Shown here: in pieces, positions 1 to 64,000 of the stretch
How the letters are laid out: the number at the start of each line of letters is the position of its first letter
Position numbering within the stretch: the stretch's first letter is position 1
Source of the DNA: Candidatus Saccharicenans sp.
GTDB lineage: Bacteria > Acidobacteriota > Aminicenantia > Aminicenantales > Saccharicenantaceae
Reading direction: 5' to 3'
Length of the DNA stretch: 64,000 nucleotides
Assembly (NCBI GenBank): GCA_049719515.1
Contig: JBNARJ010000011.1
Location: 816 to 64,815, forward strand
The notes under the pieces: generated by a model
Seen by the model: the letters and a program-made list of their open reading frames with translations, nothing else
Told to the model about the DNA's origin: nothing
Database searches by the model: none
Program-made: the position numbers and the translations under genes

Positions 1-705
1 TTAAATTTAATTTGTTTTGGCCAGGTTAAAAAAGATGGCCGCAATGAAGTAATAGTTAACTGGGATAAAGTTAAAGAAGCCGCCAAGCGCTATGAGACTC
101 ATCCTACTCCTGAGAATGCGCTTCTTATTTTAAGGCTCATCCCGGAAGAAAGGCCAACACTTGAGATAGGGAGTGACAAGGGGCTTCAATATCTTGTAGA
201 CAATCCAGTATTTGTGGAGCATGTAGTAGAAGGAGAAGAATATATTGCCGAAGTGGCTTTTAGGCTATATACATTCGTGTTACCGGGAGATACTTTAGAA
301 ATATTGGATATTTCACTTAGTGGAATGTTGGTGAAGAAACCAGAGCTATATCTAAAGTTACTGAAAAAGTATAAGCCCCGATTTCCTTCATATAAAGACT
401 ATCCATTGATAATGATAAAAAGTTCAGGAGAAGATATAATTAGCGATGAAGATATGATAAGAGAGCTATTAAGAAGAATTAAGGTATATCAAGAGAGAAT
501 AAAAGCCTTAGAAACAGTGCAAGACCCTGAATATCTTGAATTGCGAGATGAATGTATAAAGATATTAGAAGATCAAATTAGGGAATTGCAAGAACAAATA
601 AAGAAGCTTGATAAAAGCTTTAAAAGAAACAAAGACAAATCTTATATAAAAATTGTTAAAAAAGGATATAGCAGTTTATTGAAAACACCACACGGTGGAG
701 TTTAA
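1..705 (+). CDS. Hypothetical protein, 5'-partial (frame open to window start); AT-rich, C-terminal coiled-coil-like region
   Basis: Frame 1 has no stop from nt 1 to the ATG at 214, so the ORF most likely continues upstream of the window. GC content is much lower than in flanking genes. No recognisable motifs. Confidence 0.4.
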   Translation, partial: LNLICFGQVKKDGRNEVIVNWDKVKEAAKRYETHPTPENALLILRLIPEERPTLEIGSDKGLQYLVDNPVFVEHVVEGEEYIAEVAFRLYTFVLPGDTLEILDISLSGMLVKKPELYLKLLKKYKPRFPSYKDYPLIMIKSSGEDIISDEDMIRELLRRIKVYQERIKALETVQDPEYLELRDECIKILEDQIRELQEQIKKLDKSFKRNKDKSYIKIVKKGYSSLLKTPHGGV

Positions 706-787
706 CTGGGCGTTTAGTTTTAGAGTGATGACTTAAAATAATAGTTTGGGGAAATGAGGGAGAGAGCATCGATACTGGGGGGCAAAG

Positions 788-1288
788 ATGGTGGCTGAGT
801 ACCAGCCAGACAAAGTTAACCCCCAAAAAGGCAGATACTATTACTGTACCACCGACCAGATTGGCTCAACCCGCATCGTGACGGATGACCTGGGGAATGT
901 GGTCTATGGCGCTGCTCACGACCCCTGTGCGGGGATTAAGCAAACGAAGGAAGATATCCAGCAGAATTTGGATGATAGCTTAAACTCAGAACTCAAGATA
1001 AATGTCCTTAATTCAGATATTGAGCTTTCAGTAAATGGCAATCTAAGCAGCATCAAATTTTCCGGCAAGGAGCAGGACACCGAATCAGGCCTGTATTACT
1101 TTGGTGCCCGCTATTATGACCCCACCCTCTACCGCTTCCTCAGCCCCGACCCGGTGATCCCCACCGACAAGGCCCTCTACAACGCGCAGCGGTGGAACTT
1201 GTATGGGTATTGTTTGGGTAATCCTGTAAATCTTGGGGATATTAATGGTTTCGAGCCAATTAATATATTAGTCCAAAGGCTGCAGTAA
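788..1288 (+). pseudogene. Orphan RHS/YD-repeat 'RHS repeat-associated core' C-terminal fragment (truncated, no N-terminal repeats, very short tail)
   Basis: Translation contains YYYCTTDQIGSTRIVTDDLGNVV ... GLYYFGARYYDPTLYRFLSPDPV ... NLYGYCLGNPVN, the hallmark end of the RHS core. In-frame stops lie upstream at 734 and 755, so the N-terminal repeats are absent. Only 13 aa follow the core. Confidence 0.6.
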
Positions 1289-1382
1289 TTCTCTTCTGTG
1301 AACTTAACTGGCAAAAAGTTTTTTCCTTTTGTTTTATAAAATTTACAGGTCTCAAATCCCGAATTTTTGCCAGACAGATATA

Positions 1383-1880
1383 TTAGAAAAAGACAAAGAC
1401 CAGCAGCTCGGCCACCAGGGCGGGCCGTGGGCTTCCTTCAATTTCCATCGTATTTTCAATCTTAATCAGCCAGCGTCTGAAGCCTTTTCGTCTGATTTCC
1501 TTGAGCACGGCCCGGTTTCTGATACGGTCTCCAGGTCTGACCGGCGTAATAAACCTGATACGGTCCAGGCCATAATTAAAAAGCATTTTGACTTTAATTC
1601 TGGCCAGGGGCGATTGGGCCAGAAAATAGGGCAGAAGCGACAGCAGCAAAAAGCCGTGGGCGATGGTGCTCTTTAGCGGGCTTCTGGCCGCCTTTTCTGG
1701 GTCGACGTGAATCCACTGGTGGTCTTCAGTACAGTCGGCAAAAGCGTTAATCCTTTCCTGCGTCATCGTTAACCAGTCTGAGACACAAAATTCCTGGCCA
1801 AGCATTTTCTTAAGCTCCCTTGGCCTTATTTTTTTATCTTCCTTTTCTGAGATTGAGCTTGCCTGAATTTCTTCTGACAT
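1383..1880 (-). CDS. MaoC-like (hotdog fold) dehydratase
   Basis: 165 aa with MaoC/NodN-like motifs (HxD ... PLKSTIAHGFLLLSLL, GDRI). It is preferred over the antisense ORF 1329..1676. Confidence 0.55.
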   Translation of the reverse strand: MSEEIQASSISEKEDKKIRPRELKKMLGQEFCVSDWLTMTQERINAFADCTEDHQWIHVDPEKAARSPLKSTIAHGFLLLSLLPYFLAQSPLARIKVKMLFNYGLDRIRFITPVRPGDRIRNRAVLKEIRRKGFRRWLIKIENTMEIEGSPRPALVAELLVFVFF

Positions 1881-2305
1881 TTTCGCCTCCCGTGCTGGAT
1901 TTGGGCTCTACCTCAACCAAATAATTTTCGTGGTGATAAGGGCCCGGATAATATGCCCCTCAGATTTCTGAAATCATTTGAGCTTATTTCCATATCTTCC
2001 ATATTTTAGGGTAAATTAAATAATTCAACCTAAATAAAAAAATAACCGATATATATTTTTTTCTCAAGATTTTTGTAATTTCTTTTTTATGCTCAGAAGC
2101 ATGGCTAAAAAGAAGATAAATAACAGGCAGAAGAAGCTCTAATATCTCGATATTATTTTAAAATCCACTATTAAACGAGGAAAATTCAAGGCATTAAGTT
2201 TTAATAAGACCATGGCCGTTAATGCAGGCCCAGACTGAGGCCTGAAAATTCTGTGCGCTGTCAATATTTGTTAACCGGCCCACAAGCTCTTTCTATGGCT
2301 GTTAA

Positions 2306-5300
2306 TCAAGAAATTTCTTCCAGAAATTTTTCCTTGATTTCCTTAATTCGGGCTGCCAGCCTCTTGGCGCTTACCGGAAAAGCGGTTTTTATTTCCGGGG
2401 CAAATACTGAAATTTTTAACTCTTCAATCATCCACCGCAGCTCCACAAGCAATTTATCTTTTTCCGGATTGGAAGTCCGATTGGCCAGCTTAATCAGGTA
2501 TTCGTAATCGGCCAGGAATGGTTCCACCTGGGCGGCTTTAGCCCGGTCCTTTTCAGCGGAAAGCCGGGCTCTCTCAGCCCTCAACCCCAGCGCTTCCACC
2601 ATCCTCGGTAACCGGGTTAAAAATTCAAGAGGATAAATTTCCAGAAAATTCCTCGGCACGAGTTGTTCAAGTTCTTCTTTGAGCGTCTCGGGCAAGCTGG
2701 AACTTACCTTCATTTTCTTCCTGGTTTCTTCCATCTCCCGGATGATATTCCTGGTTTTGAGGTATTCCTCGAGAATTTCCTGCACGGCGGCAAAAACCTG
2801 ATGGCCTTTTTCAAAAAGCAGCTTTAAGGCTTTTTCCTGGATGAAAATCTGTAAATCCTCTCTCTTTCTAAAATTCTGCTGAAAAACTTCTCTTTTAATC
2901 CTGGCCATAATAGCCTGCTTAAAATTACTTTCTCCGCCAAAGAGAAGCATCAACGGTTTGACCGATTCGGGGAAAGAATAATTTCTCTGGATAAAGTTCA
3001 AGTCTTTTTCAAACTGCCTGGAGAGAAGCGCTTCAATCGCCTGGAGATGTGACTGCCTGGCCTGTTCTGGATTTTTGAAAAGCCTGACGGCTAACTTTCC
3101 TGCCTCTATGGATAAAGCCGGGTAACCTTTAAGAAAGTTATCTATGGCCACTTCTTCGGGAATCTCGGGAATTTCTTCGCTCCAGCTACTTAGCCCTTCT
3201 TTTTCCCATTTTTCCCGGGCTTCCTGCCAACCGGGCGATTCTTCTTCCGCCGGCCGTCTGACTTTCTGGCTGAGCATTTTTTTCAAAAACTCAAGGTCGC
3301 GTCCGCTCAGAATTTCCTGACCATTTTCGTCGACAATAGAAATGCGCATTTTTAGATAGCGCGGTATCTCCAGCTTGTCCCAGACTGCTTTGGGAATATC
3401 CAGCCCGAACTTGGTCTTTATCAATCCGGCGACGGCCTTAAAGAAAGAAATGCCTGAAGGTTTCAGCTCTTGAGCCAGCATTTCAGCCTTTTCTGAAACC
3501 GGCTGCAATAATTTTCTGTAATCTTTGGGCAGGGCTTTGATGATGGCTTCAATTTTTTCTTTTAGCATTCCCGGAACTGGCCAGGTCAGCAATTCCTCGG
3601 GCACGGCGGCAATTAAGCTTTTGGGAATGATGATGGTTACCCCGTCATCCTCTTCGCCCGGATTAAACCTGTACCTCAGCTTGTAGGTATGTCCGAGGAT
3701 TTTAACTTCATCCGGGTAAAGTTTTAAAACCTCGGGTTGGGGACACGTCAGATAAAGATTTTCCTCTTTAAATCGGAGGAAATCGTCGCTTCCGGCATTC
3801 TTTATTCGTCTCTCGAGGCCCTCAACGTTATAGATGCCTTCCAGCCTTCCCGAGTAGAAATCGAACAGATAACTATCAGGAACGAGGATATTTTTCTGGC
3901 GCAGTTTATCTTCGAGCGTCCGAACCTTCTCGACCAGCGCCCGGTTGTGTTCCAGGAAGGGGAAAGTTCGGTTGAGGCGAAAATTAATCAGAGCTTCTTC
4001 CACGAATATTTCGTGGGCAATTTTGGGGTCCTGCCGTCCAAAGGGAACATCGCGGCCGGAGATTATTGTCAGGTTGAAGGCGCTGACTCTTTCTTTTGCC
4101 CTCACCTCTCCGCGGTTGGGGTCCCAGTACGGGTCTTCGTATGAATAACGACAGAGGTGGGGTGCCAATTCCTCGACCCAGGCTGGGTTTATCCTGGCCG
4201 CCGTCCTCAGATACAGCCGGTTCGTGCGAACGAGCTCTGCCGCCACTACCCAGCTGGCCTGTTTTTTAAACAAAGCTGAGCCGGGCCAGAGCATGGCTTC
4301 ATGACCGCGGGCCACTTCATAAATGTTTTTCTCCCTGTGGGCAGCGATGTGGGAAATAAAGCCGGAAAGAATTGATTTGTGAATCGAGGTGTAGCGGTCA
4401 GCCGGGGCGGAGGGCTTTGTCTGGCCGCGGCCGGTTGAGAATTTTACTTTTTGTTCTTCCAGAATTTCTGCAATCTGGTCGCGCGTAAACTGCCATTCCC
4501 GAAGCCGGTTATAGGAAAGAAAATAATCGCGGGCAAATTTTTTCAACCCGGCACTGCCGGCTTCGCCCGAGGTGGCTTCTTTCATGGCCTGCCAGAGGTT
4601 GAGGAAAGTCAGAAAATCAGATTCGCTGTCCTGGAATACCGATTGTGCCCGGTCGGCATCAGCCGCTCGCTCCAGCGGTCGGAGTCTTGGGTCCTGAATG
4701 CTCAGGGCGGCCGCGATTATTATCATTTCTTCTAAGCAATCTCTCTTCTCTGCTTCCAGGAGCATCCTCGAAAGACGCGGGTCGAGCGGCAGGCGAGCCA
4801 TTCTTTTTCCGAGCGGGGTGAGCTTGTAACCGGCTTCAGTTTTTTCCACCGCGCCGAGTTCTACCAGCGTCCGGTAGCCGTCCTGGAGCCCGCGGCTTGA
4901 GGGCTGGTCGAGGAAAGGAAATTTTTGCGGCTCACCTAACTCGAGGTCAAGCATGCGCAGAATGACTTCGGCCAGGTTGCTGCGAAGGATTTCTGGCGGG
5001 GTATGGTCCGGACGGGCAAGGTAATCTTCCCTGGAATAAAGCCTGAGGCACAGGCCGGCGCTCACCCGACCGCACCTTCCCTTGCGCTGCTCGGCGCTCG
5101 CCTTAGAGATGGGCAGAATGGGCAGGCTGTGGATGCCCGAGGAAGGCTGGTACATCGAAAGACGGGCCAGCCCGGTATCCACCACATAACGGATGCCCGG
5201 AATGGTCAGCGATGTTTCCGCTACATTTGTAGCCACCACAATTTTACTCTGTCGCGTTTCGTAAATTTGCCTCTGCTGATGAGCTGGCAAACGGGCAAAA

Positions 5301-6334
5301 AGGGGCAGGATGACGGAGTTGTATTTTTTACCCTGGAGCTTCTGGCAGGTTTCCATGATGTCCTGTTCGGTCGGCATAAACACCAGGATATCTCCGGGCG
5401 GCTTTTCTTTTTTCAGATAATCCACGGCTTCCACCGCCAGGTCCACGTAGTCTGGTTCTTCTTTTTTCGAGCCGGTCCTGCTGCTTTCAAAATACATAAC
5501 TTCCACCGGGTAAAGCCGGCCGCTGACCTGGAAAACTGGCGGATGGATAAAAGCTTCGATAAACTTTTCCACTTCCAGCGTGGCTGAAGTAATAATCAGT
5601 TTAAGCTCCGGTCTTTTTTCCAGCAAGCGGCGGCAGAGCCCGATGAGAAAATCGATGTTGAGGCTTCGTTCGTGAGCTTCATCGATGATAATGGTATCGT
5701 ATTCTGTTAGCAGACGGTCACCCTGGGTTTCTGCCAGAAGCATTCCGTCAGTGAGGATTTTTATGTAAGAATCGGGTGAGGTGCGGTCCTGGAAGCGAAT
5801 CTTGTAGCCAACGGCCTGGCCGAGTGGCTGACGCAATTCCTCGGCAATTCTCATGGCAATGGTCATGGCGGCTAAGCGCCTGGGCTGGGTGCAGGCAATC
5901 TTCCCGGCCACACCCTGGCCGGCTTCCAGGCACATTTTAGGAAGCTGGGTGCTCTTACCGCAGCCGGTTTCGCCGGAAATGATCACCACGCGATTTTCCC
6001 TGATAGCCTGCACGATTTCCCGCCGGTGCCTGACAATGGGAAGTTCATAGGGGTAGGAAAGGGCTGGTTTTCGGCCTTGACGGGTTCTTTTTTCTTCAGC
6101 CGATTTTTCTAACTGCTGCTTCAGCCGCTTCAAGATGTTGACGGCTTTGGCCGGTTGGCGGCGTGGCAGGCTGGAACTGAGGAGCTGAACAAGTTTTTCC
6201 CGGATGCGGTATGAATCCCGGAGCATGGCTTCAGGCAGAAGTCTGGAGATTTCCTGGCGAAGGACCTGCAGCTGGCTGCGGTCCGGGGCTATGGCTTCTT
6301 TGCTTTCTTCTTTTTTAGTTCGGTCCGGGCCCAT
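2306..6334 (-). CDS. hrpA: ATP-dependent RNA helicase HrpA (DEAH-box)
   Basis: 1342 aa. Walker A GETGCGKSTQLP, a DEAH motif (IIIDEAHERS), and helicase C-terminal and HA2/OB-like regions. The size matches HrpA. Confidence 0.9.
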   Translation of the reverse strand: MGPDRTKKEESKEAIAPDRSQLQVLRQEISRLLPEAMLRDSYRIREKLVQLLSSSLPRRQPAKAVNILKRLKQQLEKSAEEKRTRQGRKPALSYPYELPIVRHRREIVQAIRENRVVIISGETGCGKSTQLPKMCLEAGQGVAGKIACTQPRRLAAMTIAMRIAEELRQPLGQAVGYKIRFQDRTSPDSYIKILTDGMLLAETQGDRLLTEYDTIIIDEAHERSLNIDFLIGLCRRLLEKRPELKLIITSATLEVEKFIEAFIHPPVFQVSGRLYPVEVMYFESSRTGSKKEEPDYVDLAVEAVDYLKKEKPPGDILVFMPTEQDIMETCQKLQGKKYNSVILPLFARLPAHQQRQIYETRQSKIVVATNVAETSLTIPGIRYVVDTGLARLSMYQPSSGIHSLPILPISKASAEQRKGRCGRVSAGLCLRLYSREDYLARPDHTPPEILRSNLAEVILRMLDLELGEPQKFPFLDQPSSRGLQDGYRTLVELGAVEKTEAGYKLTPLGKRMARLPLDPRLSRMLLEAEKRDCLEEMIIIAAALSIQDPRLRPLERAADADRAQSVFQDSESDFLTFLNLWQAMKEATSGEAGSAGLKKFARDYFLSYNRLREWQFTRDQIAEILEEQKVKFSTGRGQTKPSAPADRYTSIHKSILSGFISHIAAHREKNIYEVARGHEAMLWPGSALFKKQASWVVAAELVRTNRLYLRTAARINPAWVEELAPHLCRYSYEDPYWDPNRGEVRAKERVSAFNLTIISGRDVPFGRQDPKIAHEIFVEEALINFRLNRTFPFLEHNRALVEKVRTLEDKLRQKNILVPDSYLFDFYSGRLEGIYNVEGLERRIKNAGSDDFLRFKEENLYLTCPQPEVLKLYPDEVKILGHTYKLRYRFNPGEEDDGVTIIIPKSLIAAVPEELLTWPVPGMLKEKIEAIIKALPKDYRKLLQPVSEKAEMLAQELKPSGISFFKAVAGLIKTKFGLDIPKAVWDKLEIPRYLKMRISIVDENGQEILSGRDLEFLKKMLSQKVRRPAEEESPGWQEAREKWEKEGLSSWSEEIPEIPEEVAIDNFLKGYPALSIEAGKLAVRLFKNPEQARQSHLQAIEALLSRQFEKDLNFIQRNYSFPESVKPLMLLFGGESNFKQAIMARIKREVFQQNFRKREDLQIFIQEKALKLLFEKGHQVFAAVQEILEEYLKTRNIIREMEETRKKMKVSSSLPETLKEELEQLVPRNFLEIYPLEFLTRLPRMVEALGLRAERARLSAEKDRAKAAQVEPFLADYEYLIKLANRTSNPEKDKLLVELRWMIEELKISVFAPEIKTAFPVSAKRLAARIKEIKEKFLEEIS

Positions 6335-6536
6335 TTTACCGTGCCTTCCAGCAACTAAATTTTATCTTATTTTCTATTTAACCGATATAGAAAGAGACGG
6401 CAAGAATTGCCGGGGAAAAAATAAATCATCTTCGGCAGAAATCTGGAAAATGGTGAAAAACAGGTCTTGATGCGGTCTGCGCCGGGCAGACCTAAGCTCG
6501 TGGTCAGGGTGAGGTTTTAACTGAACAATTTTGTTG

Positions 6537-7439
6537 TCAATAAATGGTGGCGGCGCAGGCCCTGTCCACGCTCTGGACAAGTGCGGTGTCGCAATAATCG
6601 GCATAAGGATACATGATGGAATCGGTACAGTCGTTGTGGTCAAGACCTATGGCATGGCCGAATTCATGGGCGGCAATCACGCTCAGATAGAAGCCGCTGT
6701 TGCAGGCTGAGGTACAATTCCCGTCAAAGCTGAAGTATTTCCAGCCGTCGTAGAACATCATGTCGAATTCTATGATTTGTCCTGTTGTCCGGTTGTACCA
6801 GGTGTAGGTGACGGCGATGGTGCTGCCCCCCTTGGCCTTTCTGAAGAAAACTATGTTCTGATAATCCTGCCGCACCTTGGTCATGGAGGTGGTGCCGGCA
6901 ATTACCAGGTTGAACACGGGCTGCCAGCTGCCTGAACCGCGGTCGATCTCCGAGTAGGTGCAGGCGGAAGTCATGTCATTGCAATTCGGGTTGAGGTAGA
7001 AAGAAGTGGTGTTTTGTGGCCATTTGGCGAAGGTGGCACAGCATTCAGTTTGAGGCTTGGCTTCGGGTTTTATTTTTTCCTGTTTTATAAGTTTATAAAC
7101 GGCGTTCAGCTTTTTTAAGTACAGTCTGTGGACCTGGCCCTTCTTGAAAACCGGCGTATTGGAGACCCGCAGGCCCATCTCGCCGACCTCACCGCCTTCA
7201 ACTGAGAAAGAGATGAACTTCTCGGCCCGGCCCTTGAGCTCTTTGTCCACCCTGACGGTAACCCGGCTGAAGATCAGGTAATCACCGTACTCGTTGTAGT
7301 CGTAATAGCCTTCAACCCCGGTCACCTCTCCCACCAGGATATGGGTGGCTTCTTCTGAATCCCGAACTGTCCTGTCGGCCAGCCCGGGGAAGACCAGGAG
7401 AAAAACAAAGATAAATACCAGGATAGCCAGCTTTTTCAT
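6537..7439 (-). CDS. Secreted zinc metalloprotease, matrixin-like metzincin (M10-like)
   Basis: HEFGHAIGLDH (the HExxHxxGxxH metzincin zinc site) followed by SIMYP (Met-turn). The listed ORF (to 7493) opens on an in-frame upstream TTG; the ATG for M19 (MKKLAIL) has a strong SD (GGAAGGAGGG) and begins a signal peptide, so the start is placed at about 7439. Confidence 0.7.
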   Translation of the reverse strand: MKKLAILVFIFVFLLVFPGLADRTVRDSEEATHILVGEVTGVEGYYDYNEYGDYLIFSRVTVRVDKELKGRAEKFISFSVEGGEVGEMGLRVSNTPVFKKGQVHRLYLKKLNAVYKLIKQEKIKPEAKPQTECCATFAKWPQNTTSFYLNPNCNDMTSACTYSEIDRGSGSWQPVFNLVIAGTTSMTKVRQDYQNIVFFRKAKGGSTIAVTYTWYNRTTGQIIEFDMMFYDGWKYFSFDGNCTSACNSGFYLSVIAAHEFGHAIGLDHNDCTDSIMYPYADYCDTALVQSVDRACAATIY

Positions 7440-7520
7440 GGCGCTTCCCTCCTTCCTGATTTTTCTATATTCCAGGCCGCCCTGGAATGTCAAGTGAAAT
7501 AAATCTTCGGTAAGATTTAG

Positions 7521-8366
7521 CTATATCGGAATGGATTTGGCGCGCGGGTGAAGAATAGCCCGAAGGACGAGAGCCAGCAGAATTATGACCAGGCCGGCGA
7601 GGGCAGCTATCTCCACCACCCGGTCAGAGGCGGCGGTATCCTGGGTTCTCTTGTAAAGAATTCCGAAAAGGGCCCAAATAACCGTTAAGCCATAAAGCAG
7701 GTCCCTCTTCTTTAAGACGATGATGAGGGTCAAAATTAAAATCAGGGCCAGAACACCAACCGTCCAGAATTGCGGGCTGAGGCCAAACCCATTCCAGCCA
7801 TAGCGGACCAGAACGGCCGTCGTATTGGCCACGGTGGCCACGGAAATCCAGGCTAAGTAGATGCTGAATGGCAGCTTAGCCGGGAACTTATCCAATCTCT
7901 TTTCTTCGTATGGCCTCCGGTCGAGTTTTTGGTAAATAATTATCAGAAGAACCAGCAGCAAAACCATTATCGTTAAAGACCAGGCAAGTTGCTGAAAATG
8001 CCAGGCAAAAATCCAGCCGGCATTGGCCAGGCAGGTCAGAAAAAACAGCAGCCCGACTTTTTTAAAAGCCGGGAAAACTTCCTGTCCGGTAATGGCCTGC
8101 TTCAGCGAAAAGAAGACAAAAACTCCCAAAAGAATGTAGATCACTCCCCAGATGGAGAAAGTAAAGCCGGCCGGCACGAACAGGTTGGGGTATTTATCTG
8201 AAAGCTCGCCGGTAGTCAGATGGTTTAGGGGCAGAGCATTGGCCAGGTAGTTGATGGTCACCATAATCAAAAAGCCAACCAGGTTGAACCAGGCTAACCA
8301 GTTACCGGCTTTTTTCTTTCTTATCTCTGTTGGTTGCCCCCGTAAGAAAGCCTGCGTTCCTTCCAT
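7521..8366 (-). CDS. Polytopic integral membrane protein, Trp-rich (possibly TspO/MBR-related)
   Basis: 281 aa with around 7 predicted hydrophobic helices and many Trp residues. Only a weak resemblance to the TspO signature (PAGFTFSIWGVIYILLG). Confidence 0.35.
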   Translation of the reverse strand: MEGTQAFLRGQPTEIRKKKAGNWLAWFNLVGFLIMVTINYLANALPLNHLTTGELSDKYPNLFVPAGFTFSIWGVIYILLGVFVFFSLKQAITGQEVFPAFKKVGLLFFLTCLANAGWIFAWHFQQLAWSLTIMVLLLVLLIIIYQKLDRRPYEEKRLDKFPAKLPFSIYLAWISVATVANTTAVLVRYGWNGFGLSPQFWTVGVLALILILTLIIVLKKRDLLYGLTVIWALFGILYKRTQDTAASDRVVEIAALAGLVIILLALVLRAILHPRAKSIPI

Positions 8367-8481
8367 TTTGCCCTCCTAAAGGTTTTTGACCAAAATCTCA
8401 GGCCATAAGAAATTTTATTTTATTCTTTATTTTTTTAAAACAATTTGTTAGGCCGTCTGTCAGCTCAGCCCGCTTCCTTAA

Positions 8482-8522
8482 AAAAATCGGGACACACTAT
8501 ATTTTTCCTATTTTTTCTTGCC
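8482..8522 (+). repeat. Solo copy of dispersed intergenic repeat (core AAAAATCGGGACACACTATATTTTTCCTATTTTTT)
   Basis: Near-identical over about 38 bp to the 13465 copy. Intergenic. Confidence 0.6.
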
Positions 8523-8644
8523 ATCATTAGGTTGATATTAATACCGGACACCATTCATTTTCCCAAGGGGTCACTAATTCTTCGCTTTATCCAAATTATG
8601 CCCATTAATAAATATGAAGTTCATATTGGTAAACCAAGAATTGA

Positions 8645-9718
8645 TTATTTCTCATTTACAACGCAGCGGATAAGCTTCGGGTATACTTCTTGAGTGGCGA
8701 AATAGAGTTTTCCCTGGTAATCGCAGGCTTTTAGCTGGCCCGGAAGCTTCAGGTTTCCCACCTGTTTTCCGTTAAGAAAAAGGTCAGCCAGGCTTTCCTG
8801 GTTCTTGTATGAGTCAATATAAACAAGCAGGTGTTTTCCGGCGGGAAGAATTACTGCTGCGGTGGAAATAAAAGCCCGCCCCCTCCGGGTCAAAGGCTCG
8901 TAAATCTCACTGGAACCGGTCAGGGTGGACTCGAGCTTTTTATCCTTGAATACCAGGATTTCGTAACGGTAGGGATTAAAGACAAAAATCTGACCGTCTT
9001 TGGAAGCAGAAAAAAGCAATGGTGCCCCGAACATGGGCATCATCTTCATCGGTTCAAATTCCTTGGGAACAGCCAGCAGGTCACCGAAGGAGCCAAGAAC
9101 CTGACCTTCAGAATTGAAAACATGGAGAATCTTTCCCTCATTCGGACCTATGCCAATTATTTCCTCCCCGCCTGCCGACCTGATACAACTGATTTGAAAA
9201 CTGACCCTAAAAGTGCGCAGGTAATTTCCGGCTGCATCATAGATAATCATCTTCCGGTCGCCGTTGAGAAAAAGCTGGCCGGAGGCGGTTACCGCCATTC
9301 CGCTTATCTGGTTCAGTTCCTGCGGCCCCTGACCTTCTGGCACGTCGATTTTGCGCAGGAACTTTCCATTCTGGTCAAAAATTTTTACCTGCCGATTCTT
9401 GAAATCGACCACGTAGATATTCCCTCTGGCGTCTGTATCAACATAATTGATAGAACCAAACATTGGATTTTCGTCTCCGCTTTCCCCGCCTATGGTCAGC
9501 TCCGGAATTAATTTTAATGGGGGCTCGTCTTTATTCACGGAGGCCAGACCCGGTTTTATGGCCAGAAGAAATAATGACAGCAATAGCATCAGAAAAACAA
9601 GTGACGGGCAGAAGCCATAGCGGATGAAAGCAGTTCGGCCAGCCAGAGAAAAGGCATTTGGAGATTTTTGTGACCTAAAAATAGGGAAGTTTTCGGTTAG
9701 CCTTTTGTCCATGTTCAA
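8645..9718 (-). CDS. NHL-repeat (six-bladed beta-propeller) protein with N-terminal membrane anchor
   Basis: An N-terminal hydrophobic segment, then repeated G.IYVVD...V..FD..G blocks typical of NHL repeats. Confidence 0.55.
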   Translation of the reverse strand: MNMDKRLTENFPIFRSQKSPNAFSLAGRTAFIRYGFCPSLVFLMLLLSLFLLAIKPGLASVNKDEPPLKLIPELTIGGESGDENPMFGSINYVDTDARGNIYVVDFKNRQVKIFDQNGKFLRKIDVPEGQGPQELNQISGMAVTASGQLFLNGDRKMIIYDAAGNYLRTFRVSFQISCIRSAGGEEIIGIGPNEGKILHVFNSEGQVLGSFGDLLAVPKEFEPMKMMPMFGAPLLFSASKDGQIFVFNPYRYEILVFKDKKLESTLTGSSEIYEPLTRRGRAFISTAAVILPAGKHLLVYIDSYKNQESLADLFLNGKQVGNLKLPGQLKACDYQGKLYFATQEVYPKLIRCVVNEK

Positions 9719-10052
9719 CCCTCCCTCTGAAATTTTACTTAAATTTTAAATTAAAAGGCAAAAAATTGATTTTTATGGAAAGTAGCCGGCCCACCGGCTG
9801 ACAGAAGAAATCTTTTCTGCTATACTTTACCACCTGTTTAAAGAAATTGTGGCGATAAGGACAATACAGGAAAAAATACAGCAAACCTAAATTTCGCAAG
9901 ACCGTTTGGCTGTTGAAGCAAATCTCGACCACGGGTAAGAATCGGTTGTAATTTTTTGTTCAGCCAAAATCAAAATCTGCGGTAATCCTGAAAAAGAACA
10001 AAGCATCCCGGAAAGTCAAATTTAGCCAAGCCTTATCCCGGAGGAAAAGAAG

Positions 10053-11120
10053 ATGAAAATTGGGTTTATTGGCCTGCCAAAATCGGGCAAAACCACTCTG
10101 TTCAACGCCCTGACCGGCTCCTCGGCCGCCATCTCGGCGTTTTCTACTCAGCGGGTTGGGCCAAACCTGGCTTCGGTCAAAGTGGGCGATGAGCGAGTGG
10201 AAAAATTGGCGGCGATTTACAAGCCAAAACGGAAGGTTTACCCGACGATAGATATTGTTGACCTGGCCGGCCTTAATGAAGGAGACGGCCGGGCTGATGC
10301 TTTTTCCGGCGAGCTGATGAAACTTGCCCGGACGGTTGAGGCCCTGGCCATAGTCCTCAGGAATTTTAAGAGCGACCTCCAGGGTGCTCCACACCCGCTT
10401 GAAGATTTAAAAAAGATTGAAGAAGAACTGCTGCTGGCTGATTTAATCATCGCCGAACGAAGGCTGGAAAAGATTGCCAACAACACCAAAAAGGGGATTT
10501 TGACCCCGGCTCAGAAAATAGAAGAGCAGGCGCTGCGCTTGGTGGTGGAAGCCCTGAACAACGGTCAGCCGGCTCGCCTGCTTGAGCTTGACCAGAGCCA
10601 GGAACTGGCCATCCGCTGTTTTCAGTTCTTAACACGAAAACCGGCCATTGTCATCCTCAATTCAGATGAAGGCTCTTTTGGTAAGAATGAAGCCCTATTA
10701 CATGAAATAGGTCTGAATTACCGAGCGATAGAATTCGCCGGACAGTTTGAGCTTGAGCTGTCTCAGCTTGACGAGGAATCAGCCCGGGCCTTTATGGAAG
10801 ATATGGGTATAAAGGAATCGGCGCGAGACAGGTTGACGGCCCTGGCTTATGAAGCCCTCGGCTACATCAGCTTTTTCACCGTCGGAGAGGATGAGGTGAG
10901 AGCGTGGAATGTCAGGCGAGGCGCCACGGCGCTCGAGGCAGCTGGGACAATTCATACCGACCTGGCCCGTGGTTTTATTGCGGCCGAGTGTTTCCATTAC
11001 GACGACCTGATGGAAGCCGGCTCGGACCAGGCCGTGCGCAGCAACGGGCATTTCAAACTGGTGGGCAAGGATTACATCGTGCGCGACGGCGACATCCTGT
11101 CGATTCGCTTTAACGTCTGA
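10053..11120 (+). CDS. ychF: Ribosome-binding ATPase YchF (Obg-family GTPase with C-terminal TGS domain)
   Basis: MKIGFIGLPKSGKTTLFNALTG P-loop, 355 aa, and a C-terminal ...VRDGDILSIRFNV TGS-like end. There is an RBS-like GGAGGAAAAGAAG just upstream. Confidence 0.9.
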   Translation: MKIGFIGLPKSGKTTLFNALTGSSAAISAFSTQRVGPNLASVKVGDERVEKLAAIYKPKRKVYPTIDIVDLAGLNEGDGRADAFSGELMKLARTVEALAIVLRNFKSDLQGAPHPLEDLKKIEEELLLADLIIAERRLEKIANNTKKGILTPAQKIEEQALRLVVEALNNGQPARLLELDQSQELAIRCFQFLTRKPAIVILNSDEGSFGKNEALLHEIGLNYRAIEFAGQFELELSQLDEESARAFMEDMGIKESARDRLTALAYEALGYISFFTVGEDEVRAWNVRRGATALEAAGTIHTDLARGFIAAECFHYDDLMEAGSDQAVRSNGHFKLVGKDYIVRDGDILSIRFNV

Positions 11121-11245
11121 AAATTCGAAAATTCGGGACATAAGAAAATTCGGGACACATTATATTTTTCCGATTTTTTTAAGGTTCAGGGCGCGCGTTG
11201 AAAATTCGGGACACACTATAATTTTCCGATTTTTTAAGGTTCTGA
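11121..11245 (+). repeat. Tandem array (about 2.5 units, 55 bp period) of the same repeat family, starting at the ychF stop codon
   Basis: Units at 11146-11190 and 11201-11243 (GAAAATTCGGGACACAYTATAWTTTTCCGATTTTTTTAAGGTTC...) plus a partial unit at 11121-11145. A degenerate copy lies at 11317-11345. Confidence 0.6.
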
Positions 11246-11591
11246 GTGCACGGAAAATTATTACTATCAGTCCAGTTTGAACAAAAGTCAGCTATCATAT
11301 TGATAATAAATTAAATAAAATCGGGACATATTAAAACTTTTTGGTGAAGGTTTATAAAGTCCAAAAAATAGGTGTTTTATTGCTGATAAAACAGACAGGG
11401 TTAACATCGCTCTTTATTTTCCTCTTATCATTTTTCTTAACCATCAACATTAATTAATCGGCTTAAAAAAAATTCCTGGGATTAAATATTTCTTATTTTT
11501 CCCTATCTACCCGGTCTCAAATTAATGGCTAACGGCCAAAAATGGTGCTTTATTAAGCATTTTAGGGTAACATATATAAAAAGATAGGGCG

Positions 11592-11894
11592 ATGTTCAAA
11601 ATAGCATTATGGGTTTTATTAGTCGGGGGAGGTTTATTTGCTCTCGACCGTCTCTTTCTGTTCATGGAAAGCCGGGGCTGGATATACTATCGCCGGCGGA
11701 AACCAGGCTCGAGCGCCCTGAGCAATGCCTGCCTGGAGGTCCAGCAGCTGCTCGAACCCTCGAAAAAGCATATTGTGCAAATAAAGAAAGAGCAAAAGGT
11801 AGAAGCGAAAGAATCAGGCTCTCTAAATCAAGATGACCCGGCTCTGGAAAATCAGGAAAATTATGATAAAGATCGCCCCCAAAAATTATTATAA
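11592..11894 (+). CDS. Small hypothetical protein with N-terminal TM helix
   Basis: 100 aa ORF with a hydrophobic N-terminus and a charged C-terminus. No motif recognised. Confidence 0.3.
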   Translation: MFKIALWVLLVGGGLFALDRLFLFMESRGWIYYRRRKPGSSALSNACLEVQQLLEPSKKHIVQIKKEQKVEAKESGSLNQDDPALENQENYDKDRPQKLL

Positions 11895-12033
11895 CCGGCA
11901 GAAACTTAGCAGCTAAACTGAGATTGAGAGGAGCAAAAATTAGCTTCAATGAAAGTAAAAATTGATGGGTCTGTGTAAAAATGATTTAAATATTTTGCTT
12001 TAAAGATAAATATTTGTCAGGAAAGGAGAAAAA

Positions 12034-12663
12034 ATGAAAGAATCGATACTTATTCCGGATATGAAATTTGCCCGGCTGGCTTCTACTGAGCAGATAGAAA
12101 GAACGGTTCAGTCGCTGGAAAAAAATGGAATAAAAACTTATGTAGCCGAGAATGGGGAAGAAGCCAGAAAAAAACTCTGGGAATTAATTCCGCCGGGGGC
12201 AGAAGTTTTTACCGCCACGTCTGCCACGCTCGATGAATTGGGCATTCCAGCTGAAATAGAAACCCGTTATAACTCAGTTAGGGCCAGGCTGGCGAAAATG
12301 GACCCCAAAAGGGAAATGCGAGAGATGATCAAAATGGGCGCCGTGCCCGAATTTATGTTGGGAAGTGTCCATGCGGTGAGCGAGACGGGAAGCATAGTCA
12401 TAGGTTCGGCTACCGGGAGTCAGTTATCGGGATATGCGGCCGCAGCCAACAGAGTAATCTGGATTGTCGGAGCTCAAAAAATTGTGCCTACGCTGGAGGA
12501 TGGCCTTAGGCGTCTTTATGATTACTGCCTGCCGCTGGAAGATGCCCGCGCCCTTAAAGTTTACGGAGTCAATAGCAGTGTTAATAAAATCCTTATTATT
12601 CATAAAGAAACAACTCCCGGCCGAATTTCAATGATTATCGTAAAGGAAAAATTGGGTTTTTAA
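12034..12663 (+). CDS. LUD-domain protein (LutC/YkgG-like)
   Basis: 209 aa. The overall pattern resembles the LutC/DUF162 family. The upstream AGGAGA RBS is correctly spaced. Confidence 0.5.
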   Translation: MKESILIPDMKFARLASTEQIERTVQSLEKNGIKTYVAENGEEARKKLWELIPPGAEVFTATSATLDELGIPAEIETRYNSVRARLAKMDPKREMREMIKMGAVPEFMLGSVHAVSETGSIVIGSATGSQLSGYAAAANRVIWIVGAQKIVPTLEDGLRRLYDYCLPLEDARALKVYGVNSSVNKILIIHKETTPGRISMIIVKEKLGF

Positions 12664-12675
12664 AAAAGGAAAAAA

Positions 12676-13464
12676 ATGAAAATAGCCATTTTTTCTGATA
12701 TTCACGGAAACCTGTTTGCCCTGCAGGCGGTTTTGGAGGACTTTAAGAAACGCGGAGTGGATATGGCTATCTGCGGGGGTGACCTGGTCGGTTACGGAGC
12801 GCATCCCAACGAGGTCATCGACCTTCTTCGCCAGCATCATATCCCAACCATCATGGGCAACTATGACCAGGGAATCGGACACGACTCTGACGATTGCGGC
12901 TGTGCTTATCGCGATGAGCTGTCTAAAGCGCTGGGCAAACGCTCCATCGCCTGGACCAGGGAAAAGGTCACACCCGAAAATAAAGCTTACCTCCGTAACT
13001 TACCTGAAAGAATCAGCATGACGGTCAACGGCCGGAAAATTCTCATGGTGCACGGCAGTCCGCGCAGAATCAATGAGTACCTGTTTGAAGATCGGCCGCT
13101 GACTTCAGTAATCAGGCATTTTGAAAACGAAAAAGCGGACATCATCACCTGCGGGCACACCCACCTTCCTTATGTTCGCGAGATGATAGTTGAAGAAGGA
13201 CTGGAAACGGTAACCGGGCCAGACGGAAAGCCAGCCACCAGGATTAAGCCGGGCGGAAGATATATTCTGATAAACAGCGGAAGCGTCGGCAAGCCTAAAG
13301 ACGGAGACCCGCGAGCCGGCTATGCTCTCCTCGATTTCACGGACGGAAGCCTCAAGGTGGAAATTGTGCGCGTGCCTTATGATGTCGAGGCTGCCGCCCG
13401 GGCAGTCGAGCAGAGCGGTCTCCCGGTGGAATACGCGGCCATGCTTCGCCAGGCCACCGGCTGA
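12676..13464 (+). CDS. Metallophosphoesterase (calcineurin-like, YfcE/MPP family)
   Basis: Motifs DIHGN, GDLVGYG, GNYD, MVHGSP and CGHTHLP, in the order typical of metallophosphoesterases. Confidence 0.8.
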   Translation: MKIAIFSDIHGNLFALQAVLEDFKKRGVDMAICGGDLVGYGAHPNEVIDLLRQHHIPTIMGNYDQGIGHDSDDCGCAYRDELSKALGKRSIAWTREKVTPENKAYLRNLPERISMTVNGRKILMVHGSPRRINEYLFEDRPLTSVIRHFENEKADIITCGHTHLPYVREMIVEEGLETVTGPDGKPATRIKPGGRYILINSGSVGKPKDGDPRAGYALLDFTDGSLKVEIVRVPYDVEAAARAVEQSGLPVEYAAMLRQATG

Positions 13465-13530
13465 AAAATCGGGACACACTATATTTTTCCTATTTTTTTT
13501 CCCACTAAACCGGGACATACTTCATTTTCA
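13465..13530 (+). repeat. Solo copy of the same repeat starting immediately after a stop codon, plus a degenerate half-copy
   Basis: TGA|AAAATCGGGACACACTATATTTTTCCTATTTTTTTT at 13465-13500, then AACCGGGACATACTTCATTTTCAC at 13508-13530. Confidence 0.6.
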
Positions 13531-13792
13531 CTAAATTTCCCATTATGGCTGACCAGGTTTATCGGAAATTCTGAGATAAATTAGTGTGGCCACGCAGCAA
13601 TTTCTGTTTTCGCCCCGAAGTCTTAAACAGAAATGAATGTTCGAGCAACCTGCCGGATCGGTCATTCTCAATAAATCTCTTAAATCATCCATCCGGAGGA
13701 AATAAAATTCGCTCCTCGCTGTTGTTGCCTAATCCCATCTAAACAATTTTTGAAGGTTAAAAAAGAAAGAAAATTGCACAGTGATAGATCAC

Positions 13793-14320
13793 CTAATACC
13801 AGGGGTACTTTTTTCTCGGAGCACAGAAAGTCCCGGATACCGGACCCTTCAACACGACCACAAATTCAAGCGGCGGCTCATCTTCGGGCTGGTAAGGTCC
13901 TTTAACTGACATCCTGTAGATTCCAGGCTTAATGTTTAGGAGCTCAAAGTCCAGGTCAAAAAGGCAATGGCAATCGCAAAGGGAAGACGCTTCTTTTTCT
14001 TTTATCCTTATTTCTCCGGGAAGAATAACCAGGTCGGCAGAAATAGTTCCTGGACAACAATTGAAGGCGGCGTTAATATGCTTCAGCGTAAGCCTGCTCT
14101 GACCATCATAATAATATTCCAGGCATTCTTCGCTGGGCGGATGAATGGCTGCCTCCACTCCTTCCTGGCTGACCGGGAAGCTCTTACAGCCCGAGTATCT
14201 TATCAATCGGCCAGAAGCCGTCCCCATCTGAGAAGAACAGCTTATAAAGGACCACAGGAGTAGGCTGGTCACAGGAAATAAGGAAATCCACCATAACCTT
14301 CTCTTTAGTTTAGGTTTCAT
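13793..14320 (-). CDS. Hypothetical secreted protein or lipoprotein, Cys-rich
   Basis: An N-terminal signal peptide with a possible lipobox (FISCSS) and 8 Cys residues. Confidence 0.4.
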   Translation of the reverse strand: MKPKLKRRLWWISLFPVTSLLLWSFISCSSQMGTASGRLIRYSGCKSFPVSQEGVEAAIHPPSEECLEYYYDGQSRLTLKHINAAFNCCPGTISADLVILPGEIRIKEKEASSLCDCHCLFDLDFELLNIKPGIYRMSVKGPYQPEDEPPLEFVVVLKGPVSGTFCAPRKKYPWY

Positions 14321-14564
14321 CCTGATAACCTGGCTGTCTGCTTGCTTTTTGCCCTTTTAAAATATAGGTTTTGGAGCAGCGGATGTCAAAGCCAGATATA
14401 TTCTAAGCGTTAAGTCTGATGCTGGTTGAAAAACCGATTCCCCTGGTCAGGCAAAAAAATTATTAGATTTTGGGTTTCAGGCAAAGTCAGGAGGAAACCG
14501 GGTACCTTAAAGAACCTGTAATTCTTTATTTGAAAAAGAGACACCGGTAATTGGATAATATACT

Positions 14565-14915
14565 TTGATGACCAAAGATAGATGCGAGAAGAAGTTTCCT
14601 GATATTTCCACCGGTTCGCAGAAGAAACCTTCGATAATTGATGAACCGGTGGAGGTGCCGGTAGACGGTGTGCTGGACCTCCACACTTTTCAACCCAAAG
14701 AAGTCAAAGAGCTGGTTAATGATTACATCGAAGAATGCCTCAGGCGCGGCATTTATGACCTGCGCCTTATTCACGGCAAAGGAACCGGCACGCTAAAAGC
14801 CATTGTTCACAGCGTTCTTAAAAAACACCCGGCGGTGGCCAGCTTCAAGGATGCCGACCTCACCGCCGGCGGCTGGGGCGCCACCGAGGTAATCTTGAAA
14901 AAACGTGGTCTTTAA
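14565..14915 (+). CDS. Smr-domain protein
   Basis: VLDLHTF...LRLIHGKGTGTLKAIV matches the Smr (MutS2 C-terminal) LDLHG...HGKG signature. Confidence 0.7.
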   Translation: MMTKDRCEKKFPDISTGSQKKPSIIDEPVEVPVDGVLDLHTFQPKEVKELVNDYIEECLRRGIYDLRLIHGKGTGTLKAIVHSVLKKHPAVASFKDADLTAGGWGATEVILKKRGL

Positions 14916-15290
14916 AGTGCGGAGGCACAATTATTTCCATCAGCTTTTTAATTTGCCGTGGCACTTATATTTTTCAAAATTCAATATTATCGGACACAGG
15001 AGATAAGTTTGCTTGCAGATATATGTCTCTCCATCATCCAGGTATATTTATCTGCATCATGTCTTCATCTTTTTTTTAATCCGCTTAGCCGGTAATTTCT
15101 TCTCGGCCGTAAGGAATTATAGACCTCGAATACAGATATAACCCCTTTTTTCAATTATCTTTCTCTGACGAAATTCCTATTATTTCAGGCTACTTAAGGA
15201 AAGAGTTATCTCTAAAAAATTATCTCTCTAATAAATAAGATAAAATTTTTTTTCTTGTTTTGTTGGTTTCCGGCTTTTTAGCGTTTCAGT

Positions 15291-15779
15291 TTATTTGCGC
15301 TGGGCCAGTTCGCGGTCAATCATCAGCAAACCCTGTTTGTGGTCGCCGACCATCTCCAGTTTGGCCACGATTTCCTGAGCATTGGCTTCTTCTTCCACCT
15401 GCTCATTGACAAACCACTGCAGCATGGCGAAGGTGGCCCGGTCTTTTTCCGCTTCGGCCAAATCTACCAGCTCGTTAATCTTTCCGGTGATGTGCTGTTC
15501 GTGTTTCAACACGGCCTCAAAAGCATCTTTCGGCCCCTTCCAGGTCCTTTCTGGCTCTTTGATAGTTGTTAATCTGACCTGGCCCCCTCTTTCTATTAAG
15601 TATTTGTAGAATTTCTCAGCATGAGCCAGCTCTTCGTGGTACTGGACAAACAACCAGTTATGAAAACCCATCAGATTTTGCTCGGCAAAATAGCCGGCCA
15701 TTGACAGGTAAAGATAGGCGGAAAACATTTCCTCGTTAATCTGTTTGTTGATGGCTTCTTCCATCTTCTTGCTGATCAT
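15291..15779 (-). CDS. Non-heme ferritin
   Basis: 162 aa with the ferritin-like diiron ligand pattern (EE...YL, QYHEELAHAEKF, and EQ...E in helix C/D). The size is typical for Ftn. Confidence 0.85.
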   Translation of the reverse strand: MISKKMEEAINKQINEEMFSAYLYLSMAGYFAEQNLMGFHNWLFVQYHEELAHAEKFYKYLIERGGQVRLTTIKEPERTWKGPKDAFEAVLKHEQHITGKINELVDLAEAEKDRATFAMLQWFVNEQVEEEANAQEIVAKLEMVGDHKQGLLMIDRELAQRK

Positions 15780-16022
15780 ATTTACCTCCTTGCTTTATAA
15801 CATTATAGCCCTTGAAGCTCTGGCTGGCAATGGAGGAGTAAGGGGCCGGGCAGATGAAAAGGCACTTCCAAAATAGCCTGTTTATTCGTTGGTATTGAGC
15901 TTTTTCTTGAGATGAATAATTTTGGTTTATCCAGCATTTAAGCGGAAGCCAATCGCGACATAAAAAACAGCAGCGGGAGCTTGGTTAAATTAGTGATTGA
16001 AAGGTATTCGATGAAAGATCTT

Positions 16023-16056
16023 CAAAAAGATAAAAAGCAGGCTGTTCGGACAGCCC
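16023..16056 (-). terminator. Candidate rho-independent terminator downstream of lplA (minus strand)
   Basis: On the minus strand, GGGCTGTCCGAACAGCC forms a hairpin and is followed by TGCTTTTTATCTTTTT. Confidence 0.4.
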
Positions 16057-16145
16057 GGTTTAATATCGACCAGCAAAGGCCTCTCTTCTGATGGAGATAT
16101 TTTTTATGTTCCATCCCAGCCGCAGCGAAAAAATTGATTTTTAAC

Positions 16146-17243
16146 TTAACCCTGAGCGGTCAATTTCATGATGGCCGAAACCCAATCTTTAAGTTCGAGG
16201 CCGGGGCACCGCAGGCCAGTAATTTCAAGCGCCCGGGACACGCTTTCCGTAACACTATTTTCTTCAAGCGTAACACCCAGCAGGGCTCTTTCCAGCTCGG
16301 CCACCCCTTCTTTGGGCAGGGCGGTAAAATCCCCGGAAATCCAGACCGAGTCAAGGATTGGTTTTTCACCATCCATCTTAATCCTGGCCGTCAGCCTGAT
16401 CAGACCGCCCGGCGCTTTGTGGTCTACCTCGCGAACCTGAATGTCTTCATGGATCTTGATGGCCGGGCGGCGAAAAGAGCCTTTCTGGAAAATCAAGTCT
16501 TCACTCTGGAAGAGGCGGTCCAGCCTTTCTGCTTCGGATAGCTCGGCCGCCGTCAGCTGACTGAATTCCACTTCGCGGCCGGTAATTTCTCGAACCCTGG
16601 CCAAATAAATCTCTATTACTTTTTCTCTGGAGGGAACTTCTGGCAGAAGCTCCTTCATGGTGGTCATGTACTGCTCGAGGCTCTGGAAGACTTTATCCCT
16701 CATTTTTTCTGATGAGACGCGCAGCACCCGAGACATGGTTTTTTTGTCAAAATCGAACATAAAGCTTCCTACCAGAATTTCCGCCCGGCCGATTTGAGCG
16801 GCGCCCGTGCCGCCAATCTTTTTCCCGGCCACATGAATGTCGTTAATTGGCCGGTAAGAGGCTTCAATGCCCAGCTCTTTATAGGTCTGAATTATTGGCT
16901 CGACATAAAATCTGAATCTTTCCTCAAGCCGGTTGGGCAGGCTTTCCGGGTGAAAAATCCATTGGACAAAAAGCTGATTATGGTCAAGATACACCGCCCC
17001 GCCTCCGACTTCACGCCGATAAACGGGCAGCCCCGCCCGCCGGCAATAATCAAGGTCCACTTCCCGCTCAACTTCCTGGTGAAAACCAACGCAGACGTAA
17101 GGATTGGCCGGACTGACCAGGATGATGGTGTCCGGACTGTCCGGGCGGAAGGCATAGCCCACCGCATGGTAGCAGGTTTGCGACCTTACGGCCGGCACTT
17201 CGCCCAGGTTGATTACCCTGATTTTTTTCTTTCCACCCGTCAT
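16146..17243 (-). CDS. lplA: Lipoate-protein ligase (LplA-type, BPL/LPL catalytic domain plus C-terminal domain)
   Basis: 365 aa. An N-terminal BPL/LPL-like region (HAVGYAF...VCVGFHQE...RRAGLPVYRREVGGGAVY...) and a conserved Lys in VAGKKIGGTGAAQI. It is co-directional with the hydrogenase / sulfur-carrier cluster. Confidence 0.65.
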   Translation of the reverse strand: MTGGKKKIRVINLGEVPAVRSQTCYHAVGYAFRPDSPDTIILVSPANPYVCVGFHQEVEREVDLDYCRRAGLPVYRREVGGGAVYLDHNQLFVQWIFHPESLPNRLEERFRFYVEPIIQTYKELGIEASYRPINDIHVAGKKIGGTGAAQIGRAEILVGSFMFDFDKKTMSRVLRVSSEKMRDKVFQSLEQYMTTMKELLPEVPSREKVIEIYLARVREITGREVEFSQLTAAELSEAERLDRLFQSEDLIFQKGSFRRPAIKIHEDIQVREVDHKAPGGLIRLTARIKMDGEKPILDSVWISGDFTALPKEGVAELERALLGVTLEENSVTESVSRALEITGLRCPGLELKDWVSAIMKLTAQG

Positions 17244-17805
17244 CTTTTTCTATCCTTTAACCTCGGTTTAGTTTATTTTATTTTAATTCTTGTCCAAATA
17301 TCTTGCCAGATATAAATAACTCCCTCGTCTGACTGGCATGCAGATGGCCTTTACCTCTCAATTGAACGAACTTAATTAGTTGGCAGGCGGCCGCGAAAGC
17401 TTCTTGAATAAAGCGAGAAAAATAAAGAAATTCTCCAGTCAGCAACCGGGCTTCCTTTAGGTGGTTTCGTTTTCATTTTTTCTCTGGTTATTCAGGGCCT
17501 TTTGTGGAAACGATGCAGAAAATAATGTTCTCAAAGGGAAGACCTTGTTTTGTTGGTTGAGCCCGGATAGAGCGAACTGAACAACATCTGGTGAATCTCG
17601 ATTGAAATTCCTGTGGTTGATCACTTTAGTGACTAACTGCGTGGTTTGGGACTCCGCCAGTTGTTCTAATTACGCCGCCCACACACTGAGAAATGCCCGA
17701 CGAACCTTTTTGGAATCGATAATCTGATCAAATCCATCCCTGTTAATTTCAACTCCGCATTTAACAAGCCCGCTACAATTTTTCCTTTTTACCTGACAGA
17801 TATTC

Positions 17806-18294
17806 TCATCTGCCCGCTTCCTGTTCCAGCCATCTCGTCAAGACTTCCAGGCCTTTTCTGGCCATTTCCCGCACGGCCTTTTTCACTTCGGCACTGAGGC
17901 CGAGCCCCGTGCTGATGTCTTTTGGTTGAACGCCGATCAAATGAACCTGCTCCGGAAATTTTCCCCGGACCTTGGCCACGGCCAGAACTTCCTGGAAGCC
18001 GAGCTGGTGCCAGGAAATTCTCCCGCGGTAGAAAAGCTCGATTTCTTCATCTTTGTATTCCACCACGCGACCCGGTTCAGCCGCGCCGTCGACCGCATCC
18101 AGAATAAGCAGGTGAGTGGCCCCTTCCACATAGGGAAGCAAATCCATACCCAGCACCCCACCGTCAACCAGCTCTACCCTCGCTCTTATTTCCTCCGGAG
18201 CAATGTTTTCCAGCTCTTTCAGGGCATAGACGCCTGCTCCTTCATCATGGTTGAGGATGTTGCCCAGCCCGAGTATGACAATTCTCTTGGCCAT
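17806..18294 (-). CDS. [NiFe]-hydrogenase maturation endopeptidase (HybD/HyaD/HynD family)
   Basis: MAKRIVILGLGNILNHDEGAGVYA...DGGVLGMDLL...LLILDAVD is the classic HybD pattern. The ORF track opens earlier (18333), but MAKRIV at 18294 aligns with family N-termini. Confidence 0.85.
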   Translation of the reverse strand: MAKRIVILGLGNILNHDEGAGVYALKELENIAPEEIRARVELVDGGVLGMDLLPYVEGATHLLILDAVDGAAEPGRVVEYKDEEIELFYRGRISWHQLGFQEVLAVAKVRGKFPEQVHLIGVQPKDISTGLGLSAEVKKAVREMARKGLEVLTRWLEQEAGR

Positions 18295-18509
18295 TTCAGT
18301 TTCCATCTTCAGGCTCGGCGAAATCAAGGACATATGAAAAACTATTCATATATATTCAGGGCCTCGAACTTATCCATCATCTCTTGTTTTCTGCACTCCG
18401 CCGGCATACGCATCTAACCGCATCATGAATGAGCCAATTAGCAAGCTTCATCTCGCCTGGCAAAAATGCCGGCCGTCCTTTAACTTGGCATACCTATTTT
18501 CTCTCGGCC

Positions 18510-20249
18510 TCAGCGCACCACCAGGTTAAAGCCAGTTCCTACTTCACCGACTTTTTTCCCGCTGGTATCAATCAGATGCACCGCACAGGCCAGGCAGGGG
18601 TCGAAAGAGTGTATTGTCCGCAAAATTTCCAGCGGCTGTGCCGGGTCAGCCAGTTTAGTTCCCACGAGTGAAGCTTCATAGGCCCCGGGCTGATTCTTAT
18701 GGTCGCGGGGCGAAGCATTCCAGGTGGTTGGCACCACTACCTGGTAGTTTTTAATTTTTTTGTTCTCTATCACCACCCAGTGTCCCAGGGCGCCGCGGGG
18801 CGCTTCGGTGTAGCCGAAGCCCATGGCTTTTTTGGGCCAGGTTCGCGGTTCCCATTTTTCAGCATTGAAGGTGTCGGTGCGGCCGGCTTTTATTTCAGCC
18901 ACCAGTTCATCGAAAAATTTCTGCAGCAGGTCAACGATGACCTTGGTTTCGATGGCTCTGGCGGCCGTTCTGCCGAGGGTAGAAAATACAGCACTTACCG
19001 GGGCTTTGAGCTTTTCCAGCACCAGGTTTACCAGTTCGACGGTTTGTTTGTTGCCCGTGGCATAAAGAATCAGCACTCTGGCCAGCGGCCCGACTTCCAT
19101 CGGCAGCTCGTTCCAGCGGGGAGACTTCAGCCAGGAGTATTTACCCTCAACGTTGAGATACTCATAGGGCGGTCTGGGCCCGGTGTAATTGAAAACAGTC
19201 TCACCTTCCCAGGGGAACAGTCCCTCTCCGTCGCCCCTGCTGTACTTATACCAGCTATGGGTAACAAATTCTTTCATTTTCTGAGCATCTCTCGGGTCGG
19301 GAACAATCACATTCTTCAGGTCGCGGTTGATGATAACGCCGCTGGGGAAAATCAACCTGTCAATTTCGTTGAGCTGTCCTTCCGGAAATTCGCCCCAGGC
19401 CAGGAAGTTGCCCAGGCCTTCCCCGATTCCGGCATATTCCAGGTAAAAAGGTGCGATGGCCAGGAGGTCGGGCAGGTAAACCTGCTCCACAAAATCTTTC
19501 ATCCGTTTGATAGAATCGGCAATGACCGCCAGTTTTTCAGCATTTAGGGCCTGGTCGCTGTTCATATCAATGGGCAGCGGCACACCGCCAACCACGAAAT
19601 TGGGGTGCGGGTTTTTCCCGCCAAAGATGGTATGAATTTTCGTTACCTGCGACTGCCAGTCCAGGCACTCCAGGTAATGGGCCACACCCAGCAGGTTTAT
19701 TTCTGGCGGCAGCTTGTAAGCCGGATGTCCCCAGTAGCCGTTGCTGAAGAGTGAAAGCTGCCCGCTGTCCACTATGGCTTTTACCTTTTTTTGCACCTCG
19801 GCAAAATAGCCGGGTGAAGAGTTGGGCCAGGCGGAAAGACTCTGCTGTATTTCTGAAGTCTTTTTCGGGTCAGCCTTCAGGGCGCTGACCACATCGACAA
19901 AATCCAGCGCGTGCAGGATGTAAAAATGCATCACGTGGTCATGGATGAATTGCTGGGCGATAATCATGTTGCGCATCAGGTTGGCGGCTTTCGGGATGTT
20001 TATACCGAGTGCGTCTTCCACCGCCCTGATGGAAGCGATGGCGTGAACCGTGGTGCATACCCCGCAGATTCTCTGGGCAAAAGCCCAGGCATCACGCGGG
20101 TCGCGCTTTTTGAGAATATTCTCTATGCCCCTGACCATCGTCCCGGCGGAATAGGCTTCCGTGATGGTGTTGTTGCCATCCAGGGCGGCTTCAATTCTTA
20201 AATGTCCTTCGATTCGGGTTATCGGGTCTATAACTATTCTGTTAGCCAT
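18510..20249 (-). CDS. hynL: [NiFe]-hydrogenase large subunit (group 1, Isp-type context)
   Basis: An N-terminal RIEGHLRIE motif, CGVCTTVH, a C-terminal DPCLACAVH Ni-binding motif, then a roughly 20 aa extension (the HybD substrate). Start reassigned to MANRIVID at 20249, which has a GGAGGGGAAA SD. The track ORF begins 32 codons earlier. Confidence 0.9.
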   Translation of the reverse strand: MANRIVIDPITRIEGHLRIEAALDGNNTITEAYSAGTMVRGIENILKKRDPRDAWAFAQRICGVCTTVHAIASIRAVEDALGINIPKAANLMRNMIIAQQFIHDHVMHFYILHALDFVDVVSALKADPKKTSEIQQSLSAWPNSSPGYFAEVQKKVKAIVDSGQLSLFSNGYWGHPAYKLPPEINLLGVAHYLECLDWQSQVTKIHTIFGGKNPHPNFVVGGVPLPIDMNSDQALNAEKLAVIADSIKRMKDFVEQVYLPDLLAIAPFYLEYAGIGEGLGNFLAWGEFPEGQLNEIDRLIFPSGVIINRDLKNVIVPDPRDAQKMKEFVTHSWYKYSRGDGEGLFPWEGETVFNYTGPRPPYEYLNVEGKYSWLKSPRWNELPMEVGPLARVLILYATGNKQTVELVNLVLEKLKAPVSAVFSTLGRTAARAIETKVIVDLLQKFFDELVAEIKAGRTDTFNAEKWEPRTWPKKAMGFGYTEAPRGALGHWVVIENKKIKNYQVVVPTTWNASPRDHKNQPGAYEASLVGTKLADPAQPLEILRTIHSFDPCLACAVHLIDTSGKKVGEVGTGFNLVVR

Positions 20250-20265
20250 TTTTCCCCTCCTTTCC

Positions 20266-20586
20266 TCATTGATTGCGAAGCCATTCCAGGGCTTCTTGTT
20301 CGGTTTTGAACCAGCGCACTTCGTTGGCATAATAGCTGCGGTCAATCTCCAGGATTTTGGGGTCGATTTCGGCTCCGATGATGGCGGCTGTGGGCATGAT
20401 CGGCCTCATATGCTTGATATGCCGCAGGCACTCGGAAGGGTCGCTGCCGCTGAGGTCAATCAGCAGCTTGCCGTGGTATTCCCTGAAGAAAACTGTCAGA
20501 GCCTGAATATCTTCCGGAGTAAAAGTTCCCGTATGCCGGCACCTAAGAATACCTTTTTCTACCGGTGTTAAATTAAAGGAAGCCAT
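20266..20586 (-). CDS. Hypothetical 106 aa protein inserted between isp2 and hynL
   Basis: Tightly packed in the operon, with 16 bp to hynL and 15 bp from isp2. No Cys-rich or other recognisable motif. Confidence 0.5.
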   Translation of the reverse strand: MASFNLTPVEKGILRCRHTGTFTPEDIQALTVFFREYHGKLLIDLSGSDPSECLRHIKHMRPIMPTAAIIGAEIDPKILEIDRSYYANEVRWFKTEQEALEWLRNQ

Positions 20587-20601
20587 TTTGCCCTCCTTTC
20601 C

Positions 20602-21858
20602 TTAAACCAGAGCCTTGGAGACCAGTTCGGCCAGACCGTAGACTTTCACCTGGGAGTTAAAGTGAGCCAGGCTGTCCACGAATTGCAGGCGGCAGTTGCT
20701 GCAAACCATGCACACCGCCTCGGCCCGGATGTCCCGGAGCTGCTCCAGCTTCATCTTAAACACGGCATAGCGGTTGGCGTCTGCTTCCTTGATGGAAATT
20801 ACTCCGCCACCCCCGCCGCAGCACATCGACTGTTCTTTGTTTGGAGTCATCTCCCTGAAGCTCCTGGGAGCCAGCACCCGGAGCAGCTCTCGCGGTTGCC
20901 TGATGATTCCACCGCGGCGCTGGATTTTGCAGGAATCGTGGAAGGTGATGGTCTGGCCGTCAAAAGCCCCTTCTTTAATCTTAATTCGACCGGATTTCCA
21001 GAGCTCGTGGATGTATTCGCTGATATGCAGGATGTCCACTCCTTTGGGAACCTTCATGATATTCGGTGCGGTCCAGCGAAAAGCATCGTAGGCATGCCCG
21101 CATTCGCTGATGATAATCTTTTTCACCCCGAGTTCTTCCGCCGCTTTGAATACCCGGTACATAAATAGCTTGGTCAGTTCTTCGTCGGCTTCGAAGTAAC
21201 CAAAATTAACCACCTCACGCCCGGTAGAGCTGACCGTCCAGTTTTCGCCTGCTTTGTTTAAAATTTTGGCGATATGGGCCAGGTTGTCTGGGAATTTCAT
21301 CAGTTCAATGGAGGTGAAAACCATGAGCGTTTCCGCTCCGGCCCTGTCCACCGGAATGTCTACTTCCCATTCATCAGTTATCCAGTCAATCCGTTCGCGC
21401 CACATCTCATCGGTTACGCCGAGCGGGCTGCCGATGGTTTTCTGCTTTTCGGTGGCTTCGGCCAGGTCGCCGGGCACCACTCCGGCGGCGGCCATTCCGG
21501 CTCTAACCTCATGAATCAGCGGGCCGAGCTGGATACCCATCGGGCAGACATGAGCGCACTTGTTGCAGACGGTGCAGGCCTCGTAAACAATTTTGCTCCA
21601 GTGTTCCAGGTCTTTATCGGTGATTTTTTTCTCCAGACCCAGCGCCAGCTTCAGTTTTCCGGCCAGGGTGAAGCGCTGTTCGTAGGCCCGGCGCAGCGGT
21701 TCGAGCTTCCAGATTGGAGCGTACTCAGGATTGCCCAAAGCCTGGTAAAAGTGGCAGGCCTCGGCACAGATACCGCACCTGGTGCAGGCTTCCAGCTGGC
21801 CGGCCACCCAGCCGCCCGTTTCTTTCAGGTAAGTGTTTATGGCAGATTGAGTTTTCAT
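20602..21858 (-). CDS. isp2: HdrD/DsrK-like Fe-S protein (Isp2): two 4Fe-4S ferredoxin motifs plus CCG cysteine-rich domains
   Basis: CTRCGICAEAC and CTVCNKCAHVCP are 4Fe-4S motifs. C-terminal CCG-type motifs (MCCGGGGG...CMVCSNC, SECGHAYD...HDSCK). 418 aa and no signal peptide, so predicted cytoplasmic. Confidence 0.8.
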   Translation of the reverse strand: MKTQSAINTYLKETGGWVAGQLEACTRCGICAEACHFYQALGNPEYAPIWKLEPLRRAYEQRFTLAGKLKLALGLEKKITDKDLEHWSKIVYEACTVCNKCAHVCPMGIQLGPLIHEVRAGMAAAGVVPGDLAEATEKQKTIGSPLGVTDEMWRERIDWITDEWEVDIPVDRAGAETLMVFTSIELMKFPDNLAHIAKILNKAGENWTVSSTGREVVNFGYFEADEELTKLFMYRVFKAAEELGVKKIIISECGHAYDAFRWTAPNIMKVPKGVDILHISEYIHELWKSGRIKIKEGAFDGQTITFHDSCKIQRRGGIIRQPRELLRVLAPRSFREMTPNKEQSMCCGGGGGVISIKEADANRYAVFKMKLEQLRDIRAEAVCMVCSNCRLQFVDSLAHFNSQVKVYGLAELVSKALV

Positions 21859-21872
21859 TTTACGCCTCCTTT

Positions 21873-22550
21873 TCAGGGCATAACTGCCCGTTTCCCGGCC
21901 TGGGCTCCGTGGATCGTCTTGGAGAAGAAGTAGAACAGGAAGTGGGAAATGCGACTGAGCGGAATCCAGATTAAGAGCAGGCTGACTGAAATCAGGTGCA
22001 GGCTGAAAATAACTTCATAGCGGAACCAGAGATGGCGGGCCATGATGAAACCGGTAATCATCGGCAGGAAAACCATAAGCCAGTTAATCCAGACCGGCAG
22101 CCTGGTTAAGAGCTTTAGCACCGGGTGAGTCAGCCGGTTAATAAGGAGAACAATCATCGAAATAATCCCGACTGAGGAGAAGAAAGCCAGCACTGGCGTT
22201 GGTAATGATTTCCAGCCAAAACCGCACAGGCTTTTCCAGACGAGCACATGAGCCGTGCCAAAAGCCAGAATCAGGAACAGACTCAGGTGGAACAGCCCTC
22301 CGGCGATAAAAGTCAGCTCGTTGTTGCGGAAGGTGCGGCGCACCCAGGGGATGAAAGGCAGCACAATGAGGCCCTTCAGGTAATTCAGAATAACCCCCCA
22401 TAGCTTGCTTCCCTTATTTTTTGCCCGGTCTCGCTCCCAGCCCAGCAGGACAACCCGAACCAGCCGGTAGGTCATCCCCATGATGAAAATCATCATTGAC
22501 ACATGGAGGAGAGGACCGCGACTGAAATTCATTATTTCTGTCCAGTTCAT
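21873..22550 (-). CDS. isp1: NarI/HdrE/DsrM-like di-heme b-type cytochrome membrane subunit (Isp1)
   Basis: 225 aa with 5 predicted TM helices and conserved His in TM segments. The size and topology match the nitrate-reductase-gamma fold. It sits between the small subunit gene and isp2. Confidence 0.7.
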   Translation of the reverse strand: MNWTEIMNFSRGPLLHVSMMIFIMGMTYRLVRVVLLGWERDRAKNKGSKLWGVILNYLKGLIVLPFIPWVRRTFRNNELTFIAGGLFHLSLFLILAFGTAHVLVWKSLCGFGWKSLPTPVLAFFSSVGIISMIVLLINRLTHPVLKLLTRLPVWINWLMVFLPMITGFIMARHLWFRYEVIFSLHLISVSLLLIWIPLSRISHFLFYFFSKTIHGAQAGKRAVMP

Positions 22551-22551
22551 C

Positions 22552-23706
22552 TCAGCCCTCCTTCTTGCTTTCGTCTTGAGCGTCCCCGGCCGTTTTGGGC
22601 GTGGTGGCCGTATGATTTTTTTTAGCCCTTTTTTTCTTGACGGCGTTTATCCCGGCCAGAGCGGCGCCCACGGCCACACCGGCTCCAACCAGGGTGGCGG
22701 TTGAACCCTTATCCAGAATGATGGTCGGCGCCGATTGCCCCTGGTAAAAACCGCCCCCATCCCAGAAGTGCGGCTGGGAACAGCCCAGGCAGGGATGGCC
22801 TGACTGCACCGGATAAGACAAGCCGCGTTCCCACTTCAGAGCAGCGCACGCGTTGTAAGTGGTCGGTCCCTTGCAGCCAAGCTTGTAGAGGCAGTAGCCC
22901 TTTTTTGCCCCTTCATCATCGAAACTTTCCGCGAATTTACCGGCCTCATAAAACGGACGGCGCAGGCAGTGGTCGTGCACGGTGTTACCGTAGAACGGGA
23001 GTGGCCTTTTAAGCTCGTCGGTCTTCGGCAGTTCGCCCATGACGAGGAAATGAAGGATTGTTCCGGTGGTGACTTCGGGAATGGCCGGACAGCCGGGAAT
23101 GTTGACCACCGGCTTGTCCTTGATAAGCTCGGCCACCCCCACAGCCTTGGTGGGGTTAGGATAAGCAGCCGGTATCCCGCCAAAGCTGGCGCAATTTCCG
23201 GTGGCAATAACCGCTGCGGCCCCGGCGGCGGCTTCTTTAAGCAGGTCCAGGTTGCTCTTGCCGGCCACCGTGCAGTAGATGCCGTCATCGGCCAGAGTGG
23301 GGCTGCCCTCGATTACCAGGACATACTGGCCGTGATACTTTTTCATACATTCTTCTTTGGCTTTTTCAGCCTGAAATCCCGCCGCAGCCATCAGAGTTTC
23401 GTGGTATTCGATGGCAATGTCGTCCAGGACGAGCTTGCTCAACAGGGGAGAACTGGAACGGGAGATGGCTTCGCTGCAACCGGCACAATCCTGAAATTCA
23501 AGCCAGATAATCGGGAGTTTCGGCTTGGTGGTCAGGGCTTGAGCCACCACTTCGGCCGGTGTCGGATGAACCGTTTTGCCCAGGGCCTTTAACGGCGGGG
23601 CGGCCTCGAGGCCCATCATCGCGGCGATGGTGCCGCAGAGTTTCATGAAGTCCCGCCGGGAGAGCCCCTTTTCCCTCAGATGCTCATAAATCGTTTTTTC
23701 CTTCAT
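22552..23706 (-). CDS. hynS: [NiFe]-hydrogenase small subunit, Tat-exported, C-terminal membrane anchor
   Basis: Twin-arginine signal SRRDFMKLCG. Fe-S cluster ligands (CAGCSEA, GNCASFGGI, IPGCPA, HDHCLRR, LYKLGCKGP). A C-terminal hydrophobic helix followed by a basic tail. SD AAGGAGGG upstream. Confidence 0.9.
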   Translation of the reverse strand: MKEKTIYEHLREKGLSRRDFMKLCGTIAAMMGLEAAPPLKALGKTVHPTPAEVVAQALTTKPKLPIIWLEFQDCAGCSEAISRSSSPLLSKLVLDDIAIEYHETLMAAAGFQAEKAKEECMKKYHGQYVLVIEGSPTLADDGIYCTVAGKSNLDLLKEAAAGAAAVIATGNCASFGGIPAAYPNPTKAVGVAELIKDKPVVNIPGCPAIPEVTTGTILHFLVMGELPKTDELKRPLPFYGNTVHDHCLRRPFYEAGKFAESFDDEGAKKGYCLYKLGCKGPTTYNACAALKWERGLSYPVQSGHPCLGCSQPHFWDGGGFYQGQSAPTIILDKGSTATLVGAGVAVGAALAGINAVKKKRAKKNHTATTPKTAGDAQDESKKEG

Positions 23707-23801
23707 TTGCCCTCCTTGGCGAAGGAATTAAATTAATTTCGATTTACAAACTTTTTATTATGTATAGGGAATTAAGCGCGCCCATTTCTTTTGAAAAAAT
23801 A

Positions 23802-24248
23802 TCAGCCGCAGGAAATTCCGGCCGCTTCCAGCTTCTTTTCGTATTCAGCCAGGCCTTCAGCCCCTGTCAGAAGGGCTGATTTTTCTTCTTCCCATTTGGT
23901 GGCTTCCATCTCCACCACCCAGCCTTCGCCGTAGGGGTCAGTTATGACCAGGTTGGGGTCGGCTGTCAGCCTGTCATTTCCGGCCTTGACGATTCCGGTA
24001 ATGGGTGCCGGAACCGGGCCAACGTACTTGCTGCTTTCCAGGGTGGCCACGCTTTTTCCCTGCTGGACTTCCGTGCCGATGTTCTTGGCTCTGATGGTAA
24101 CGGCGTTCAGTTTTCCGCCGGCCAGCTTGCCGGCAATGGGAGTTAATCCTACCCGGAAAAGATTACCACCCAGGGGTTTGAGCCACAGGTGTTTTTCCGG
24201 GTAATAGTAAAGGTCTTCAGGCAGGTTGCATCCCCTAATTATAGCCAT
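23802..24248 (-). CDS. GcvH-like lipoyl-carrier protein (LbpA-like; not linked to gcvT/P)
   Basis: 148 aa. A glycine-cleavage H-protein fold motif with the lipoyl-Lys context TLESSKYVGPV (compare ESVKA). No other glycine-cleavage genes are nearby. Confidence 0.75.
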   Translation of the reverse strand: MAIIRGCNLPEDLYYYPEKHLWLKPLGGNLFRVGLTPIAGKLAGGKLNAVTIRAKNIGTEVQQGKSVATLESSKYVGPVPAPITGIVKAGNDRLTADPNLVITDPYGEGWVVEMEATKWEEEKSALLTGAEGLAEYEKKLEAAGISCG

Positions 24249-24285
24249 TTTTACCTCCTCTTACTTTTATTTAGAGACCGTATGT

Positions 24286-24654
24286 TCAGAATGTCAGGAC
24301 AGTCTTGCTTTCTTCGGCCATCTGCCACATGGAAGCCCCGCCCACCAGCCTGGCCTCGGGAATCAGGTCTTCCGGCTTCAGTCCGTGAAGCTCGAGTGAA
24401 GCGGTGCAGGCGGTCATTTTAACCCCCGCTTCCAGGGCTTCTCTCAGGAATTCGCCGACCGATTTGCCGCCTTCCTTGGGGAACACTGTATCGGCCACGC
24501 CTTTTTTTAGCAGGAGTGTCCCGTCAATGGTGAAAAACATGGTCACCTCATAGTCCATGGCTGTGGCCAGGGTGGCGAAGAAAAAGGGTGTGGCGCAGCG
24601 CCTGGGGGTATCAGGTCCGCTGGTCATGATGATTAAAATCTTGTCGTCGGCCAT
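24286..24654 (-). CDS. DsrE/DsrF-family sulfur-relay protein (small, DsrE2-like)
   Basis: 122 aa. DsrE-like fold pattern (ILIIMTSGP...), a conserved Cys in MTACTAS, and a C-terminal ...VLTF. Confidence 0.65.
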   Translation of the reverse strand: MADDKILIIMTSGPDTPRRCATPFFFATLATAMDYEVTMFFTIDGTLLLKKGVADTVFPKEGGKSVGEFLREALEAGVKMTACTASLELHGLKPEDLIPEARLVGGASMWQMAEESKTVLTF

Positions 24655-24664
24655 TTCTTCCTCC

Positions 24665-25141
24665 TTAAAAAGTCAGGGTGATGGCGTTCTGGCTGGCAAA
24701 CTCTAAGAAAGTGGCCGCCCCGCCGATTTCAACCCCGTCTATCAGGTCTTCCTTCTTGATACCCATAACATCCATGCTCATCTGGCAGGCAATAAGGCGG
24801 ACACCCATTTCCTTGGCCGTTTCCAGCAGCTCGCTGAGCTTCGGGACCTTGGCTTTTTTCATCCAGGAGTTCATCATCATGGTGGCCGCCGGGGTCATTC
24901 CGGGCAGCATGGCCAGGATGCTGGGCATTTTTACCGGCATGGCCGGATTGGCCAGGGGAGAGACTTTTAGCCTGTCGATTTTTCCCTTTTTCAGAATCTC
25001 AAGGCCGTAGAAGGTGAAAAAGATGGCCGCCTCCATGTCCATGGCCACGGCCGCGGTGGCCAGGATAAACGGCGGGTAGGCCAGGTCAAGCGAGCCGTGA
25101 AGGGCGATTATAGCTAATCTTTTAGCTGTCTGTTCGGGCAT
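24665..25141 (-). CDS. DsrE/DsrF-family sulfur-relay protein (larger, DsrE3-like)
   Basis: 158 aa. LAIIALHGSLD..., a conserved Cys in LIACQMS, and a C-terminal ...TLTF. GGAGG SD upstream. Confidence 0.65.
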   Translation of the reverse strand: MPEQTAKRLAIIALHGSLDLAYPPFILATAAVAMDMEAAIFFTFYGLEILKKGKIDRLKVSPLANPAMPVKMPSILAMLPGMTPAATMMMNSWMKKAKVPKLSELLETAKEMGVRLIACQMSMDVMGIKKEDLIDGVEIGGAATFLEFASQNAITLTF

Positions 25142-25160
25142 GATTTATCCTCCTTGCAGA

Positions 25161-25400
25161 TTATTTTGCTTTTCGTATGTAAAAAATGTACCTGTCACCG
25201 TCCTGCTCATGTTTCAGCAGCTCGTGACCGGTCTTGCTGACCCAGGCCTGGACATCGCTGACCGAGCCGGGGTCGGTGGCAATCATCTTCAGTATCTGTC
25301 CGACCTGCATCCCGTCGATGGCTTTTTTGGTCTTGATGATGGGCATGGGGCAGGACAGACCGCTGTTGTCTAAGGTTACATCAGGGATAAATTCTGACAT
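25161..25400 (-). CDS. tusA: TusA-family sulfurtransferase
   Basis: LDNSGLSCPMPIIKTKKAI contains the diagnostic CPxP motif. Start placed at MSEF (25400), which has an AAGGAGG SD. The track ORF opens at an upstream TTG (25406). Confidence 0.85.
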   Translation of the reverse strand: MSEFIPDVTLDNSGLSCPMPIIKTKKAIDGMQVGQILKMIATDPGSVSDVQAWVSKTGHELLKHEQDGDRYIFYIRKAK

Positions 25401-26166
25401 AGGCAACCTCCTTAATTTTTTTTATTTTTGGTTTGGCAAGAAATATTTATGGCCTGTCCAAATTTTTGTTTGGCCGGCCGAAGCGTCTTTAAGTTGACTT
25501 TTGATTTTTCAGGCTCAAAAGGAATTCGCCGTAAAAAGCAGTTCGGCGGGAAAAATGATGGAGTCTGTCCTGGTTTTCCCTGCCGGTTACCTGAAATGTA
25601 TTCGGGCGGATATGAAGTTGCGTATGAATTTAATGAAGAATTAGAGGAAGCGAAAGATTCAAAAGATGAATACAGAATAAAACGTTGGTGGACAGGTGAT
25701 TTAATCCGGTCAGAGCCTGTCGGCTGACTCCAAGCTTCTGAAATGAAAGCCTTTTCCCTCAGCCGTCCGCTCATGGCTTAATTATCCTATAATTCTTATA
25801 AGAATACAAGGAATTTTTTTATCTTTTTTCTGAACGAAAAGAATAGCCGCCGGACAGCCGATTTTCTTTCATCCCGATGTTAGCGCACCCTTTAATAACA
25901 GGTTAATTTTTAAGAAGCGAAATGTCAAGAAATAGATTTTTCAAGTGATTGGCAAAAGCCCCGGTTGAGGTTCTGGAGACAGGTTTTATTCAGATCAAGT
26001 CGGGTAAATTGGAGTTCAGACCCAAGAGAAGAAGTCGGAGGTCAAATTCCGCGTGGTTCAAAATGAAAGTGGTCTTTATCTTATAATCGAAGTTAAGAAG
26101 AGACAGGAATTAAAATCCGCAAATCATTTTTAATCAATAGGTTAATAAAATTAGTTGAAATTCATC

Positions 26167-26178
26167 TGCAAATTTGCA
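26167..26178 (+). promoter_or_regulatory. Perfect 12-bp palindrome TGCAAATTTGCA, candidate operator 40 bp upstream of the FadL-like gene
   Basis: Self-complementary. Located between the likely promoter region and the RBS. Confidence 0.3.
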
Positions 26179-26220
26179 TAATAGGGGAATCAGCTTTTAC
26201 TTATTCAAAGGAGGTTAAAA

Positions 26221-27564
26221 ATGAAGAAAACGGTATGGCTGTTAGTGCTCGTGCTGGCTCTGGCTTTGAGTGCTTCAGCCGGAGGAATCCTGACCAATAG
26301 TAACCAGAGTGCCGCTTATGTCAGACTTCTGGCCCGCCTTGCCTCCCTTGACGTTGATGCTGTCTATTACAACCCGGCTGGGCTGGTCAAATTGTCTGAC
26401 GGCTTCTACCTGTCTTTGTCCAATCAGTACATCAGTCAGGATAAAACCATCATCAACGGTTTTCCTCTGTTGAATTCCTCGGAATATGTGGGAGAGGTCA
26501 GGGTTCCTGTTTTCCCGGATTTGTATGCGGTTTACAAGAAAGGCAAAATGGCTTTTTCCTTTGGTTTTGGTCCGAATGCCGGTGGCGGTTCAGCCGATTT
26601 TAAAAAAGGGCTGCCCTCGTTTGAGATTCCATTTTCCACCCTGCCCATGCTTATCACCGACATGGACATCCCAACCACGGCCTACCAGCTTGATATGGCC
26701 TTTAAAGGAACGTCTGTTTTCTTCGGTTATCAGCTGAACTTTTCTTACGCCATAAGCGATGTTCTGTCGTTTGGCCTGGGCGGACGGCTTATCCAGGCCA
26801 AGAATGATTATGAAGGCCACATCAGCGATATCATGATCAATCCCCAGCACCCGCTTCTGAACCCGAGCGGCGGATTCATCAGTGCTTATGATTTTTTTAT
26901 GGCCGTCGGTCAGCCAGCTTATGCCGCTCTGGTGGCTGACAAAGAGGTGAAAGTAAAGCAGACCGGTTCTGGTTTTACTCCCATCCTCAGTCTGAACTAT
27001 ATGCCGAGCGAGGCCCTGGTGTTGAGCCTGCGCTATGAGTTCAAAACGAAGCTCGAACTTAAGAATAAAACTACGGTTGACGATACCGGTCTGTTCCCGG
27101 ACGGTTATACTTTCCGCAACGACCTTCCGGCCATACTGGCCGCCGGGCTGAGGTATTCTATTTTCCCGCAGATGCGGGCTCATTTCTCCTTCAGTTACTT
27201 TTTTGATAAGAACGCCAACTGGGAAGGCAGGGAAGAACTGGTCAACAGCAATTCATACGAAATGGCTCTGGGGCTCGAGTATGACCTGAGCAAAACCATT
27301 ACGGCCAGTGCCGGTTACCAGAAAACCAGCTACAGCCTGAGCGATGGCTTTCAGACTGACCTTGACCACGAACTCAGCTGCGACACAATCGGCGGTGGCT
27401 TCCGGTTCAAAGTTAACGACCGGCTTAATTTTGACCTCGGTGCTCTTTATGTTTTTTATAAAAAATACAACAAAACTGATCATTACGGTGATTTATTCAG
27501 CTATCCGGTAACCTTCAAGAGAACCACGTTTGACCTGTCGCTGGGGATAAATTACAGATTCTAA
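26221..27564 (+). CDS. FadL/OmpP1/TodX-family outer-membrane transport protein
   Basis: A signal peptide (MKKTVWLLVLVLALALSASA), amphipathic beta-strand periodicity, and a C-terminal ...GINYRF with terminal Phe. AAGGAGG RBS at 26208. Confidence 0.65.
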   Translation: MKKTVWLLVLVLALALSASAGGILTNSNQSAAYVRLLARLASLDVDAVYYNPAGLVKLSDGFYLSLSNQYISQDKTIINGFPLLNSSEYVGEVRVPVFPDLYAVYKKGKMAFSFGFGPNAGGGSADFKKGLPSFEIPFSTLPMLITDMDIPTTAYQLDMAFKGTSVFFGYQLNFSYAISDVLSFGLGGRLIQAKNDYEGHISDIMINPQHPLLNPSGGFISAYDFFMAVGQPAYAALVADKEVKVKQTGSGFTPILSLNYMPSEALVLSLRYEFKTKLELKNKTTVDDTGLFPDGYTFRNDLPAILAAGLRYSIFPQMRAHFSFSYFFDKNANWEGREELVNSNSYEMALGLEYDLSKTITASAGYQKTSYSLSDGFQTDLDHELSCDTIGGGFRFKVNDRLNFDLGALYVFYKKYNKTDHYGDLFSYPVTFKRTTFDLSLGINYRF

Positions 27565-27587
27565 CCCGGCGATATCATGGAAAATCA

Positions 27588-27637
27588 GTCCCGGCTGTCC
27601 GGTTAAGAAAATTACCCGGGCAGCCGGGATTTTTTAT
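27588..27637 (+). terminator. Rho-independent terminator (GC hairpin plus T-run) downstream of the FadL-like gene; may act bidirectionally with the convergent aspartokinase gene
   Basis: TCCCGGCTGTCCGG ... CCGGGCAGCCGGGA form an inverted repeat, followed by TTTTTTATTT. Confidence 0.55.
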
Positions 27638-27687
27638 TTAAGGCAATCTTAGCCGTACGCCGGCTGAGTTTAATACAGGGTCAAACT

Positions 27688-29169
27688 CTAAGCGGAAGAT
27701 AAAACAGTAACGTTATCATAAGTTTCTTTTCGGTTTGATTTTTGAGACTTTTCTGTTCCTTCGGCTCGAAAGTAGTCCCGATGAAGGGCCTGAACGGCCT
27801 TCAGGGCATCTTCATTTTTTACCAGCAGGTAGAGAGCCACTTCTGATGCGCCGCCGGAAAAAAATTCCAGGTTAATCTTTTCTCTGGCCAAGATAGAAAA
27901 TATCCGGCCGGCTATGCCCGGTCTTTTTTTGAGACCGGCCCCGACACAGGCAATCAGGGCCAGGTCGCTTTCTAAGATTATTTTTTTGATGGCCGGCTCA
28001 TTGAGCTTAAGAAGAAGCCTGTGAGCCGTTTCAGCTTCTGTCCGGTTGAGGATCAGGTTGATGCAGGTTTGCGAAGTTAAAACGCTCAGGATGTTAATTC
28101 CTTTTTCAGATAAGCGGCCGCCAAGCTGACCGATAATTCCGGGCTGGTAACCTACATTGGGGCCCTCAATGCGCAAAACGGAAATGTTTCTGTTAACTGA
28201 AAAACTTTTGATGATTTCCTTTGTCCTGACTGCTTTTTTGGTAATAGTTGTTCCGGCCACCTGGGGTTTATCAAAATTTCTGATTTCAAGAATTACCCGG
28301 CGGCTGGAAATAGGCTCAAAAGTTTTGGGGTGGAGGATTTTGGCCCCAAAATAGGAAAGCTCGGCCGCTTCTTTTTGACTGAGGGATGGGATTAACTTTG
28401 CTCCGGGAACGACATCCGGGTCGGCCGTCAGAAAGCCGGCCACATCTTTATAGGTGATCAGGAAATCTGCGCCTAAAGCCCTGGTCATCAAAGCCGCGCT
28501 GTAATCTGAACCATTACGACCGAGGAGGGCTATTTGCCCGTTTTCTGTGCAGCCAAAAAAGCCGGTAAATACAGGAACAAACAGGCCTCTTTCTATCTCT
28601 TTCAAAGTCCCGGCGAAATTTTTATCAAATTTTTCTATGTTGACTGTGGCTTCCTCACCTGGCCGGTCAACGATTAGCCCGATACGGTCGCTTTCATAGA
28701 CTCTGGCTTCCAAACCAATTTCTATCAGCGTCTCGGCTACCAGGAAAGCAGAAAGACGTTCTCCCTGACTCAGTACTCTGGCTTTCAGGCCAGGTCCGGT
28801 TTCACCAACCAGACTGATTCCTTTGAGGAGACGGTCGAGCCCGGCGAAGATTCCGGTAAGTTTTTCGGAAAGAAGCCCGAATCTTTTAAGCGACAGCAAT
28901 TCTGAAGCCAGAATTAAATGCTTCTGCTTAAGGTGATTGAGTATTCCCCGGAAATTTTTTTCCTGGCCCAAAGCCTGGTGGTAGGCCTCCAGAAGAAGGT
29001 CAGTTACTCCCTGCAGGGCTGAGACCACCACGGCTGCTCTCTCATTTTGTTCTTTGACAATCAACGCCGCTTTTCGAATCGAGGAACTATCTTTTAGGCA
29101 GCTTCCCCCGAATTTCAGGACGCTGACTATTTTATTTGGCGTTTTATTTTTTAAAGGTGTTCCGGACAT
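27688..29169 (-). CDS. Aspartate kinase (amino-acid kinase domain plus ACT domains)
   Basis: KFGGSCL...AAVVVSALQGVTDLL is the aspartokinase N-terminal signature. 493 aa. Immediately downstream of asd. Confidence 0.8.
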   Translation of the reverse strand: MSGTPLKNKTPNKIVSVLKFGGSCLKDSSSIRKAALIVKEQNERAAVVVSALQGVTDLLLEAYHQALGQEKNFRGILNHLKQKHLILASELLSLKRFGLLSEKLTGIFAGLDRLLKGISLVGETGPGLKARVLSQGERLSAFLVAETLIEIGLEARVYESDRIGLIVDRPGEEATVNIEKFDKNFAGTLKEIERGLFVPVFTGFFGCTENGQIALLGRNGSDYSAALMTRALGADFLITYKDVAGFLTADPDVVPGAKLIPSLSQKEAAELSYFGAKILHPKTFEPISSRRVILEIRNFDKPQVAGTTITKKAVRTKEIIKSFSVNRNISVLRIEGPNVGYQPGIIGQLGGRLSEKGINILSVLTSQTCINLILNRTEAETAHRLLLKLNEPAIKKIILESDLALIACVGAGLKKRPGIAGRIFSILAREKINLEFFSGGASEVALYLLVKNEDALKAVQALHRDYFRAEGTEKSQKSNRKETYDNVTVLSSA

Positions 29170-29183
29170 CTTTCACCTCCCGG

Positions 29184-30371
29184 TCAACTCAGGTATCCAA
29201 GAGCAACAGCCAGTTCGGCCGCCAAAAGGCAATTTCCCGCTGCACCGCGCATCAGGTTGTTGGTCAAAGCAAAATAGCGCAATGAATTGTCTGCTAACCG
29301 CCATCGCCCGGCAGAAACGGCCATTCCCCGGGCTGTCTTCGGCCTTCCGGCCCACAGGTCTAAGGCGGGCTGAGGACGATTTTCCTCATCCAGAGCAATC
29401 AGGGGCTGTTCCGGGGCAGAAGGCAGAGAATGGTGAGCCAGCCCGGGGAAGGTATTCATCTGATGGATTAATTCTTTAAGTTCTGGCACGTTCTGGAGTT
29501 CCACGCTGACCTCCAGCAGATGGCCAAACTTTACCGGCACCCGCACACAGGAGGCCAGCACCCGAACGGAATGGTTTATAATTTGGTTGTTATACAGGAA
29601 GCCCAGAACCTTGGCTGTTTCGCGCGCGATTTTCTGCTCTTCATCCTTGATATGCGGGATTAAGTTTTCGAAAATTTCAAGCGCCTGAAGCCCGGTGAAA
29701 CCGGCGCCAGAAATTGATTGAAAAGTGGTGACGCTCACGTTTTTAATTCCCCAGGTAAGAAGCGGTTTGAGTGTCAGGGCGAGGCCGGCCACGCAGCAGT
29801 TGCTGCCTGAAACAATAAAGCCACCATGTTTTTCCTTTTGCAGGTTAATAAGAGCAAGATGTTCCGGGTTGACTTCAGGTATGACCACCGGGACATCTTC
29901 CAGCATCCGGCAGGCCGAAGCATTGGTGAAAACAGCCAGCCGCTGGCTTCTTAAACCCGGCTCAAGATTGAGAGCAATAAAAGCAGGCAAAGCGCTAAAA
30001 ACCACCTGTATGTTTTCCTCCTTGAGCCTGGCCGGCAGGCTGGAGTTGACCGGCTCCAGCTTCATTTCCGAAACAGAGGAAGGAAGTGATGATGAAAGAG
30101 GGTAGGAACAGGAAGGGGAAAAAAGTTGTGGCCAGGCTAACTCCTTGAATTTTTTACTGGCGGTTTTTTCAGATGAAGCCAGGAAGGCCAGTTCGAAAAA
30201 AGGATGGTCAAGTAAAAGCCTGACAAAGTGCTGGCCGACCAGGCCCGTCGCACCGAGGACGGCGGCTCTTAATTTTTTGCCGTTTGTTAAGGCTCTCGCC
30301 CTGGAATTCAGGCCAGATGCTTCTAAATTTTCTTTTGGCTGTATGGCTTTGAATTTGTTCGTAGGTTTCAT
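29184..30371 (-). CDS. asd: Aspartate-semialdehyde dehydrogenase with about 40 aa N-terminal extension
   Basis: AVLGATGLVGQ Rossmann motif and the active-site GSNCCVAG (Cys). GGAGG SD 7 nt before the ATG at 30371. Confidence 0.8.
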   Translation of the reverse strand: MKPTNKFKAIQPKENLEASGLNSRARALTNGKKLRAAVLGATGLVGQHFVRLLLDHPFFELAFLASSEKTASKKFKELAWPQLFSPSCSYPLSSSLPSSVSEMKLEPVNSSLPARLKEENIQVVFSALPAFIALNLEPGLRSQRLAVFTNASACRMLEDVPVVIPEVNPEHLALINLQKEKHGGFIVSGSNCCVAGLALTLKPLLTWGIKNVSVTTFQSISGAGFTGLQALEIFENLIPHIKDEEQKIARETAKVLGFLYNNQIINHSVRVLASCVRVPVKFGHLLEVSVELQNVPELKELIHQMNTFPGLAHHSLPSAPEQPLIALDEENRPQPALDLWAGRPKTARGMAVSAGRWRLADNSLRYFALTNNLMRGAAGNCLLAAELAVALGYLS

Positions 30372-30632
30372 GTCAAACCTCCAGGTTTTTGCTGTGATGT
30401 ACGTCAGAGTGATACAGGCAAAGCAGACAGACTGCTGCCTTTTACTGGATTAGGGGGTCCCCGAATACCTGCCTTCCTCGGGAAGGCAAGCATTCGGGCT
30501 TCACATTATCATGCAGGGGAGATAATGGGAGGGTAGATAAAAAATATGGGGAAGAGTGCCGTTCAGGTGATGACTGCTTTTTGGAGCCAAAAACCCATTA
30601 TTCATTTTTGCTTTTCCTTATTTCCTCAAAAA

Positions 30633-30661
30633 AAATTAGCAGAATTGTTAGAACCTGTCAA
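30633..30661 (-). promoter_or_regulatory. Candidate sigma-70 promoter of the asd-aspartokinase operon (TTGACA-17-TAATTT) with about 250 nt structured leader
   Basis: The minus strand reads TTGACAggttctaacaattctgcTAATTT. It is followed by a leader containing two imperfect hairpins (30440-30500 region). Confidence 0.4.
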
Positions 30662-30692
30662 GAAAACGGCCGGAAATTGATGTTCGTTAATT

Positions 30693-31433
30693 TCATTTTT
30701 TAAAAAATTCTTTAATTCGCGGGTCATCTTTGATGGCGGCAAACTCAGGTTCTTTCTCTAAAAGTTCCCAGTTTTTAAAGCCATAGCGGCGGGCCTTTTC
30801 CAGGTTTTCCACTGTTTTATCAAGGTCATTGCGGCCGGCATACAGTCTGGCCAGGGCAAAATAAAGTTCAGGCAGAGCTGAACCCTTCATCGGCAGGCCG
30901 ACCACGGATTCAGCATGTTTTTCCAGAAAATCAGGTGCTAACTCCAGCGCCCGGCTGAGACAGCTTATTCCTTTTTCTTTTTCTCCGAGCTGGAAGTAAA
31001 CCGCGCCGAGACCATAATAGGCGCTGGCCAGGTCAGGGGCCAATTCTATGGCCTTTTCATAATAATCCCGGGCTTTTTGGTAAAGCTCCTTCATGGCATA
31101 AGTGCTGGCCAGGTTAAGGTATCCTGTGGCGTACTTGGGGTCGGTTTTAATGGCTTTAATAAAATAGGCTTCTGCCTGGTCATAATTACTCTCGCGGAAA
31201 TAGGACAGCCCGACCAGGTTGTAGGCTCTGGCTGACCTGGGGTTGATGGAAATGGCCTGGAACAGTTCTTGACGGGCCAGCGTATACTGCCCGCTTTGCA
31301 TGAAGCTTATAGCCCGGTTTAAGTGAAGATTATATTCTGAGGGAGAAACGGCTTTCTTTGCTGGCAAACAGGCCGAAAAAACAAGAAGCACAAATGAGAA
31401 AAGGATGATGATTTTTAATCTTTTGCTGAACAT
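30693..31433 (-). CDS. TPR-repeat lipoprotein
   Basis: A signal peptide with lipobox (FSAC) and multiple 34-aa TPR-like repeats (AxxYxxLGxxYxxxGxYxxAxxxY). Confidence 0.65.
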   Translation of the reverse strand: MFSKRLKIIILFSFVLLVFSACLPAKKAVSPSEYNLHLNRAISFMQSGQYTLARQELFQAISINPRSARAYNLVGLSYFRESNYDQAEAYFIKAIKTDPKYATGYLNLASTYAMKELYQKARDYYEKAIELAPDLASAYYGLGAVYFQLGEKEKGISCLSRALELAPDFLEKHAESVVGLPMKGSALPELYFALARLYAGRNDLDKTVENLEKARRYGFKNWELLEKEPEFAAIKDDPRIKEFFKK

Positions 31434-31648
31434 TTTATGCCTCCTGCCACAAATATATTTTATTTTTTTTATAAATTTACTGTCAAACGGGAGAGCCGCA
31501 ATTGAGGGAGCGGGGGTCAGGGTTTTTAAAATTATTTGATTTTAAGGTCTTAATGATTTTAGGCCAATTTAGATGATAGGAGGCATGAGAAAAAATTGAG
31601 ATTTGAAACAGTTCTCTTTGATTAAAATTCAACTATCTTTTAGCTGGA

Positions 31649-33301
31649 TTATTCTTCATCAAGCCTTAACGCCAGCCGGTAGAGACCAAATTTTTTTAGG
31701 TAAGGGGTGGCCCTGTATTTCTTGAGCCTTAGCTTGATTCGGTCAGTGGTTACCGGCGTGAAAGTTATTAACCTTTTATAACCGATGGTCGTTCCGGCGG
31801 CCATCTGTTCCCAGCTTCCGTTTTTCCAGACTTCCAGCGAAAATTCTTCCACTCTCTGCCCTTTGGAAATATCTTCCCTTAGTTCAGCACAATCAAAAGT
31901 AGCTTTTTCCCCCAGCCAGAATTCCACGCTGGCTTCTTCCTGGTTTTCAGCCGGAGCCCAACTGTCTTGCTCCTCATTGTTCACCAGCGAAGCGGCGGGA
32001 TGTTTTTTTTGTTCGCTGGAGGCGATGGCTCTGGCTTTTAGGGCGAAATCTTTCCTGAAAGTAAGGTCCAGGAGCTTTTTCCATTCTTTAAGCGACCGGG
32101 CATCATTTTCGTTTATCAGCCCGCGTCTGTCAGGCGGTATGTTCAGAAGCAGGACGGAATTTCTGCCCACCGATTGGAAGTATATTCTGAACAGGTCGGC
32201 CGGTGTTTTCACCTGGCTATCCTGGTCAGGATGATAGAACCAGCCGGGCCTGATGGATACATCCACCTCGGCCGGATACCAGAACAGAGCCCGCGCCTGC
32301 AGAATCTTTTGGCGGCTCCCCAGGTCTTCTCCCATCAGATTTTGTGGCACGAAAACTTTTTCCAGGCTCAGAACCTTTTTTTGCAGGGCGCTCAGGGAAG
32401 TTGCGGGCAAGCTTAAAGGAAGAACACTCCATTCTGTTTCCCGGGCCAGCCCGTTTTCGTTACCCACCCACCTGACGTCCGGACCCATAATGGCTATAAC
32501 CGCGGCCGGCTGAAGCTTTCGGACAAGCTGGTAGTAAGAATTCCAATCATATTCTTGCCGCCGTCCGTTCGGGCCTTCTCCGCAATAGCCATCGAACCAG
32601 ACTTCAGCCACGGGGCCGTATTCAGTGAGCAGTTCTCTGAGCTGGCGGCGGAAAAATTCATTGTAGGCTTCTGTACCGTAGCTTTTTTCGTGTCTGTCCC
32701 AGGGTGAAAGGTAAAAGCCAAACTCCAGCCCTTCTTCCCGACAGGCTCGTGCCACATCCCGCACCACATCTCCGTGCCCGTTCAGCCATTTGCTTTTTTT
32801 GACTGAAAAATCGGTCGTTCCGGTGGGCCACAGGCAGAAACCATCATGGTGCTTGGCCGTTAAGATGACTGTTTTAAACCCGGCTTCTTTTAAAATTCTG
32901 GTCCACTGCCTCGGGTTGAAGGAAGTCGGGTGGAAAACATCCGGGGATTCAGTGCCCAGGCCGAGTTCTCGGTTTGTAAAAGTGTTCAGCCCAAAATGAA
33001 TAAAAGCCATCAGCTCTTTCTGCTGCCAGGCCATCTGTCGCTGGTCAGGAATTACATGAGCTGCTTTGAATATGATGGTCTGTTCGTCATCTTCTGGGTC
33101 AATAAATTGAATCCGGTGGGGCTGGACGGGATCTTTTAACACTCGGTCAGAAGCGGGGACAGACTTTTTATGGCAGGAAAAAAGGAAAAAGGTCAGAAAA
33201 AGAAAGATAATAGACGCGAATAATAAATTTATCCGTAAACGCCTATCAAAAAACCTCATTTTCTCCTTAGTTTCGAGACGTGTCATTTTTGACCAGGCCA
33301 T
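31649..33301 (-). CDS. Alpha-L-fucosidase (GH29) with C-terminal F5/8-type C (discoidin-like) domain
   Basis: ILTAKHHDGFCLWPT is the GH29 signature. An N-terminal signal or anchor. The C-terminal beta-sandwich region resembles the typical GH29 accessory domain. Confidence 0.8.
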   Translation of the reverse strand: MAWSKMTRLETKEKMRFFDRRLRINLLFASIIFLFLTFFLFSCHKKSVPASDRVLKDPVQPHRIQFIDPEDDEQTIIFKAAHVIPDQRQMAWQQKELMAFIHFGLNTFTNRELGLGTESPDVFHPTSFNPRQWTRILKEAGFKTVILTAKHHDGFCLWPTGTTDFSVKKSKWLNGHGDVVRDVARACREEGLEFGFYLSPWDRHEKSYGTEAYNEFFRRQLRELLTEYGPVAEVWFDGYCGEGPNGRRQEYDWNSYYQLVRKLQPAAVIAIMGPDVRWVGNENGLARETEWSVLPLSLPATSLSALQKKVLSLEKVFVPQNLMGEDLGSRQKILQARALFWYPAEVDVSIRPGWFYHPDQDSQVKTPADLFRIYFQSVGRNSVLLLNIPPDRRGLINENDARSLKEWKKLLDLTFRKDFALKARAIASSEQKKHPAASLVNNEEQDSWAPAENQEEASVEFWLGEKATFDCAELREDISKGQRVEEFSLEVWKNGSWEQMAAGTTIGYKRLITFTPVTTDRIKLRLKKYRATPYLKKFGLYRLALRLDEE

Positions 33302-33346
33302 AAACCTTTTTCTTCCTGTTGTTCTGTTTTTTTTGCGCTGACTTAT

Positions 33347-34891
33347 TTACCAGAAAATCAGGTAGAGCGTGATGGTGATGATAATGATGGCGGCACACAG
33401 GTATTTGAGGATTGGCGTTGAACTCATGTCAAAACCTTCCAGTACGGGCAGCACCTTGGGTTCCTTAAGGGGCTTCAACAGGGTAATGATGGCCATCACC
33501 AGCACCAAAACCAGAAAATTTATGGCGATGCGATTGAGAAAAGCCACCTGGCCAAACTGCCATTTAAGAAAACCATAAACAGGGACTGATAAAACAAGAG
33601 ATGTAACCCCGGCTGCCGGCGGAGTTTTCTTGATAAACAGGCCAAAAACAAAAGCAGCCAGAACTCCAGGAGAGACAAAGCCCTGGAATTCCTGGATGTA
33701 GTTAAAAATTCCTTTAAACCGGGGGTCTCCCAGGTGCGGGGCCAGCAGGCAAACGGCTAACACAAAAATGACGGTAGCCACCCTTCCTATTTTTATTAAA
33801 GATTCCTGGCTGGCCTTTGGGTTGAGGTGCCTTTTGTAAATGTCCATGGTCAGGATGGTGGACACCGAATTCAGCAGTGAGCCAAGGGTGCTGATGACCG
33901 CTCCGGCGATGGCGGCCAGAATGAATCCTTTAAGCCCCGGGCCGACCAGGTTCTTAATAAGCAGCGGATAGGCCTGGTCGGTCGTATGACCGGGAGCCAG
34001 AAGTTGATCCTTGTAGAGCTGATAAGAGATGATGCCGGGGATTATGATGATAAACGGGATGAGCAGTTTGAGAAAGGCGGCAAACATGATGCCTAACTGC
34101 CCCTGTTTCAGACTTTTGGCCGCCAGCGTCCGCTGGGTGATAAATTGGTTTAATCCCCAGTAATAAAAATTAGGAATCCACAGACCGACCACGAGGGTGG
34201 TCCAGGGAATGACCGGATGGTCAGCGGGCAAAATCATGTGAAGCTTATCCTGGTTGGCGGCAAAGAAAGCTCCTACCCCGCCGACGGCTTTGAAGCCGAG
34301 AATCATGGTCACCACACCCCCAAAAATCAAAGCCGACCCCTGAAAAAGGTCAGCCCAGGCTACGGCTTTGAGTCCGCCCCACGTGGTGTAGATGGCAGCG
34401 ATGATGCCTATTAGCCAGACCGCTTTAACCAGGTCAAAGTCAAATATCGTATGAAGGGCAAGTGCTCCCGTGTAAACCACTGCCGCGATGCTCACCAGGG
34501 TATACATCAGTACCATGTAAAGGGCCATGATAAATCTGGCAGCCGGGTTGTAGCGGTATTCGAGGAATTCTGGAATGGTATAAATTCCACTGCGCAGGAA
34601 TTTCGGCAGAAAAAACAGGGCCACAAACACGAGAGTTATGGCAGCCATCCATTCGTAGCTGGCCACCGCCATTCCGGCCAGGCCGGCTGCCTGTCCGGAC
34701 ATGCCGACAAAATGTTCAGTGGAAATGTTGGCGGCAATCAGGGAAAATCCAATTAGCGGCCAAACCAGGCCACGGCCGGCCAGGAAAAAATCGGTGCCGG
34801 TCCTTTCTTTTCTGCTTTTATACATGCTTACAGAAACCACGACGGCAAAGAAAAGCACAAAGATGGTTAAATCAAGCCAGTGCAGTTCCAT
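33347..34891 (-). CDS. Sodium:solute symporter (SSS family)
   Basis: 514 aa with around 13-14 TM helices and the N-terminal pattern typical of SSS (LAGR...S..ST.HFVG.SG). Adjacent to the fucosidase. Confidence 0.75.
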   Translation of the reverse strand: MELHWLDLTIFVLFFAVVVSVSMYKSRKERTGTDFFLAGRGLVWPLIGFSLIAANISTEHFVGMSGQAAGLAGMAVASYEWMAAITLVFVALFFLPKFLRSGIYTIPEFLEYRYNPAARFIMALYMVLMYTLVSIAAVVYTGALALHTIFDFDLVKAVWLIGIIAAIYTTWGGLKAVAWADLFQGSALIFGGVVTMILGFKAVGGVGAFFAANQDKLHMILPADHPVIPWTTLVVGLWIPNFYYWGLNQFITQRTLAAKSLKQGQLGIMFAAFLKLLIPFIIIIPGIISYQLYKDQLLAPGHTTDQAYPLLIKNLVGPGLKGFILAAIAGAVISTLGSLLNSVSTILTMDIYKRHLNPKASQESLIKIGRVATVIFVLAVCLLAPHLGDPRFKGIFNYIQEFQGFVSPGVLAAFVFGLFIKKTPPAAGVTSLVLSVPVYGFLKWQFGQVAFLNRIAINFLVLVLVMAIITLLKPLKEPKVLPVLEGFDMSSTPILKYLCAAIIIITITLYLIFW

Positions 34892-35213
34892 CGCTCACTC
34901 CTTGATTTGGTCTTCATGATAAAAAATTTTTCATAAACAATTTAACAGGATTTCAGCATATTTAAAAGTTAAACAAACGTCAATCTAATAAATAAACCGG
35001 TCATTGGAGAAGGGAAAATTCATGAAATACATGAAGAAGATAGGAGTTCTTCAGAGTTTTTGGAGAGAAAGAGACAGAAAATAATACATTCAAAAAATAG
35101 TCCCTGTCAGGGCGAGGGCCGGTGAGAAGTGCCGGCTGGAAAATATCTGGCAGAGGTATAAATAAAAACAGACTTACCCGAATAAATTTGCCGTTCGGCC
35201 GGAATTATCAACC

Positions 35214-36248
35214 TCAAAAAACAAAGGCAGCTTTTAAAACGCCGTCCAGCCTGTCGGCCGCCGTGGTGAAGGCCAGCTGTCCTTCTGCGAGAGAGAACCT
35301 GTGCGTGAGCAGCCATGAAACATCAACCTGCTTTTCGTGTATGGCTTTCAAAGCAATTTCCAGGCATCGATTCTGTCTTCTTGAATTAATGATGGTGATT
35401 TCTTTTCTCCTGAGCTTGCTTATACGGTAAGAAATTCTTTCGGGCAGGGGAATGCCCACCTGAATTATTTTTCCGCCAGGCTTCACTAATTCCACAGCCT
35501 GGTCGATGGCCTCCTGGTCTCCGCTGACTTCAAACACCACTTCCAGACCTAAGGGTTGGCGGGTTGATATTTCTTTTACCACGTCTTCTTCTTCGACGTT
35601 GGCGGCCCAGCTCGCTCCGGCTTTGAGGGCGGCCTGAACTCGCGCCTGGGACCTGTCGGTAGCATAAATGGAGGGAAACCCGTGGGCTTTTAACCAGAGT
35701 ATCAATGAAAGACCGATTGGCCCGGTACCCAGGACTCCTATTTTATCCCGGCTTTCCGGTTTGGCCAGGTTAAAGGCATGGATGGCAATGGACAGGGGTT
35801 CGGCCAGCATGGCCAGTTCAGGGGAGAAGCTTTCGGGCAATTTAAAAAGGTTTTTTTCGGGCATGACGAAATACTCGGCAAAGCAGCCATCCAGTTCACC
35901 CGGATGACCGAGAAATTTAATCTTCCGGCAGGTGTTAAACCGGCCAGCAAGACACTGGTCGCATTTACCGCAGGAGATGGATGGTTCCACAGCTACCAGG
36001 TCGCCCGGGCTCAAGGCTTTAACTTCTGGCCCGACCTTGACCACTTCAGCCGAACACTCATGACCAACCAGGCAGGGATAGGGAATAAGCTCACCGCCGA
36101 CACTTTCAGAAATAAAATAATGGAGGTCGCTTCCGCAGATGCCGGCCACCCTGGTTTTTAGCAGGACCTGGTCCGGTTCTGAAAGTTCAGGTATCGGCAT
36201 TTCTCTGATTTCGGCCTGCCTCAAACCGGTTAAGTACAGAGCTTTCAT
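35214..36248 (-). CDS. Zn-dependent medium-chain alcohol/polyol dehydrogenase (sorbitol/threonine dehydrogenase-like)
   Basis: GICGSDLHY, GHECSAEV (catalytic Zn), the structural Zn Cys cluster CGKCDQC and GxGxxG (GTGPIGL). Confidence 0.8.
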   Translation of the reverse strand: MKALYLTGLRQAEIREMPIPELSEPDQVLLKTRVAGICGSDLHYFISESVGGELIPYPCLVGHECSAEVVKVGPEVKALSPGDLVAVEPSISCGKCDQCLAGRFNTCRKIKFLGHPGELDGCFAEYFVMPEKNLFKLPESFSPELAMLAEPLSIAIHAFNLAKPESRDKIGVLGTGPIGLSLILWLKAHGFPSIYATDRSQARVQAALKAGASWAANVEEEDVVKEISTRQPLGLEVVFEVSGDQEAIDQAVELVKPGGKIIQVGIPLPERISYRISKLRRKEITIINSRRQNRCLEIALKAIHEKQVDVSWLLTHRFSLAEGQLAFTTAADRLDGVLKAAFVF

Positions 36249-36422
36249 TTGCTTTTCCTTTTTTGCTTTTTCTGTTTTTCTTTTATTATATTAATAAGGT
36301 CGTAAAGATGTTAAGTCAACCTTTAAGAGTAAGATTCGCAAAAATAGCTTTAATTTGAAACAAAATTTTTATATGTTATTTGATGTTACTTGTAGTCTGA
36401 ATTAAAGAGTTCAGGAGAACTG

Positions 36423-37256
36423 ATGTTTTCGAAGAAAATTCATATTCACCCTTACCTTTATATTCCATTTGTCCTCGGGCTTACCTGGGGAACGTGGCTG
36501 CTGGCCATAGCCACCGGCCAGGGAGTGGAAAACCCGGCCGTGAAAATCCTGTTAATTGCCGGGCTTCTTTCACCCGCCCTGGTTGCCCTGGCTTTTATTC
36601 TACTGGGGGAAGATGCTGAGTATCACTGGGATTACTGGAGAAGAGTGTTTGACCCGACCCTGATCGGCAAACAGGGCTTCCGGATGATTTTCTTTTTGCC
36701 TTTTATTATTACCGTTGTTTCTATCTTTGCCTCATTAATTTTTGGCGGTCAGCTGCACCAGCTGAAACTTATTCCCCAGGTGCGGGCCCATATTCCATCC
36801 ATCCTTTTTTTTATTTTTTACAACCTTTTTGTCGGACCTTTTCCAGAAGAGCTTGGCTGGCGTGGTTACTGGCTGGATAAACTGTCTCACCAGCTTTCAG
36901 GTTTGAAGGCCAGCCTGCTGGTTGGCCTGGTCTGGGCCCTCTGGCATTTGCCGCTTTTTCTGGTAAGGGGTTACATACTTCAGGCCCGTTCTTCCCACCC
37001 GCTTCTGGTCATACTTTATTTTATTGAGCTCTTTCCCAAATCGGTGATTTTTACCTACCTGTTTTTCAAAAACCGGAGAAGCACCCTGGCGGCGATACTT
37101 TTCCACTTCATGATAAACTTTGTCAATCAATTATTCGAACTGAACGTCATCACTGTCGGAATCGAGACTTTTCTTTACGTGGCCGTGGCGGTATATCTGG
37201 TCAGAAAAAATAAAGGGATATTTAGCGAAGCAGAAGCTACTGGCTCAGCTCAGTAG
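36423..37256 (+). CDS. CPBP-family intramembrane metalloprotease (CAAX protease / Abi-like)
   Basis: EELGWRGY and VWALWH match the CPBP EExxxR and FxxxH motifs, and there are multiple TM helices. Confidence 0.75.
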   Translation: MFSKKIHIHPYLYIPFVLGLTWGTWLLAIATGQGVENPAVKILLIAGLLSPALVALAFILLGEDAEYHWDYWRRVFDPTLIGKQGFRMIFFLPFIITVVSIFASLIFGGQLHQLKLIPQVRAHIPSILFFIFYNLFVGPFPEELGWRGYWLDKLSHQLSGLKASLLVGLVWALWHLPLFLVRGYILQARSSHPLLVILYFIELFPKSVIFTYLFFKNRRSTLAAILFHFMINFVNQLFELNVITVGIETFLYVAVAVYLVRKNKGIFSEAEATGSAQ

Positions 37257-37596
37257 TTTGGGGGTAGCTGATGAGGAACATGGAGCCAGCCTGAATTATG
37301 ATGAAAATAACAAAGGCCAGCAGCAAAATGCCAAAAATGATGAACAGGACTGATTTTAAATTCGAGACTTTTTCTGCAATACCCTGAGGGAAGAAAATAT
37401 CAAAACCCATTTTGCCCAGCATGATGATCAGGATGGTCAGCCCAAAAAAGAGCCTGTAGACAAGAATTTTGGCCTGGGCGTAATCAGACTGCTCTATTCT
37501 AAGAAATGGATAAAGGAGCCAAAAGGCGGTCAAAAAAGCCAGCACCCCAACCCAGTGCTTTCGCAATTCCTTGGAAAGTGCTTCTAATGCCCTCAT
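37237..37596 (-). CDS. Small hypothetical membrane protein
   Basis: 119 aa with 3 hydrophobic helices. Overlaps the CPBP gene end by 20 nt. Weak support. Confidence 0.3.
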   Translation of the reverse strand: MRALEALSKELRKHWVGVLAFLTAFWLLYPFLRIEQSDYAQAKILVYRLFFGLTILIIMLGKMGFDIFFPQGIAEKVSNLKSVLFIIFGILLLAFVIFIIIQAGSMFLISYPQTTELSQ

Positions 37597-37866
37597 TTTC
37601 TGCTTACATTTTACCTTAATTTTCGTTTTTTAATCAAACTTTATCCTGCCTTCCTTTAATTTTTGAGCCATCTGCCTCTGTGCGGTTTTCAAAAAATAAA
37701 TCCCTTGTTTGCCATAGTTCTGCTTTATCTGACGAAATAAAAATATTTTTATTCCCAAAAAATTAATTTGAAAAAACATTAAAAAACTTTAAAATTCGCT
37801 TGCATATTGGTATATATTGGTATAAAATGGACTACGAAAATATATAAATTTCTAACGAGGTATATT

Positions 37867-38856
37867 ATGGATATAAAATTAAGCATCGAAAAGAATAGCC
37901 CGGTTCCAGCCTACAGGCAGATCATCAGGCAGATAACCTCGATGATCCGCGATGGGTCAATTAAGCCTGGAGATAAGCTGCCCACTGAAAGGGAGCTTGC
38001 CCAGCAATTACAGATAGCCAGGGGGACGGTTAAAAAGGCTTATGAACTGATGGTTAAAGAAGGCCTGATTGAGACCACTCAGGGCCGGGGAACTTTTGTT
38101 TCGGCGAGGCAGGATATTATTCCCAGCGGCCGCAAGGAAAAAGCCATGAAAATGATAGACGGTCTGATTGATGAATTGCGAAGGCTAAATTTTTCTTACC
38201 AGGAAATAAGAACTTTTGTGGAAGTGGCTTTAATCCAGCGGGAAGAAAAATTGGAGAATTTCAATGTGGCTATCATAGATTGCAACCCGGAAAGTTTGGC
38301 TATTTTTGAAAGACAGCTCACTTTTCTCAAGCACGTCCGGGTTTCCAGATTTCTTCTGGACGAAGTTGTGGCCGACCCGCAGGCTGAACGAAGGCTTGAA
38401 CCTTTTGACTTAATCCTGACCACCAGCACCCACTACAGCGAACTATTGGGTAAAATCGCCAGGCTTAAGGACAGATTGATTCAGGTAGCTGTGTCCCCCA
38501 GCCAGGAAACCATAATCGAGATGGCTAGCTTGAGCCCCATTCAGAGGCTGGGTGTGGTTTGCGAGAGCCAGAATTTCCTGGCCAGAGTGGTAGATAGAAT
38601 AAAAGAGATGGGCCTGGCCACCGGTCAGATTCCTTATTTGTTTTTTAAGGACGAAGAAAACCTGCCCGAGTTTTTGGAAAAGGTTGATGTGGTTTTTGTT
38701 CCGCCAGGTTATCAGCTCCAGAGAAAGAAAGAAAACCTGGCCGCCGTTCAAAATTTTACTCAAAGAGGGGGTAAGGTCATCGTTTTTGACTACCAGATCG
38801 AAAGAGGTTCATTACTTTATGTGGAAGAAAGAATCAGCCAGCTTTTGAACCCTTGA
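37867..38856 (+). CDS. GntR-family transcriptional regulator with large C-terminal effector domain
   Basis: An N-terminal winged HTH (PGDKLPTERELAQQLQIARGTVKKAYELMVKEGLI). Start moved to MDIKLS (37867; GAGG RBS) rather than the track start 37807. Confidence 0.7.
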   Translation: MDIKLSIEKNSPVPAYRQIIRQITSMIRDGSIKPGDKLPTERELAQQLQIARGTVKKAYELMVKEGLIETTQGRGTFVSARQDIIPSGRKEKAMKMIDGLIDELRRLNFSYQEIRTFVEVALIQREEKLENFNVAIIDCNPESLAIFERQLTFLKHVRVSRFLLDEVVADPQAERRLEPFDLILTTSTHYSELLGKIARLKDRLIQVAVSPSQETIIEMASLSPIQRLGVVCESQNFLARVVDRIKEMGLATGQIPYLFFKDEENLPEFLEKVDVVFVPPGYQLQRKKENLAAVQNFTQRGGKVIVFDYQIERGSLLYVEERISQLLNP

Positions 38857-38910
38857 ATTTAAGCCAGTTTCACGCGGTCTTCAGTCATTTAAGTAACTAA
38901 GGAAAGGTTT

Positions 38911-39429
38911 ATGAGCAGTAAAGCAGGAGAAGTAAAAATGGAAAAAGACACTATCATCCTTGGAGTGATAGGAGCCGATTGCCATTCGGTGGGCAATAAA
39001 ATTCTGGAATTGTTTTTTAGCTCTGAGGGTTTTAGGGTGGTTAACCTGGGAGTAATGGTTTCTCAACAGGAGTTTATCAACGCGGCCATTGAGACCAATG
39101 CCAAAGCCATCCTGGTTTCCTCTCTGTATGGTCATGGGGAAATTGATTGCCAGGGGTTCCGCGAGTTGTGTCTGGAGAAAGGGCTGGACCCGATAATCCT
39201 TTATGTGGGCGGAAACCTGGTGGTGGGGAAAACGCCTTTTTCGGTGGTGGAAGAAAAATTTAAGAAGATGGGCTTTGACCGTGTCTTCCCGCCTGATGTG
39301 GACCTGAAGAAGGTGGCTGAACTGCTCAGGCAGGATATCAGGGAAAAATTCGGTCAGTTGGCTTCCGACAATAAAAGCCAGCTTCTCACTGAAGAAAAAA
39401 CCGATGGCGGTCAGCCGAACAGGCCTTGA
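38911..39429 (+). CDS. glmS: Glutamate mutase sigma (S) subunit, B12-binding (alternative start at 38938 MEKDTI...)
   Basis: GVIGADCHSVGNKIL carries the DxHxxG cobalamin-binding motif and matches GlmS/MamA N-termini. About 160 aa. Confidence 0.85.
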   Translation: MSSKAGEVKMEKDTIILGVIGADCHSVGNKILELFFSSEGFRVVNLGVMVSQQEFINAAIETNAKAILVSSLYGHGEIDCQGFRELCLEKGLDPIILYVGGNLVVGKTPFSVVEEKFKKMGFDRVFPPDVDLKKVAELLRQDIREKFGQLASDNKSQLLTEEKTDGGQPNRP

Positions 39430-40835
39430 ACATGAAGACCATAATCAGTATTGACATAGGTTCTACCTGGACAAAGGGCGGAATTTTTGTCCTGGAAAAT
39501 TCGGCACTCAAACTGAAGAAAAAAGTGGTGTTGCCCACCACGCAATCCAACCTTGTCCTGGGTTTTTCCGAAGTGCTGTCCGCTCTCCTGGAAAAGGAAA
39601 AATCCACGCCTTTAGAGATGTTATCCGGCTCGGCCGAATTATTTTTTTCTTCTTCAGCTAAGGGCGGGTTGAGAATCTCAGCCATCGGTCTTGTTCCGGA
39701 CCTGACTCTCCAGTTGGCCAGATTGGCCGCCATGTCGGCCGGGGGCAAGGTCATTCAGAGTTTTTCTTTTGCCCTGACCAGGAGCGACGTAAAAGAGCTG
39801 GAAAAGCAGCGGCCGGATATCATCCTGTTCAGCGGGGGAACCGATGGCGGAAACAGCAAGTACATCCTGGAAAATGCTCTGAAGCTTAAAGCCTCAGAGA
39901 TTTCCTGTCCCATAGTGTACGCCGGCAACCGGGCGGTGGCTGACGAGGTGGCGGATATTCTCCGCGAAAAAGAAGTCATCATCACGGAAAACCTGATGCC
40001 AGAAATAGGTCAGGTTAATATCGAACCCGTGCGGGAAAAAATACGTGAAATTTTCCTCAAGCGAATTGTCAGCGGACGCGGGCTAACGCAAATCGTAGAA
40101 AATTTTGGTACCCAGCCCAAACCAACGCCGCTGGCCGTCTATGAATTGATTTCGGCCATTCCCGCCCACCATCCTGAATGGTCAGATCTGGCTGCTATTG
40201 ATATTGGCGGGGCGACCACTGATTTTTATTCCAACACTGAATCTTATCTGGAAACCGACTCGGTCATTCTCAAGGGAGTTCGTGAACCGAGAGTTAAAAG
40301 AACGGTTGAAGGCGACCTGGGCCTGAGAGTTTCAGCCCATTCACTTTATGACACGGCGCGGGATTATTTAGAAGGTCGGCTGAAAGAACTTGGGCTTAAG
40401 ATGGAAAAGCTGGAAGAATACGTTGACAGGATTGCCAGGACGACTGAATACCTGCCCAGGACCGAGGAAGAAATTCTTTTTGACCGTTTGCTGGCTGAAG
40501 CCTGTGTGTATTTTTCTGCTCTAAGACACATCGGTGGCTGGAAAGAAACTTTTACTCCGCAGGGGAAGGTCTATGTGCAGACCGGAAAAGACCTCAGGCG
40601 AGTTAAAGCCATTATTGGCAGCGGCGGTTATCTTTCACAGGAAAGGTCAGCTGAAGTAATGCAACGGCCGCTGGAAAAACTTAAATTTTACGGGGATGAA
40701 AGAAAACTCACGCCGGAAAAACCTGAATTCTACCGTGACCGAGATTATCTTTTTCCTCTGCTTGGCAACCTGGTTGAGAAATATCCAAAAGAAGCGGCTT
40801 CCGCCGCCTTGGCTTCTTTAGAAAAATTATCATGA
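39426..40835 (+). CDS. glmL: Glutamate mutase accessory protein GlmL/MutL
   Basis: 469 aa, lying between the S and E subunit genes as in clostridial glm operons. An N-terminal IDIGSTWTKG actin/ASKHA-like motif. ATGA overlap with glmS. Confidence 0.7.
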   Translation: MNMKTIISIDIGSTWTKGGIFVLENSALKLKKKVVLPTTQSNLVLGFSEVLSALLEKEKSTPLEMLSGSAELFFSSSAKGGLRISAIGLVPDLTLQLARLAAMSAGGKVIQSFSFALTRSDVKELEKQRPDIILFSGGTDGGNSKYILENALKLKASEISCPIVYAGNRAVADEVADILREKEVIITENLMPEIGQVNIEPVREKIREIFLKRIVSGRGLTQIVENFGTQPKPTPLAVYELISAIPAHHPEWSDLAAIDIGGATTDFYSNTESYLETDSVILKGVREPRVKRTVEGDLGLRVSAHSLYDTARDYLEGRLKELGLKMEKLEEYVDRIARTTEYLPRTEEEILFDRLLAEACVYFSALRHIGGWKETFTPQGKVYVQTGKDLRRVKAIIGSGGYLSQERSAEVMQRPLEKLKFYGDERKLTPEKPEFYRDRDYLFPLLGNLVEKYPKEAASAALASLEKLS

Positions 40836-40847
40836 GAGGTTAGGAAG

Positions 40848-42296
40848 ATGATTAAGAACCAAAAAATAGACCTTAAAGAATTCCTGGAAATCAGAAAAGA
40901 AGTTTTGCAAACCTGGCCTACCGGCCAGAATGTTTCAATTGAAGAAGGAATAAGATACCACCGGACGATTCCGGAAGAAAAGAATTTCTCGTTAGCCATG
41001 CTCCGGGCGAAAAAGAGTCGAAAAACCCTTCTTCAGCCAAGAGCCGGTGTGGCACTGATTGATGACCACATCAAGCTGCTGCGCTACTTAGAAACAGAAG
41101 GACAGGCTGACCTTCTGCCGACGACTATTGACGCCTATACCAGACAAAACAGGTATGAAGAGGCAGAAAAAGGTATTGAAAAATCAAAGCAAGCCGGCAC
41201 CTCCATGCTCAACGGGTTCCCGGCGGTCAATTATGGTGTCGAAGGCTGCCGGAGGGTGGTGGAAAGCGTCATCCGTCCAGTTCAGGTCAGGCACGGCACG
41301 CCGGATGCCCGGCTGCTGGCCGAGATAACCCTGGCGGCCGGTTTTACCAGCTTTGAAGGTGGCGGCATCTCTTACAACATTCCTTATGCCAAGCGAGTTC
41401 CGGTGGAGAAATCTCTTAGAGACTGGCAGTATGTCGACCGTTTGGTCGGTATATATGAAGAAAACGGAGTAAGAATAAACCGAGAGCCATTCGGACCTCT
41501 TACCGGCACTTTGGTGCCGCCGTGCATTTCTATCGCGGTGGGAATCATAGAGGGGCTGTTGGCAATTAAACAGGGGGTAAAGTCAATTACCTTGGGATAC
41601 GGGCAGGGCGGCAACATCATTCAGGATGTGGCCGCCATTGCTGCCCTTCGAGAGCTGGCTGAAGAATATTTTCGCCAGGAAGGCTATGATGACATTGAAC
41701 TAACCACTGTCTTTCACCAGTGGATGGGCGGTTTCCCGGAGGATGAAGCCAAAGCCTTTTCGGTAATTGCCCTGGGAGCCATCGTGGCCAAACTTTCGGG
41801 CGCAGAAAAAGTTATCGTCAAGTCGCCGCATGAAGCCATGGGTATTCCGACCAAAGAAGCCAATGCCCAGGGGCTGCGAGCCACCCGCCAGGCTATCAGC
41901 ATGGTAGAAGACCAGGTGATTTTTAAGCCCGAAGACCTTAAAACCGAAGTCGACTTAATAAAGGAAGAGGTCCGTTGTCTGATGAATAAAGTTTACGAAC
42001 TCGGCCATGGTGATGTGGCCGCAGGCACAGTGGCTGCTTTTGAAGCGGGTGTGCTGGACATTCCTTTTGCGCCTTCCATCTACAACCACGGGAAAATAAT
42101 CCCGATGCGTGATAACGAAGGCTTTATCAGGATTTTCAGCAAAGGGAATTTGCCGCTCAGCGAGGAAATCATGGCTTACCATCGGCAGAGGCTGCAGGAA
42201 AGAGCCAGAGCGGAAGGGCGGGCTATCAGCTTTGAGATGGTCACTGACGATATTTATGCCATCAGCAAAGGAAAATTAGTTGGGAGGCCCAGATGA
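40848..42296 (+). CDS. glmE: Glutamate mutase epsilon (E) subunit (methylaspartate mutase)
   Basis: 482 aa. The size and TIM-barrel-like pattern match GlmE. Its position follows glmL. Confidence 0.8.
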
Positions 42297-43546
42297 AAAT
42301 AAAAAGAGTTCTGTTTGTTCCTGGGAAATCGGCTTTCTTTTTTGATGACCAGAAAGCCATTAAAAAAGGAGCCAGGCCGAACGGTTTTGTCTACGAGGGC
42401 AAAGCCGTGACCAAAGGGTTTGAAAGGATCAGAATAGCCGGTGAAAGCATTTCCGTCATCCTGGAGCTGGAAGACGGACAATTGGCCGTGGGTGATTGCG
42501 CCGCTGTGCAGTATTCCGGGGTTGGTGGCCGTGACCCGCTTTTTCTGGCCGAACACTACCTGCCCTTCATGGAAAGGCACCTCAAACCACTGCTTGAGGG
42601 GCTGGAAGTAACTTCCTTCCGTCAGCTGGCTGACCGCTTTGAAAACATGAAATTTGAGGGAAAGAGGCTTCATACGGCCATCAGATACGGTTTATCGCAG
42701 GCTCTGCTGGACGCCCGGGCTAAAGCCGAAAAAAAGCTTAAGACGGAAGTCATCTGCGAAGAATATAACCTGCCGATTATCCCCGAGCGGATAAAAATTT
42801 TCGGGCAGTCCGGGGATGACCGTTACACCAATGCGGATAAGATGATCCTCAAACAGGTCGATGCTCTGCCTCACGCGCTGATCAACAACGTTGAGGACAA
42901 GCTGGGTCGCCAGGGAGAAAAATTGAGAGAATACATTCGCTGGCTGGTTGCCCGGATAATCAAGCTGAGAACCAGAGAAGATTATCGGCCTGATATTCAT
43001 ATTGATGTCTATGGAACAATAGGCCTCATATTTGATGGAGACACGGAACGGGTGGCGGATTATCTGGCTTCCCTGGAAAAAGAAGCGGACGGGTTTAATC
43101 TCTACATAGAAGGCCCGGTCGATATGGAAGAAAAATACCGGCAGATGGAAGCCCTGGCCAGGATTACCAGGAAGCTGGAATCGATGGGGTCGAGGGTAAA
43201 AGTGGTGGCTGACGAACACTGCAATACTCTGGAAGATATCAAGGAATTTACCGATGCCCGGGCCTGCCACATGATTCAGATAAAAACGCCCGACCTGGGT
43301 GGCATTCAGAATGTGGCGGAAGCCAATCTCTACTGTAAAGCTCATGGAATAGAAGCCTATCAGGGCGGTACCTGCAATGAAACTGACATTTCAGCCCAGG
43401 CCTGCGTGCACGTGGCCATGGCCACCAGACCGGACCGCATGCTGGCCAAACCGGGGATGGGCTTTGACGAAGGTTTCATGATTGTGAATAATGAAATGGA
43501 ACGAATCATCCGGGTGCTGAAGATGAAATACGCGGAGAATAAATAA
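42293..43546 (+). CDS. mal: 3-Methylaspartate ammonia-lyase (beta-methylaspartase, enolase superfamily)
   Basis: 417 aa. An N-terminal [20 protein letters not shown]...-type beginning and enolase-superfamily layout. ATGA overlap with glmE. Confidence 0.8.
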
Positions 43547-44929
43547 ATGAAAAAAGCCAGTCAGAAAAAAATAAAACTTCCACCCTTTAAAATTCTTTCG
43601 ACCACGGCCATCCTGGGCTACGGCTTCCCGGAGAGCTCTTTTCGCCGCGGCCTGAGCCGGAAGCCAGATTTAATCGCGGCGGATGCTGGCTCGACCGACC
43701 CGGGACCGTATTATCTCGGAGCCGGGAAATCCTTTACCAACCGCACCGCGGTTAAAAGAGATTTGCGGCTGATGATAAAGGCCGGGGTAGAAAAAAATAT
43801 CCCGGTTATCATCGGTACGGCGGGCGGTTCAGGGGCCAGGCCACACCTGGAATGGTGTTTGGAAATTGTGCGAGAAATTGCCAGAGAAGAAAAGCTTCAT
43901 TTCAAACTGGGTATTGCCCATGCCGATGTGGATAAAAAGACCGTAAAAGAGGCTCTCAAGAAAGGGAACATCAAACCGCTGCCCTTCGTGCCCGAGCTCA
44001 CGCCAGAAGTTGTTGACCAGAGTGAAAACATCGTGGCCCAAATGGGGGTGGAGCCGTTCATCAAGTTGCTGGAACAGGGTTGCCAGGTCATTGTGGCCGG
44101 TCGGTCTTATGACCCGGCTGTTTTTGCCGCTCTGCCCATTGCCCGCGGTTATGACTCCGGGCTGGCACTTCACCTGGGAAAGATTCTGGAATGCGCGGCC
44201 ATCGCCGCCACTCCAGGTTCCGGTTCTGATTGCGCTCTGGGGATTCTGGAAGAAGATTCTTTTGTCTTGGAAGCCCTTTCCCCGGAAAGAAAATTCACCC
44301 CACAATCAGCGGCCGCTCATACCCTTTATGAGAAATCAGACCCTTACGAGCTTCCTGGCCCGGGTGGCGTCATAAACTTAAGAGAATGCAGCTTTGAGGA
44401 TATAGGCCATGGCCGGGTTCGGGTCAGGGGGAGCAGGTTCATTCCGACTGAACAGTACTGGGTTAAACTCGAAGGGGTCAGGCTCATCGGCCACAGGTCA
44501 ATCAGCGTGGCTGGAGTTCGTGACCCAATCATGATTTCAAAGATTGATGAAATTTTGAAAGCGGTGGAAGCCAGGTCCAGAGAAATAATGGGGCAGGAAG
44601 CCGAGCAGGGCCGGATATTTTTCCACGTTTACGGAAAAAACGGGGTGATGGGGCAGCTGGAGCCGGTTAAGAAGATTCAGTCGCATGAACTTGGCCTGGT
44701 GATTGAGGCCATCGCCCCCACCCAGGAAGCGGCCGATGCTTTGCTGGCTGTGACCCGTTCGGCTCTTTTACATTACGGATATGAAGGACGGATAGCTACG
44801 GCCGGCAACCTGGCCTTTCCTTTTTCGCCTTCCGATGTGGCCATGGGCAAAGTATTTGAGTTTTCAATCTATCACCTCATGAAGCTTGAAGACCCGGCCC
44901 TGTTTAAAACTGAAGTGGAAAAAATTTAG
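43547..44929 (+). CDS. DUF1446 (AtuA-like) family protein, tentative
   Basis: 460 aa. Assigned by recall of the AtuA-like N-terminal region. It is followed by a small ORF that resembles the DUF4387 partner. Not verified by search. Confidence 0.4.
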   Translation: MKKASQKKIKLPPFKILSTTAILGYGFPESSFRRGLSRKPDLIAADAGSTDPGPYYLGAGKSFTNRTAVKRDLRLMIKAGVEKNIPVIIGTAGGSGARPHLEWCLEIVREIAREEKLHFKLGIAHADVDKKTVKEALKKGNIKPLPFVPELTPEVVDQSENIVAQMGVEPFIKLLEQGCQVIVAGRSYDPAVFAALPIARGYDSGLALHLGKILECAAIAATPGSGSDCALGILEEDSFVLEALSPERKFTPQSAAAHTLYEKSDPYELPGPGGVINLRECSFEDIGHGRVRVRGSRFIPTEQYWVKLEGVRLIGHRSISVAGVRDPIMISKIDEILKAVEARSREIMGQEAEQGRIFFHVYGKNGVMGQLEPVKKIQSHELGLVIEAIAPTQEAADALLAVTRSALLHYGYEGRIATAGNLAFPFSPSDVAMGKVFEFSIYHLMKLEDPALFKTEVEKI

Positions 44930-44939
44930 GGGGACATAG

Positions 44940-45287
44940 ATGGCCCAAACAAAAAGAAAAATCAGTAAAGTTAGTAAAAAAAGAAGTATCCTGGAAGTGG
45001 CCAGGGTTATCCGTTCAAAAAACTCTGGACCTTTTGAGCTGACTCTTGATATCATGTTCAAGGACAAGAAATATTTTGATTACTTCCGTAAGAAAAAGGT
45101 CATTACGGCCAAAAAGATAGCCAGGCTCTACGGGATTCCGGAAACCGAGGTGCTTAAGATTGTTTACTTTGAACCGAGCCAGGCCATCAAAGTGACCATA
45201 AAAAGGAAAATACCATCGGGCTCACCCGGCGACACGGATATTTACGGAGCTCAGCAGCATGCGCCTTTGCTGGACCTGACCTTTTAA
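44940..45287 (+). CDS. DUF4387-like small protein (partner of DUF1446), tentative
   Basis: 115 aa. GPFELTLDIMFKD ... YGAQQHAPL pattern as recalled for DUF4387. Combined length with the preceding ORF is about that of fused AtuA proteins. Confidence 0.4.
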   Translation: MAQTKRKISKVSKKRSILEVARVIRSKNSGPFELTLDIMFKDKKYFDYFRKKKVITAKKIARLYGIPETEVLKIVYFEPSQAIKVTIKRKIPSGSPGDTDIYGAQQHAPLLDLTF

Positions 45288-45312
45288 GCCCCGGCGGGCT
45301 TGAGGATAGATA

Positions 45313-46263
45313 ATGGACCCAAAGCAGCTGTCCAGAATTGACACGCTGATTTATGCCGTTTATTACGCGCCCCGCGGACGCTACCGTCTGTATATGGTGG
45401 CCAGTGAAATCGCGCGGCGGTATCTTACGCCCACCGATTATCTGATAGGTATCATAGGGGAAGAAGGAGCCGGCAAATCAACCCTGATTCGTGGCCTTTT
45501 CCCCGGGCTGGAGTTGACCAATGAGGATGAGGGAGTAAACGTCCGGCGGGCACCAATATATTCTTTTTCGCCGGATGATTATTTTTCTGGCCACACTTTT
45601 CACATTGATGTCAGGCACGAGCTGGCCTTTACGCAAAAGTACAAGATTAGGGAAGCAATCAGACGCGCCATAGAGCACAAGCGTCGGGTGGTGGTAGAAC
45701 ATTTTGACCTGATTTATGATGTGCTGGGCTGCAATGCCCAGGTGTTGATTGGCATCGGGGAAGAAATCATCGTGGCCCGGCCGACCGTGTTTGGCCCTTT
45801 TCCCGAGAACATAAAAACAATTGTGGATAGAACCATCAAGTACCGCCTGATGGCGCATTCGGCCGAGGATATAACCACCTATATCCTGGAAAGAGATTAT
45901 CAATACCGTTCTTCGTCGCCTCTGATTCACTCCGATATCAGGCATGGCTTTGTCATAAATTTCAGCGAAAGGCCGGATATCGACCTGGATGAACTCGAAG
46001 AAAAAGTGAAGAAAATCATTGCCGCAGACTTGCCGATAGTCAGCGTGCCCGGTGAAGACGCCATTAAAGTAGGAGACATCAAAATTTACTGCACGGGGCC
46101 GAGGACGCATGTGGACCGCACCGGACAGATAGAGAATTTTCGGCTGCTGAAAGAGTTCAGGCTGAATCCGCTGACCAATGAATTCATGCTCATCGGCATG
46201 GTCGGCCAGAAAACCATCGCCGGTTTTGAGGATATCATCGAGTACATGGACATCGAAGACTGA
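45313..46263 (+). CDS. Hypothetical P-loop NTPase / kinase-like protein
   Basis: Walker A-like IGIIGEEGAGKSTLI. No G-protein G4 (NKxD) motif, so not a MeaB-type chaperone. Confidence 0.4.
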   Translation: MDPKQLSRIDTLIYAVYYAPRGRYRLYMVASEIARRYLTPTDYLIGIIGEEGAGKSTLIRGLFPGLELTNEDEGVNVRRAPIYSFSPDDYFSGHTFHIDVRHELAFTQKYKIREAIRRAIEHKRRVVVEHFDLIYDVLGCNAQVLIGIGEEIIVARPTVFGPFPENIKTIVDRTIKYRLMAHSAEDITTYILERDYQYRSSSPLIHSDIRHGFVINFSERPDIDLDELEEKVKKIIAADLPIVSVPGEDAIKVGDIKIYCTGPRTHVDRTGQIENFRLLKEFRLNPLTNEFMLIGMVGQKTIAGFEDIIEYMDIED

Positions 46264-46289
46264 ATCTTAATTTAGGGGGAGAAGAAACC

Positions 46290-47888
46290 ATGAGATTTAA
46301 ATACGTCCCGCTTTTGCCCAGAGAAAAGCAAAAAATCAGTTACGAAAAATTGACTGACCAGTTTGTAAAAGAAATAAAATGGCGCGGCCGGACCTTCCTC
46401 GAAGTAAAACCCGAGGGGCTGCGGCTTCTGGCCAGAGAAGCTTTGGCCCGGGTAAACTTCTATTTTAGAACTTCTCACCTTGAAAACCTGGCCTCGATTA
46501 TAGACGACCCGGAGGCCTCAGAAAACGATAAGTACGTGGCGGCCATGCTAATAAAAAATGCCATAATTTCGGCTGAAGGGCAGCTGCCGCTCTGCCAGGA
46601 TACGGGTACGGCCAACATCATCGGTTACAAGGGAGAAAATGTGCTGACCGGAGTTGATGATGTTAAATACCTGAGCTGGGGAGTTTTTGACGCCTATACC
46701 GGTCTGAACCTCAGAGCCTCCCAGAATGCACCGCTTTCCATGCTGGAGGAAAAAAATACCGGAAACAACCTGCCGGCTCAGGTGGAGATTTTCAGCACGA
46801 AAGGCAATGAATATCACTTTTACATCATGGCCAAGGGCGGGGGCTCTTCCAACAAGACGGCTCTTTACCAGGAGAACAAATCTCTGTTAAAAGACGATAA
46901 AACGCTGTATGAATTTTTGAAGGACAGGATAAAAGCCATCGGGGTGGCTGCCTGCCCGCCTTACCGGATTGCCGTGGTGGTTGGCGGTCTCTCGCCGGAA
47001 ATGAACCTCAAGACGGTGAAGCTGGCTTCGGCCGGTTTTCTTGACGGCCTGGTCACCAGGCCAACCGGTGAACCGCACGGGTACCGTGATTTGGAGTGGG
47101 AAAAGAAAGTGATGAAAATTGCCAGAGAAACAGGTCTGGGCGCGCAGTTTGGTGGAGTGGCCCTGGCGGTAGAAGCAAGAGTGATCAGGCTTCCCAGGCA
47201 TGGAGGGTCTCTGCCGGTGGGTATTGGGGTAAGCTGCAACGCTGATAGAAACATAAGGGCAAAAATAAACCGGTATGGTCTTTTCCTCGAAAAGCTCGAC
47301 CGGAACCCAAAGCGCTTCCTGGAAAAGGTGGAAAGCTTGAAGCTGGAAAAGGTGCCGGAGGTCGATTTGGACCAGGGCCTGGAGGGGCTGGTGGAGGAGC
47401 TTTCTAAATATCCGGTCGGCAGCCGGGTGAGCCTCACCGGGACGCTGATCGTGGCGCGGGATATGGCTCATCTGAGGTTGAAGAAAATGCTTGATGAGGG
47501 CAGGCCGCTGCCTGAGTACTTTAAAAAATATGCTGTTTATTATGCCGGGCCGGCCAGGGCACCAAAGGGCCTGCCCACCGGAAGTTTTGGGCCGACTTCA
47601 GCTCAGAGAATGGATAATTACGTTGAAGAATTCATGAAGGCCGGGGCTTCAAGAGTAATGCTGGCCAAGGGCAATCGGTCGGAGAAAGTGGTTGAGGCCT
47701 GCCGAAGGTATCGTGGCTTTTACCTGGGCACCATTGGAGGAGCAGCCGCCCTGGTGGCCAAGGAGCACATAATTTCCAGTGAGCTTCTTGATTTTGCCGA
47801 TTTGGGTATGGAAGCCATCAGGAAAATTGTGGTGAAAAACCTGCCGGCTTTTATCATTATTGATGATAAAGGGAATAAGCTGTATTAG
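46290..47888 (+). CDS. Class I (Fe-S) fumarate hydratase family, fused alpha-beta form; candidate mesaconase
   Basis: CQDTGTA motif of the Fe-S hydro-lyase alpha domain and a C-terminal beta-domain in one 532 aa polypeptide. It closes the methylaspartate operon. Confidence 0.75.
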   Translation: MRFKYVPLLPREKQKISYEKLTDQFVKEIKWRGRTFLEVKPEGLRLLAREALARVNFYFRTSHLENLASIIDDPEASENDKYVAAMLIKNAIISAEGQLPLCQDTGTANIIGYKGENVLTGVDDVKYLSWGVFDAYTGLNLRASQNAPLSMLEEKNTGNNLPAQVEIFSTKGNEYHFYIMAKGGGSSNKTALYQENKSLLKDDKTLYEFLKDRIKAIGVAACPPYRIAVVVGGLSPEMNLKTVKLASAGFLDGLVTRPTGEPHGYRDLEWEKKVMKIARETGLGAQFGGVALAVEARVIRLPRHGGSLPVGIGVSCNADRNIRAKINRYGLFLEKLDRNPKRFLEKVESLKLEKVPEVDLDQGLEGLVEELSKYPVGSRVSLTGTLIVARDMAHLRLKKMLDEGRPLPEYFKKYAVYYAGPARAPKGLPTGSFGPTSAQRMDNYVEEFMKAGASRVMLAKGNRSEKVVEACRRYRGFYLGTIGGAAALVAKEHIISSELLDFADLGMEAIRKIVVKNLPAFIIIDDKGNKLY

Positions 47889-47993
47889 TCAGGATGCTTC
47901 GGGCTGGTAAAAGAACTTCAGCTGATTAAATTGGGGGAAAAATCTCCGGACGCCTTCGACCATGTGAGGCTTTGTATTAAAATCAATTTAATA

Positions 47994-48033
47994 TTGTAAT
48001 GAGTATAAAATTGTAATTATTATAAAGTGTAAT
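47994..48033 (+). promoter_or_regulatory. Three direct TGTAAT repeats (spacing 17 and 16 bp), candidate activator sites upstream of a sigma-54 promoter
   Basis: TTGTAAT at 47994 and 48011, GTGTAAT at 48027, and a fourth copy at 48112. The segment is AT-rich. Confidence 0.3.
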
Positions 48034-48321
48034 TTAATATCGTTTGGACTGTTTTTTCCTGGAAATTGCTTTTGCCGGATGGTTTGGCTTTTTAACATTT
48101 GTGACAAAATATTGTAATGGAAATATGGTTATAAAGCCGGCGGACAGGGTTTGATTTTCGCGGCGCTATCCTGAAACTTTATGCCCTCAAACAGGACGTT
48201 TGGTAATGCGGCTGCCCGAGCTTTTCCTGGTTAATTGCTCATTTTAAGGACAGGTGTGCTGATAAAAGGACGTTCGGGCAGGTTTTCTTTTTGACCACAG
48301 GACAAGAAATAATGTTTGACT

Positions 48322-48338
48322 CTGGCACGAATTATGCT
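48322..48338 (+). promoter_or_regulatory. Candidate sigma-54 (-24/-12) promoter
   Basis: TGGCACGaattaTGCT matches TGGCACG-N4-TTGCW, with GG and GC 10 nt apart as in the consensus. It lies about 27 nt upstream of the MRKPP start codon, after an SD (GTGAGGAG). Confidence 0.45.
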
Positions 48339-48364
48339 TAATGTTGATAGTGAGGAGATTAAAT

Positions 48365-50413
48365 ATGCGCAAACCGCCAGTTTACCTGCTTTTGTTAATT
48401 TCCCTGACTTTTGTGACCATCGTGGCTGCGGCGGCCGGGGAAAAACACTATATTTTGTCCGGAGGAGAAAGAGATTTCTATTTCGCTCATATAAGTTATC
48501 TGCCGGCTGACCTTGGGAGCAAAAACCCGGAGGTCTTGAGAAGCGGGATAGCAGGAGCCGAGGAAGTACAGCTTAATCTTCCTCTTGTCCCGGGCGATGT
48601 TCTCGTCACCTACGACCGTCCGTGTGAAGTTCAATTTGACTCGGGAACGATAGTTAGGCTGGATGTTGATTCCAGGTTGAAAATAGAAACCGTCCTGGCT
48701 CAGACCTTAAGTTCTGAGGAAAAACTTTCCAGTCTTTTTCTGGAAAAGGGGCGGCTGTATTTGATGTATACAGCCTACAATTCATGGGAAATTTTTCAGC
48801 TGGTAACACCCGCGGCCGCCCTGAAGATGAAAAATCATACCGTTCTGGTGGTGGCCCAGGATGAACCGGGTCCGACTAAGATAGCCGTTCTTCAGGGGAG
48901 TGCCAAGGTTCTTTTTGGCCCGGACGAGAAAAACCTCAGGACCCAGGCTTTAAAAAAAGGCCAGAACTTGATTATCAGCGGAGCTTCTCAAACAGAAAAA
49001 GTTTCTGTCATCAGCGAGTTCGGTGAGTTTGTGGCCTGGAATGAAAAGATAAACAGGGAATTTGTGGAGCTCCATAAAGGCCTGACTCCACTCCCCAAAC
49101 CAGTTCAAAAATTGCCCTCAGCTGTTTTTTACTTTGCTCAGTATTATGGCAACAAATACGGAGAGTGGCTGTGGGATGACCTCTATGGTTATGTCTGGCG
49201 GCCTTTTTACAATGATATCTATCCCTGGGGCAACTGGTCCCCTTATTTTTATGGTCGCTGGTCTTATGTAAACGGAGAGCTTTTCTGGGTGCCGGAGGAG
49301 CCGTGGGGCTGGGTGCCTTATCATTTGGGAATCTGGCAGTGGGACAAGAAGCTCGGCTGGGTTTGGATACCGGGTTCGGTTTTTGCCCCGGCTTGGGTTG
49401 ACTGGTGTTTTTATTACGGTTACTTCAGCTGGCGGCCCTGGACGCTGAGTGATTTCCTGTTTTATGCCTATTACGGTCTGGGAACCGGTGATTATTACTG
49501 GAACAATTACTGGACAGGCTGGTCGACCGGTTCCTATTTTGCCGGAAACCAGATGAATAATTTCCTCAAAAAGGTCAGCAAGGACCAGCTCAAGAAGAGA
49601 AGCAGTGTGATTCCTTCAGAATTCAGGCAAGTATTGAATACCATGGCGCAGGCCGTAGAAAAGAATGACAGGACAGTGCTGGAAAGAATAGAGGGTAAAT
49701 CCCCGGCGGTGATAATTAGAAGGGAAGATATAGCCAGGACAGACCTCAGGTCGAGGATGATTACCTCTCCGGATAAAATTCAGGAACAGTTGAAAAATCA
49801 ACCTTCCGCTCCTTCAGCGGTTAAAGAAATTGCCGGTACAGGGTCTGCCAAAAACCCGGCCGAGGAGTTTTTAAAATGGCGGCAGGCCCAAGCCGTTTCT
49901 GAGAATAATGCCGGGGAAGCTGTTCGCCGAGTGGTAGCAGTGATGGACCGGAAACAGGTCCAGAGTCAGAGAAGCGCTGCTAATTTTCCTTCTCCAAGGA
50001 ATAATCCGGCAGAATATCTTAATGCCCCGGAAGCCAGGCGGGCCGAAAATGCCCGCAAGGCCGGCGGACCCGTTTTTAATCAGAGGCTCAGGTTCCGCGA
50101 CTGGAACCCTGATGTCCGGGTGGCCAGAGAAGCGGGTTTCAGCCTGGTGTATGATAGCTCTCGGAATGCCATTGTGGTTCCTGAACTGGGGGTAAGTTCG
50201 CGGGAAGCAAAAGAATGGAGGGTGAGGCTGACGCCCTCGGGTCTAATTCAGCATGTGCCTTCAGGTTGGGCGGATAACAGCAGCAGTTATATTTCATCTG
50301 ATTCTTCCTCCCCAGTGCCAACGGTTTCTCCCAAGACGATGTCTTCCGGCAGCTCAAATTCTGGACACAGCAGCGGTGGCAATTCCTCCAATGCCGGACG
50401 AGAAAAACACTGA
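48365..50413 (+). CDS. Secreted protein: FecR-like domain plus Trp/Tyr/Gly-rich repeat region plus Ser-rich C-terminal tail
   Basis: A signal peptide after MRKPP (start moved from 48341 to the second Met, which has an SD). A central region with more than 20 Trp (WGWVPYHLGIWQWDKKLGWVWIPG...). A Ser/Gly-rich tail. Confidence 0.5.
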   Translation: MRKPPVYLLLLISLTFVTIVAAAAGEKHYILSGGERDFYFAHISYLPADLGSKNPEVLRSGIAGAEEVQLNLPLVPGDVLVTYDRPCEVQFDSGTIVRLDVDSRLKIETVLAQTLSSEEKLSSLFLEKGRLYLMYTAYNSWEIFQLVTPAAALKMKNHTVLVVAQDEPGPTKIAVLQGSAKVLFGPDEKNLRTQALKKGQNLIISGASQTEKVSVISEFGEFVAWNEKINREFVELHKGLTPLPKPVQKLPSAVFYFAQYYGNKYGEWLWDDLYGYVWRPFYNDIYPWGNWSPYFYGRWSYVNGELFWVPEEPWGWVPYHLGIWQWDKKLGWVWIPGSVFAPAWVDWCFYYGYFSWRPWTLSDFLFYAYYGLGTGDYYWNNYWTGWSTGSYFAGNQMNNFLKKVSKDQLKKRSSVIPSEFRQVLNTMAQAVEKNDRTVLERIEGKSPAVIIRREDIARTDLRSRMITSPDKIQEQLKNQPSAPSAVKEIAGTGSAKNPAEEFLKWRQAQAVSENNAGEAVRRVVAVMDRKQVQSQRSAANFPSPRNNPAEYLNAPEARRAENARKAGGPVFNQRLRFRDWNPDVRVAREAGFSLVYDSSRNAIVVPELGVSSREAKEWRVRLTPSGLIQHVPSGWADNSSSYISSDSSSPVPTVSPKTMSSGSSNSGHSSGGNSSNAGREKH

Positions 50414-50491
50414 TGGAAATCTTCAAACCTGTTTGCTAAAATTCATTCGACTGGTTTTATTATCCAGGTCTGGTATTGAAAAGGAGGGCCC

Positions 50492-51373
50492 ATGCGTTCT
50501 GGTTTTGTGGCTGTGGTTGGTAAACCCAATTCCGGAAAATCAACTCTACTCAACGCTCTGACCGGGCAGAAGGTCAGCATTGTCTCTGAGAAGCCTCAGA
50601 CCACCAGGTTTAAAATAAGAGGGGTGGTCAACCGTCCGGAAGGACAGATTGTTTTTGTTGATACGCCAGGTTTTCACAAACCAAAAGATGCCCTGGGCGA
50701 ATACCTGAATTCTCAGGTTACAGGTACCTTGAGAGAAGTTGACCTGATACTTTTTCTGGCTGATAGCTCGCGAGAGCTCACGGAGGAGGACCGCCTGCTG
50801 ATGGAGGAAATAAAAAAAGCGCAGGCACCCTGCTTCCTGGTGGTCACCAAAAAAGACCTGGCCACGCCCGAAACGGTGTCTAAAACAGAACAGGAAGTGG
50901 CCCGGCTTTTACCCTGCAAAGAATCGGTGGTCATTTCCGCGGTTACCGGAGAAGGTCTGGACCTTCTTTTAGAAAAGATTTTCTCCTATTTGCCAGAAGG
51001 GCCTGCTCTTTATCCGGAGGATATGGTAACGGATTATCCGCTTAGCCTTCAGGCGGCGGAGATAATCAGAGAAAAGGTGCTTATGAACCTTCATCAGGAA
51101 GTGCCACATTCAGTGGCGGTGCAGGTCATCAAAATTGAGGAAAAACCAGAAAAGAACCTCTTGGCCATTCAGGCCGAGATATACGTTGAGAAAGATTCTC
51201 AGAAAAAAATTGTCATCGGCCGGGAAGGTTCAATGATTAAAAAAATCGGCACTCTCGCCAGAGAAGAACTTGAGCATATCACGGGGAAAAAAATATTCCT
51301 TGAACTTTATGTCAAAGTAAAAGAGAAGTGGAGGGATAAAGAATCATTTGTAAAAAAGCTTTATCTTTCTTAG
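50492..51373 (+). CDS. era: GTPase Era (with C-terminal KH domain)
   Basis: GKPNSGKSTLLNAL (G1), DTPG (G3), TKKD (G4) and a C-terminal KH region. AAGGAGGG RBS. Confidence 0.9.
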   Translation: MRSGFVAVVGKPNSGKSTLLNALTGQKVSIVSEKPQTTRFKIRGVVNRPEGQIVFVDTPGFHKPKDALGEYLNSQVTGTLREVDLILFLADSSRELTEEDRLLMEEIKKAQAPCFLVVTKKDLATPETVSKTEQEVARLLPCKESVVISAVTGEGLDLLLEKIFSYLPEGPALYPEDMVTDYPLSLQAAEIIREKVLMNLHQEVPHSVAVQVIKIEEKPEKNLLAIQAEIYVEKDSQKKIVIGREGSMIKKIGTLAREELEHITGKKIFLELYVKVKEKWRDKESFVKKLYLS

Positions 51374-51572
51374 CCTATTTAAAAATTTAAAAGACGGAAG
51401 GTCTGATATATCAGATATCAGAAAAAGTTATCTAAAAAAAATGGCTCCCATCAGCCCTTTTTGCTTTTCCCCTTTGTCAGAACACATGATTAGGATGACG
51501 AAATTTATTTTTGCAGAAAAAATTTGCAAATTTTTGGGTGTTCAATTAAGGTTAAAGGCCGAACAGTAATGT

Positions 51573-53948
51573 TTAATATGCCAGTTTTTTGTTTCGCGTT
51601 GGGCGGTAACTCCAGCCTTCTCCGTCCCAGAATCTTATTTTTTCTTTAAGAATTCTGAGTTCAGTAAGAGCCTGAGGGGGCAAAATCCCCTGAACCATGA
51701 ACTCTTTGATTTTCTCTATGGTCATGTCAGTCGGGCGGGAAAAAAGCGGTTGAAGATGGTAATCAAAATTATATATAATTTCATAAGGATTTTCCTTTGA
51801 AAATTCAGTCACGGACGCCTCTATCTTTTTATCTGTTCTGAGCAATTCAAGCTGACGGGTGTAATTTCTTAAGGCCATAACCTGGTTTAAGGTGGTTCGA
51901 GGGAACAGGATATAATATTCCTGTGTTCCGGGCGGGAGGCCTTGAAACTGGAATTCCGGGTTGCCGCTGGAGGGGGAGCATCCTTCGACCTTTCGGGGGT
52001 CAAGCACCAGCAGGCAGGCGCACTGGAAATCATTGTTGGTTCCGCCGAGGATAATTTCATTCCAGCCATCTTCGTCAATATCCTCGACCAGGCAGGCATC
52101 TCGGTTGAGATGACCGGCCTGCCAGTATTCTCCAATTATCCGTCCTGATGAGTTTAGAAGGGTGATTTGAACCGGATACCAGGTCGCATGGTTGGCCACC
52201 ACCAGGATGAATTTTTCCTCTGAGTTATTTTTGAGCTTCCAGATGCCCAGGTTCCGCACAATGTAGTTGTTGGAGAATTCGTCATTCAGTGTTTTAATCC
52301 TTTTACCCGGCTCAAATGACCAGCGCAGCTGACCATTTGGCTCAAAAAGTAATATTTCGGAAGTTCGCTTCTCCTGCTCTTTATAGTTTACGCCCACCAG
52401 TATTTCTTTTTTTCCGTCTCCTTCAAGGTCCATCAATTTCTGGGTCAGGCTTTCTGTTTCGGCTGAGCTTTTAAGCTGGTAGGCCCAGAGGACTTCTTTT
52501 TTTTCACCTATGGCCAGGAGTTTGTCATGATGCAGCTCCATGGCCACCACCGGCCTGGATGTCTTGAATGGAAAATAATTAGACCGGCTGCCAAACATGA
52601 ATAAAAAGAACAGACCGGTCAAAAACAGGACTGAAAAAAATGTTTTGGCCACGAGCTTTCTTTTAGTCTTTATAAGCCAGATTATTTTGGAAGTGGAGTT
52701 TCTCTGGATTAAACGCTCATCTTCGATAATGTCCATCAGACTTTTTGCCCCGATGAGCTCCAGCCGGCGGTGGGTGTGCCCGGTCAGAAACTGATAAAGA
52801 ATGAGACTGGCTTCCTTCATGTTTTCTTCAGGTATAACTAAGTAACGAATCCCTGAGTAAAAAGCTGCTTTAATCTTCATCTCCAGGCTTTCTGGTTCGA
52901 TGCGCAAAACCTGGCCATTCAGGTCGACCCGACCGGTAAAAGCTGCCTGCCGGCTTATCGATAAAGAGTGTGGTGCTTTGAAAGTCCTGAGCTTTTGAGC
53001 GAGGGCCAGCAGGGTGACCGGCAGCCCGAGGCTCTGCCCGGGATAAATGAACTTTTTATCAGGAAAAGAAAAAATTATAAAAAATGGGGGAAGTTCCAGC
53101 CTGAAGGCCCTGTGAAGGACATAATCGGCGGCTTCGAGACCGTCAGCTAAGGAGGCAGAAAGTGCTTCCTCCAAAGAAGACATCAAATTAGAAAACTTAA
53201 AGATGTTTTGACCGTCGGCCACCGCCATTTTTCGGCCATGAGCTGAAAGGGAAATGATTCTGGCTTTTTCCGGAGGGGAAAAAGTTTCTCTTTTTTCGAT
53301 CAGTGAACAGTAGAGGCTGTCTGAGGAAAAACCGCGGTACTTCTCCCATTTTTCAAAGATAAAATCTTTATCAGCCAGGATTTCTTCAGGCAATCCGGCT
53401 GAATTAAAAAATTCAACACACATTTCCAGGTTGGATAGCCGGGTGTTTTTGATCCTGAGAATCTGCTCGTAAGATAACGGACAAACAGCCGTCAGCAGGT
53501 CCTTAGCTTCTGGCACCGGGCCGCCTTTTAGCAGCCTGTTTTTAAAAACAAGGGCCTGACAGGCGCGGTCGAGTTCTCCCAAATAAAAATATTGAAGAGC
53601 CAGATAAAAGAGCAGGTTGGTCAGCCCCTCTCGGATGAGATTTTGGTCGAGCTTATCGGGGAATTTTCGGTAGAAATTGACTGCAGACTCAAAAATCGTC
53701 AGCAATTCATCTGGTGGAACAGATTCTGGCTGCATGCTGGCCAGCAGATAGAAAAACACGCCAGCGTACTGAAGATAAAATGAATAGACCAGGTCTTCGT
53801 TTAATCCTCTGGTTTCGTTTATGAACTGACAGATGACACGGACGCGGGAGGCGTCATCGGCCGCCAGAGTTATTTCGGATATGCTTCTGCGAAATAATTC
53901 CTCCAGTTGCAGGGGAGAAAGCTCGGGCGAGGAAGATGTGTTATCCAT
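51573..53948 (-). CDS. Large membrane protein: N-terminal unknown domain, Lon-like (S16) Ser-Lys protease domain, single TM helix, C-terminal periplasmic FG-GAP/beta-propeller-like domain
   Basis: PGQSLGLPVTLLAL...AAFTGRVDLNGQVLRIEPESLEMKIKAAFYSGIRYLVIPEEN aligns with Lon GPSAG...[28 protein letters not shown].EN, with the catalytic Ser and Lys conserved. The TM helix is FFSVLFLTGLFFLFMFG. The C-terminal region has DIDEDGWNEIILGG, which is FG-GAP-like. Confidence 0.55.
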   Translation of the reverse strand: MDNTSSSPELSPLQLEELFRRSISEITLAADDASRVRVICQFINETRGLNEDLVYSFYLQYAGVFFYLLASMQPESVPPDELLTIFESAVNFYRKFPDKLDQNLIREGLTNLLFYLALQYFYLGELDRACQALVFKNRLLKGGPVPEAKDLLTAVCPLSYEQILRIKNTRLSNLEMCVEFFNSAGLPEEILADKDFIFEKWEKYRGFSSDSLYCSLIEKRETFSPPEKARIISLSAHGRKMAVADGQNIFKFSNLMSSLEEALSASLADGLEAADYVLHRAFRLELPPFFIIFSFPDKKFIYPGQSLGLPVTLLALAQKLRTFKAPHSLSISRQAAFTGRVDLNGQVLRIEPESLEMKIKAAFYSGIRYLVIPEENMKEASLILYQFLTGHTHRRLELIGAKSLMDIIEDERLIQRNSTSKIIWLIKTKRKLVAKTFFSVLFLTGLFFLFMFGSRSNYFPFKTSRPVVAMELHHDKLLAIGEKKEVLWAYQLKSSAETESLTQKLMDLEGDGKKEILVGVNYKEQEKRTSEILLFEPNGQLRWSFEPGKRIKTLNDEFSNNYIVRNLGIWKLKNNSEEKFILVVANHATWYPVQITLLNSSGRIIGEYWQAGHLNRDACLVEDIDEDGWNEIILGGTNNDFQCACLLVLDPRKVEGCSPSSGNPEFQFQGLPPGTQEYYILFPRTTLNQVMALRNYTRQLELLRTDKKIEASVTEFSKENPYEIIYNFDYHLQPLFSRPTDMTIEKIKEFMVQGILPPQALTELRILKEKIRFWDGEGWSYRPTRNKKLAY

Positions 53949-54636
53949 AGATGTTAATTTGAACCTTCTCAGAATTTATGAACCTGGCCGGAACCTCAAA
54001 AAGGGCCATATTTTTAAAGGACGTGGCTATCAGGGGTTCTTCCCCCTCTTTAACCAAAACCATTTTTTTCAGTTTCAGTGCGGAGTTTGGGTTCAGGAAC
54101 TTGACCTTGATGGTCAGGTCTCGTTCCTGGCTGAATATTTCAACTTCGAGGGCTGATTCTTTAAAGCTTTCTATGCACCAGGCCTGTTTGAGAAAGGCAG
54201 TTTGCTTTGTTTCGGGCGGAGAGAATTCAAAAATGGCTGCCGGGGGCATGAGCTTTATTGACGGATTAGATAATTCCAGGTCCTCAAGCGAAACCAGCCC
54301 GTGAGAATCGGTCAGGTAGCACCGGGCTTGGTCCCTGGGGCAGATAAACACATACTGGTAACCGGATTTTTCTCGATGCAACAGGTGAGCCTGCAGCTGA
54401 TGATGGATCGGATCATTTATGATTCTTAAAAGATACTGTCCGTCAGATGAAGCCAGCGAGATCTTTTCTGAGTAATAATCGGCCGCAGATAAATGACTGA
54501 ATCCTATCAGGTTGGGAAAAGGAGGAGTTTCAGACCTGACTTTATGCAGGCAAACATTGAACAGAGGCGGTCCCTCAGTTTTATTTTCTCCACAACAAGA
54601 AATTATTTTTTCAATTAATTCTTTCCTGGTTTTCAT
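53941..54636 (-). CDS. Hypothetical protein (middle gene of three-gene operon)
   Basis: 231 aa. Translationally coupled to neighbours (8 nt and 4 nt overlaps). No motif recognised. Confidence 0.45.
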   Translation of the reverse strand: MKTRKELIEKIISCCGENKTEGPPLFNVCLHKVRSETPPFPNLIGFSHLSAADYYSEKISLASSDGQYLLRIINDPIHHQLQAHLLHREKSGYQYVFICPRDQARCYLTDSHGLVSLEDLELSNPSIKLMPPAAIFEFSPPETKQTAFLKQAWCIESFKESALEVEIFSQERDLTIKVKFLNPNSALKLKKMVLVKEGEEPLIATSFKNMALFEVPARFINSEKVQINIYG

Positions 54637-55679
54637 TTACCCGCCTGTGCACACTGATAGTTGATTTGTTCCAACTTTTGTTTCAAGAATTCCCTTGAAT
54701 TTTTTACCAGGTATTCAAAAATCATTCTCTTGTTCTGCCGGTAGTCGTCAGGAGTAATTTCTGGAAGATGACGTTTAAGGTAATTATAGAGAGATTTTTC
54801 CTGGCCACCGTCCTGCCAATCTCGGAAGAGGTCATTAAGAGCCAGCAGCCAGGCTTCCTTTTCTTTGTGGTTTATTCTTTTCTTCTGGACGTATTTTCCG
54901 ACCAGCCGTTTGTTATAATTCATAAGTTCTTCAAACCACTGCTGTAAATTTTTGTTGACATCGTAAACCGGGTATCTGTCCGGCGAATAAAAAGCGGCTC
55001 CGGCTTCGACCATTAGATAATATTTCTGTACGGAAACAAAAAGGTCATAAATCCCGGAAAGTGACATTTCTAAGCCGGCGCCATTATTTTCGAGTATTTC
55101 AGCCAGCCGTCGGAAAAATTTGGGAATCTGTAACCCGCCCAGCCGGTTTTTTAGACATAGGCTCAGCAAACCATCTATCTCATTTGAATAAATTACCGAG
55201 GGCTCGCCTTTCGGCCGGAAGGTTATTTGTGGATTGTTGGACCTGTTCTTTATCTTGAACTGGCTGGTCTTTTTCAAAGCGTAAAGGATTTCTCTTTTTA
55301 TTTTATTTCTTTCCGGTGTTATTTCATTGCTCAGGAAATAGTAGGTTTGTTTCAGTCTGCGTAAAAGTACGCTTCGCAGATAACGCTGGAAGTCCTCTTC
55401 ATTTGAGGCCAGAAATTTTTCCACTGTTTTCCAGTCAAACAGGCGTTCCAGCACCGGGTATCTCCCCTTACTGTTCTTGATGAACAGATTGGAGATGGCC
55501 AGATAGGCGATGTCCCTTGGCTCGTAATTGGCCAGGTACAGATGATACCCCCGATTTTTCTTGATAACGGGAAGTAACTCGTCAACCATGGCTGTAATCA
55601 GGTCTCGCAGGTCTTTTTCCGAATACTGATTGTTAATGACCAGAAGTAGCTTGAGCAAAAGGTTTTTCTGGAGGGCCAT
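54633..55679 (-). CDS. Hypothetical protein (first gene of three-gene operon), faint sigma-70 region-2-like segment
   Basis: 348 aa. DIAYLAISNLFIKNSK is reminiscent of sigma region 2.2-2.3, but this is weak. No HTH was recognised with confidence. Confidence 0.4.
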   Translation of the reverse strand: MALQKNLLLKLLLVINNQYSEKDLRDLITAMVDELLPVIKKNRGYHLYLANYEPRDIAYLAISNLFIKNSKGRYPVLERLFDWKTVEKFLASNEEDFQRYLRSVLLRRLKQTYYFLSNEITPERNKIKREILYALKKTSQFKIKNRSNNPQITFRPKGEPSVIYSNEIDGLLSLCLKNRLGGLQIPKFFRRLAEILENNGAGLEMSLSGIYDLFVSVQKYYLMVEAGAAFYSPDRYPVYDVNKNLQQWFEELMNYNKRLVGKYVQKKRINHKEKEAWLLALNDLFRDWQDGGQEKSLYNYLKRHLPEITPDDYRQNKRMIFEYLVKNSREFLKQKLEQINYQCAQAGK

Positions 55680-55893
55680 GTCAGTTTTCTCTGATCATCG
55701 TCATTTTTGCTATTAGTTTATCAAAAAAAACGCGGCCTTTGTCAACAGCATTAACTTTTTGTCAAAATTATTTGGATTTTTGCCTGTCTATTGAGTATAA
55801 TCAGTATGCAGGTAGGTTAACCTGGGGAGGGTTGACTTATTTGCCTTTTTTAGCTAATATTTTAAATCATTTTTAAGAGAGAGATGGCACAAA

Positions 55894-56160
55894 ATGATTA
55901 AATTACGTCTGATGAGATTCGGAGCAAAGAAAAAGCCCTCTTACCGGGTTGTGGCTATTGATTCCCGCAGAGCCAGACAGAGCAAGACTCTGGACACGGT
56001 TGGGTATTATAACCCGAGAACTGAACCGCTTGATTTTAAACTGGATATGGAAAAGGTTAATTACTGGCTGAGCAAGGGAGCCAAACCTTCGGAAACCGTT
56101 AGTTCACTGATAAATAGAGCAGTAAAGGGACAAAAATCAACCCAAGATTCTAAGTCTTAA
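55894..56160 (+). CDS. rpsP: 30S ribosomal protein S16
   Basis: [29 protein letters not shown]... is a canonical S16 N-terminus. Confidence 0.9.
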
Positions 56161-56171
56161 AGGAGGTTACT

Positions 56172-56408
56172 GTGAAAGAACTGGTTGAAATGATTGCCAA
56201 GTCTCTGGTTGACAATCCGGACAAGGTTCAGGTTTCCCAGCTTGAAGGGGAACAGACCACCATCCTGGAACTGAAGGTGGCACCTGAGGATCTGGGAAAG
56301 GTGATCGGAAAGCAGGGCCGTACAGCTCGTGCCATCCGGGTTATCCTGGGTGCAGCCGGCATGAAAATGAAACGGAGATTCAACCTGGAAATCATTGAGA
56401 AAGGTTGA
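56172..56408 (+). CDS. KH-domain RNA-binding protein (YlqC-like)
   Basis: [19 protein letters not shown] contains the GxxG KH motif. Its conserved position between rpsP and rimM. Confidence 0.8.
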
Positions 56409-56916
56409 GCTGGTAGCTGTCGGCCGGGTAATCCGGAGCGAAGGGAAGGATGGCACTCTTAAGATAAAATTACATGACTGGATAAAAAGAGAGCCATTCT
56501 TCAAAAAAGTCTATTTCGAAAAAGAAGGAGAGTTAAGGGAATACGAGGTTGAGCGATTCAGCCTCGTCCGAAACTCTCCTTTTTTAAAATTAAGAGGGGT
56601 TGAGGATCAAAGAAGGGCGGAGGAGTTAAGAGGGCGCGAGATACTTATTTCCAGAGAAGAATTTCCCCCTCTGGAAGCTGGAACCTATTACGACTTTGAG
56701 CTGCTGGGCTGCCGGGTGGAAACGGTGGACGGTCAGCTGGTGGGGCAGGTAGTCGAACTGCTAACTTATGGAGCCAATACCCTGTTAGTGGTTGAGGCTG
56801 GCTGGAAGCGGGTGGAAATACCTCTGGTAAATTCCATCTGCCGGGAGATAGATGTGAAGCGCGGGTTGATAAAAACCGACCTGCCGGAAGGGTTACTGGA
56901 TTTGAATGAGGTTTGA
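56395..56916 (+). CDS. rimM: 16S rRNA processing protein RimM
   Basis: An N-terminal [17 protein letters not shown] pattern, a PRC-barrel C-terminal region, and synteny with trmD. Confidence 0.8.
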
Positions 56917-57643
56917 TATAATAACCATCTTCCCGAGGATGTTCGACAGCCTGTTCTCGGCTGGAGTGGTGAAGAAAGCTGCAGAAAAGGGAATTCTCGA
57001 AATTAAAGTTCATGACCTGAGAGATTACACGACGGACAAACACAGGCAGGTTGATGACAGGCCATACGGAGGACTTGAAGGAATGGTTTTGAAACCGGAG
57101 CCAATTTTTCGGGCGGTGGAAGCTATCCGCCAGCCAGAAGGCTCACTGGTCTGTCTTCTTTCGCCTCAGGGAGAAGTGCTGAATACCAGGCTGGCTGAGC
57201 AATTGGCAGGTTACCGGCAACTGGTCCTGATATGTGGCAGGTACGAAGGAGTGGATGAGAGAGTAATTGAACATCTGGTTGACAGAGAAATCTCTATCGG
57301 AGATTACATCTTGACCGGCGGAGAGCTGGCCGCCGCGGTGGTGGTTGATGCTGTTTCCCGGTTTGTGCCGGGCGTGGTCGGGAAGGAAGGCTCGGTCGCA
57401 CGGGAGTCTTTTAAGGATGGGCTGCTGGATTTTCCCCAGTACACCAGGCCAAGAGATTTTCGCGGGTATAAAGTTCCTTCCGTTTTATTTTCAGGCGACC
57501 ACCAGAAAATAGCTCGCTGGCGGTTAAAAAAAGCGCTGGAAAAAACTCTGGTCAGAAGACCGGATTTATTAAAATCAAGGCAGCTTTCCTCAGAAGAGGA
57601 AGAGCTCCTCGAGGAAATTAAGAAAGAAAGGAAAGAGTCATGA
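56906..57643 (+). CDS. trmD: tRNA (guanine37-N1)-methyltransferase TrmD
   Basis: [10 protein letters not shown]..., [10 protein letters not shown], and the typical SPOUT TrmD order. Confidence 0.9.
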
Positions 57644-57987
57644 GTAACTTAATTAGAGCTGTTGAGGAAAAGCATATCAGACAGGATATAGAACCTTTTC
57701 GGGTGGGTGACACGGTTAAGGTTCACGTGTTGATCAAAGAAGGCGATAAGGAACGCATTCAGATTTTCAAAGGCGATGTCATTGCCAAGAGGGGCTCCGG
57801 CCTGGGGGCCACCTTCACCGTGCGCAAGATTTCCTACGGTATCGGCGTGGAAAGAATCTTTCCGCTGCATTCAAAAGTGGTAAAAAAGGTGGAAGTCGTC
57901 AGGCATGGCAAAGTCCGGCGGGCCAAGCTTTATTATTTGCGGCAGCTAAAAGGCAAAGCGGCTAAACTCAGAGAAGAGCAGCAGTAA
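57640..57987 (+). CDS. rplS: 50S ribosomal protein L19
   Basis: [11 protein letters not shown]...[14 protein letters not shown]...FTVRKIS is canonical L19. Confidence 0.9.
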
Positions 57988-58095
57988 AATTTGGTGCGGG
58001 GCTAATTATCAAAATCCTTTGATTTAACTCATCAGGTGGTGGTTCCTCTATTTTTTTCTCGACGCCCGACTGATTTTTAGGTAAAATAACAGCAA

Positions 58096-58734
58096 ATGAT
58101 GGGTGTCGAAACCGAAAAAAAACTGATTAACGAGGGGTACCGTTTCATAGCCGGGTTGGATGAGGCAGGAAGGGGATGTCTTCTGGGGCCGGTGGTGGCC
58201 GCGGCGGTCGTGTTCGACCCGGATTTCTACCTTAATAAAATGCCTTCCTGGACCCAGGAAGTGGCTGATTCCAAGCTTCTTTCTCCGACTAAAAGGAGAG
58301 TGCTGGCTGACCTCATTCTAAAAGAAGTGGCAGACTTTAGCCTTGGCTACGCTACCAGCCAGGAAATAGACAGGATGAATATTTACTGGGCGAGTCAACT
58401 GGCCATGAAAAGAGCCATCCAGGGGCTTGGCTGCTCTCCAGATATAATTTTGGTTGACGGCTATCAAATAAAAGATATAGATTATTTGCAGAGAGGCATT
58501 CCGCAAGGAGACAGGCATGTGTTTTGTATTGCCGCTGCCTCAATCATAGCCAAGGTTTTTAGGGATGAGCTGATGCATGCCCTTGATACCGTGTTTCCTG
58601 AATACGAGCTGGGAAAAAATAAAGGTTATGGAACAGAAGGTCATTATCAGGCGCTGGAAAAATTCGGGCCCTGTGTTTTGCACCGAAAAACCTTTAAGTT
58701 AAACCGGGAGCGGTGGCTTATAGAAACAGAGTAA
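58096..58734 (+). CDS. rnhB: Ribonuclease HII
   Basis: GLDEAGRGCLLGPVVAAAVV carries the DEAGRG active-site motif. Confidence 0.9.
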   Translation: MMGVETEKKLINEGYRFIAGLDEAGRGCLLGPVVAAAVVFDPDFYLNKMPSWTQEVADSKLLSPTKRRVLADLILKEVADFSLGYATSQEIDRMNIYWASQLAMKRAIQGLGCSPDIILVDGYQIKDIDYLQRGIPQGDRHVFCIAAASIIAKVFRDELMHALDTVFPEYELGKNKGYGTEGHYQALEKFGPCVLHRKTFKLNRERWLIETE

Positions 58735-58735
58735 G

Positions 58736-60895
58736 ATGAACGGAAAGATAGACCGGCTGAAAATAATTGAACAGGCGGAGAAGTATGTTCGCTTGGGCAA
58801 GCTGAAAGAAGCCATCCAGGAATATGAAAAACTTATCGAAGATGACCCCAGCGATGTCAGCATAAATAATATCGTTGGCGACCTTTACGTCAGGCTTGGC
58901 CAGTATGAAAGAGCCATCAAAGCCTTTGAAAGGGTGGCTAACGAGTACGAGAAAAAAAGCCTTTATTCCCAGGCTCTGGCCATTTTGAAGAAGATATGCC
59001 GTCTTAATCCTGCCAACCACAGCTATTTCGTCAAGATGGCTGACCTGTCGGCCAGGCAGGGCTTCGTGGCCGATGCCAAGCAAGAATACTTGAGACTGGC
59101 TGAGAAATTCCTTCGGGAAAAGAGAGTGGATGAAGCTATTTCAATGTACGAAAAGGTGGTCAAGCTCGACCGGGAGGACTTCAACATCCGCATGCAGCTG
59201 GCTGCTCTTTACAAACTTGATGGCCGGACGGACAAGGCGGTTGAGGAACTGCTCGAAGCTGTTAATTACAAGTTAAGTCAGGGCCAGCTGGACGAAGCAG
59301 AGAAGTTTCTGCGGGAAATCAAAAAGCTTAATCCGCAAGAGGCCAGGGCTGATTTGAAGCTGGCTCAGGTGCTGAGGCTTAAGGGCCAGGGGGACAAAGC
59401 CATTGAGCTGGTTGAATCTGTGCTTCAAAGAGATGCTGATGACCTGGAGGCCATGAACCTTCTGGGCACTCTTTATTATGAAGAAGGCCGGCTGGAAGCG
59501 GCCAAGAACATGTTTATTAAAATCCTGAATACTTATCCGAACAACGTCAATGCCCGGTACCGCCTCGGAAGAATTCAGCTGGCTGAAGGGGATGTCGGCC
59601 GGGCTTATGAATACTTTGAGCCGCTGGTGGAAACTTATCTGAAGAAAAAGAGGGAAGAAAAGGCCATTGGACTTCTGGGATTAATACTCTCCGTCCGCAG
59701 AGATTACCTGCCCGCTATGGAAAAATTGGCGGAAATCCTGCGGGAGAAAAAAGACCTGGCTCGACTGGAATTGATTGACCGGGCCATCATTGAAGAGCTC
59801 AAGAAAGTTGGTGAAAAATCAAAAATGCTTTCTTACTATGCGGAATTGGTAAAGCTCAGACCCTCGGACCAGGAGCTGGCTCATGAATACCGCGAGCTTA
59901 AGAAAGAATTGAAAATTTCGGAAGAGGAAATACAGCTGGATACCTGGGCTCCTTCGCCTGAAGAAGAGGAAGAAATCCAGGCTGGCCTGGCTCAGGCGGA
60001 AGTTTACCAGAAAGAAGGTCTGATTAGACTTGCCCGCCGGGTGATAGAAGGTCTTCTTTTAAAATTTCCGAATGATTCGCTGCTTAAGGAGAGGCTGGAA
60101 GAGCTTGACCGAATAAAACCAACTTACTCGGATGAAGAGTTAATCAAAAAAGTAGAAAAAACAACGGTCATAGAAACTCAGGTCATCAGACCAACCAGGG
60201 GAAAGGCGGAAGCGGAAAAAGAGGCTAAGAAAAAAACTGCCTTCCAGCTCCAGGAACAGGTTCTCAGCGAGGACAAGATTAACCCGATAGACATATTTGC
60301 CGACACGGGCATCGTTCCCATCATCAGCTCGGACGGCCGGGAAAAGAAGTTCTACGACCTGCAGGACGTCATTCACAGTGAATTGACGATGCTGAACGCC
60401 GTTTTCCTCCGTCAGAAAAAAGGCGTGACCACGCAGTTTGAGAAAGAATTGTCATCGATTGTGGCTGATTTCAAAAAGGGAATCCGGGATAAGATTCCAG
60501 AAGAAGATTACCAGATTCACCTGCAGCTCGGCCTGGCTTTTATGGAGCAGAATTTAATCGACGAGGCGATTGAAGAATTTAACCTGGCTTCCCGGGACAA
60601 GAATTTAACGCTTGAGTGTTTAACTCTCATCAGCCACTGCCACAGGTTGAAAGGAAACCTGGAAGAGGCTGAACACTGGCTCAACCGGGCCATCAAGCTG
60701 GTGGCTCCGGGGACTGACCAGTATTTTGCCTTGATGTTTGACCTGGGGTTGATTTACGAAAAGGCCGGAGAGATAGATAAGGCTCTCAACATTTATCGGG
60801 AAATTCAGTCCTGGAATCCAAACTACCGCAGCGTGAGCGAAAAAATAAGCCGGCTCTCGAGCATAAACGGAACTTCCGGGGCGCCGGTCAGTTAA
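58736..60895 (+). CDS. Large TPR-repeat protein
   Basis: 719 aa with many 34-aa TPR units throughout. Starts 2 nt after the rnhB stop. Confidence 0.65.
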   Translation: MNGKIDRLKIIEQAEKYVRLGKLKEAIQEYEKLIEDDPSDVSINNIVGDLYVRLGQYERAIKAFERVANEYEKKSLYSQALAILKKICRLNPANHSYFVKMADLSARQGFVADAKQEYLRLAEKFLREKRVDEAISMYEKVVKLDREDFNIRMQLAALYKLDGRTDKAVEELLEAVNYKLSQGQLDEAEKFLREIKKLNPQEARADLKLAQVLRLKGQGDKAIELVESVLQRDADDLEAMNLLGTLYYEEGRLEAAKNMFIKILNTYPNNVNARYRLGRIQLAEGDVGRAYEYFEPLVETYLKKKREEKAIGLLGLILSVRRDYLPAMEKLAEILREKKDLARLELIDRAIIEELKKVGEKSKMLSYYAELVKLRPSDQELAHEYRELKKELKISEEEIQLDTWAPSPEEEEEIQAGLAQAEVYQKEGLIRLARRVIEGLLLKFPNDSLLKERLEELDRIKPTYSDEELIKKVEKTTVIETQVIRPTRGKAEAEKEAKKKTAFQLQEQVLSEDKINPIDIFADTGIVPIISSDGREKKFYDLQDVIHSELTMLNAVFLRQKKGVTTQFEKELSSIVADFKKGIRDKIPEEDYQIHLQLGLAFMEQNLIDEAIEEFNLASRDKNLTLECLTLISHCHRLKGNLEEAEHWLNRAIKLVAPGTDQYFALMFDLGLIYEKAGEIDKALNIYREIQSWNPNYRSVSEKISRLSSINGTSGAPVS

Positions 60896-61149
60896 TCCGA
60901 ACCCTTTTTTTCTTTCATTTGACAGACTCCAATTCAGTTTAATTTTACCTGTGGCCAGAGGAGGGCAGCGGCCGGCAGTTTAAATAATTGTTTTCAGCCA
61001 AACACAGTTTTTTCCACTCAAACCACAGTCGGTATGGTTGAAAACCCCCTGGAGTAGGAAAGCACTTTCGCCAGAAGCTAAGACATGAAGGAAAGCTTCC
61101 AACTCTCTTTTATTCTTTTATTTTTATAGAGGTTAGCCGTTTTCCGGGA

Positions 61150-62328
61150 TTAAAAAGCGGTTATCAGGCCCAGTCCCAGTCGGAAATGAGCACCCTGTTC
61201 CCCCTTGAAAACGTAGGTGCCTTCAATCGTGGCTCTTATATTTCTCCTTAGCAGATATCCATAATGTAGGCCAAATGAAGAGTAGCGCAATTCCGGCTGG
61301 TCGGAATCAACCCAGTTCAGCAGGGCGGTTGTGTACCAGCGGGAATCGTCTCCTTTTGGCATGAAAATTAATTCAGCAAAACCACCCCTCGTTTTAATTT
61401 TCTCCGGAGTCAGAACCCAGAAAAACGGGTTGTCGTCCCTTCTTTCGATATACTGAAGATTGAGTTCGAGCCTGGGAATACCCCAGGTGAAATCGGCGCC
61501 CAGCATCCAGAGATTATCATCAGCCTGACCCTGTCTTTCCCGACCCAGGTAACCGAAAGCACCCAGGCGGATTGATTCACTCAGGTCCTGAGAAACCCGC
61601 AGCAGAAAATTCTTGTATTTATCATAATCAAAAGTGTCCTGGTCATCAGCCGGTCGAAGCCCAAGACCGTTGATCACTTCAAGGCACAGGTCTGGCCCGT
61701 TGCGGAAGCTGTAAGTGAACATCAGCCCTCGGTCATAAGTCAGGTCGGCATGAGCTAACCCGACTTTTGTGCTGTAAATCTTGTAATCTTCGTACATCAG
61801 GCGCAGCTCGCGTTTGAACAGCGGGTCGGAGACCTGGAACTGACCGACAATAATATCAAATTCTTGATTAAAAAGGTTATTGAACATGAGAAAGGCGTCT
61901 TCCAGGCCGGCCACCTCGCCTTTTTCCGTGAAGAAAAAGTAGAAGTAGTAAGAAACGTGTTTGGTTATTTCACCGCCGGACAGCAGCTTGATCAGAAAGG
62001 GAGCGGCAAAGTCCAGTTTTTTGTTGTTACTGTTGTTCAAGGAAAGAAAACCTTCAAAGCGAATGGCTATCGGCAGTTCGCGCAGCAGGGAAAGCAGACT
62101 GTCCCCGGTGTCGATGTTGTAGCGGGGAGTTTCCTTATCTTTGATCACATAACCGTTGTTCATAAAGTCATCGCCATAGGGTTTAAGCTTGGGAAAAGGT
62201 GTGTGGCAGACCTTGCAGCTCATGCTGTACTTGCGGGCGAAAGCCGGGATGGAAAGAGCCTCAGAAGTCAGGACAGCCAGCAGCACTAAAGACAGGATGA
62301 TGATTTTATAATTTTTTCCCATCGCCAC
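61150..62328 (-). CDS. Cyc2-like fused monoheme cytochrome c / outer-membrane beta-barrel (porin-cytochrome)
   Basis: A signal peptide, then a single CKVCH heme-binding motif about 12 aa into the mature protein. The remaining roughly 340 aa have alternating beta-strand character and end in ...GLGLITAF (terminal Phe, OMP signature). Confidence 0.55.
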   Translation of the reverse strand: MAMGKNYKIIILSLVLLAVLTSEALSIPAFARKYSMSCKVCHTPFPKLKPYGDDFMNNGYVIKDKETPRYNIDTGDSLLSLLRELPIAIRFEGFLSLNNSNNKKLDFAAPFLIKLLSGGEITKHVSYYFYFFFTEKGEVAGLEDAFLMFNNLFNQEFDIIVGQFQVSDPLFKRELRLMYEDYKIYSTKVGLAHADLTYDRGLMFTYSFRNGPDLCLEVINGLGLRPADDQDTFDYDKYKNFLLRVSQDLSESIRLGAFGYLGRERQGQADDNLWMLGADFTWGIPRLELNLQYIERRDDNPFFWVLTPEKIKTRGGFAELIFMPKGDDSRWYTTALLNWVDSDQPELRYSSFGLHYGYLLRRNIRATIEGTYVFKGEQGAHFRLGLGLITAF

Positions 62329-62360
62329 CTCCAGTCTGAGCAGTTAATTTATAAAATTAT

Positions 62361-63734
62361 TCAATCGACTATCTTGATGGTGGTGGAATGCCGGTTGACT
62401 TCAATTATTTCTGATTCATCCGGCGGGACACCCAGGAAATCAGCCACCGGTTTGACCAGTTTCTGATAATTAAGGACAGCCGTGACGGTGAGCGGACCGG
62501 GTGGCAGATCTTCAGGGAGCTGAAAAGTGCAGGTTTCAATCTTTGTTTCCCGGGGACCGATTCGGTAATCAACGCCGAGCGATTTGGTGTTCCACTGCTG
62601 GATGGTCATCCGGCCCTGGGGGTCAAAGTAAGCCATGCGGAAGATGCGGTCGCCAACCGGCAGGCCGTCACGCTGAACCCCCTTAAAATTCGGGTCACCC
62701 AGAGCAATACCCATATCCTGGTAAGCCAGGGTGTCAGCCGCGATGGTGTATTCTTCTCCTTCAAAGCCTTTTTTATCAACCGGCAGGTGATAGACTTTTC
62801 CTTTAGCATCAACCGCTTCAACGTGCATCCAGACAATGCGGTCTTCCACTGACCCGGTCGGAAACTTGTGGCCGGTTTTCTGGTTAAAAAGCACAATGGT
62901 GAATCTGACCCGGTCGCCGGGCGCAGCTTCGTTAACATCAGGATGAACCCGTAATTCAATGGTACCTTTAATCTTGCCCGGGTCGTGCGCCCCGTGGAAA
63001 AGGTGCTGTCGCACGTCGGGATAGGTGTTGCCCATGGAAGCGCTCTTGCCCGGGGCATAGGTCATGTGGCAGTCATGGCATTTTACACCCTGCCTGGCGT
63101 AAGGACCTTCTTTCCACTCCAGGTGGGTGGATTTTACCCACACACCGTAGGGGCTTTTTTCGTTGTGGCAGGTGCCGCAGAATTCAGCCGTGCTGAGGAA
63201 TTCAGATTTAACCATGTTGTGTTCGGGCGAAATTTTCCCTTCCCGCGGCCCGTACTTGTTCTTGCCCGGCTCGGAAATCCAGTTGAAATTGTGAGGCACA
63301 TCGCCGGCAAAACCGGTCACCGTGTGGCAAACTTCGCAGGAAACCGATTCGTTGGCCCGGCTGCCCTTGGCCGGAAGGGGTGGCGGCACATCGCCGGCCA
63401 GGAAGGCAATCGGCGTATGGCAGCCGTTGCAGCCGGCTTTTACTCCGGCCACTACCGGGTCTTTCTCCGCCTGGGGAACAGCCAGCTTGAAATATTCAAT
63501 TTCGTCCCAGTGGTGGGTGTAGGCCTGGGACATCATCGCCTGTTTCCATTGCTGATAGATATCATTGTGGCATTGCAGGCCGCAGAAGGTTGGTGTCTGA
63601 TAATCGCTGTATTTTCTCGTGCCAAGGGCCTCGTCTCCGGCTTTCTGCAGGCTGGACGATGTGACAAAACCGAGAGAAATCGCAGCCGAGATAATAAAAA
63701 TGATTAAAATGAATGTGCCCGCGCGGTTCATCAT
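62361..63734 (-). CDS. Multiheme c-type cytochrome (five CxxCH), N-terminal membrane or signal anchor, C-terminal beta-rich domain
   Basis: CGLQCH, CNGCH, CEVCH, CGTCH and CHDCH. An N-terminal hydrophobic segment (FILIIFIISAAISLGF). 32 bp upstream of the Cyc2-like gene on the same strand. Confidence 0.7.
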   Translation of the reverse strand: MMNRAGTFILIIFIISAAISLGFVTSSSLQKAGDEALGTRKYSDYQTPTFCGLQCHNDIYQQWKQAMMSQAYTHHWDEIEYFKLAVPQAEKDPVVAGVKAGCNGCHTPIAFLAGDVPPPLPAKGSRANESVSCEVCHTVTGFAGDVPHNFNWISEPGKNKYGPREGKISPEHNMVKSEFLSTAEFCGTCHNEKSPYGVWVKSTHLEWKEGPYARQGVKCHDCHMTYAPGKSASMGNTYPDVRQHLFHGAHDPGKIKGTIELRVHPDVNEAAPGDRVRFTIVLFNQKTGHKFPTGSVEDRIVWMHVEAVDAKGKVYHLPVDKKGFEGEEYTIAADTLAYQDMGIALGDPNFKGVQRDGLPVGDRIFRMAYFDPQGRMTIQQWNTKSLGVDYRIGPRETKIETCTFQLPEDLPPGPLTVTAVLNYQKLVKPVADFLGVPPDESEIIEVNRHSTTIKIVD

Positions 63735-64000
63735 CCCTCCTTGCCACCACTTTTATCATATGGCAATTTTTATTGCAAGCTTTTTTCAGCCCGGGATAAG
63801 AATTAAATAAGGAAGTTAAGAAGAAACCCGCCGATAGACAGGGCAGGGGGCTTAAGGTTTTTTGAAAGGTTAACAGTTTTTCTTTTTTTTGCCCGGAGAG
63901 AATTTTTGAGCTTAACAGAGTTTTGAAAAATTTTAAGAGCCGGTTGGGATATAAAAATTCAAACTCGGAGCTCTTCGAGATTCCTGCCAGCGGGGAAGCA

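Follow-up and report, generated by a model that had tools for sequence, protein, structure and literature searches.

The 64,000-nucleotide stretch of Candidatus Saccharicenans sp. that we analysed (hereafter, the window) carries on its minus strand, from position 25406 down to 17806, the genes tusA, dsrE2-like, dsrE3-like, lbpA-like, hynS, isp1, isp2, a gene for a 106-amino-acid STAS-like protein, hynL and a maturation protease gene. The original prediction had listed these ten open reading frames; all were present, and domain and profile searches recovered the named domain in each. Its inventory was incomplete, however, as it overlooked an eleventh co-directional gene, lpl(AB) (16146–17243). 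From tusA to the protease gene, the intergenic gaps measured 19, 10, 37, 95, 1, 14, 15, 16 and 176 nt, and a further 562 nt separated the protease gene from lpl(AB). The 95-nt spacer between lbpA and hynS is AT-rich and could hold an internal promoter. A terminator at this junction was to have refuted the proposed linkage; no terminator-like hairpin was found there, and the median gap across the genomes compared was 56 nt. As the 3′ terminus of the unit we favour, on a consensus match only, a terminator-like hairpin with a T-run (16038–16057, minus strand; 8-pair stem with 5 GC pairs, tail CTTTTTATCT) about 90 nt 3′ of lpl(AB). Among the other genes of the window is a cluster for glutamate fermentation.

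The first three genes encode sulfur carriers. TusA (25161–25406; PF01206, E = 9e-27; an alternative start may lie at the ATG at 25400) was predicted to have a CPxP motif, and indeed has CPMP, with Cys19 as the active-site residue; motif and cysteine alike are unchanged in all 23 cluster homologues. Both DsrE proteins likewise have the conserved cysteines ascribed to them. In the 158-residue DsrE2-like sulfurtransferase (24665–25141; PF13686, E = 2e-50) Cys119 is invariant; the protein scored 170 bits against the NCBIfam DsrE2 model, short of the cut-off of 210, and its closest solved structure is 2QS7, named DsrE2B (PMC11094781). In the 122-residue DsrE3-like sulfurtransferase (24286–24654; PF02635, E = 1e-19) Cys20 (PRRCATPF) and Cys83 are invariant, the latter aligning with the active-site cysteine of the closest solved structure, the DsrE3A 3MC3.

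The fourth gene (23802–24248) encodes a 148-residue protein with an H-protein fold (GCV_H, E = 3e-27; AlphaFold2 model against Escherichia coli H-protein, TM 0.78/0.89), yet in profile searches it scored under every curated GcvH cut-off. Its lipoyl-Lys74, Cys7 and penultimate Cys147 were all invariant, and two extra cysteines, N- and C-terminal, are the hallmark that separates LbpA from GcvH (PMC6067878). Its closest homologues outside the clade (35–47% identity) are located in sHdr clusters that also hold HdrA-like, CCG, EtfAB, ligase and radical-SAM genes. Because these residues match the published hallmark and the nearest out-clade relatives sit in sHdr clusters, we identify the protein, from its sequence, as an LbpA-type lipoate-binding protein. 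The absence of glycine-cleavage partners noted in the original prediction agrees with this identity: a scan of some 50 ORFs of the window found neither gcvT nor gcvP, and also no radical-SAM lipoyl synthase; lipS1 and lipS2 were likewise absent from the window. The overlooked lpl(AB) encodes a fused lipoate–protein ligase, with an LplA catalytic domain (PF21948, E = 1.5e-39) and an LplB C-terminal domain (NF053749 over residues 274–360). Of the 28 related loci, 20 have a homologue beside the cluster, at a median of 25 nt 3′ of the protease gene.

The hydrogenase genes surround isp1 and isp2 in the Isp-type order that had been claimed (hynS–isp1–isp2–hynL). HynS (22552–23706; TIGR00391, 424 bits) has a Tat signal (SRRDFMK; TIGR01409), a C-terminal hydrophobic anchor and invariant Fe–S ligand Cys and His residues. 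HynL (18510–20249; PF00374, 766 bits) retains invariant C62, C65, C552, C555 and H558, with a 21-residue C-terminal extension past His558. Its expected assignment to group 1e was supported by its best PDB match, 3MYR_B (814 bits versus 716 for the next), the HynL of Allochromatium vinosum, the archetype of the Isp-type enzymes. A hynL start at the upstream TTG at 20345 was rejected; the product of the ATG at 20249 matches A. vinosum HynL in alignment from the first residue of each. The last of the ten genes, hynD (17806–18333; PF01750, E = 3e-29; TIGR00072, 132 bits), encodes a HyaD/HybD-type (HycI/HybD) maturation endopeptidase.

Between the hydrogenase subunits, isp1 (21873–22550) encodes a membrane cytochrome b of the NarI/HmcE/TmcC type (NF045723 TmcC, 110 bits; NF045716 HmcE, 85 bits; both below cut-off), with His88, 101, 173, 185 and 203 invariant. 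The cytoplasmic iron–sulfur protein Isp2 (20602–21858; PF02754 and Fer4_8) has two CX2CX2CX3C motifs and one complete CCG motif (C310, C346, C347, C386 and C389). Its top NCBIfam match was DsrK (229 bits against a cut-off of 400), followed by HmcF (222) and TmcB (217), whereas GlpC scored only 25–40 bits; this grouping upholds the proposed HdrD/DsrK-like character and sets the protein apart from GlpC and LutB. The adjoining 106-residue protein (20266–20586; weakly PF11964, SpoIIAA-like, E = 8e-6) has an unknown role. It has a predicted STAS fold (AlphaFold2 pLDDT 86; Foldseek matches to RsbS, SpoIIAA and the SLC26 STAS domain, TM about 0.6), with Cys16, His18 and Cys53 invariant. Only 159 homologues were found, every one about 106 residues long, and its gene is present in 17 of the 28 related loci.

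Those 28 loci, all intact and drawn from five or more phyla (Acidobacteriota, Chloroflexota, Bacteroidota, Calditrichota and Actinomycetota), all have the order tusA–dsrE2–dsrE3–lbpA–hynS–isp1–isp2–hynL, a repetition that excludes chance adjacency. Nearly all carriers are metagenome-assembled genomes, most of them from fermentative anaerobes (Anaerolineae, Aminicenantes, Ignavibacteria) and from places where H2 is scavenged, among them digesters and sediments; the phototroph Oscillochloris is also among them. We observed that pairwise identity of LbpA correlates with that of HynL (r = 0.83), HynS (0.82), Isp2 (0.79) and Isp1 (0.77), and that HynL averages 77% identity across the module loci. 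In a control set of classical Allochromatium-type group 1e loci, genes for TusA, DsrE, LbpA, the ligase and the STAS protein occurred in 0 of 80. HynL is 62% identical to its classical counterparts, with far lower values for Isp2 (37–40%, with 30 class-specific positions) and Isp1 (28–30%). We also found a sister arrangement without hydrogenase (loci L043, L044 and L167), in which a DsrM-like/DsrK-like pair lies between dsrE3 and lbpA (tusA–dsrE2–dsrE3–DsrM-like–DsrK-like–lbpA), so that the CCG protein is linked with the carriers even where the hydrogenase is missing. In L167, an ArsR-type regulator gene lies 5′ of tusA. No sulfur importer or sulfur-reduction marker was consistently linked to the cluster.

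The combination had been thought undescribed, and full-text literature searches found no description of it, although several known systems share parts. The Isp-type HynS–Isp1–Isp2–HynL of A. vinosum and Thiocapsa has the same order of small subunit, cytochrome b, HdrD-like protein and large subunit, the Tat signal on the small subunit, all 14 Isp2 cluster cysteines and a link to sulfur, H2-dependent S0 reduction in the dark having been reported for Thiocapsa Hyn (PMC10892978). In the 80 classical loci, however, the protease gene lies 5′ of hynS and the carrier, ligase and STAS genes are missing, and the module carriers here are non-proteobacterial anaerobes. With the sHdr–LbpA system (types I and II) the locus shares the LbpA lipoyl-lysine and N- and C-terminal cysteines, a C-terminal GI[S/E/K]C motif, a dedicated fused ligase (there sLpl(AB)), the TusA, DsrE2 and DsrE3 set and a CCG-domain redox partner. 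Unlike that system, it has no sHdrA/HdrA-like flavoprotein, HdrB1/B2/C1/C2, ETF or LipS1/S2 in cluster or window; the CCG role falls to a DsrK-like Isp2, tied to the membrane and connected to a periplasmic hydrogenase, and none of its carriers is a known sulfur oxidiser. DsrMK(JOP)–DsrC and the Hmc and Tmc complexes of sulfate reducers likewise pair a membrane cytochrome b with a cytoplasmic CCG protein, believed to reduce a di- or trisulfide borne on the flexible arm of a protein. They supply the best curated matches to Isp2 (DsrK) and Isp1 (TmcC/HmcE), yet all fall below family cut-offs, and the cluster lacks DsrC, DsrAB, DsrJOP and a cytochrome c subunit. The penultimate cysteine of LbpA resembles the C-terminal cysteine of DsrC, but the putative substrate protein here has an H-protein fold and lipoate. 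Finally, the dsrE3A–dsrE2B–tusA cluster of Metallosphaera cuprina places the same three carrier families together beside an Hdr-like enzyme, but is archaeal, aerobic and sulfur-oxidising, with no hydrogenase linkage (Liu et al. 2014, PMC4175335).

With evenly balanced confidence, and with no expression, biochemical or physiological data for any carrier, we propose as the most likely reading that the locus encodes an H2:carrier-bound-sulfur oxidoreductase, which joins an Isp-type (group 1e) hydrogenase to an sHdr-type sulfur-relay and lipoate toolkit. Tat-exported HynSL, anchored on the outside of the membrane, would oxidise H2 and set protons free outside. Electrons would cross the membrane through two haems b of Isp1 to two [4Fe–4S] clusters and the CCG-domain cluster of Isp2. 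Isp2 would then reduce a disulfide, persulfide or trisulfide held by LbpA on the lipoyl arm (K74), on the Cys7/Cys147 pair or on both, as modelled on DsrK acting on DsrC trisulfide or HdrD on CoM-S-S-CoB. DsrE3, DsrE2 and TusA would deliver sulfane sulfur as cysteine persulfides to LbpA, which the dedicated ligase would lipoylate, and the sulfur would leave as H2S; dihydrolipoate takes up sulfane sulfur and sets free H2S. With protons released outside and consumed inside, such a redox loop may conserve energy, although the textbook yield of H2 + S0 is only about −28 kJ/mol, which would make a full loop marginal. Gene order kept across genomes, co-divergence of the proteins and the DsrMK-like variant without hydrogenase strongly favour, but do not demonstrate, an electron path in which H2 feeds a CCG enzyme through haem b and that enzyme acts on lipoyl or on sulfur bound to carriers. 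That Isp2 uses LbpA or carrier-bound sulfur as its substrate, that electrons flow in this direction and that energy is conserved are all inferred. Against the proposal stand the lack of a consistently linked sulfur importer or sulfur-reduction marker and of lipS1/lipS2 in the window; in addition, the cluster cysteines of Isp2 are the same as in classical Isp2, which functions without an adjoining LbpA.

Sequence alone does not settle which way electrons run: group 1e enzymes work in both directions, and no role for LbpA outside sulfur oxidation is yet known. It is possible, if unlikely, that Isp2 with LbpA, TusA and DsrE oxidises carrier thiol- or sulfide-level sulfur (a two-electron step from thiol to disulfide or persulfide) and passes electrons via Isp1 to menaquinone, with the hydrogenase as a second donor on a shared cytochrome b, so that respiration or photosynthesis would draw on H2 and reduced sulfur alike. 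TusA and DsrE, too, are known so far from sulfur oxidisers only, some cytochromes b of the Isp1 family (NarI/DsrM/HmcE) react with quinones, and the quinone pool is the sole partner for the hydrogenase-less variant; the ArsR-type regulator in L167 and the presence of the cluster in Oscillochloris also favour oxidation. However, a lone DsrK-like protein lacks the HdrA/B1/B2/C1/C2 set thought to be needed for oxidation to sulfite, the carriers are mostly fermentative anaerobes, and the strict flanking of isp1–isp2 by hynS and hynL argues for direct coupling of H2 to Isp2. Reversibility (PMC10892978), the largely fermentative carriers of H2-scavenged habitats and the glutamate-fermentation cluster would also suit an electron sink, in which Isp2 re-oxidises fermentation-reduced LbpA (dihydrolipoyl, about −290 mV) or carrier thiols and HynSL releases H2 at low H2 partial pressure. 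We consider this improbable: electrons moving outward while protons are consumed in the periplasm would run down the proton-motive force, no dehydrogenase able to load LbpA (E1/E3 or GcvP/T) is linked, and TusA and two DsrE proteins are left unexplained.

A non-respiratory role, with H2 driving lipoyl-LbpA reduction for detoxification of polysulfide or reactive sulfur or for thiol/peroxide defence and TusA and DsrE acting as scavengers, has little to recommend it. Lipoylated proteins are active in oxidant defence (PMC10332631), and reactive-sulfur detoxification has been proposed for DsrE4-type proteins (PMC11094781). Yet an uptake hydrogenase that is exported by Tat, anchored in the membrane and paired with a transmembrane cytochrome b has the build of a respiratory enzyme, and cross-phylum conservation as a single unit, with HynL so similar throughout, fits a core energy function. 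That a sulfur-carrier/LbpA operon merely adjoins a hydrogenase operon, as the possible internal promoter 5′ of hynS and the 562-nt gap before the ligase gene would allow, is strongly disfavoured and scarcely tenable: the order is identical in every related locus across phyla, the proteins co-diverge (r about 0.8), classical loci lack the module, the junction has no predicted terminator, and the ligase gene lies on the far side of the hydrogenase genes.

A conserved operon here joins a membrane-bound, H2-oxidising hydrogenase to sulfur carriers and to an LbpA-type protein, a kind previously recorded in sulfur oxidisers alone, which points to an undescribed link of hydrogen to intracellular sulfur metabolism in many uncultured anaerobes.

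Ten ORFs run in one direction on the minus strand of the window from 25406 to 17806, spaced 1–176 nt apart, and Pfam and NCBIfam profile searches bore out what the original prediction had assigned to every gene of the cluster. In order, they encode TusA (E = 9e-27), a 158-aa DsrE2-like protein (PF13686, E = 2e-50), a 122-aa DsrE3-like DsrE protein, a 148-aa GCV_H-domain protein (the lipoate-binding protein LbpA), the hydrogenase small subunit HynS (TIGR00391, 424 bits), the 225-aa TmcC/HmcE-like membrane protein Isp1, the 418-aa Isp2, in which two ferredoxin-type motifs accompany a CCG domain, a 106-aa protein whose SpoIIAA-like match is weak, the large subunit HynL (PF00374, 766 bits; start ATG at 20249) and a HybD-type maturation protease. 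All ten predicted genes stood, but an eleventh on the same strand had been missed, a lipoate-protein ligase, Lpl(AB), containing both LplA and LplB domains (17243–16146). A terminator-like hairpin lies 3′ of the ligase gene (16057–16038); our promoter and terminator scans gave background-level signal and were not tuned for the Acidobacteriota-type phylum of the window. The 562-nt gap between protease and ligase (17244–17805) has no ORF longer than 55 aa; in other genomes a median of 25 nt separates the two genes, or hypC lies between them. On the other side, about 800 nt (25407–26220) separate tusA from a divergent FadL/TodX-like outer-membrane gene (26221–27564, plus strand); this interval, in which the only ORF found (120 aa) had no Pfam match, probably serves the operon as promoter and regulatory region.

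The arrangement is conserved far beyond this genome. Using context look-ups and phmmer searches of 80 genome loci, we counted genes over 28 intact related loci. All 28 had dsrE3, lbpA, hynS, isp1 and isp2; tusA and dsrE2 were present in 26, as was hynL, the other two loci being ended by contig ends. The protease was found in 24, a ligase homologue adjoined the cluster in 20, and 17 had the STAS-like gene for the 106-aa protein. Gene order was identical throughout, with median gaps of 9–73 nt (56 nt between lbpA and hynS); the co-occurrence of tusA, dsrE and lbpA with hynS-isp1-isp2-hynL, which the original prediction had proposed to survey, was met in one order only. Going by record titles, carriers belong to Acidobacteriota, Calditrichia, Actinomycetota, Bacteroidota (Ignavibacteriaceae and Melioribacteraceae) and Chloroflexota (Anaerolineae, Caldilineaceae, Thermoflexales, Herpetosiphon and the cultured Oscillochloris sp. 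ZM17-4). Pairwise identities of LbpA correlated with those of HynL (r = 0.83), HynS (0.82), Isp2 (0.79) and Isp1 (0.77), which indicates that the cluster diverges as one unit and is probably transferred as one. In two long-read MAGs (L009 and L035) the whole cluster appears broken into many short ORFs, reflecting either frameshift-type assembly errors or pseudogenes.

A census of neighbours at 30 loci found only a PocR–HTH regulator and hyp genes to recur. The regulator, with PocR and HTH_17 domains, lies directly 5′ of tusA in 23 of these loci (for example, 7811–8560 in locus L004 and 7760–8512 in L006) and is absent from the window and the other Acidobacteriota-type loci. Sulfur importers, sulfite exporters and reductases did not recur in the census, TauE occurring in one locus.

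The expectation that the large subunit belongs to group 1e was supported by PDB bit scores. HynL matched Allochromatium vinosum HynL best (3MYR_B, 814 bits), ahead of hydrogenase-1 (large subunit 4C3O, 716 bits; chain 3UQY, 677 bits), hydrogenase-2 (6G7M, 544 bits) and periplasmic [NiFe] hydrogenases (about 510–520 bits). Its product from the ATG at 20249 aligns with A. vinosum HynL from residue 1, the Ni–Fe ligands C62, C65, C552 and C555 together with H558 are invariant among cluster homologues, and 21 residues follow H558 as a C-terminal extension. For a control, metagenome contigs were searched with A. vinosum HynL, whose sequence we rebuilt from its alignment with 3MYR. The best 80 loci were classical Isp-type operons ordered protease-hynS-isp1-isp2-hynL, sharing the hynS-isp1-isp2-hynL order of the window, and none of the 80 had a TusA, DsrE, LbpA, ligase or STAS gene within the limited flanks, which reached 2 kb or more upstream of hynS in 25 loci and 2 kb or more downstream of hynL in 41.

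Compared with these classical loci, the window proteins are 62% identical in HynL and about 50% in HynS, but only 37–40% in Isp2 and 28–30% in Isp1. Isp2 has the full set of 14 cluster-binding cysteines in both classes, and 30 of its positions are class-specific. On PDB scores, gene order and these comparisons, without a full tree or HydDB run, we place the window enzyme firmly as group 1e-like; the same data indicate a distinct sub-lineage whose electron-transfer subunits diverged together with gain of the LbpA module.

The carrier protein was predicted to be GcvH-like, with a lipoyl-lysine context and no glycine-cleavage partners. Both parts held: K74, within ESSK, aligns with the lipoyl-lysine of GcvH and is invariant, and neither gcvT nor gcvP was found among the scanned window ORFs or in the flanks of related loci. 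An AF2 model (pLDDT 74) has the H-protein fold (TM 0.78/0.89 to the Escherichia coli protein). All curated GcvH models, however, scored it below their cut-offs (93.8 bits against 117 for NF002270; 71.4 against 115.85 for TIGR00527). The most conspicuous difference between sHdr LbpA and GcvH is a pair of strictly conserved cysteines near the termini (Cao et al. 2018, PMC6067878), and C7 and the penultimate C147 stay invariant across all 25 aligned cluster copies, as in an alignment of 18 homologues. Low-scoring GcvH-like matches (66–87 bits) lacked the pair. True GcvH is ruled out by the sub-cut-off scores, the LbpA cysteines, the lack of nearby gcvT and gcvP, and the linked ligase.

We then scanned one genome per GTDB species for the LbpA family, obtaining 80 loci. 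Copies of at least 54% identity all lay within hydrogenase clusters, and those of 35–47% within sHdr-type clusters, with N- and C-terminal cysteines in most copies, as in most of the sHdr-linked candidates (loci L032–L055), and a C-terminal GI[S/E/K]C motif in many. One such sHdr-type cluster, in Alicyclobacillus tolerans, combines HdrA-like and CCG proteins, EtfAB and further GcvH-family (LbpA-like) genes with ligases, TusA, DsrE and two radical-SAM genes. Given K74, the C7/C147 pair, the GcvH scores and this sHdr-linked next tier, the protein is LbpA by every sequence criterion. Its lipoylation by Lpl(AB) is a proposal inferred from gene content alone, with no lipoylation data, and searches of the PDB by sequence and by fold returned GcvH entries and no LbpA.

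The sulfur carriers were likewise as predicted, a TusA with a CPxP motif and two DsrE proteins with conserved cysteines: C19 in the CPMP motif of TusA, C119 of DsrE2 and C83 and C20 of DsrE3 are invariant. The closest solved relatives of the 158-aa and 122-aa proteins are 2QS7 and 3MC3, which are DsrE2B and DsrE3A, respectively (Tanabe et al. 2024, PMC11094781). In some Chloroflexota copies an extra small DsrE-family gene lies between tusA and dsrE2 (L009, L012, L018, L023, L025, L026 and L030). TusA and DsrE-type sulfurtransferases with active-site cysteines are common to the sHdr system and the window cluster; the sHdr partner of LbpA, however, is missing here. Unlike the true sHdr loci L034 and L168, the cluster lacks sHdrA with HdrB1/B2/C1/C2 (type I) and HdrA/B/C with EtfAB (type II). 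Pyr_redox_2/HdrA-like, additional CCG and ETF genes were found neither in the cluster nor among about 50 scanned window ORFs, and the census of 30 loci contained no sHdr core genes.

A sister form lacks the hydrogenase altogether. In Chloroflexota MAGs and metagenomes, three loci (L043, 4806–8791; L044, 5666–10441; L167, 3217–8441) have the order tusA-dsrE2-dsrE3-cytochrome b (NarI/DsrM-like)-CCG protein (DsrK-like)-lbpA, with a thioredoxin or ArsR-type regulator 5′ of tusA. Their CCG protein shares 35% identity with Isp2 and reaches 310 bits against the DsrK model; the LbpA subtype comprises about 55 protein clusters at identities of at least 77%, and its next relatives again lie in type II sHdr clusters. 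In L044 the ORF at 7951–8640, between dsrE3 and the CCG gene, is not Isp1-like; the real DsrM/NarI-like gene occupies an overlapping frame (7925–8644), with a marginal BLASTP match to Isp1. Sister, sHdr and hydrogenase loci thus pair one carrier/LbpA set with three kinds of CCG-domain redox module: sHdr, a DsrMK-like pair and HynSL–Isp1–Isp2. No other comparison argues as strongly for the CCG protein as the enzyme that acts on LbpA or carrier-bound sulfur.

Isp2 itself had been predicted to be HdrD/DsrK-like and not of the GlpC or lactate-utilization type. NCBIfam scores agree: its best curated matches are DsrK (229 bits), HmcF (222 bits) and TmcB (217 bits), and GlpC and LutB, at only 25–40 bits, are ruled out. 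Though Isp2 and Isp1 resemble DsrK and TmcC/HmcE, they fall short of the curated cut-offs (400 bits for the DsrK equivalog NF045796; 110 against 240 bits for Isp1 on TmcC), and Isp1 had no match to the DsrM equivalog NF038037. No DsrC was found among the scanned ORFs of the 64-kb window, and an exact-sequence look-up of the window Isp2 returned no record. In locus L003, a 1.95-Mb contig with the full cluster, a DsrC gene lies 8 kb upstream, in a stretch (1505–5358) 5–8 kb upstream of tusA that also has a cysteine desulfurase and a second HmcE/HmcF-like pair of cytochrome b and CCG protein; TauE and DUF1634 genes follow the ligase.

The 106-aa protein, predicted with confidence by AF2 (pLDDT 86), is weakly STAS-like (TM about 0.6 to RsbS, SpoIIAA and the SLC26 STAS domain), which gives no lead to its function. 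Only 159 homologues were found, all of about 106 aa, with C16, H18 and C53 invariant.

Elsewhere in the window we observed a methylaspartate-route glutamate fermentation cluster (37807–47888, plus strand) comprising a GntR regulator, the glutamate mutase B12-binding subunit, MutL, MutE, methylaspartate ammonia-lyase, an AtuA-like protein with DUF4387 and a class I fumarate-hydratase-like gene, possibly a mesaconase. On the minus strand, a multihaem cytochrome c with NapC/NirT and c554 domains (62361–63734) adjoins a 392-aa ORF without Pfam match (61150–62328), and three consecutive overlapping ORFs of 791, 231 and 348 aa (51573–55679) also have no Pfam match.

What the cluster does can be proposed from topology and analogy. 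HynS has a Tat signal (TIGR01409 over residues 15–33, with an SRRDFMK motif) and a C-terminal anchor, the five invariant histidines of Isp1 would be enough for two haems b, and no signal peptides were predicted in Isp2, LbpA, TusA or the DsrE proteins. HdrDE acts on CoM-S-S-CoB and DsrMK on the DsrC trisulfide; dihydrolipoate can take up sulfane sulfur and release sulfide. On the model of HdrDE and DsrMK/DsrC, H2 would be oxidized at the outer side of the membrane and electrons passed through Isp1 across it to Isp2, which would reduce a disulfide, persulfide or trisulfide of LbpA, sulfane sulfur entering via DsrE3, DsrE2 and TusA and leaving as H2S. We consider this the most likely reading, although it stands at no better than an even chance. 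It is consistent with the dihydrolipoate chemistry. It also accords with the reported H2-dependent S0 reduction by Thiocapsa Hyn (PMC10892978).

The sequence data do not settle the direction of electron flow, and an oxidative or dual-donor arrangement feeding quinone, though unlikely, remains among the alternatives. Evolution of H2 as a fermentative electron sink seems to us a good deal less probable, and a non-respiratory role for reduced LbpA slightly less so again. Coincidental adjacency, which would leave hydrogenase and sulfur module unconnected, is ruled out by the synteny survey and the classical group 1e control, and we give it next to no weight.

The cluster may represent a third, hitherto unrecognized class of sulfur enzyme that depends on LbpA. 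It would be an H2:LbpA-(per)sulfide oxidoreductase, bound to the membrane and conserving energy, amounting to horizontally spread cytoplasmic sulfur respiration; we advance this tentatively, rating it somewhat short of even. Were it so, the lipoate of LbpA and its flanking cysteines would stand in for the CoM-S-S-CoB of HdrDE and the DsrC trisulfide of DsrMK, and the enzyme would have passed horizontally between uncultured Chloroflexota, Acidobacteriota/Aminicenantes, Bacteroidota/Ignavibacteria, Calditrichota and Actinomycetota. Taken further, this reading would show what type of physiological substrate, long sought, Isp2 has in all Isp-type hydrogenases.

The modules are known; their conserved and widespread combination is new. 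In full-text literature, excluding subscription-only papers, no paper came to light in which LbpA, TusA or DsrE is linked with an Isp hydrogenase, and we found no description of LbpA outside the sHdr context, in keeping with the original prediction, which did not recognize the combination as a described system. Isp-type hydrogenases are physiologically tied to sulfur, and the physiological partner of Isp2, the HdrD-like subunit encoded between the structural genes, was not established in the papers examined. LbpA is essential for sHdr sulfur oxidation, with its chemical role unresolved, and has been described only in sulfur oxidizers. The operon and its DsrMK-like sister form nominate a substrate pair, Isp2 and LbpA loaded by TusA and DsrE, and extend lipoate-dependent sulfur chemistry to abundant anaerobic heterotrophs of sediments, aquifers and digesters. 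Should the reductive reading prove right, LbpA genes in metagenomes could no longer be taken as markers of sulfur oxidation, and the cycling of H2 and sulfur would include a sink so far overlooked, the H2-driven reduction of sulfur inside the cell.

Follow-up and report, generated by a model that had tools for sequence, protein, structure and literature searches.

The window analysed here, a stretch of 64,000 nucleotides from Candidatus Saccharicenans (Aminicenantes), contains nine closely packed plus-strand genes at 37867-47888 (Table 1), with a 452-nt gap 3' of the last one, the fumarase gene. A sequence-only reading of this DNA had listed a GntR regulator, glmS-glmL-glmE-mal, a DUF1446/DUF4387 pair, a Walker A protein and a fused fumarase. 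We found all nine ORFs where that reading had placed them, and the NCBIfam and Pfam assignments agreed with its gene identities.

Table 1. Genes and gene junctions of the methylaspartate-pathway region (positions counted from the first nucleotide of the window).
Feature	Position	Strand	Evidence or spacing
GntR-family transcriptional regulator, 329 aa	37867..38856	+	Pfam GntR 3.4e-19
GntR-glmS junction			gap 54 nt
glmS, B12-binding small subunit, glutamate (methylaspartate) mutase	38911..39429	+	NF002612 equivalog 215.8 bits (cutoff 110); Pfam B12-binding
glmS/glmL junction			4-nt overlap
glmL (mutL), glutamate mutase accessory/reactivating protein	39426..40835	+	NF040745 488.4 bits (cutoff 475); Pfam MutL 2.5e-135
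glmL-glmE junction			gap 12 nt
glmE, glutamate mutase catalytic subunit	40848..42296	+	TIGR01503 782.7 bits (cutoff 390)
glmE/mal junction			4-nt overlap
mal, 3-methylaspartate ammonia-lyase	42293..43546	+	TIGR01502 564.2 bits (cutoff 286); Pfam MAAL_N + MAAL_C
mal-cmlA junction			gap 0 nt
cmlA, large subunit, predicted AtuA/DUF1446-type citramalate lyase	43547..44929	+	Pfam AtuA/DUF1446 67.1 bits (cutoff 22.8)
cmlA-cmlB junction			gap 10 nt
cmlB, small DUF4387 subunit, predicted citramalate lyase	44940..45287	+	Pfam DUF4387 135.6 bits (cutoff 27), 1e-39
cmlB-Walker A gene junction			gap 25 nt
Conserved ATPase (Walker A protein), 316 aa	45313..46263	+	Walker A GEEGAGKST; TsaE-like P-loop and AlaX/tRNA_SAD-like domains
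Walker A gene-fumarase junction			gap 26 nt
Fused class I [4Fe-4S] fumarate hydratase, FumD-like	46290..47888	+	Pfam Fumerase + Fumerase_C, one chain

The first gene probably encodes the regulator of the operon. In 53 of 54 related loci glmS was preceded by the gene of a GntR homologue that had YmtS_Ross as its C-terminal domain (precomputed Pfam), and among related loci with sufficient upstream DNA GntR, GlmE and Mal were found in 53 of 54 and CmlA in 51 of 54. A longer GntR ORF starting from a TTG at 37807 fitted worse than the ATG at 37867, homologues being 329-330 aa long. A promoter-like site was present at 37768-37795, of a kind that was not enriched relative to shuffled sequence.

GlmS, GlmL, GlmE and Mal all exceeded the cutoffs of their own curated equivalog models, and the ATG at 39432 may be the real start of glmL. 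The activities given here for the window proteins are predicted ones. The B12 enzyme GlmS/GlmE would turn glutamate into (2S,3S)-3-methylaspartate, with GlmL serving as its reactivating chaperone, and Mal would then deaminate methylaspartate to mesaconate. Hydration of mesaconate to (S)-citramalate would fall to the fused class I Fe-S fumarase, which the sequence-only reading had put forward as a mesaconase candidate. This proposal gained ground, as the whole protein shared 50% identity with FumD, the fumarase encoded in the methylaspartate cluster of E. coli, and the cysteines in three conserved motifs aligned. It fell under the cutoffs of the NCBIfam FumA/B equivalog models (615 versus about 1100). 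The E. coli FumD was shown experimentally to prefer mesaconate (PMC4682846). From the 50% identity to FumD we infer the same preference for the window fumarase, which is probably a mesaconase.

The pair that follows mal had been described as AtuA-like (460 aa plus 115 aa, DUF1446 plus DUF4387), and both proteins indeed scored above the cutoffs of these Pfam families. Residues 13-459 of the 460 in the large subunit matched chain A of PDB entries 9ERQ/9EVF, labelled 'Citramalate lyase, subunit A (cmlA)' (phmmer, E 4.1e-183), and its AF2 model (pLDDT 84) aligned with 9EVF_A at a TM score of 0.90 and 60% identity (Foldseek). Likewise, the small subunit matched chain B of 9ERQ, 'Citramalate lyase, subunit B (cmlB)', with an E value of 3.3e-27. 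Entry 9EVF, released on 2025-10-08, is a 'Citramalate lyase - ADP - pyruvate complex', and its ADP leaves room for a nucleotide-linked role of the Walker A protein with CmlAB. CmlAB of Raoultella planticola, used in a 2026 preprint, enables growth on mesaconate, with citramalate giving pyruvate and acetate (bioRxiv 10.64898/2026.01.16.699985), a cleavage known only for the enterobacterial enzyme. A literature search found no primary paper on CmlAB, and the name of the function comes from the labels of the PDB depositors and one preprint using the enzyme. Both the solved and the window enzyme consist of two subunits, an AtuA-family protein (~456 aa) and a DUF4387 protein (~105 aa), and both are encoded after mal; about 40% of residues differ in the window enzyme, for which the citramalate lyase role is predicted. 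On these matches the DUF1446/DUF4387 pair is the operon's predicted citramalate lyase, which would split citramalate into pyruvate and acetate and is not homologous to CitDEF. Since a CmlAB-type lyase is already solved and named in 9ERQ/9EVF, the pair is no open unknown. If it is the citramalate lyase, the pathway is therefore complete in the operon. Besides, in a Pirellulales locus a two-subunit CoA ligase and an HpcH/CitE-type lyase occupy the cmlAB slot, a replacement that fits a citramalate-cleaving role for this position.

It is hardly credible that the pair here, instead of acting as the lyase, serves another catabolic route in the manner of AtuA or has some other role. Its public annotation is 'acyclic terpene utilization AtuA family protein', and PF07287 covers residues 70-412 of the large subunit well above its cutoff. 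However, throughout its length the large subunit shares 60-62% identity with the solved CmlA, the cmlB partner adjoins its gene, the place after mal is the same in enterobacteria, and no atu-type genes (geranyl-CoA carboxylase, acyl-CoA dehydrogenase, hydratase) were found among the window ORFs scanned; the pair is surrounded by glm, mal and fum genes. The sequence-only reading had also stated that the operon carries no citramalate lyase. This was correct for the canonical enzyme: a Pfam scan that took in 50 ORFs of the window, among them all those of at least 200 aa, found no CitE (HpcH_HpaI), CitF or CoA-transferase, and no CitDEF-type lyase was present among these 50 ORFs, those scanned outside the operon being of about 170 aa or more and so above the size range of CitD. 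It was not correct for the activity, as the lyase is present in the form of CmlAB according to the 9ERQ/9EVF matches. By the same matches the pair fills the citramalate-consuming slot, as had been proposed, and two further suggestions for it, an alternative fate of mesaconate or citramalate and maintenance of the B12 enzyme, gave way to its identity with CmlA/CmlB.

In Enterobacteriaceae, a cluster of this type, in which a DUF1446 gene lies 3' of mal and the mesaconase is FumD, has been in the literature since 2015 (Kronen & Berg 2015, PMC4682846). The order in E. coli is glmS-glmL-glmE-mal-AtuA-DUF4387-(gltP)-fumD. The window shares this core order, its AtuA, DUF4387 and fumarase proteins being 60%, 50% and 50% identical to their E. 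coli orthologues, and CitDEF is absent from both. On the other hand, only the window, whose host belongs to an anaerobic Aminicenantes MAG lineage, has a leading GntR gene and, separating cmlB from the fumarase, a TsaE/AlaX-like ATPase, whereas gltP, cobO and the LysR regulator of the enterobacterial cluster are absent from its operon. The clostridial methylaspartate cluster has the pathway chemistry and the glm and mal genes in common with the window (PMC4682846), but there the lyase is an ACP-dependent CitDEF enzyme with CitCXG genes for its activation, and the mesaconase (MesAB) has two subunits; none of these was found in the window ORFs scanned. The core order and the CmlAB-type lyase were already known, and the Walker A ATPase is a conserved extra component of the cassette. 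The region is very probably a single GntR-controlled operon for glutamate catabolism through the complete methylaspartate pathway, citramalate lyase (CmlAB) included, and it would yield pyruvate, acetate and ammonia from glutamate.

The 316-aa Walker A ATPase is the sole gene of the operon left without a known function. The motif was present as reported in the sequence-only reading, and the protein stayed below the cutoffs of all Pfam and NCBIfam families. It consists of a TsaE-like P-loop domain (~residues 10-160) and an AlaX/tRNA_SAD-like domain (~residues 165-310). The AF2 model (pLDDT 82) matched TsaE/YjeE (1htw, 1.5e-5) and AlaX-M (9iuw, 4e-5; also 2e1b) in Foldseek searches. Invariant residues among 41 sequences included K55/S56/T57, H97, D99, R101, H182, D186, C260 and H266. 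In about ten phyla the gene remains part of the operon, and its product retains ~63% identity between phyla, a level resembling that of the catalytic enzymes, whereas GlmL (46%) and GntR (45%) are less conserved.

We examined the neighbourhoods of this gene with regard to its partners. The fumarase gene lay immediately 3' of it in 61 of 72 loci, and no fumarase was near it in 9 of the 72. Adjacency to cmlAB was as frequent, with these genes immediately 5' in 68 of 75 loci. In Treponema and Gracilinema the Walker A gene and the fumarase form a stand-alone pair, next to which a histidine kinase and a sigma-54 response regulator are encoded divergently, and such spirochaete pairs have no glm genes within 10 kb. 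A mirror-tree analysis singled out no partner. Tentatively, the Walker A protein may be an ATP-driven accessory or maintenance factor of the lower pathway, with the Fe-S mesaconase as its most likely client; much as TsaE works on the metalloenzyme TsaD, it might for instance deliver metal or reset the active site. Slightly less likely is a role as a previously undescribed ninth pathway component. The protein would then bind metal and use ATP to install, repair or reset an active site, either in the Fe-S mesaconase/fumarase or in lower-pathway enzymes generally. If true, a class I fumarase-type hydro-lyase would for the first time be known to have a helper protein of its own. Against an accessory role, enterobacterial FumD and CmlAB both function without the P-loop protein. 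We consider it unlikely that the protein serves CmlAB rather than the fumarase, for instance in nucleotide exchange, activation or regulation. Its frequent place directly 3' of cmlB, the ADP in 9EVF and a weak match of CmlA residues 122-238 to ATP-grasp (D-Ala-D-Ala ligase, E 0.0012) point to such a helper, but the gene persists where a CoA ligase and HpcH lyase replace cmlAB (L004) or cmlAB is absent (L027, L030, L058), stand-alone pairs with the fumarase exist, and in E. coli the Raoultella CmlAB is functional in the absence of the Walker A protein (bioRxiv 10.64898/2026.01.16.699985).

In its fold, its Walker A motif and a stretch of the form H-x-D-x-R the N-terminal domain is like TsaE (YjeE) of t6A tRNA modification. 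The stretch H97/D99/R101 presumably resembles the HxDxYR motif of TsaE. The likeness of the domain to TsaE is at the level of fold only, the score against Pfam TsaE (PF02367) being 19.7 bits, under the gathering cutoff of 26.6. Unlike TsaE, the window protein carries an extra AlaX-like domain of ~150 aa and is encoded in a catabolic operon without TsaB/TsaD context. TsaE acts on an ASKHA-fold heterodimer, TsaD/TsaB, and the protein could by the same token be a partner of the ASKHA-fold GlmL, or a MeaB-like cofactor-loading ATPase, in either case maintaining the radical B12 enzyme. Consistent with this, 53 of 54 loci contain both the gene and glmE, and the E. coli cluster has cobO instead of it. 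However, we regard B12-enzyme maintenance, also suggested for this protein by the sequence-only reading, as highly improbable: the gene is kept in Planctomycete loci without glmL (L004, L039, L057) and pairs with the fumarase in spirochaetes without glm or mal nearby, and no ArgK/MeaB or CobW similarity was found in the protein.

The C-terminal domain resembles AlaX and the AlaRS/ThrRS editing domain in fold. Weak tRNA_SAD matches were found in 21 of 41 family members (best 3.4e-5), and the window protein scored 17.9 bits against PF07973 (cutoff 24). The AlaRS editing domain has two zinc motifs, and the tRNA_SAD profile aligned both in collinear order, HxxxH with H182xxxD186 and CxxxH with C260x5H266, at an E value of about 0.6, which is below significance. 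These features, together with a pathway that yields a non-proteinogenic aspartate analogue, would fit a trans-editing hydrolase that clears 3-methylaspartate, or another intermediate, mischarged on tRNA and so shields translation. Such a function is nevertheless highly unlikely. Asp replaces one zinc histidine (HxxxD for HxxxH), the second motif is altered as well (Cx5H for CxxxH), and the domain, joined to an ATPase, has no tRNA-related context. No trans-editing factor is known to need an ATPase domain. In addition, in Treponema and Gracilinema the gene accompanies the fumarase under the sigma-54 two-component system and not mal/glm, the source of methylaspartate.

All nine open reading frames proposed by the sequence-only reading were found on the plus strand (37867-47888), and the start chosen for the GntR gene (ATG 37867, 329 aa) agreed with the lengths of its homologues (329-330 aa). 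The nine genes are packed as in an operon: 4-nt overlaps join glmS to glmL and glmE to mal, no nucleotide separates mal from the next gene, and the remaining gaps are 10-54 nt, with a gap of 452 nt separating the 3' end of the fumarase gene from a FecR/DUF6600 gene. GlmS, GlmL, GlmE and Mal all passed curated NCBIfam equivalog cutoffs, and Pfam searches bore out the DUF1446 and DUF4387 domains proposed for the two proteins encoded after mal. Neither CitE, CitF nor a CoA-transferase was found with Pfam among 50 window ORFs, and an Rfam scan of the window returned no cobalamin or other riboswitch. Counts in a promoter and terminator scan were not above those of shuffled sequence. GntR is likely the operon regulator.

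Features of the operon, of a hydrogenase gene set in the window, and of homologous loci in other genomes (L-numbers)
Feature	Position	Strand	Source or taxon
AtuA/DUF1446	43547-44929	+	Pfam
DUF4387	44940-45287	+	Pfam
Walker A motif, 316-aa protein	45313-46263	+	Below every family cutoff (Pfam, NCBIfam)
Fumerase + Fumerase_C	46290-47888	+	Pfam
[NiFe] hydrogenase large subunit	18510-20345	-	
CCG/4Fe-4S protein, [NiFe] hydrogenase gene set	20602-21858	-	
[NiFe] hydrogenase small subunit	22552-23706	-	
Citrate_bind and Ligase_CoA subunits + HpcH/CitE-type lyase	L004:6337-9983		Pirellulales, GCA_016936015.1
Stand-alone P-loop-fumarase pair	L069:9884-12642		Treponema/Gracilinema
Stand-alone P-loop-fumarase pair	L087:3665-6367		Treponema/Gracilinema
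Stand-alone P-loop-fumarase pair	L089:10001-12758		Treponema/Gracilinema
Stand-alone P-loop-fumarase pair	L091:10001-12721		Treponema/Gracilinema

Judged by sequence and predicted fold, the DUF1446/DUF4387 pair is a citramalate lyase, an enzyme not homologous to CitDEF. When all PDB sequences were searched, the 460-aa DUF1446 protein (CmlA) matched chain A of 9ERQ/9EVF over residues 13-459 (E 4.1e-183), a chain that the depositors named both 'Acyclic terpene utilization AtuA family protein' and 'Citramalate lyase, subunit A (cmlA)', and the 115-aa DUF4387 protein (CmlB) matched chain B (E 3.3e-27), named 'DUF4387 domain-containing protein' and 'Citramalate lyase, subunit B (cmlB)'. The AF2 model of CmlA (pLDDT 84) had 9EVF_A as its only significant PDB fold match (TM 0.90, 60% identity). 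Since 9EVF, released on 2025-10-08, is entitled 'Citramalate lyase - ADP - pyruvate complex', the solved CmlAB binds nucleotide. Within CmlA, residues 122-238 weakly resemble the ATP-grasp enzyme D-Ala-D-Ala ligase (E 0.0012). Our literature search found no primary paper on CmlAB; growth on mesaconate is reported to be Cml-dependent (bioRxiv 10.64898/2026.01.16.699985). The sequence-only reading had placed an unknown pair in the citramalate-consuming slot after mal and proposed an alternative fate for mesaconate or citramalate; the placement held, but the match to 9ERQ/9EVF points to the ordinary reaction.

Citramalate consumption without CitDEF was a genuine open question in 2015: enterobacterial glm-mal clusters were described that encode FumD, an additional class I fumarase with a preference for mesaconate, and that carry a DUF1446 gene downstream of mal, citramalate lyase activity was not detected, and 'the fate of (S)-citramalate ... 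unclear' was the verdict (Kronen & Berg 2015, PMC4682846). It was sound to raise the same question again from the sequence alone, but the CmlAB structures have in the meantime supplied the answer. The chromosomal order in E. coli is glmS-glmL-glmE-mal-AtuA-DUF4387-gltP-fumarase-cobO-LysR; the window proteins are 60% (CmlA), 50% (CmlB) and 50% (fumarase) identical to their E. coli counterparts, and the cysteines in three conserved motifs of the fumarases align. In contrast to the enterobacterial cluster, the window has in addition a GntR gene and a conserved TsaE/AlaX-like gene, that of the 316-aa P-loop protein. Just upstream of E. coli glmS lie two hypothetical genes of 314 and 140 aa (L001:3705-5152, NZ_AP022261.1), and the 314-aa protein was rejected as a P-loop homologue because it is unrelated.

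Going by gene identity and orthology, the operon very probably encodes a route from glutamate to pyruvate and acetate, in which GlmSE with GlmL would convert glutamate to 3-methylaspartate, Mal would convert this to mesaconate, the fumarase would hydrate mesaconate to (S)-citramalate, and CmlAB would cleave the latter. Neither the pathway nor the cluster layout is new, and CmlAB too has been identified, though only very recently; genome annotation has yet to reflect it. Public records name the CmlA orthologues P0430, P0326 and P0377 '3-methylaspartate ammonia-lyase', 'acyclic terpene utilization AtuA family protein' or 'DUF1446', and none of the public CmlA orthologue names examined mentions a citramalate lyase function. 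The value of this part of the result is a correct annotation where public labels are outdated, and the interest of the region is carried almost wholly by the uncharacterised P-loop ATPase.

A protein annotated to Candidatus Saccharicenans sp. shared 100% identity with window CmlA, and the nearest P-loop loci (86-94% identity) came from Aminicenantes/Saccharicenans MAGs. A scan for the P-loop family, with one genome per species, recovered 80 loci, from Aminicenantes/Acidobacteriota, Spirochaetota, Planctomycetota, Ozemobacteraceae/Rifleibacteriota, Raymondbacteria, Elusimicrobia, Lentisphaerae, Myxococcota, Deltaproteobacteria and Latescibacterota; Kiritimatiellae and Clostridiales-labelled MAGs were seen separately. 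Locus ORFs were searched with the window proteins, and in the 54 loci whose upstream DNA extended to 7.5 kb or more, GntR, GlmE and Mal were each present in 53, GlmS in 52, CmlA in 51, and CmlB and GlmL in 49 each. The nine-gene order was repeated in Kiritimatiellae, Elusimicrobia and one Clostridiales-labelled MAG. The CmlAB-type pathway is thus a nine-gene cassette found across about ten mostly uncultured anaerobic phyla, of which, or of its breadth, we found no description in the literature; its spread bears on amino-acid fermentation in sediments and digesters. One variant came from Pirellulales (L004), where the operon lacks glmL and the position after mal and before the P-loop gene holds, instead of cmlAB, an ATP-grasp/CoA-ligase of two subunits (succinyl- or citryl-CoA synthetase-like) together with an HpcH/CitE-type C-C lyase. 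A CoA ligase with an HpcH/CitE-type lyase constitutes a CoA-dependent route of citramalate cleavage, so these genes look like a non-orthologous replacement of cmlAB in the same position, and the operon looks, from its gene content, like a CoA-dependent variant of the cassette. This replacement lends independent genomic support to citramalate cleavage as the function of the slot.

The cassette holds one strongly conserved gene of uncharacterised function, that of the P-loop ATPase, which is tied to the Fe-S hydro-lyase. Our literature search found no account of the family. A word-indexed search gave 2481 homologues with no Pfam domain recorded; public records call them 'alanine-tRNA synthetase second additional domain-containing protein', 'TsaE' or 'GTPase SAR1', or label them hypothetical. 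An exhaustive comparison of the family profile with 1.84 billion cluster representatives yielded only 312 hits, a handful of full length and the rest fragments, and no distant annotated relatives, so the proteins make up one tight orthologous family; against PDB sequences the profile matched nothing but ABC ATPases, through the generic Walker A. Apparent fusions to CotH, Mob_Pre or SRP pieces (P0212, P0155, P0190) were rejected, as they look like chimeric contigs. Among distant loci that carry the complete operon, the P-loop proteins averaged 63% identity to that of the window, compared with 70% for GlmS, 69% for GlmE, 66% for Mal and CmlA, 61% for CmlB, 55% for fumarase, 46% for GlmL and 45% for GntR; its constraint is thus like that of the catalytic enzymes and unlike that of a chaperone or regulator.

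The AF2 model of the P-loop protein (pLDDT 82) matched TsaE/YjeE (1htw, 1fl9, 6n9a; E 1.5e-5 to 5e-4) and AlaX-M trans-editing enzymes (9iuw, 4e-5; 2e1b). Sub-threshold Pfam tRNA_SAD hits occurred in 21 of 41 family members, and a profile of the C-terminal half aligned collinearly with the archaeal AlaRS editing domain, though not significantly (E about 0.6), with 'MAHSAED' opposite 'RHHSATH' (HxxxH motif) and 'CTGTRTHV' opposite 'CGG--THC' (CxxxH motif). Invariant in the 41 sequences were Walker A K55/S56/T57, the stretch H97-x-D99-x-R101, which we take to resemble the HxDxYR motif of TsaE, and H182, D186, C260 and H266, which could be metal ligands that presumably cluster. Alongside the AlaX-like fold, a role as a trans-editing hydrolase for methylaspartyl-tRNA was considered; it is weakened by Treponema/Gracilinema (several assemblies; L069, L087-L091), in which the P-loop gene stands alone with the gene of a class I fumarase, the pair being transcribed divergently from a histidine kinase and a sigma-54 response regulator, with no glm, mal or cml gene within 10 kb. 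Genomes with such a pair include GCA_030154545.1 and GCA_054684395.1, and the culturable Gracilinema caldarium is among the carriers. These spirochaete pairs likewise weaken a role as a B12 or GlmL partner, and the P-loop gene is also kept where glmL is absent (L004, L039, L057).

We tentatively regard the P-loop protein as an ATP-dependent accessory of the lower pathway, possible rather than probable, with the Fe-S hydro-lyase as its most likely client. TsaE is a partner-activated switch acting on a metalloenzyme, and this property, the stand-alone pairs and a conserved His/Asp/Cys/His site that could carry metal all favour such a role. In 61 of 72 loci the next gene downstream, in the same orientation, encoded a fumarase (fused or split); a split fumarase was nearby on the opposite strand in two, and none was in the locus in nine. 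On the upstream side the immediate neighbour was cmlAB in 68 of 75 loci, with mal in three others and an HpcH lyase in one, and the adjacency of cmlAB, as frequent as that of fumarase, together with the ADP held in 9EVF, speaks for the rival reading of an accessory of CmlAB; the P-loop gene is kept at loci that have a substitute for cmlAB or no cmlAB (L004, L027, L030, L058). Mirror-tree (distance-matrix) correlations were 0.72-0.98 for all operon proteins, and partial correlations singled out no partner among them. Enterobacterial clusters lack the P-loop gene, and their FumD and CmlAB are nevertheless active.

Directly after the operon lie genes for a 690-aa FecR + DUF6600 protein (48341-50413, plus strand) and an Era GTPase (50492-51373). 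The related contigs L002 and L003, also from Aminicenantes, have both neighbours as well, so the insertion site of the operon is stable in this lineage. Three consecutive minus-strand genes (51573-55679; 791, 231 and 348 aa) had no Pfam match, and their homologues occupy the equivalent position in L002 and L003. Elsewhere in the window we noted a [NiFe] hydrogenase gene set (18510-23706, minus strand) and a possible multihaem cytochrome (62361-63734).

Follow-up and report, generated by a model that had tools for sequence, protein, structure and literature searches.

What kind of module is formed by three overlapping genes whose largest product joins a Lon-like protease domain, a membrane helix and a large outside domain? 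The genes, here called A, B and C, lie on the minus strand between rpsP and era in a 64,000-nucleotide stretch (the window) of Candidatus Saccharicenans (Aminicenantes). We hypothesize that the operon is a three-part transmembrane signalling device, in which the receptor-protease C cleaves B and so releases A or a sigma factor, a reading that we hold to be somewhat probable.

The ORFs of A (54633..55679, minus strand, 348 aa), B (53941..54636, minus strand, 231 aa) and C (51573..53948, minus strand, 791 aa) overlap by 4 nt (ATGA) at one gene junction (...AAATGAAAA) and by 8 nt (ATGGATAA) at the other (...TCTATGGATAACAC). The coordinates and the junction sequences agree with the three-gene operon described in the first-pass annotation. 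The neighbours are the housekeeping genes rpsP, rimM, trmD and era, and the triad is syntenic within Saccharicenans, its site between core genes being fixed genus-wide at ~45% protein identity. A candidate sigma70-type promoter region with two TTGACA boxes is located 5' of A (55715..55765, minus strand), where the second box is followed by 17 nt and then GATAAA; a TTGACA box is kept at the same place upstream of A in L001, L002 and L004. The promoter evidence is nevertheless weak because a consensus promoter scanner made no call at this region. A comparison of the window sequence with related loci revealed no evident ECF-type autoregulated promoter upstream of A. Besides, no target genes of the triad were identifiable within the 64-kb window, and the operon contains no S2P or DegS-like gene.

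We presume that C crosses the membrane once, with a Lon-like protease on the cytoplasmic side and a sensor domain outside the cytoplasm. From the N-terminus on, a helical domain is followed by a LonB-like protease domain, a single TM helix and an all-beta domain of FG-GAP-like type. The LonB-like (S16) proteolytic domain (aa 206-420; 52689..53333, minus strand) was recognized from Foldseek matches in the PDB, partial Pfam/NCBIfam matches and PDB sequence matches. With the AF2 model of C (pLDDT 78.9), the top 50 Foldseek hits in the PDB were all Lon or Lon-like proteases (E 2e-10 to 1.5e-7), and the comparison with isolated Lon P-domains gave target-normalised TM-scores of 0.72-0.79 and rmsd values of 3.5-7.3 Å over ~208-236 alignment columns. 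In sequence searches, the Lon similarity was confined to the Lys region. Pfam Lon_C scored 18.9 bits, below its cutoff of 21.1, at aa 330-381 and profile positions 128-177 only, and exceeded the cutoff in the family member P0057 (25.9 bits). The NCBIfam LonB models matched C at E 2e-5 to 5e-5 and PDB Lon chains at E 4e-4, the PDB matches comprising the P-domains of A. fulgidus, M. jannaschii and E. coli Lon. The motifs PGQSLGLPV, FTGRVDLNGQVLRIEPESLEMKIKAA and VIPEEN stand at aa 303-311, 337-362 and 371-376, respectively.

Within this domain, Ser306 (codon 53031..53033, minus strand) is the predicted nucleophile, placed in a Y-x-G-x-S-x-G motif at the N-terminus of helix 305-322, and Lys358 (codon 52875..52877, minus strand), in L-x-x-K-(I/V)-x-A-A-F, is the predicted general base. 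Neither residue varies among 18 close homologues or among 26 family members of 18-33% identity; the alignment of the latter has only 9 invariant columns, G304, S306 and K358 included, and T338 and G339, the counterpart of the 'TG' motif of Lon, come close to invariance. K358 was aligned with the Lys of LonB chains in the PDB sequence matches, and in an hhalign alignment with the E. coli Lon P-domain it fell on the catalytic K722. Ser306 and Lys358 are predicted to form a catalytic dyad equivalent to that of Lon. The fold matches, the invariance of the two residues and the Lys-region matches bear out the Lon proteolytic domain of the first-pass annotation. Its remark that an AAA+ module is missing also holds, with no AAA+ family detected in C by Pfam or NCBIfam and an all-helical model of aa 1-205 devoid of beta-sheet. 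This N-terminal domain (53334..53948, minus strand; 11 AF2 helices, pLDDT mostly 83-94) has no Pfam match and is kept family-wide, many family matches beginning at profile positions 4-36.

The TM helix of C (aa 432-454; 52587..52655, minus strand; KD19 2.08; helix 430-453 in the model) is the sole strong hydrophobic segment across A, B and C. It is flanked by six K/R residues before and three after, and an N-in, C-out orientation is therefore favoured. The remaining part (aa 465-791; 51576..52556, minus strand) is an all-beta FG-GAP/VCBS-like domain with ~20 strands in the AF2 model, presumably an extracytoplasmic sensor. It bears DxDxDG loops, of which DLEGDG and DIDEDG are conserved in close homologues, and ends in a YWDG..W motif. 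Pfam FG-GAP_3 reached 14.7 bits on C against a cutoff of 26.9, next to a weak Beta-prop_CGLA match, and the signal rose above threshold in the relatives P0066 (FG-GAP_3, 31.6 bits) and P0059 (FG-GAP, 26.5 bits) and in an HTH-TM-propeller paralogue, L031 (FG-GAP-type repeat, 34.3 bits). In one subgroup of C, a LamG domain replaces the FG-GAP-like domain, while the same A and B are retained. The first-pass reading of C as a Lon-like domain, a TM helix and an extracytoplasmic FG-GAP-like domain is thus supported.

Gene A, always the first of the triad, encodes a basic protein (pI 9.6), soluble and largely helical, that we presume to be the output or partner protein of the triad. All 31 close homologues belong to Aminicenantes, and homologues upstream of distant C genes were detected at E 1e-12 to 1e-43 in a small-database hmmsearch. 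No match was obtained in Pfam, NCBIfam or PADLOC, nor at E<0.03 in a fold search of the PDB and BFVD (AF2 model pLDDT 80.3, pTM 0.41). A faint sigma region-2-like stretch had been noted in A, but it found no statistical support in any test run: Pfam, hhalign and Foldseek showed no sigma70/ECF likeness, regions 2 and 4 included.

The product of gene B is soluble and fast-evolving, without a hydrophobic segment (maximum KD19 0.95). Most B orthologues open with an HxxxCxxC anti-sigma zinc finger, found in 17 of 17 Bs of the Zixibacteria-like clade plus L039-L042. Pfam zf-HC2 (PF13490) scored 29.0 and 28.0 bits in L054B and L056B, above the cutoff of 22.2, and three of four PDB profile matches of B orthologues are anti-sigma factors (RsiW, RslA, DdvA). 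Aligned with its orthologues, the window B lacks the N-terminal ~60 aa and HxxxCxxC, from which we read its zf-HC2 domain as vestigial, with the core domain of the family remaining. The idea of an anti-sigma-type switch is thus upheld by the orthologues, on which the label rests, but not by the window B, in which the motif is lost. The zinc finger is absent from all Saccharicenans Bs and from the two LamG-type Bs examined (L060, L061), and the module must therefore function without it; the zinc finger of other Bs may act on another sigma factor, encoded in trans. In one protein, P0203, a B-like segment is fused N-terminal to C (E 1.4e-11).

The cytoplasmic half of C matched 778 cluster representatives at E<=1e-3 and 533 at E<=1e-10, some of them named Acidobacteriota, Zixibacteria or Marinimicrobia. 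A-like and B-like genes lie immediately 5' of C in L039-L042, in L060-L062 and in 12 of the 12 metagenome loci with enough upstream DNA. The search for the triad in other genomes, suggested with the first-pass annotation, thus found A, B and C co-conserved across phyla, with A and B preceding C wherever the DNA of a distant locus reached far enough upstream. A-B-C is a widespread, unnamed bacterial module and is not lineage-specific. The gene neighbourhoods of distant triads differ and are unrelated to each other. Large secreted or T9SS cargo proteins are often encoded next to distant triads, and integrase fragments occur a few kb from the triad in L039.

A comparable logic is known from CalpL, in which an N-domain, a Lon domain and a sensor are combined and which cleaves the anti-sigma CalpT, freeing CalpS (10.1101/2024.05.08.593097). 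Both systems are three-gene modules, and the protease has the same order of N-terminal domain, ATPase-less Lon-type Ser-Lys domain and sensor; we propose that they also share an anti-sigma-like partner, the release of a third protein, and proteolysis as signalling step rather than bulk degradation. On the other hand, the sensor of CalpL is a cytoplasmic, cA4-binding SAVED domain, whereas that of C is an extracytoplasmic FG-GAP-like or LamG domain behind a TM helix. CalpT is MazF-like plus DUF2080, while the B orthologues combine zf-HC2 with a beta-rich core, and CalpS is an ECF-like sigma, while A is not recognisably ECF-like. Pfam detected neither SAVED nor CARF in C, the locus has no type III CRISPR association, its neighbours being rpsP, rimM, trmD and era, and CalpL was not retrieved by C in PDB sequence searches nor among the top 50 fold matches.

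In the scheme that we favour, C would be an inner-membrane receptor-protease whose FG-GAP-like outside domain senses an envelope or extracellular cue. Its TM helix would join this sensor to the cytoplasmic LonB-like Ser306-Lys358 domain, which stands behind a helical domain (aa 1-205) where B or A might dock, as judged from the CalpL N-domain. B would act as a cytoplasmic adaptor or inhibitor and would be the likeliest substrate. A signal acting on the outside domain would switch on the Lon-like domains, plausibly through induced oligomerisation as in CalpL, and C would then cut B; since C lacks an ATPase, specific cuts rather than processive degradation would be expected. The bound partner of B would thereby be freed and gene expression would change. 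This partner could be A, or perhaps, in the zinc-finger-bearing lineages, a sigma factor. What we infer here is that C is an active protease, which substrate it cuts, how it is activated, what A does and what kind of signal is sensed. The first-pass suggestion of a transmembrane signalling protease gains real support from the co-conservation of the triad across phyla, the exchange for LamG and the fusion of the propeller to an HTH in paralogues. The module probably relays signals across the membrane by a novel proteolytic route.

Known RIP systems (RseA/DegS/RseP with sigma-E; RsiW/PrsW/RasP with sigma-W) also convert an outside signal into proteolysis of an anti-sigma protein, and the N-terminus of B orthologues resembles RsiW and RslA. 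In RIP, however, the sensor that spans the membrane is the anti-sigma factor, which is cut by separate site-1 and site-2 proteases, whereas B has no TM segment and the protease C is itself the membrane-spanning sensor, with a predicted cytoplasmic active site. It is possible, although we consider it rather unlikely, that C still cleaves B while the anti-sigma domain of B holds an ECF sigma encoded elsewhere, A being an accessory subunit (adaptor, B chaperone or protease regulator). zf-HC2 domains are known to bind ECF sigma factors, in line with the PDB anti-sigma matches of B orthologues, A is not sigma-like by any test, and canonical ECF sigma genes divergently adjoin the triad in L040 and in L056/L057. 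Most triad loci, however, have no ECF sigma gene inside the fetched flanks, and lineages without the zinc finger, the window included, retain A. A is also better conserved than B and sits where a sigma gene normally precedes its anti-sigma gene, which speaks against this alternative.

By sequence, the closest Lon relatives of C are LonB-type. C shares the proteolytic-domain fold and the Ser-Lys dyad with LonB and Lon-like S16 proteases (archaeal membrane LonB, MtaLonC, B. subtilis LonB), which are its best sequence and fold matches, and archaeal LonB is likewise membrane-anchored. LonB and LonA, however, carry an AAA+ module N-terminal to the protease, whereas C has no AAA+ or AAA-like module; its TM helix follows the protease domain instead of lying within an ATPase, and C is further set apart by its large outside domain and its dedicated partner genes. 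C could be a housekeeping protease of the envelope or membrane, related to membrane-bound LonB but ATP-independent, which would trim or clear secreted or membrane proteins with A and B as substrate adaptors. The position among rpsP, rimM, trmD and era and the secreted or T9SS cargo genes beside distant triads would fit this explanation, which we regard as improbable: the missing unfoldase module, the large ligand-binding-type outside domain swapped between lineages, the anti-sigma domain of the partner B and the recurrence of the outside domain, fused to a DNA-binding HTH, in paralogues are all traits of signalling systems.

Lon-like pseudo-protease domains exist, for instance in RadA/Sms and ComM, and together with the sub-threshold Lon_C score of C and a weak ChlI match in P0057 they make it conceivable, if very improbable, that the Lon-like domain of C is a non-catalytic scaffold and that C signals by binding alone; the conservation of Ser306, Lys358, GxSxG and the TG motif at 18-33% identity argues against this, strict invariance of the dyad being the pattern expected from selection on catalysis. 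A defence-related role, as once proposed, in the form of an anti-phage or abortive-infection module with CalpL-CalpT-CalpS-like logic triggered by envelope damage or phage adsorption, has in its favour the parallel with a CRISPR-associated defence effector and the integrase fragments in L039, but is the least probable reading of all, unsupported by PADLOC-DB (no match for A, B or C at E<=1), by IMG/VR viral contigs (no relatives found), by the gene calls at the examined loci (none noted as belonging to CRISPR, CBASS or another defence system, PADLOC having been applied to A, B and C only) or by the stable position between core genes across the genus at ~45% protein identity.

The architecture of C also resembles that of ToxR/CadC-like one-component membrane regulators and of HTH_17-TM-propeller paralogues in other Aminicenantes and Acidobacteria, which likewise cross the membrane once, with a sensor outside and an output domain in the cytoplasm. 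In these proteins the output is a membrane-tethered DNA-binding domain, while that proposed for C is a protease acting on soluble partners. In the paralogues, which are ~450 aa long, the outside domain of C recurs after an HTH and a TM helix, at 25-32% identity.

The operon lies on the minus strand of the window and comprises the genes A (54633-55679, 348 aa), B (53941-54636, 231 aa) and C (51573-53948, 791 aa). The first-pass annotation had described three coupled genes with overlaps of 4 and 8 nt, and the ORFs and both junctions are exactly of this kind, with ATGA shared between A and B (4 nt) and ATGGATAA between B and C (8 nt).

In C, the same annotation had recognized a Lon-like Ser-Lys protease domain without an AAA+ module, followed by a transmembrane helix and a C-terminal FG-GAP-like extracytoplasmic domain. 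Sequence searches detect only the lysine half of the Lon domain, i.e., Pfam Lon_C at 18.9 bits over aa 330-381 (below the 21.1 cutoff), the NCBIfam LonB models at E ~2e-5, and Lon P-domains of the PDB, found by the single sequence at E 4e-4 and by a profile at E 3e-3, while hhalign places K358 on the catalytic K722 of the E. coli Lon P-domain (probability 82%). The AF2 model of C, built from 18 homologues (mean pLDDT 78.9), consists of a region of eleven helices (aa 1-205), an alpha/beta domain (aa 206-420), a long helix (aa 430-453), and a beta region of about 20 strands (aa 465-740) followed by two helices and a disordered tail. All 50 top Foldseek matches of this model in the PDB are Lon or Lon-like proteases (E 2e-10 to 1.5e-7), and the normalised TM-score against isolated Lon proteolytic domains is 0.72-0.79. 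S306 is located within a Y-x-G-x-S-x-G motif at the N-terminus of helix 305-322 and K358 in helix 352-363, which in the model correspond to the secondary-structure positions that the two residues have in Lon. Among 26 family members with 18-33% identity to the window's C, nine alignment columns are invariant, including G304, S306 and K358, and T338 and G339, matching the Lon 'TG' motif, are nearly so; as read from this alignment, the conservation pattern is the one expected of an active enzyme and not of a scaffold. Pfam, NCBIfam and the AF2 model gave no AAA+ module in C. A, B and C together have a single hydrophobic segment, aa 432-454 of C, with six K/R in the preceding 17 residues and three after it; this bias, together with the lack of a signal peptide, puts the Lon-like domain on the predicted cytoplasmic side and the beta domain outside. 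The latter carries conserved DxDxDG loops, and its FG-GAP matches are sub-threshold in the window's C and above threshold in relatives. The initial observation is real and its structural interpretation correct.

Word-indexed searches returned 19 homologues for C, 31 for A and 6 for B, in Aminicenantes only, and the named close homologues are all Candidatus Saccharicenans or Aminicenantes. When the cytoplasmic half of C (aa 1-428) was used as a profile in an exhaustive HMMER search against representatives of 50%-identity clusters, 778 of them matched at E<=1e-3, of which 533 reached E<=1e-10. Most of these have 710-830 aa and the layout of C, and a subgroup of about 1030-1060 aa carries a Laminin_G_3 (LamG) region instead of the propeller (for example, the representatives P0067, P0114, P0122 and P0189, and the loci L060:3593-6730 and L061:3185-6310). 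The organism names available in the sources are Acidobacteriota, Zixibacteria, Marinimicrobia or 'bacterium', and the protein names given are all 'hypothetical protein' or 'VCBS repeat-containing protein'. The triad belongs to a large and uncharacterised family that spans phyla, most of which are uncultured.

The three ORFs are clearly co-conserved elsewhere. Within Saccharicenans, A-B-C stands between rpsP and era in genomes with a protein identity of only ~45-49%, and outside this lineage the neighbourhoods of the triad are unrelated. Two co-directional genes of ~290-363 and 239-291 aa precede C in the comparison loci L039 (a Zixibacteria contig), L040 (an unclassified bacterium), L041 and L042 (a Marinimicrobia contig), and these are matched by the Saccharicenans A HMM at E 1e-12 to 1e-21 and by the B HMM at E 1e-8 to 1e-23, with negative cross-controls. 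A metagenome scan for one distant C clade returned 16 loci, and A followed by B stands directly before C in all 12 that have enough upstream DNA. The same arrangement was detected in the two LamG-type loci (L060 and L061) and in one further propeller-type locus.

The B proteins of the distant loci are ~50-60 aa longer at the N-terminus than the window's B. This extension contains H-x3-C-x2-C in the context '...L..%..G.L......I..HL..CEFCRE...', a motif present in the Bs of L039-L042 and in 13 of 13 Bs of the scanned clade, three of which need a GTG start codon. When 60-aa N-terminal fragments were searched, zf-HC2 (PF13490), the anti-sigma zinc finger of Pfam, scored 29.0 and 28.0 bits in the Bs of loci L054 and L056 (cutoff 22.2), and 18.8 and 16.8 bits in two others. 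Besides, a B-family profile gave four matches among PDB sequences, three of them anti-sigma factors aligned on the zinc motif (RsiW, E 0.013; RslA, E 0.19; DdvA, E 1.1). Because of these scores and matches, we identify the extension as an anti-sigma domain. The zinc-finger motif is absent from the window's B, from all other Saccharicenans Bs and from both LamG-type Bs examined (L060 and L061); the alignment of the B proteins shows that most of the domain is missing in Saccharicenans, and the B of L062 keeps the N-terminal region without the zinc ligands. Common to every B is a beta-rich core of ~170-200 aa, for which the PDB gave only a marginal, not interpretable match to an OspA-like repeat (E 0.74). 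One cluster representative of 968 aa, P0203, starts with the zinc finger (HLFRCDRC), continues with a B-core segment (E 1.4e-11 with the B HMM) and is completed by an entire C, and this fusion argues for a physical interaction of B and C. It comes from the JGI metagenome 3300075153, on a short contig where the upstream gene is cut off.

Protein A is the best conserved of the triad between Saccharicenans subclades (~49% identity), is always encoded first, has no TM segment, and is basic in the Saccharicenans lineage (pI 9.3-9.9). Its AF2 model has a pLDDT of 80.3 but a pTM of 0.41, which suggests well-formed domains in an uncertain mutual arrangement, namely a helical region at the N-terminus, a small alpha/beta unit (aa 141-206) and long helices at the C-terminus. 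A has no matches in Pfam, NCBIfam or PADLOC. A faint stretch resembling sigma region 2 had been proposed for gene A, and a sigma factor identity, though still conceivable, was rejected for lack of support in any search: Pfam gave no sigma families in 26 A homologues, PDB sequence profile searches returned nothing relevant, and hhalign gave a probability of 0.2-0.4% when ECF factors were represented by a small alignment of E. coli RpoE, B. subtilis SigW and the ECF sigma factors of the comparison loci. The best Foldseek match of the model in the PDB had E 1.1, with sigma-S chains only at E 3-4 (TM-score ~0.2), and nothing was found in BFVD below E 0.03. On visual inspection, sigma region 2 is brought to mind by the family consensus 'DLAID.LG.FL ... 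PF..IF.YF ... LL.G..RQ.L.RL', which is a lead and not a result, and the residues invariant across the wide family (D287 and Y300) do not resemble the active site of an enzyme. Canonical ECF sigma genes adjoin the triad only in L040 and L056/L057. Since the zinc finger was lost in Saccharicenans while A was retained, either the B core holds A, or lineages with a zinc finger use it on a sigma factor encoded in trans.

Based on these results, the triad would best be explained as a system in which a Lon-like protease linked to a sensor carries out the regulated proteolysis of an anti-sigma-type partner. The first-pass annotation had suggested a signalling protease or anti-sigma-type switch, and this remains the best-supported reading, consistent with the anatomy, the co-conservation and the zf-HC2 domain of B orthologues, and weakened by the window's B, which has no such motif; what was observed in its favour is anatomy and co-conservation only. 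A defence-related module, also suggested there, is unlikely considering that neither PADLOC analysis of the triad proteins nor viral contigs supported such a role, and that the operon has a fixed housekeeping position in Saccharicenans.

The first description of anti-sigma cleavage by a Lon-type protease as a form of signalling reportedly dates from 2023 and concerned the CRISPR effector CalpL, and to our knowledge such signalling has so far been tied to cytoplasmic cyclic-nucleotide sensing in immunity. Apart from the CalpL papers, a literature search for a module combining Lon, TM and anti-sigma elements retrieved unrelated work only. The domains of CalpL are an N-domain, a Lon domain with the dyad S152/K193, and a SAVED sensor; binding of cA4 leads to CalpL filaments in which a neighbouring subunit cuts the anti-sigma factor CalpT, and after this cut and further degradation the ECF-like CalpS is freed (10.1101/2024.05.08.593097). 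In its logic, CalpL-CalpT-CalpS is the closest known system to the triad, and C has the domain order of CalpL, except that SAVED is replaced by a TM helix and an outside domain. On the other hand, the triad has neither a SAVED domain nor a CRISPR context, B is built from different domains than CalpT, and A is not ECF-like as CalpS is, and the triad is therefore not part of the Calp family. Classical RIP is different as well, as its anti-sigma factor is a membrane-spanning protein cut by separate proteases. Following the domain order shared with CalpL, we propose that an outside signal would activate the Lon-like domain of C, perhaps via oligomerisation, that the activated protease would cut B, and that whatever B holds would then be released.

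Our more far-reaching hypothesis, which we put forward tentatively and consider somewhat more likely to fail than to hold, is that of a new transmembrane receptor class of bacteria, the 'receptor-protease', in which a ligand on an interchangeable outside domain (FG-GAP propeller or LamG) directly activates an ATP-independent Lon-type protease in the cytoplasm, which cuts the soluble anti-sigma-like B and releases A as the founder of a so far unrecognised family of transcription or RNA-polymerase-binding factors. If true, transmembrane signals would have a third general route to transcription, beside two-component systems and ECF sigma factors under RIP control, and this route would occur widely in Aminicenantes, Acidobacteriota, Zixibacteria, Marinimicrobia and related uncultured lineages. 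The results suggest CalpL-type logic wired to extracytoplasmic sensors in a large family that is entirely without annotation and comprises at least 778 clusters at 50% identity. Were the model to hold, bacterial signal transduction would gain a new receptor type, three orphan protein families would receive functions, and a compact ATP-independent outside-in protease switch would become open to engineering. The hypothesis is directly testable, as the predicted catalytic residues, the candidate substrate and the topology are all specified.

The outside domain of C is also found in other proteins. Its TM-plus-propeller region forms, at 25-32% identity, the C-terminal two-thirds of ~450-aa proteins in other Aminicenantes and Acidobacteria, which carry an N-terminal helix-turn-helix of the excisionase/MerR type (Pfam HTH_17 at 33 bits in one of them). 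One outside domain thus feeds a DNA-binding domain or a Lon-like protease, and the Lon-like module accepts a propeller or a LamG region, so that both behave like the modules of signal-transduction proteins. These paralogues were detected in L026, L027 and L030-L035 (e.g., L031:5746-7122 and L033:5473-6831), with several copies in some genomes. In L032-L034, an ECF sigma gene stands ~110-320 nt upstream of the paralogue on the opposite strand (L032:4645-5190, L033:4781-5332 and L034:3795-4346, all on the minus strand), and another is near a frameshifted paralogue in L038. The genes that follow several of the distant triads encode very large proteins that are secreted, surface-located or T9SS cargo (L039:9538-13350, L041:8397-14235, L040:8944-13862 and L042:9070-10848), which may hint at a candidate regulon or ligand source. 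The domains encoded downstream of the distant triads include BACON/PKD/CBM96, Sortilin-BNR/Por_Secre_tail, Fib_succ_major, PEGA and Cohesin, and the divergent neighbour in L060 is a secreted LamG/fn3/Por_Secre_tail protein.

In the window, the triad is flanked on one side by housekeeping genes (rpsP, a KH-domain gene, rimM, trmD, rplS and rnhB) and on the other by era and a FecR/DUF6600 protein. The latter (48341-50413, plus strand) is a secreted-looking protein of 690 aa with FecR (27.4 bits) and DUF6600 domains and an aromatic/Gly-rich middle, syntenic beside era in all Saccharicenans loci; it was dropped as a fourth component because it is missing from all distant triad loci. Other Saccharicenans carry a CoA_binding gene of ~130 aa between C and era (L001:10678-11070, also in L002 and L004), where the window has a 199-bp AT-rich gap (51374-51572). 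Autoregulation of the operon by a specialised sigma factor was likewise rejected, as only sigma70-like TTGACA boxes are found upstream of A and a promoter consensus scanner called nothing in this region. The operon shares a 214-bp divergent intergenic region with a strongly conserved promoter-like element of rpsP, TTGACT-N17-TAATAT (55808-55861, plus strand), which has a counterpart in L001, L002 and L004. In the whole 64 kb (1-64000), neither tRNA genes nor Rfam families at gathering score were found. A multihaem cytochrome with NapC/NirT, c554 and MtrC-like domains is encoded at 62361-63734 (minus strand), followed by a 392-aa ORF without a Pfam match. A complete-looking methylaspartate pathway cluster for glutamate fermentation occupies 38911-47888 (plus strand) and comprises a B12-binding subunit, MutL, glutamate mutase E, methylaspartate ammonia-lyase, an AtuA-like protein, an unknown ORF with a weak sub-threshold TsaE match, and a class I fumarate hydratase or mesaconase.
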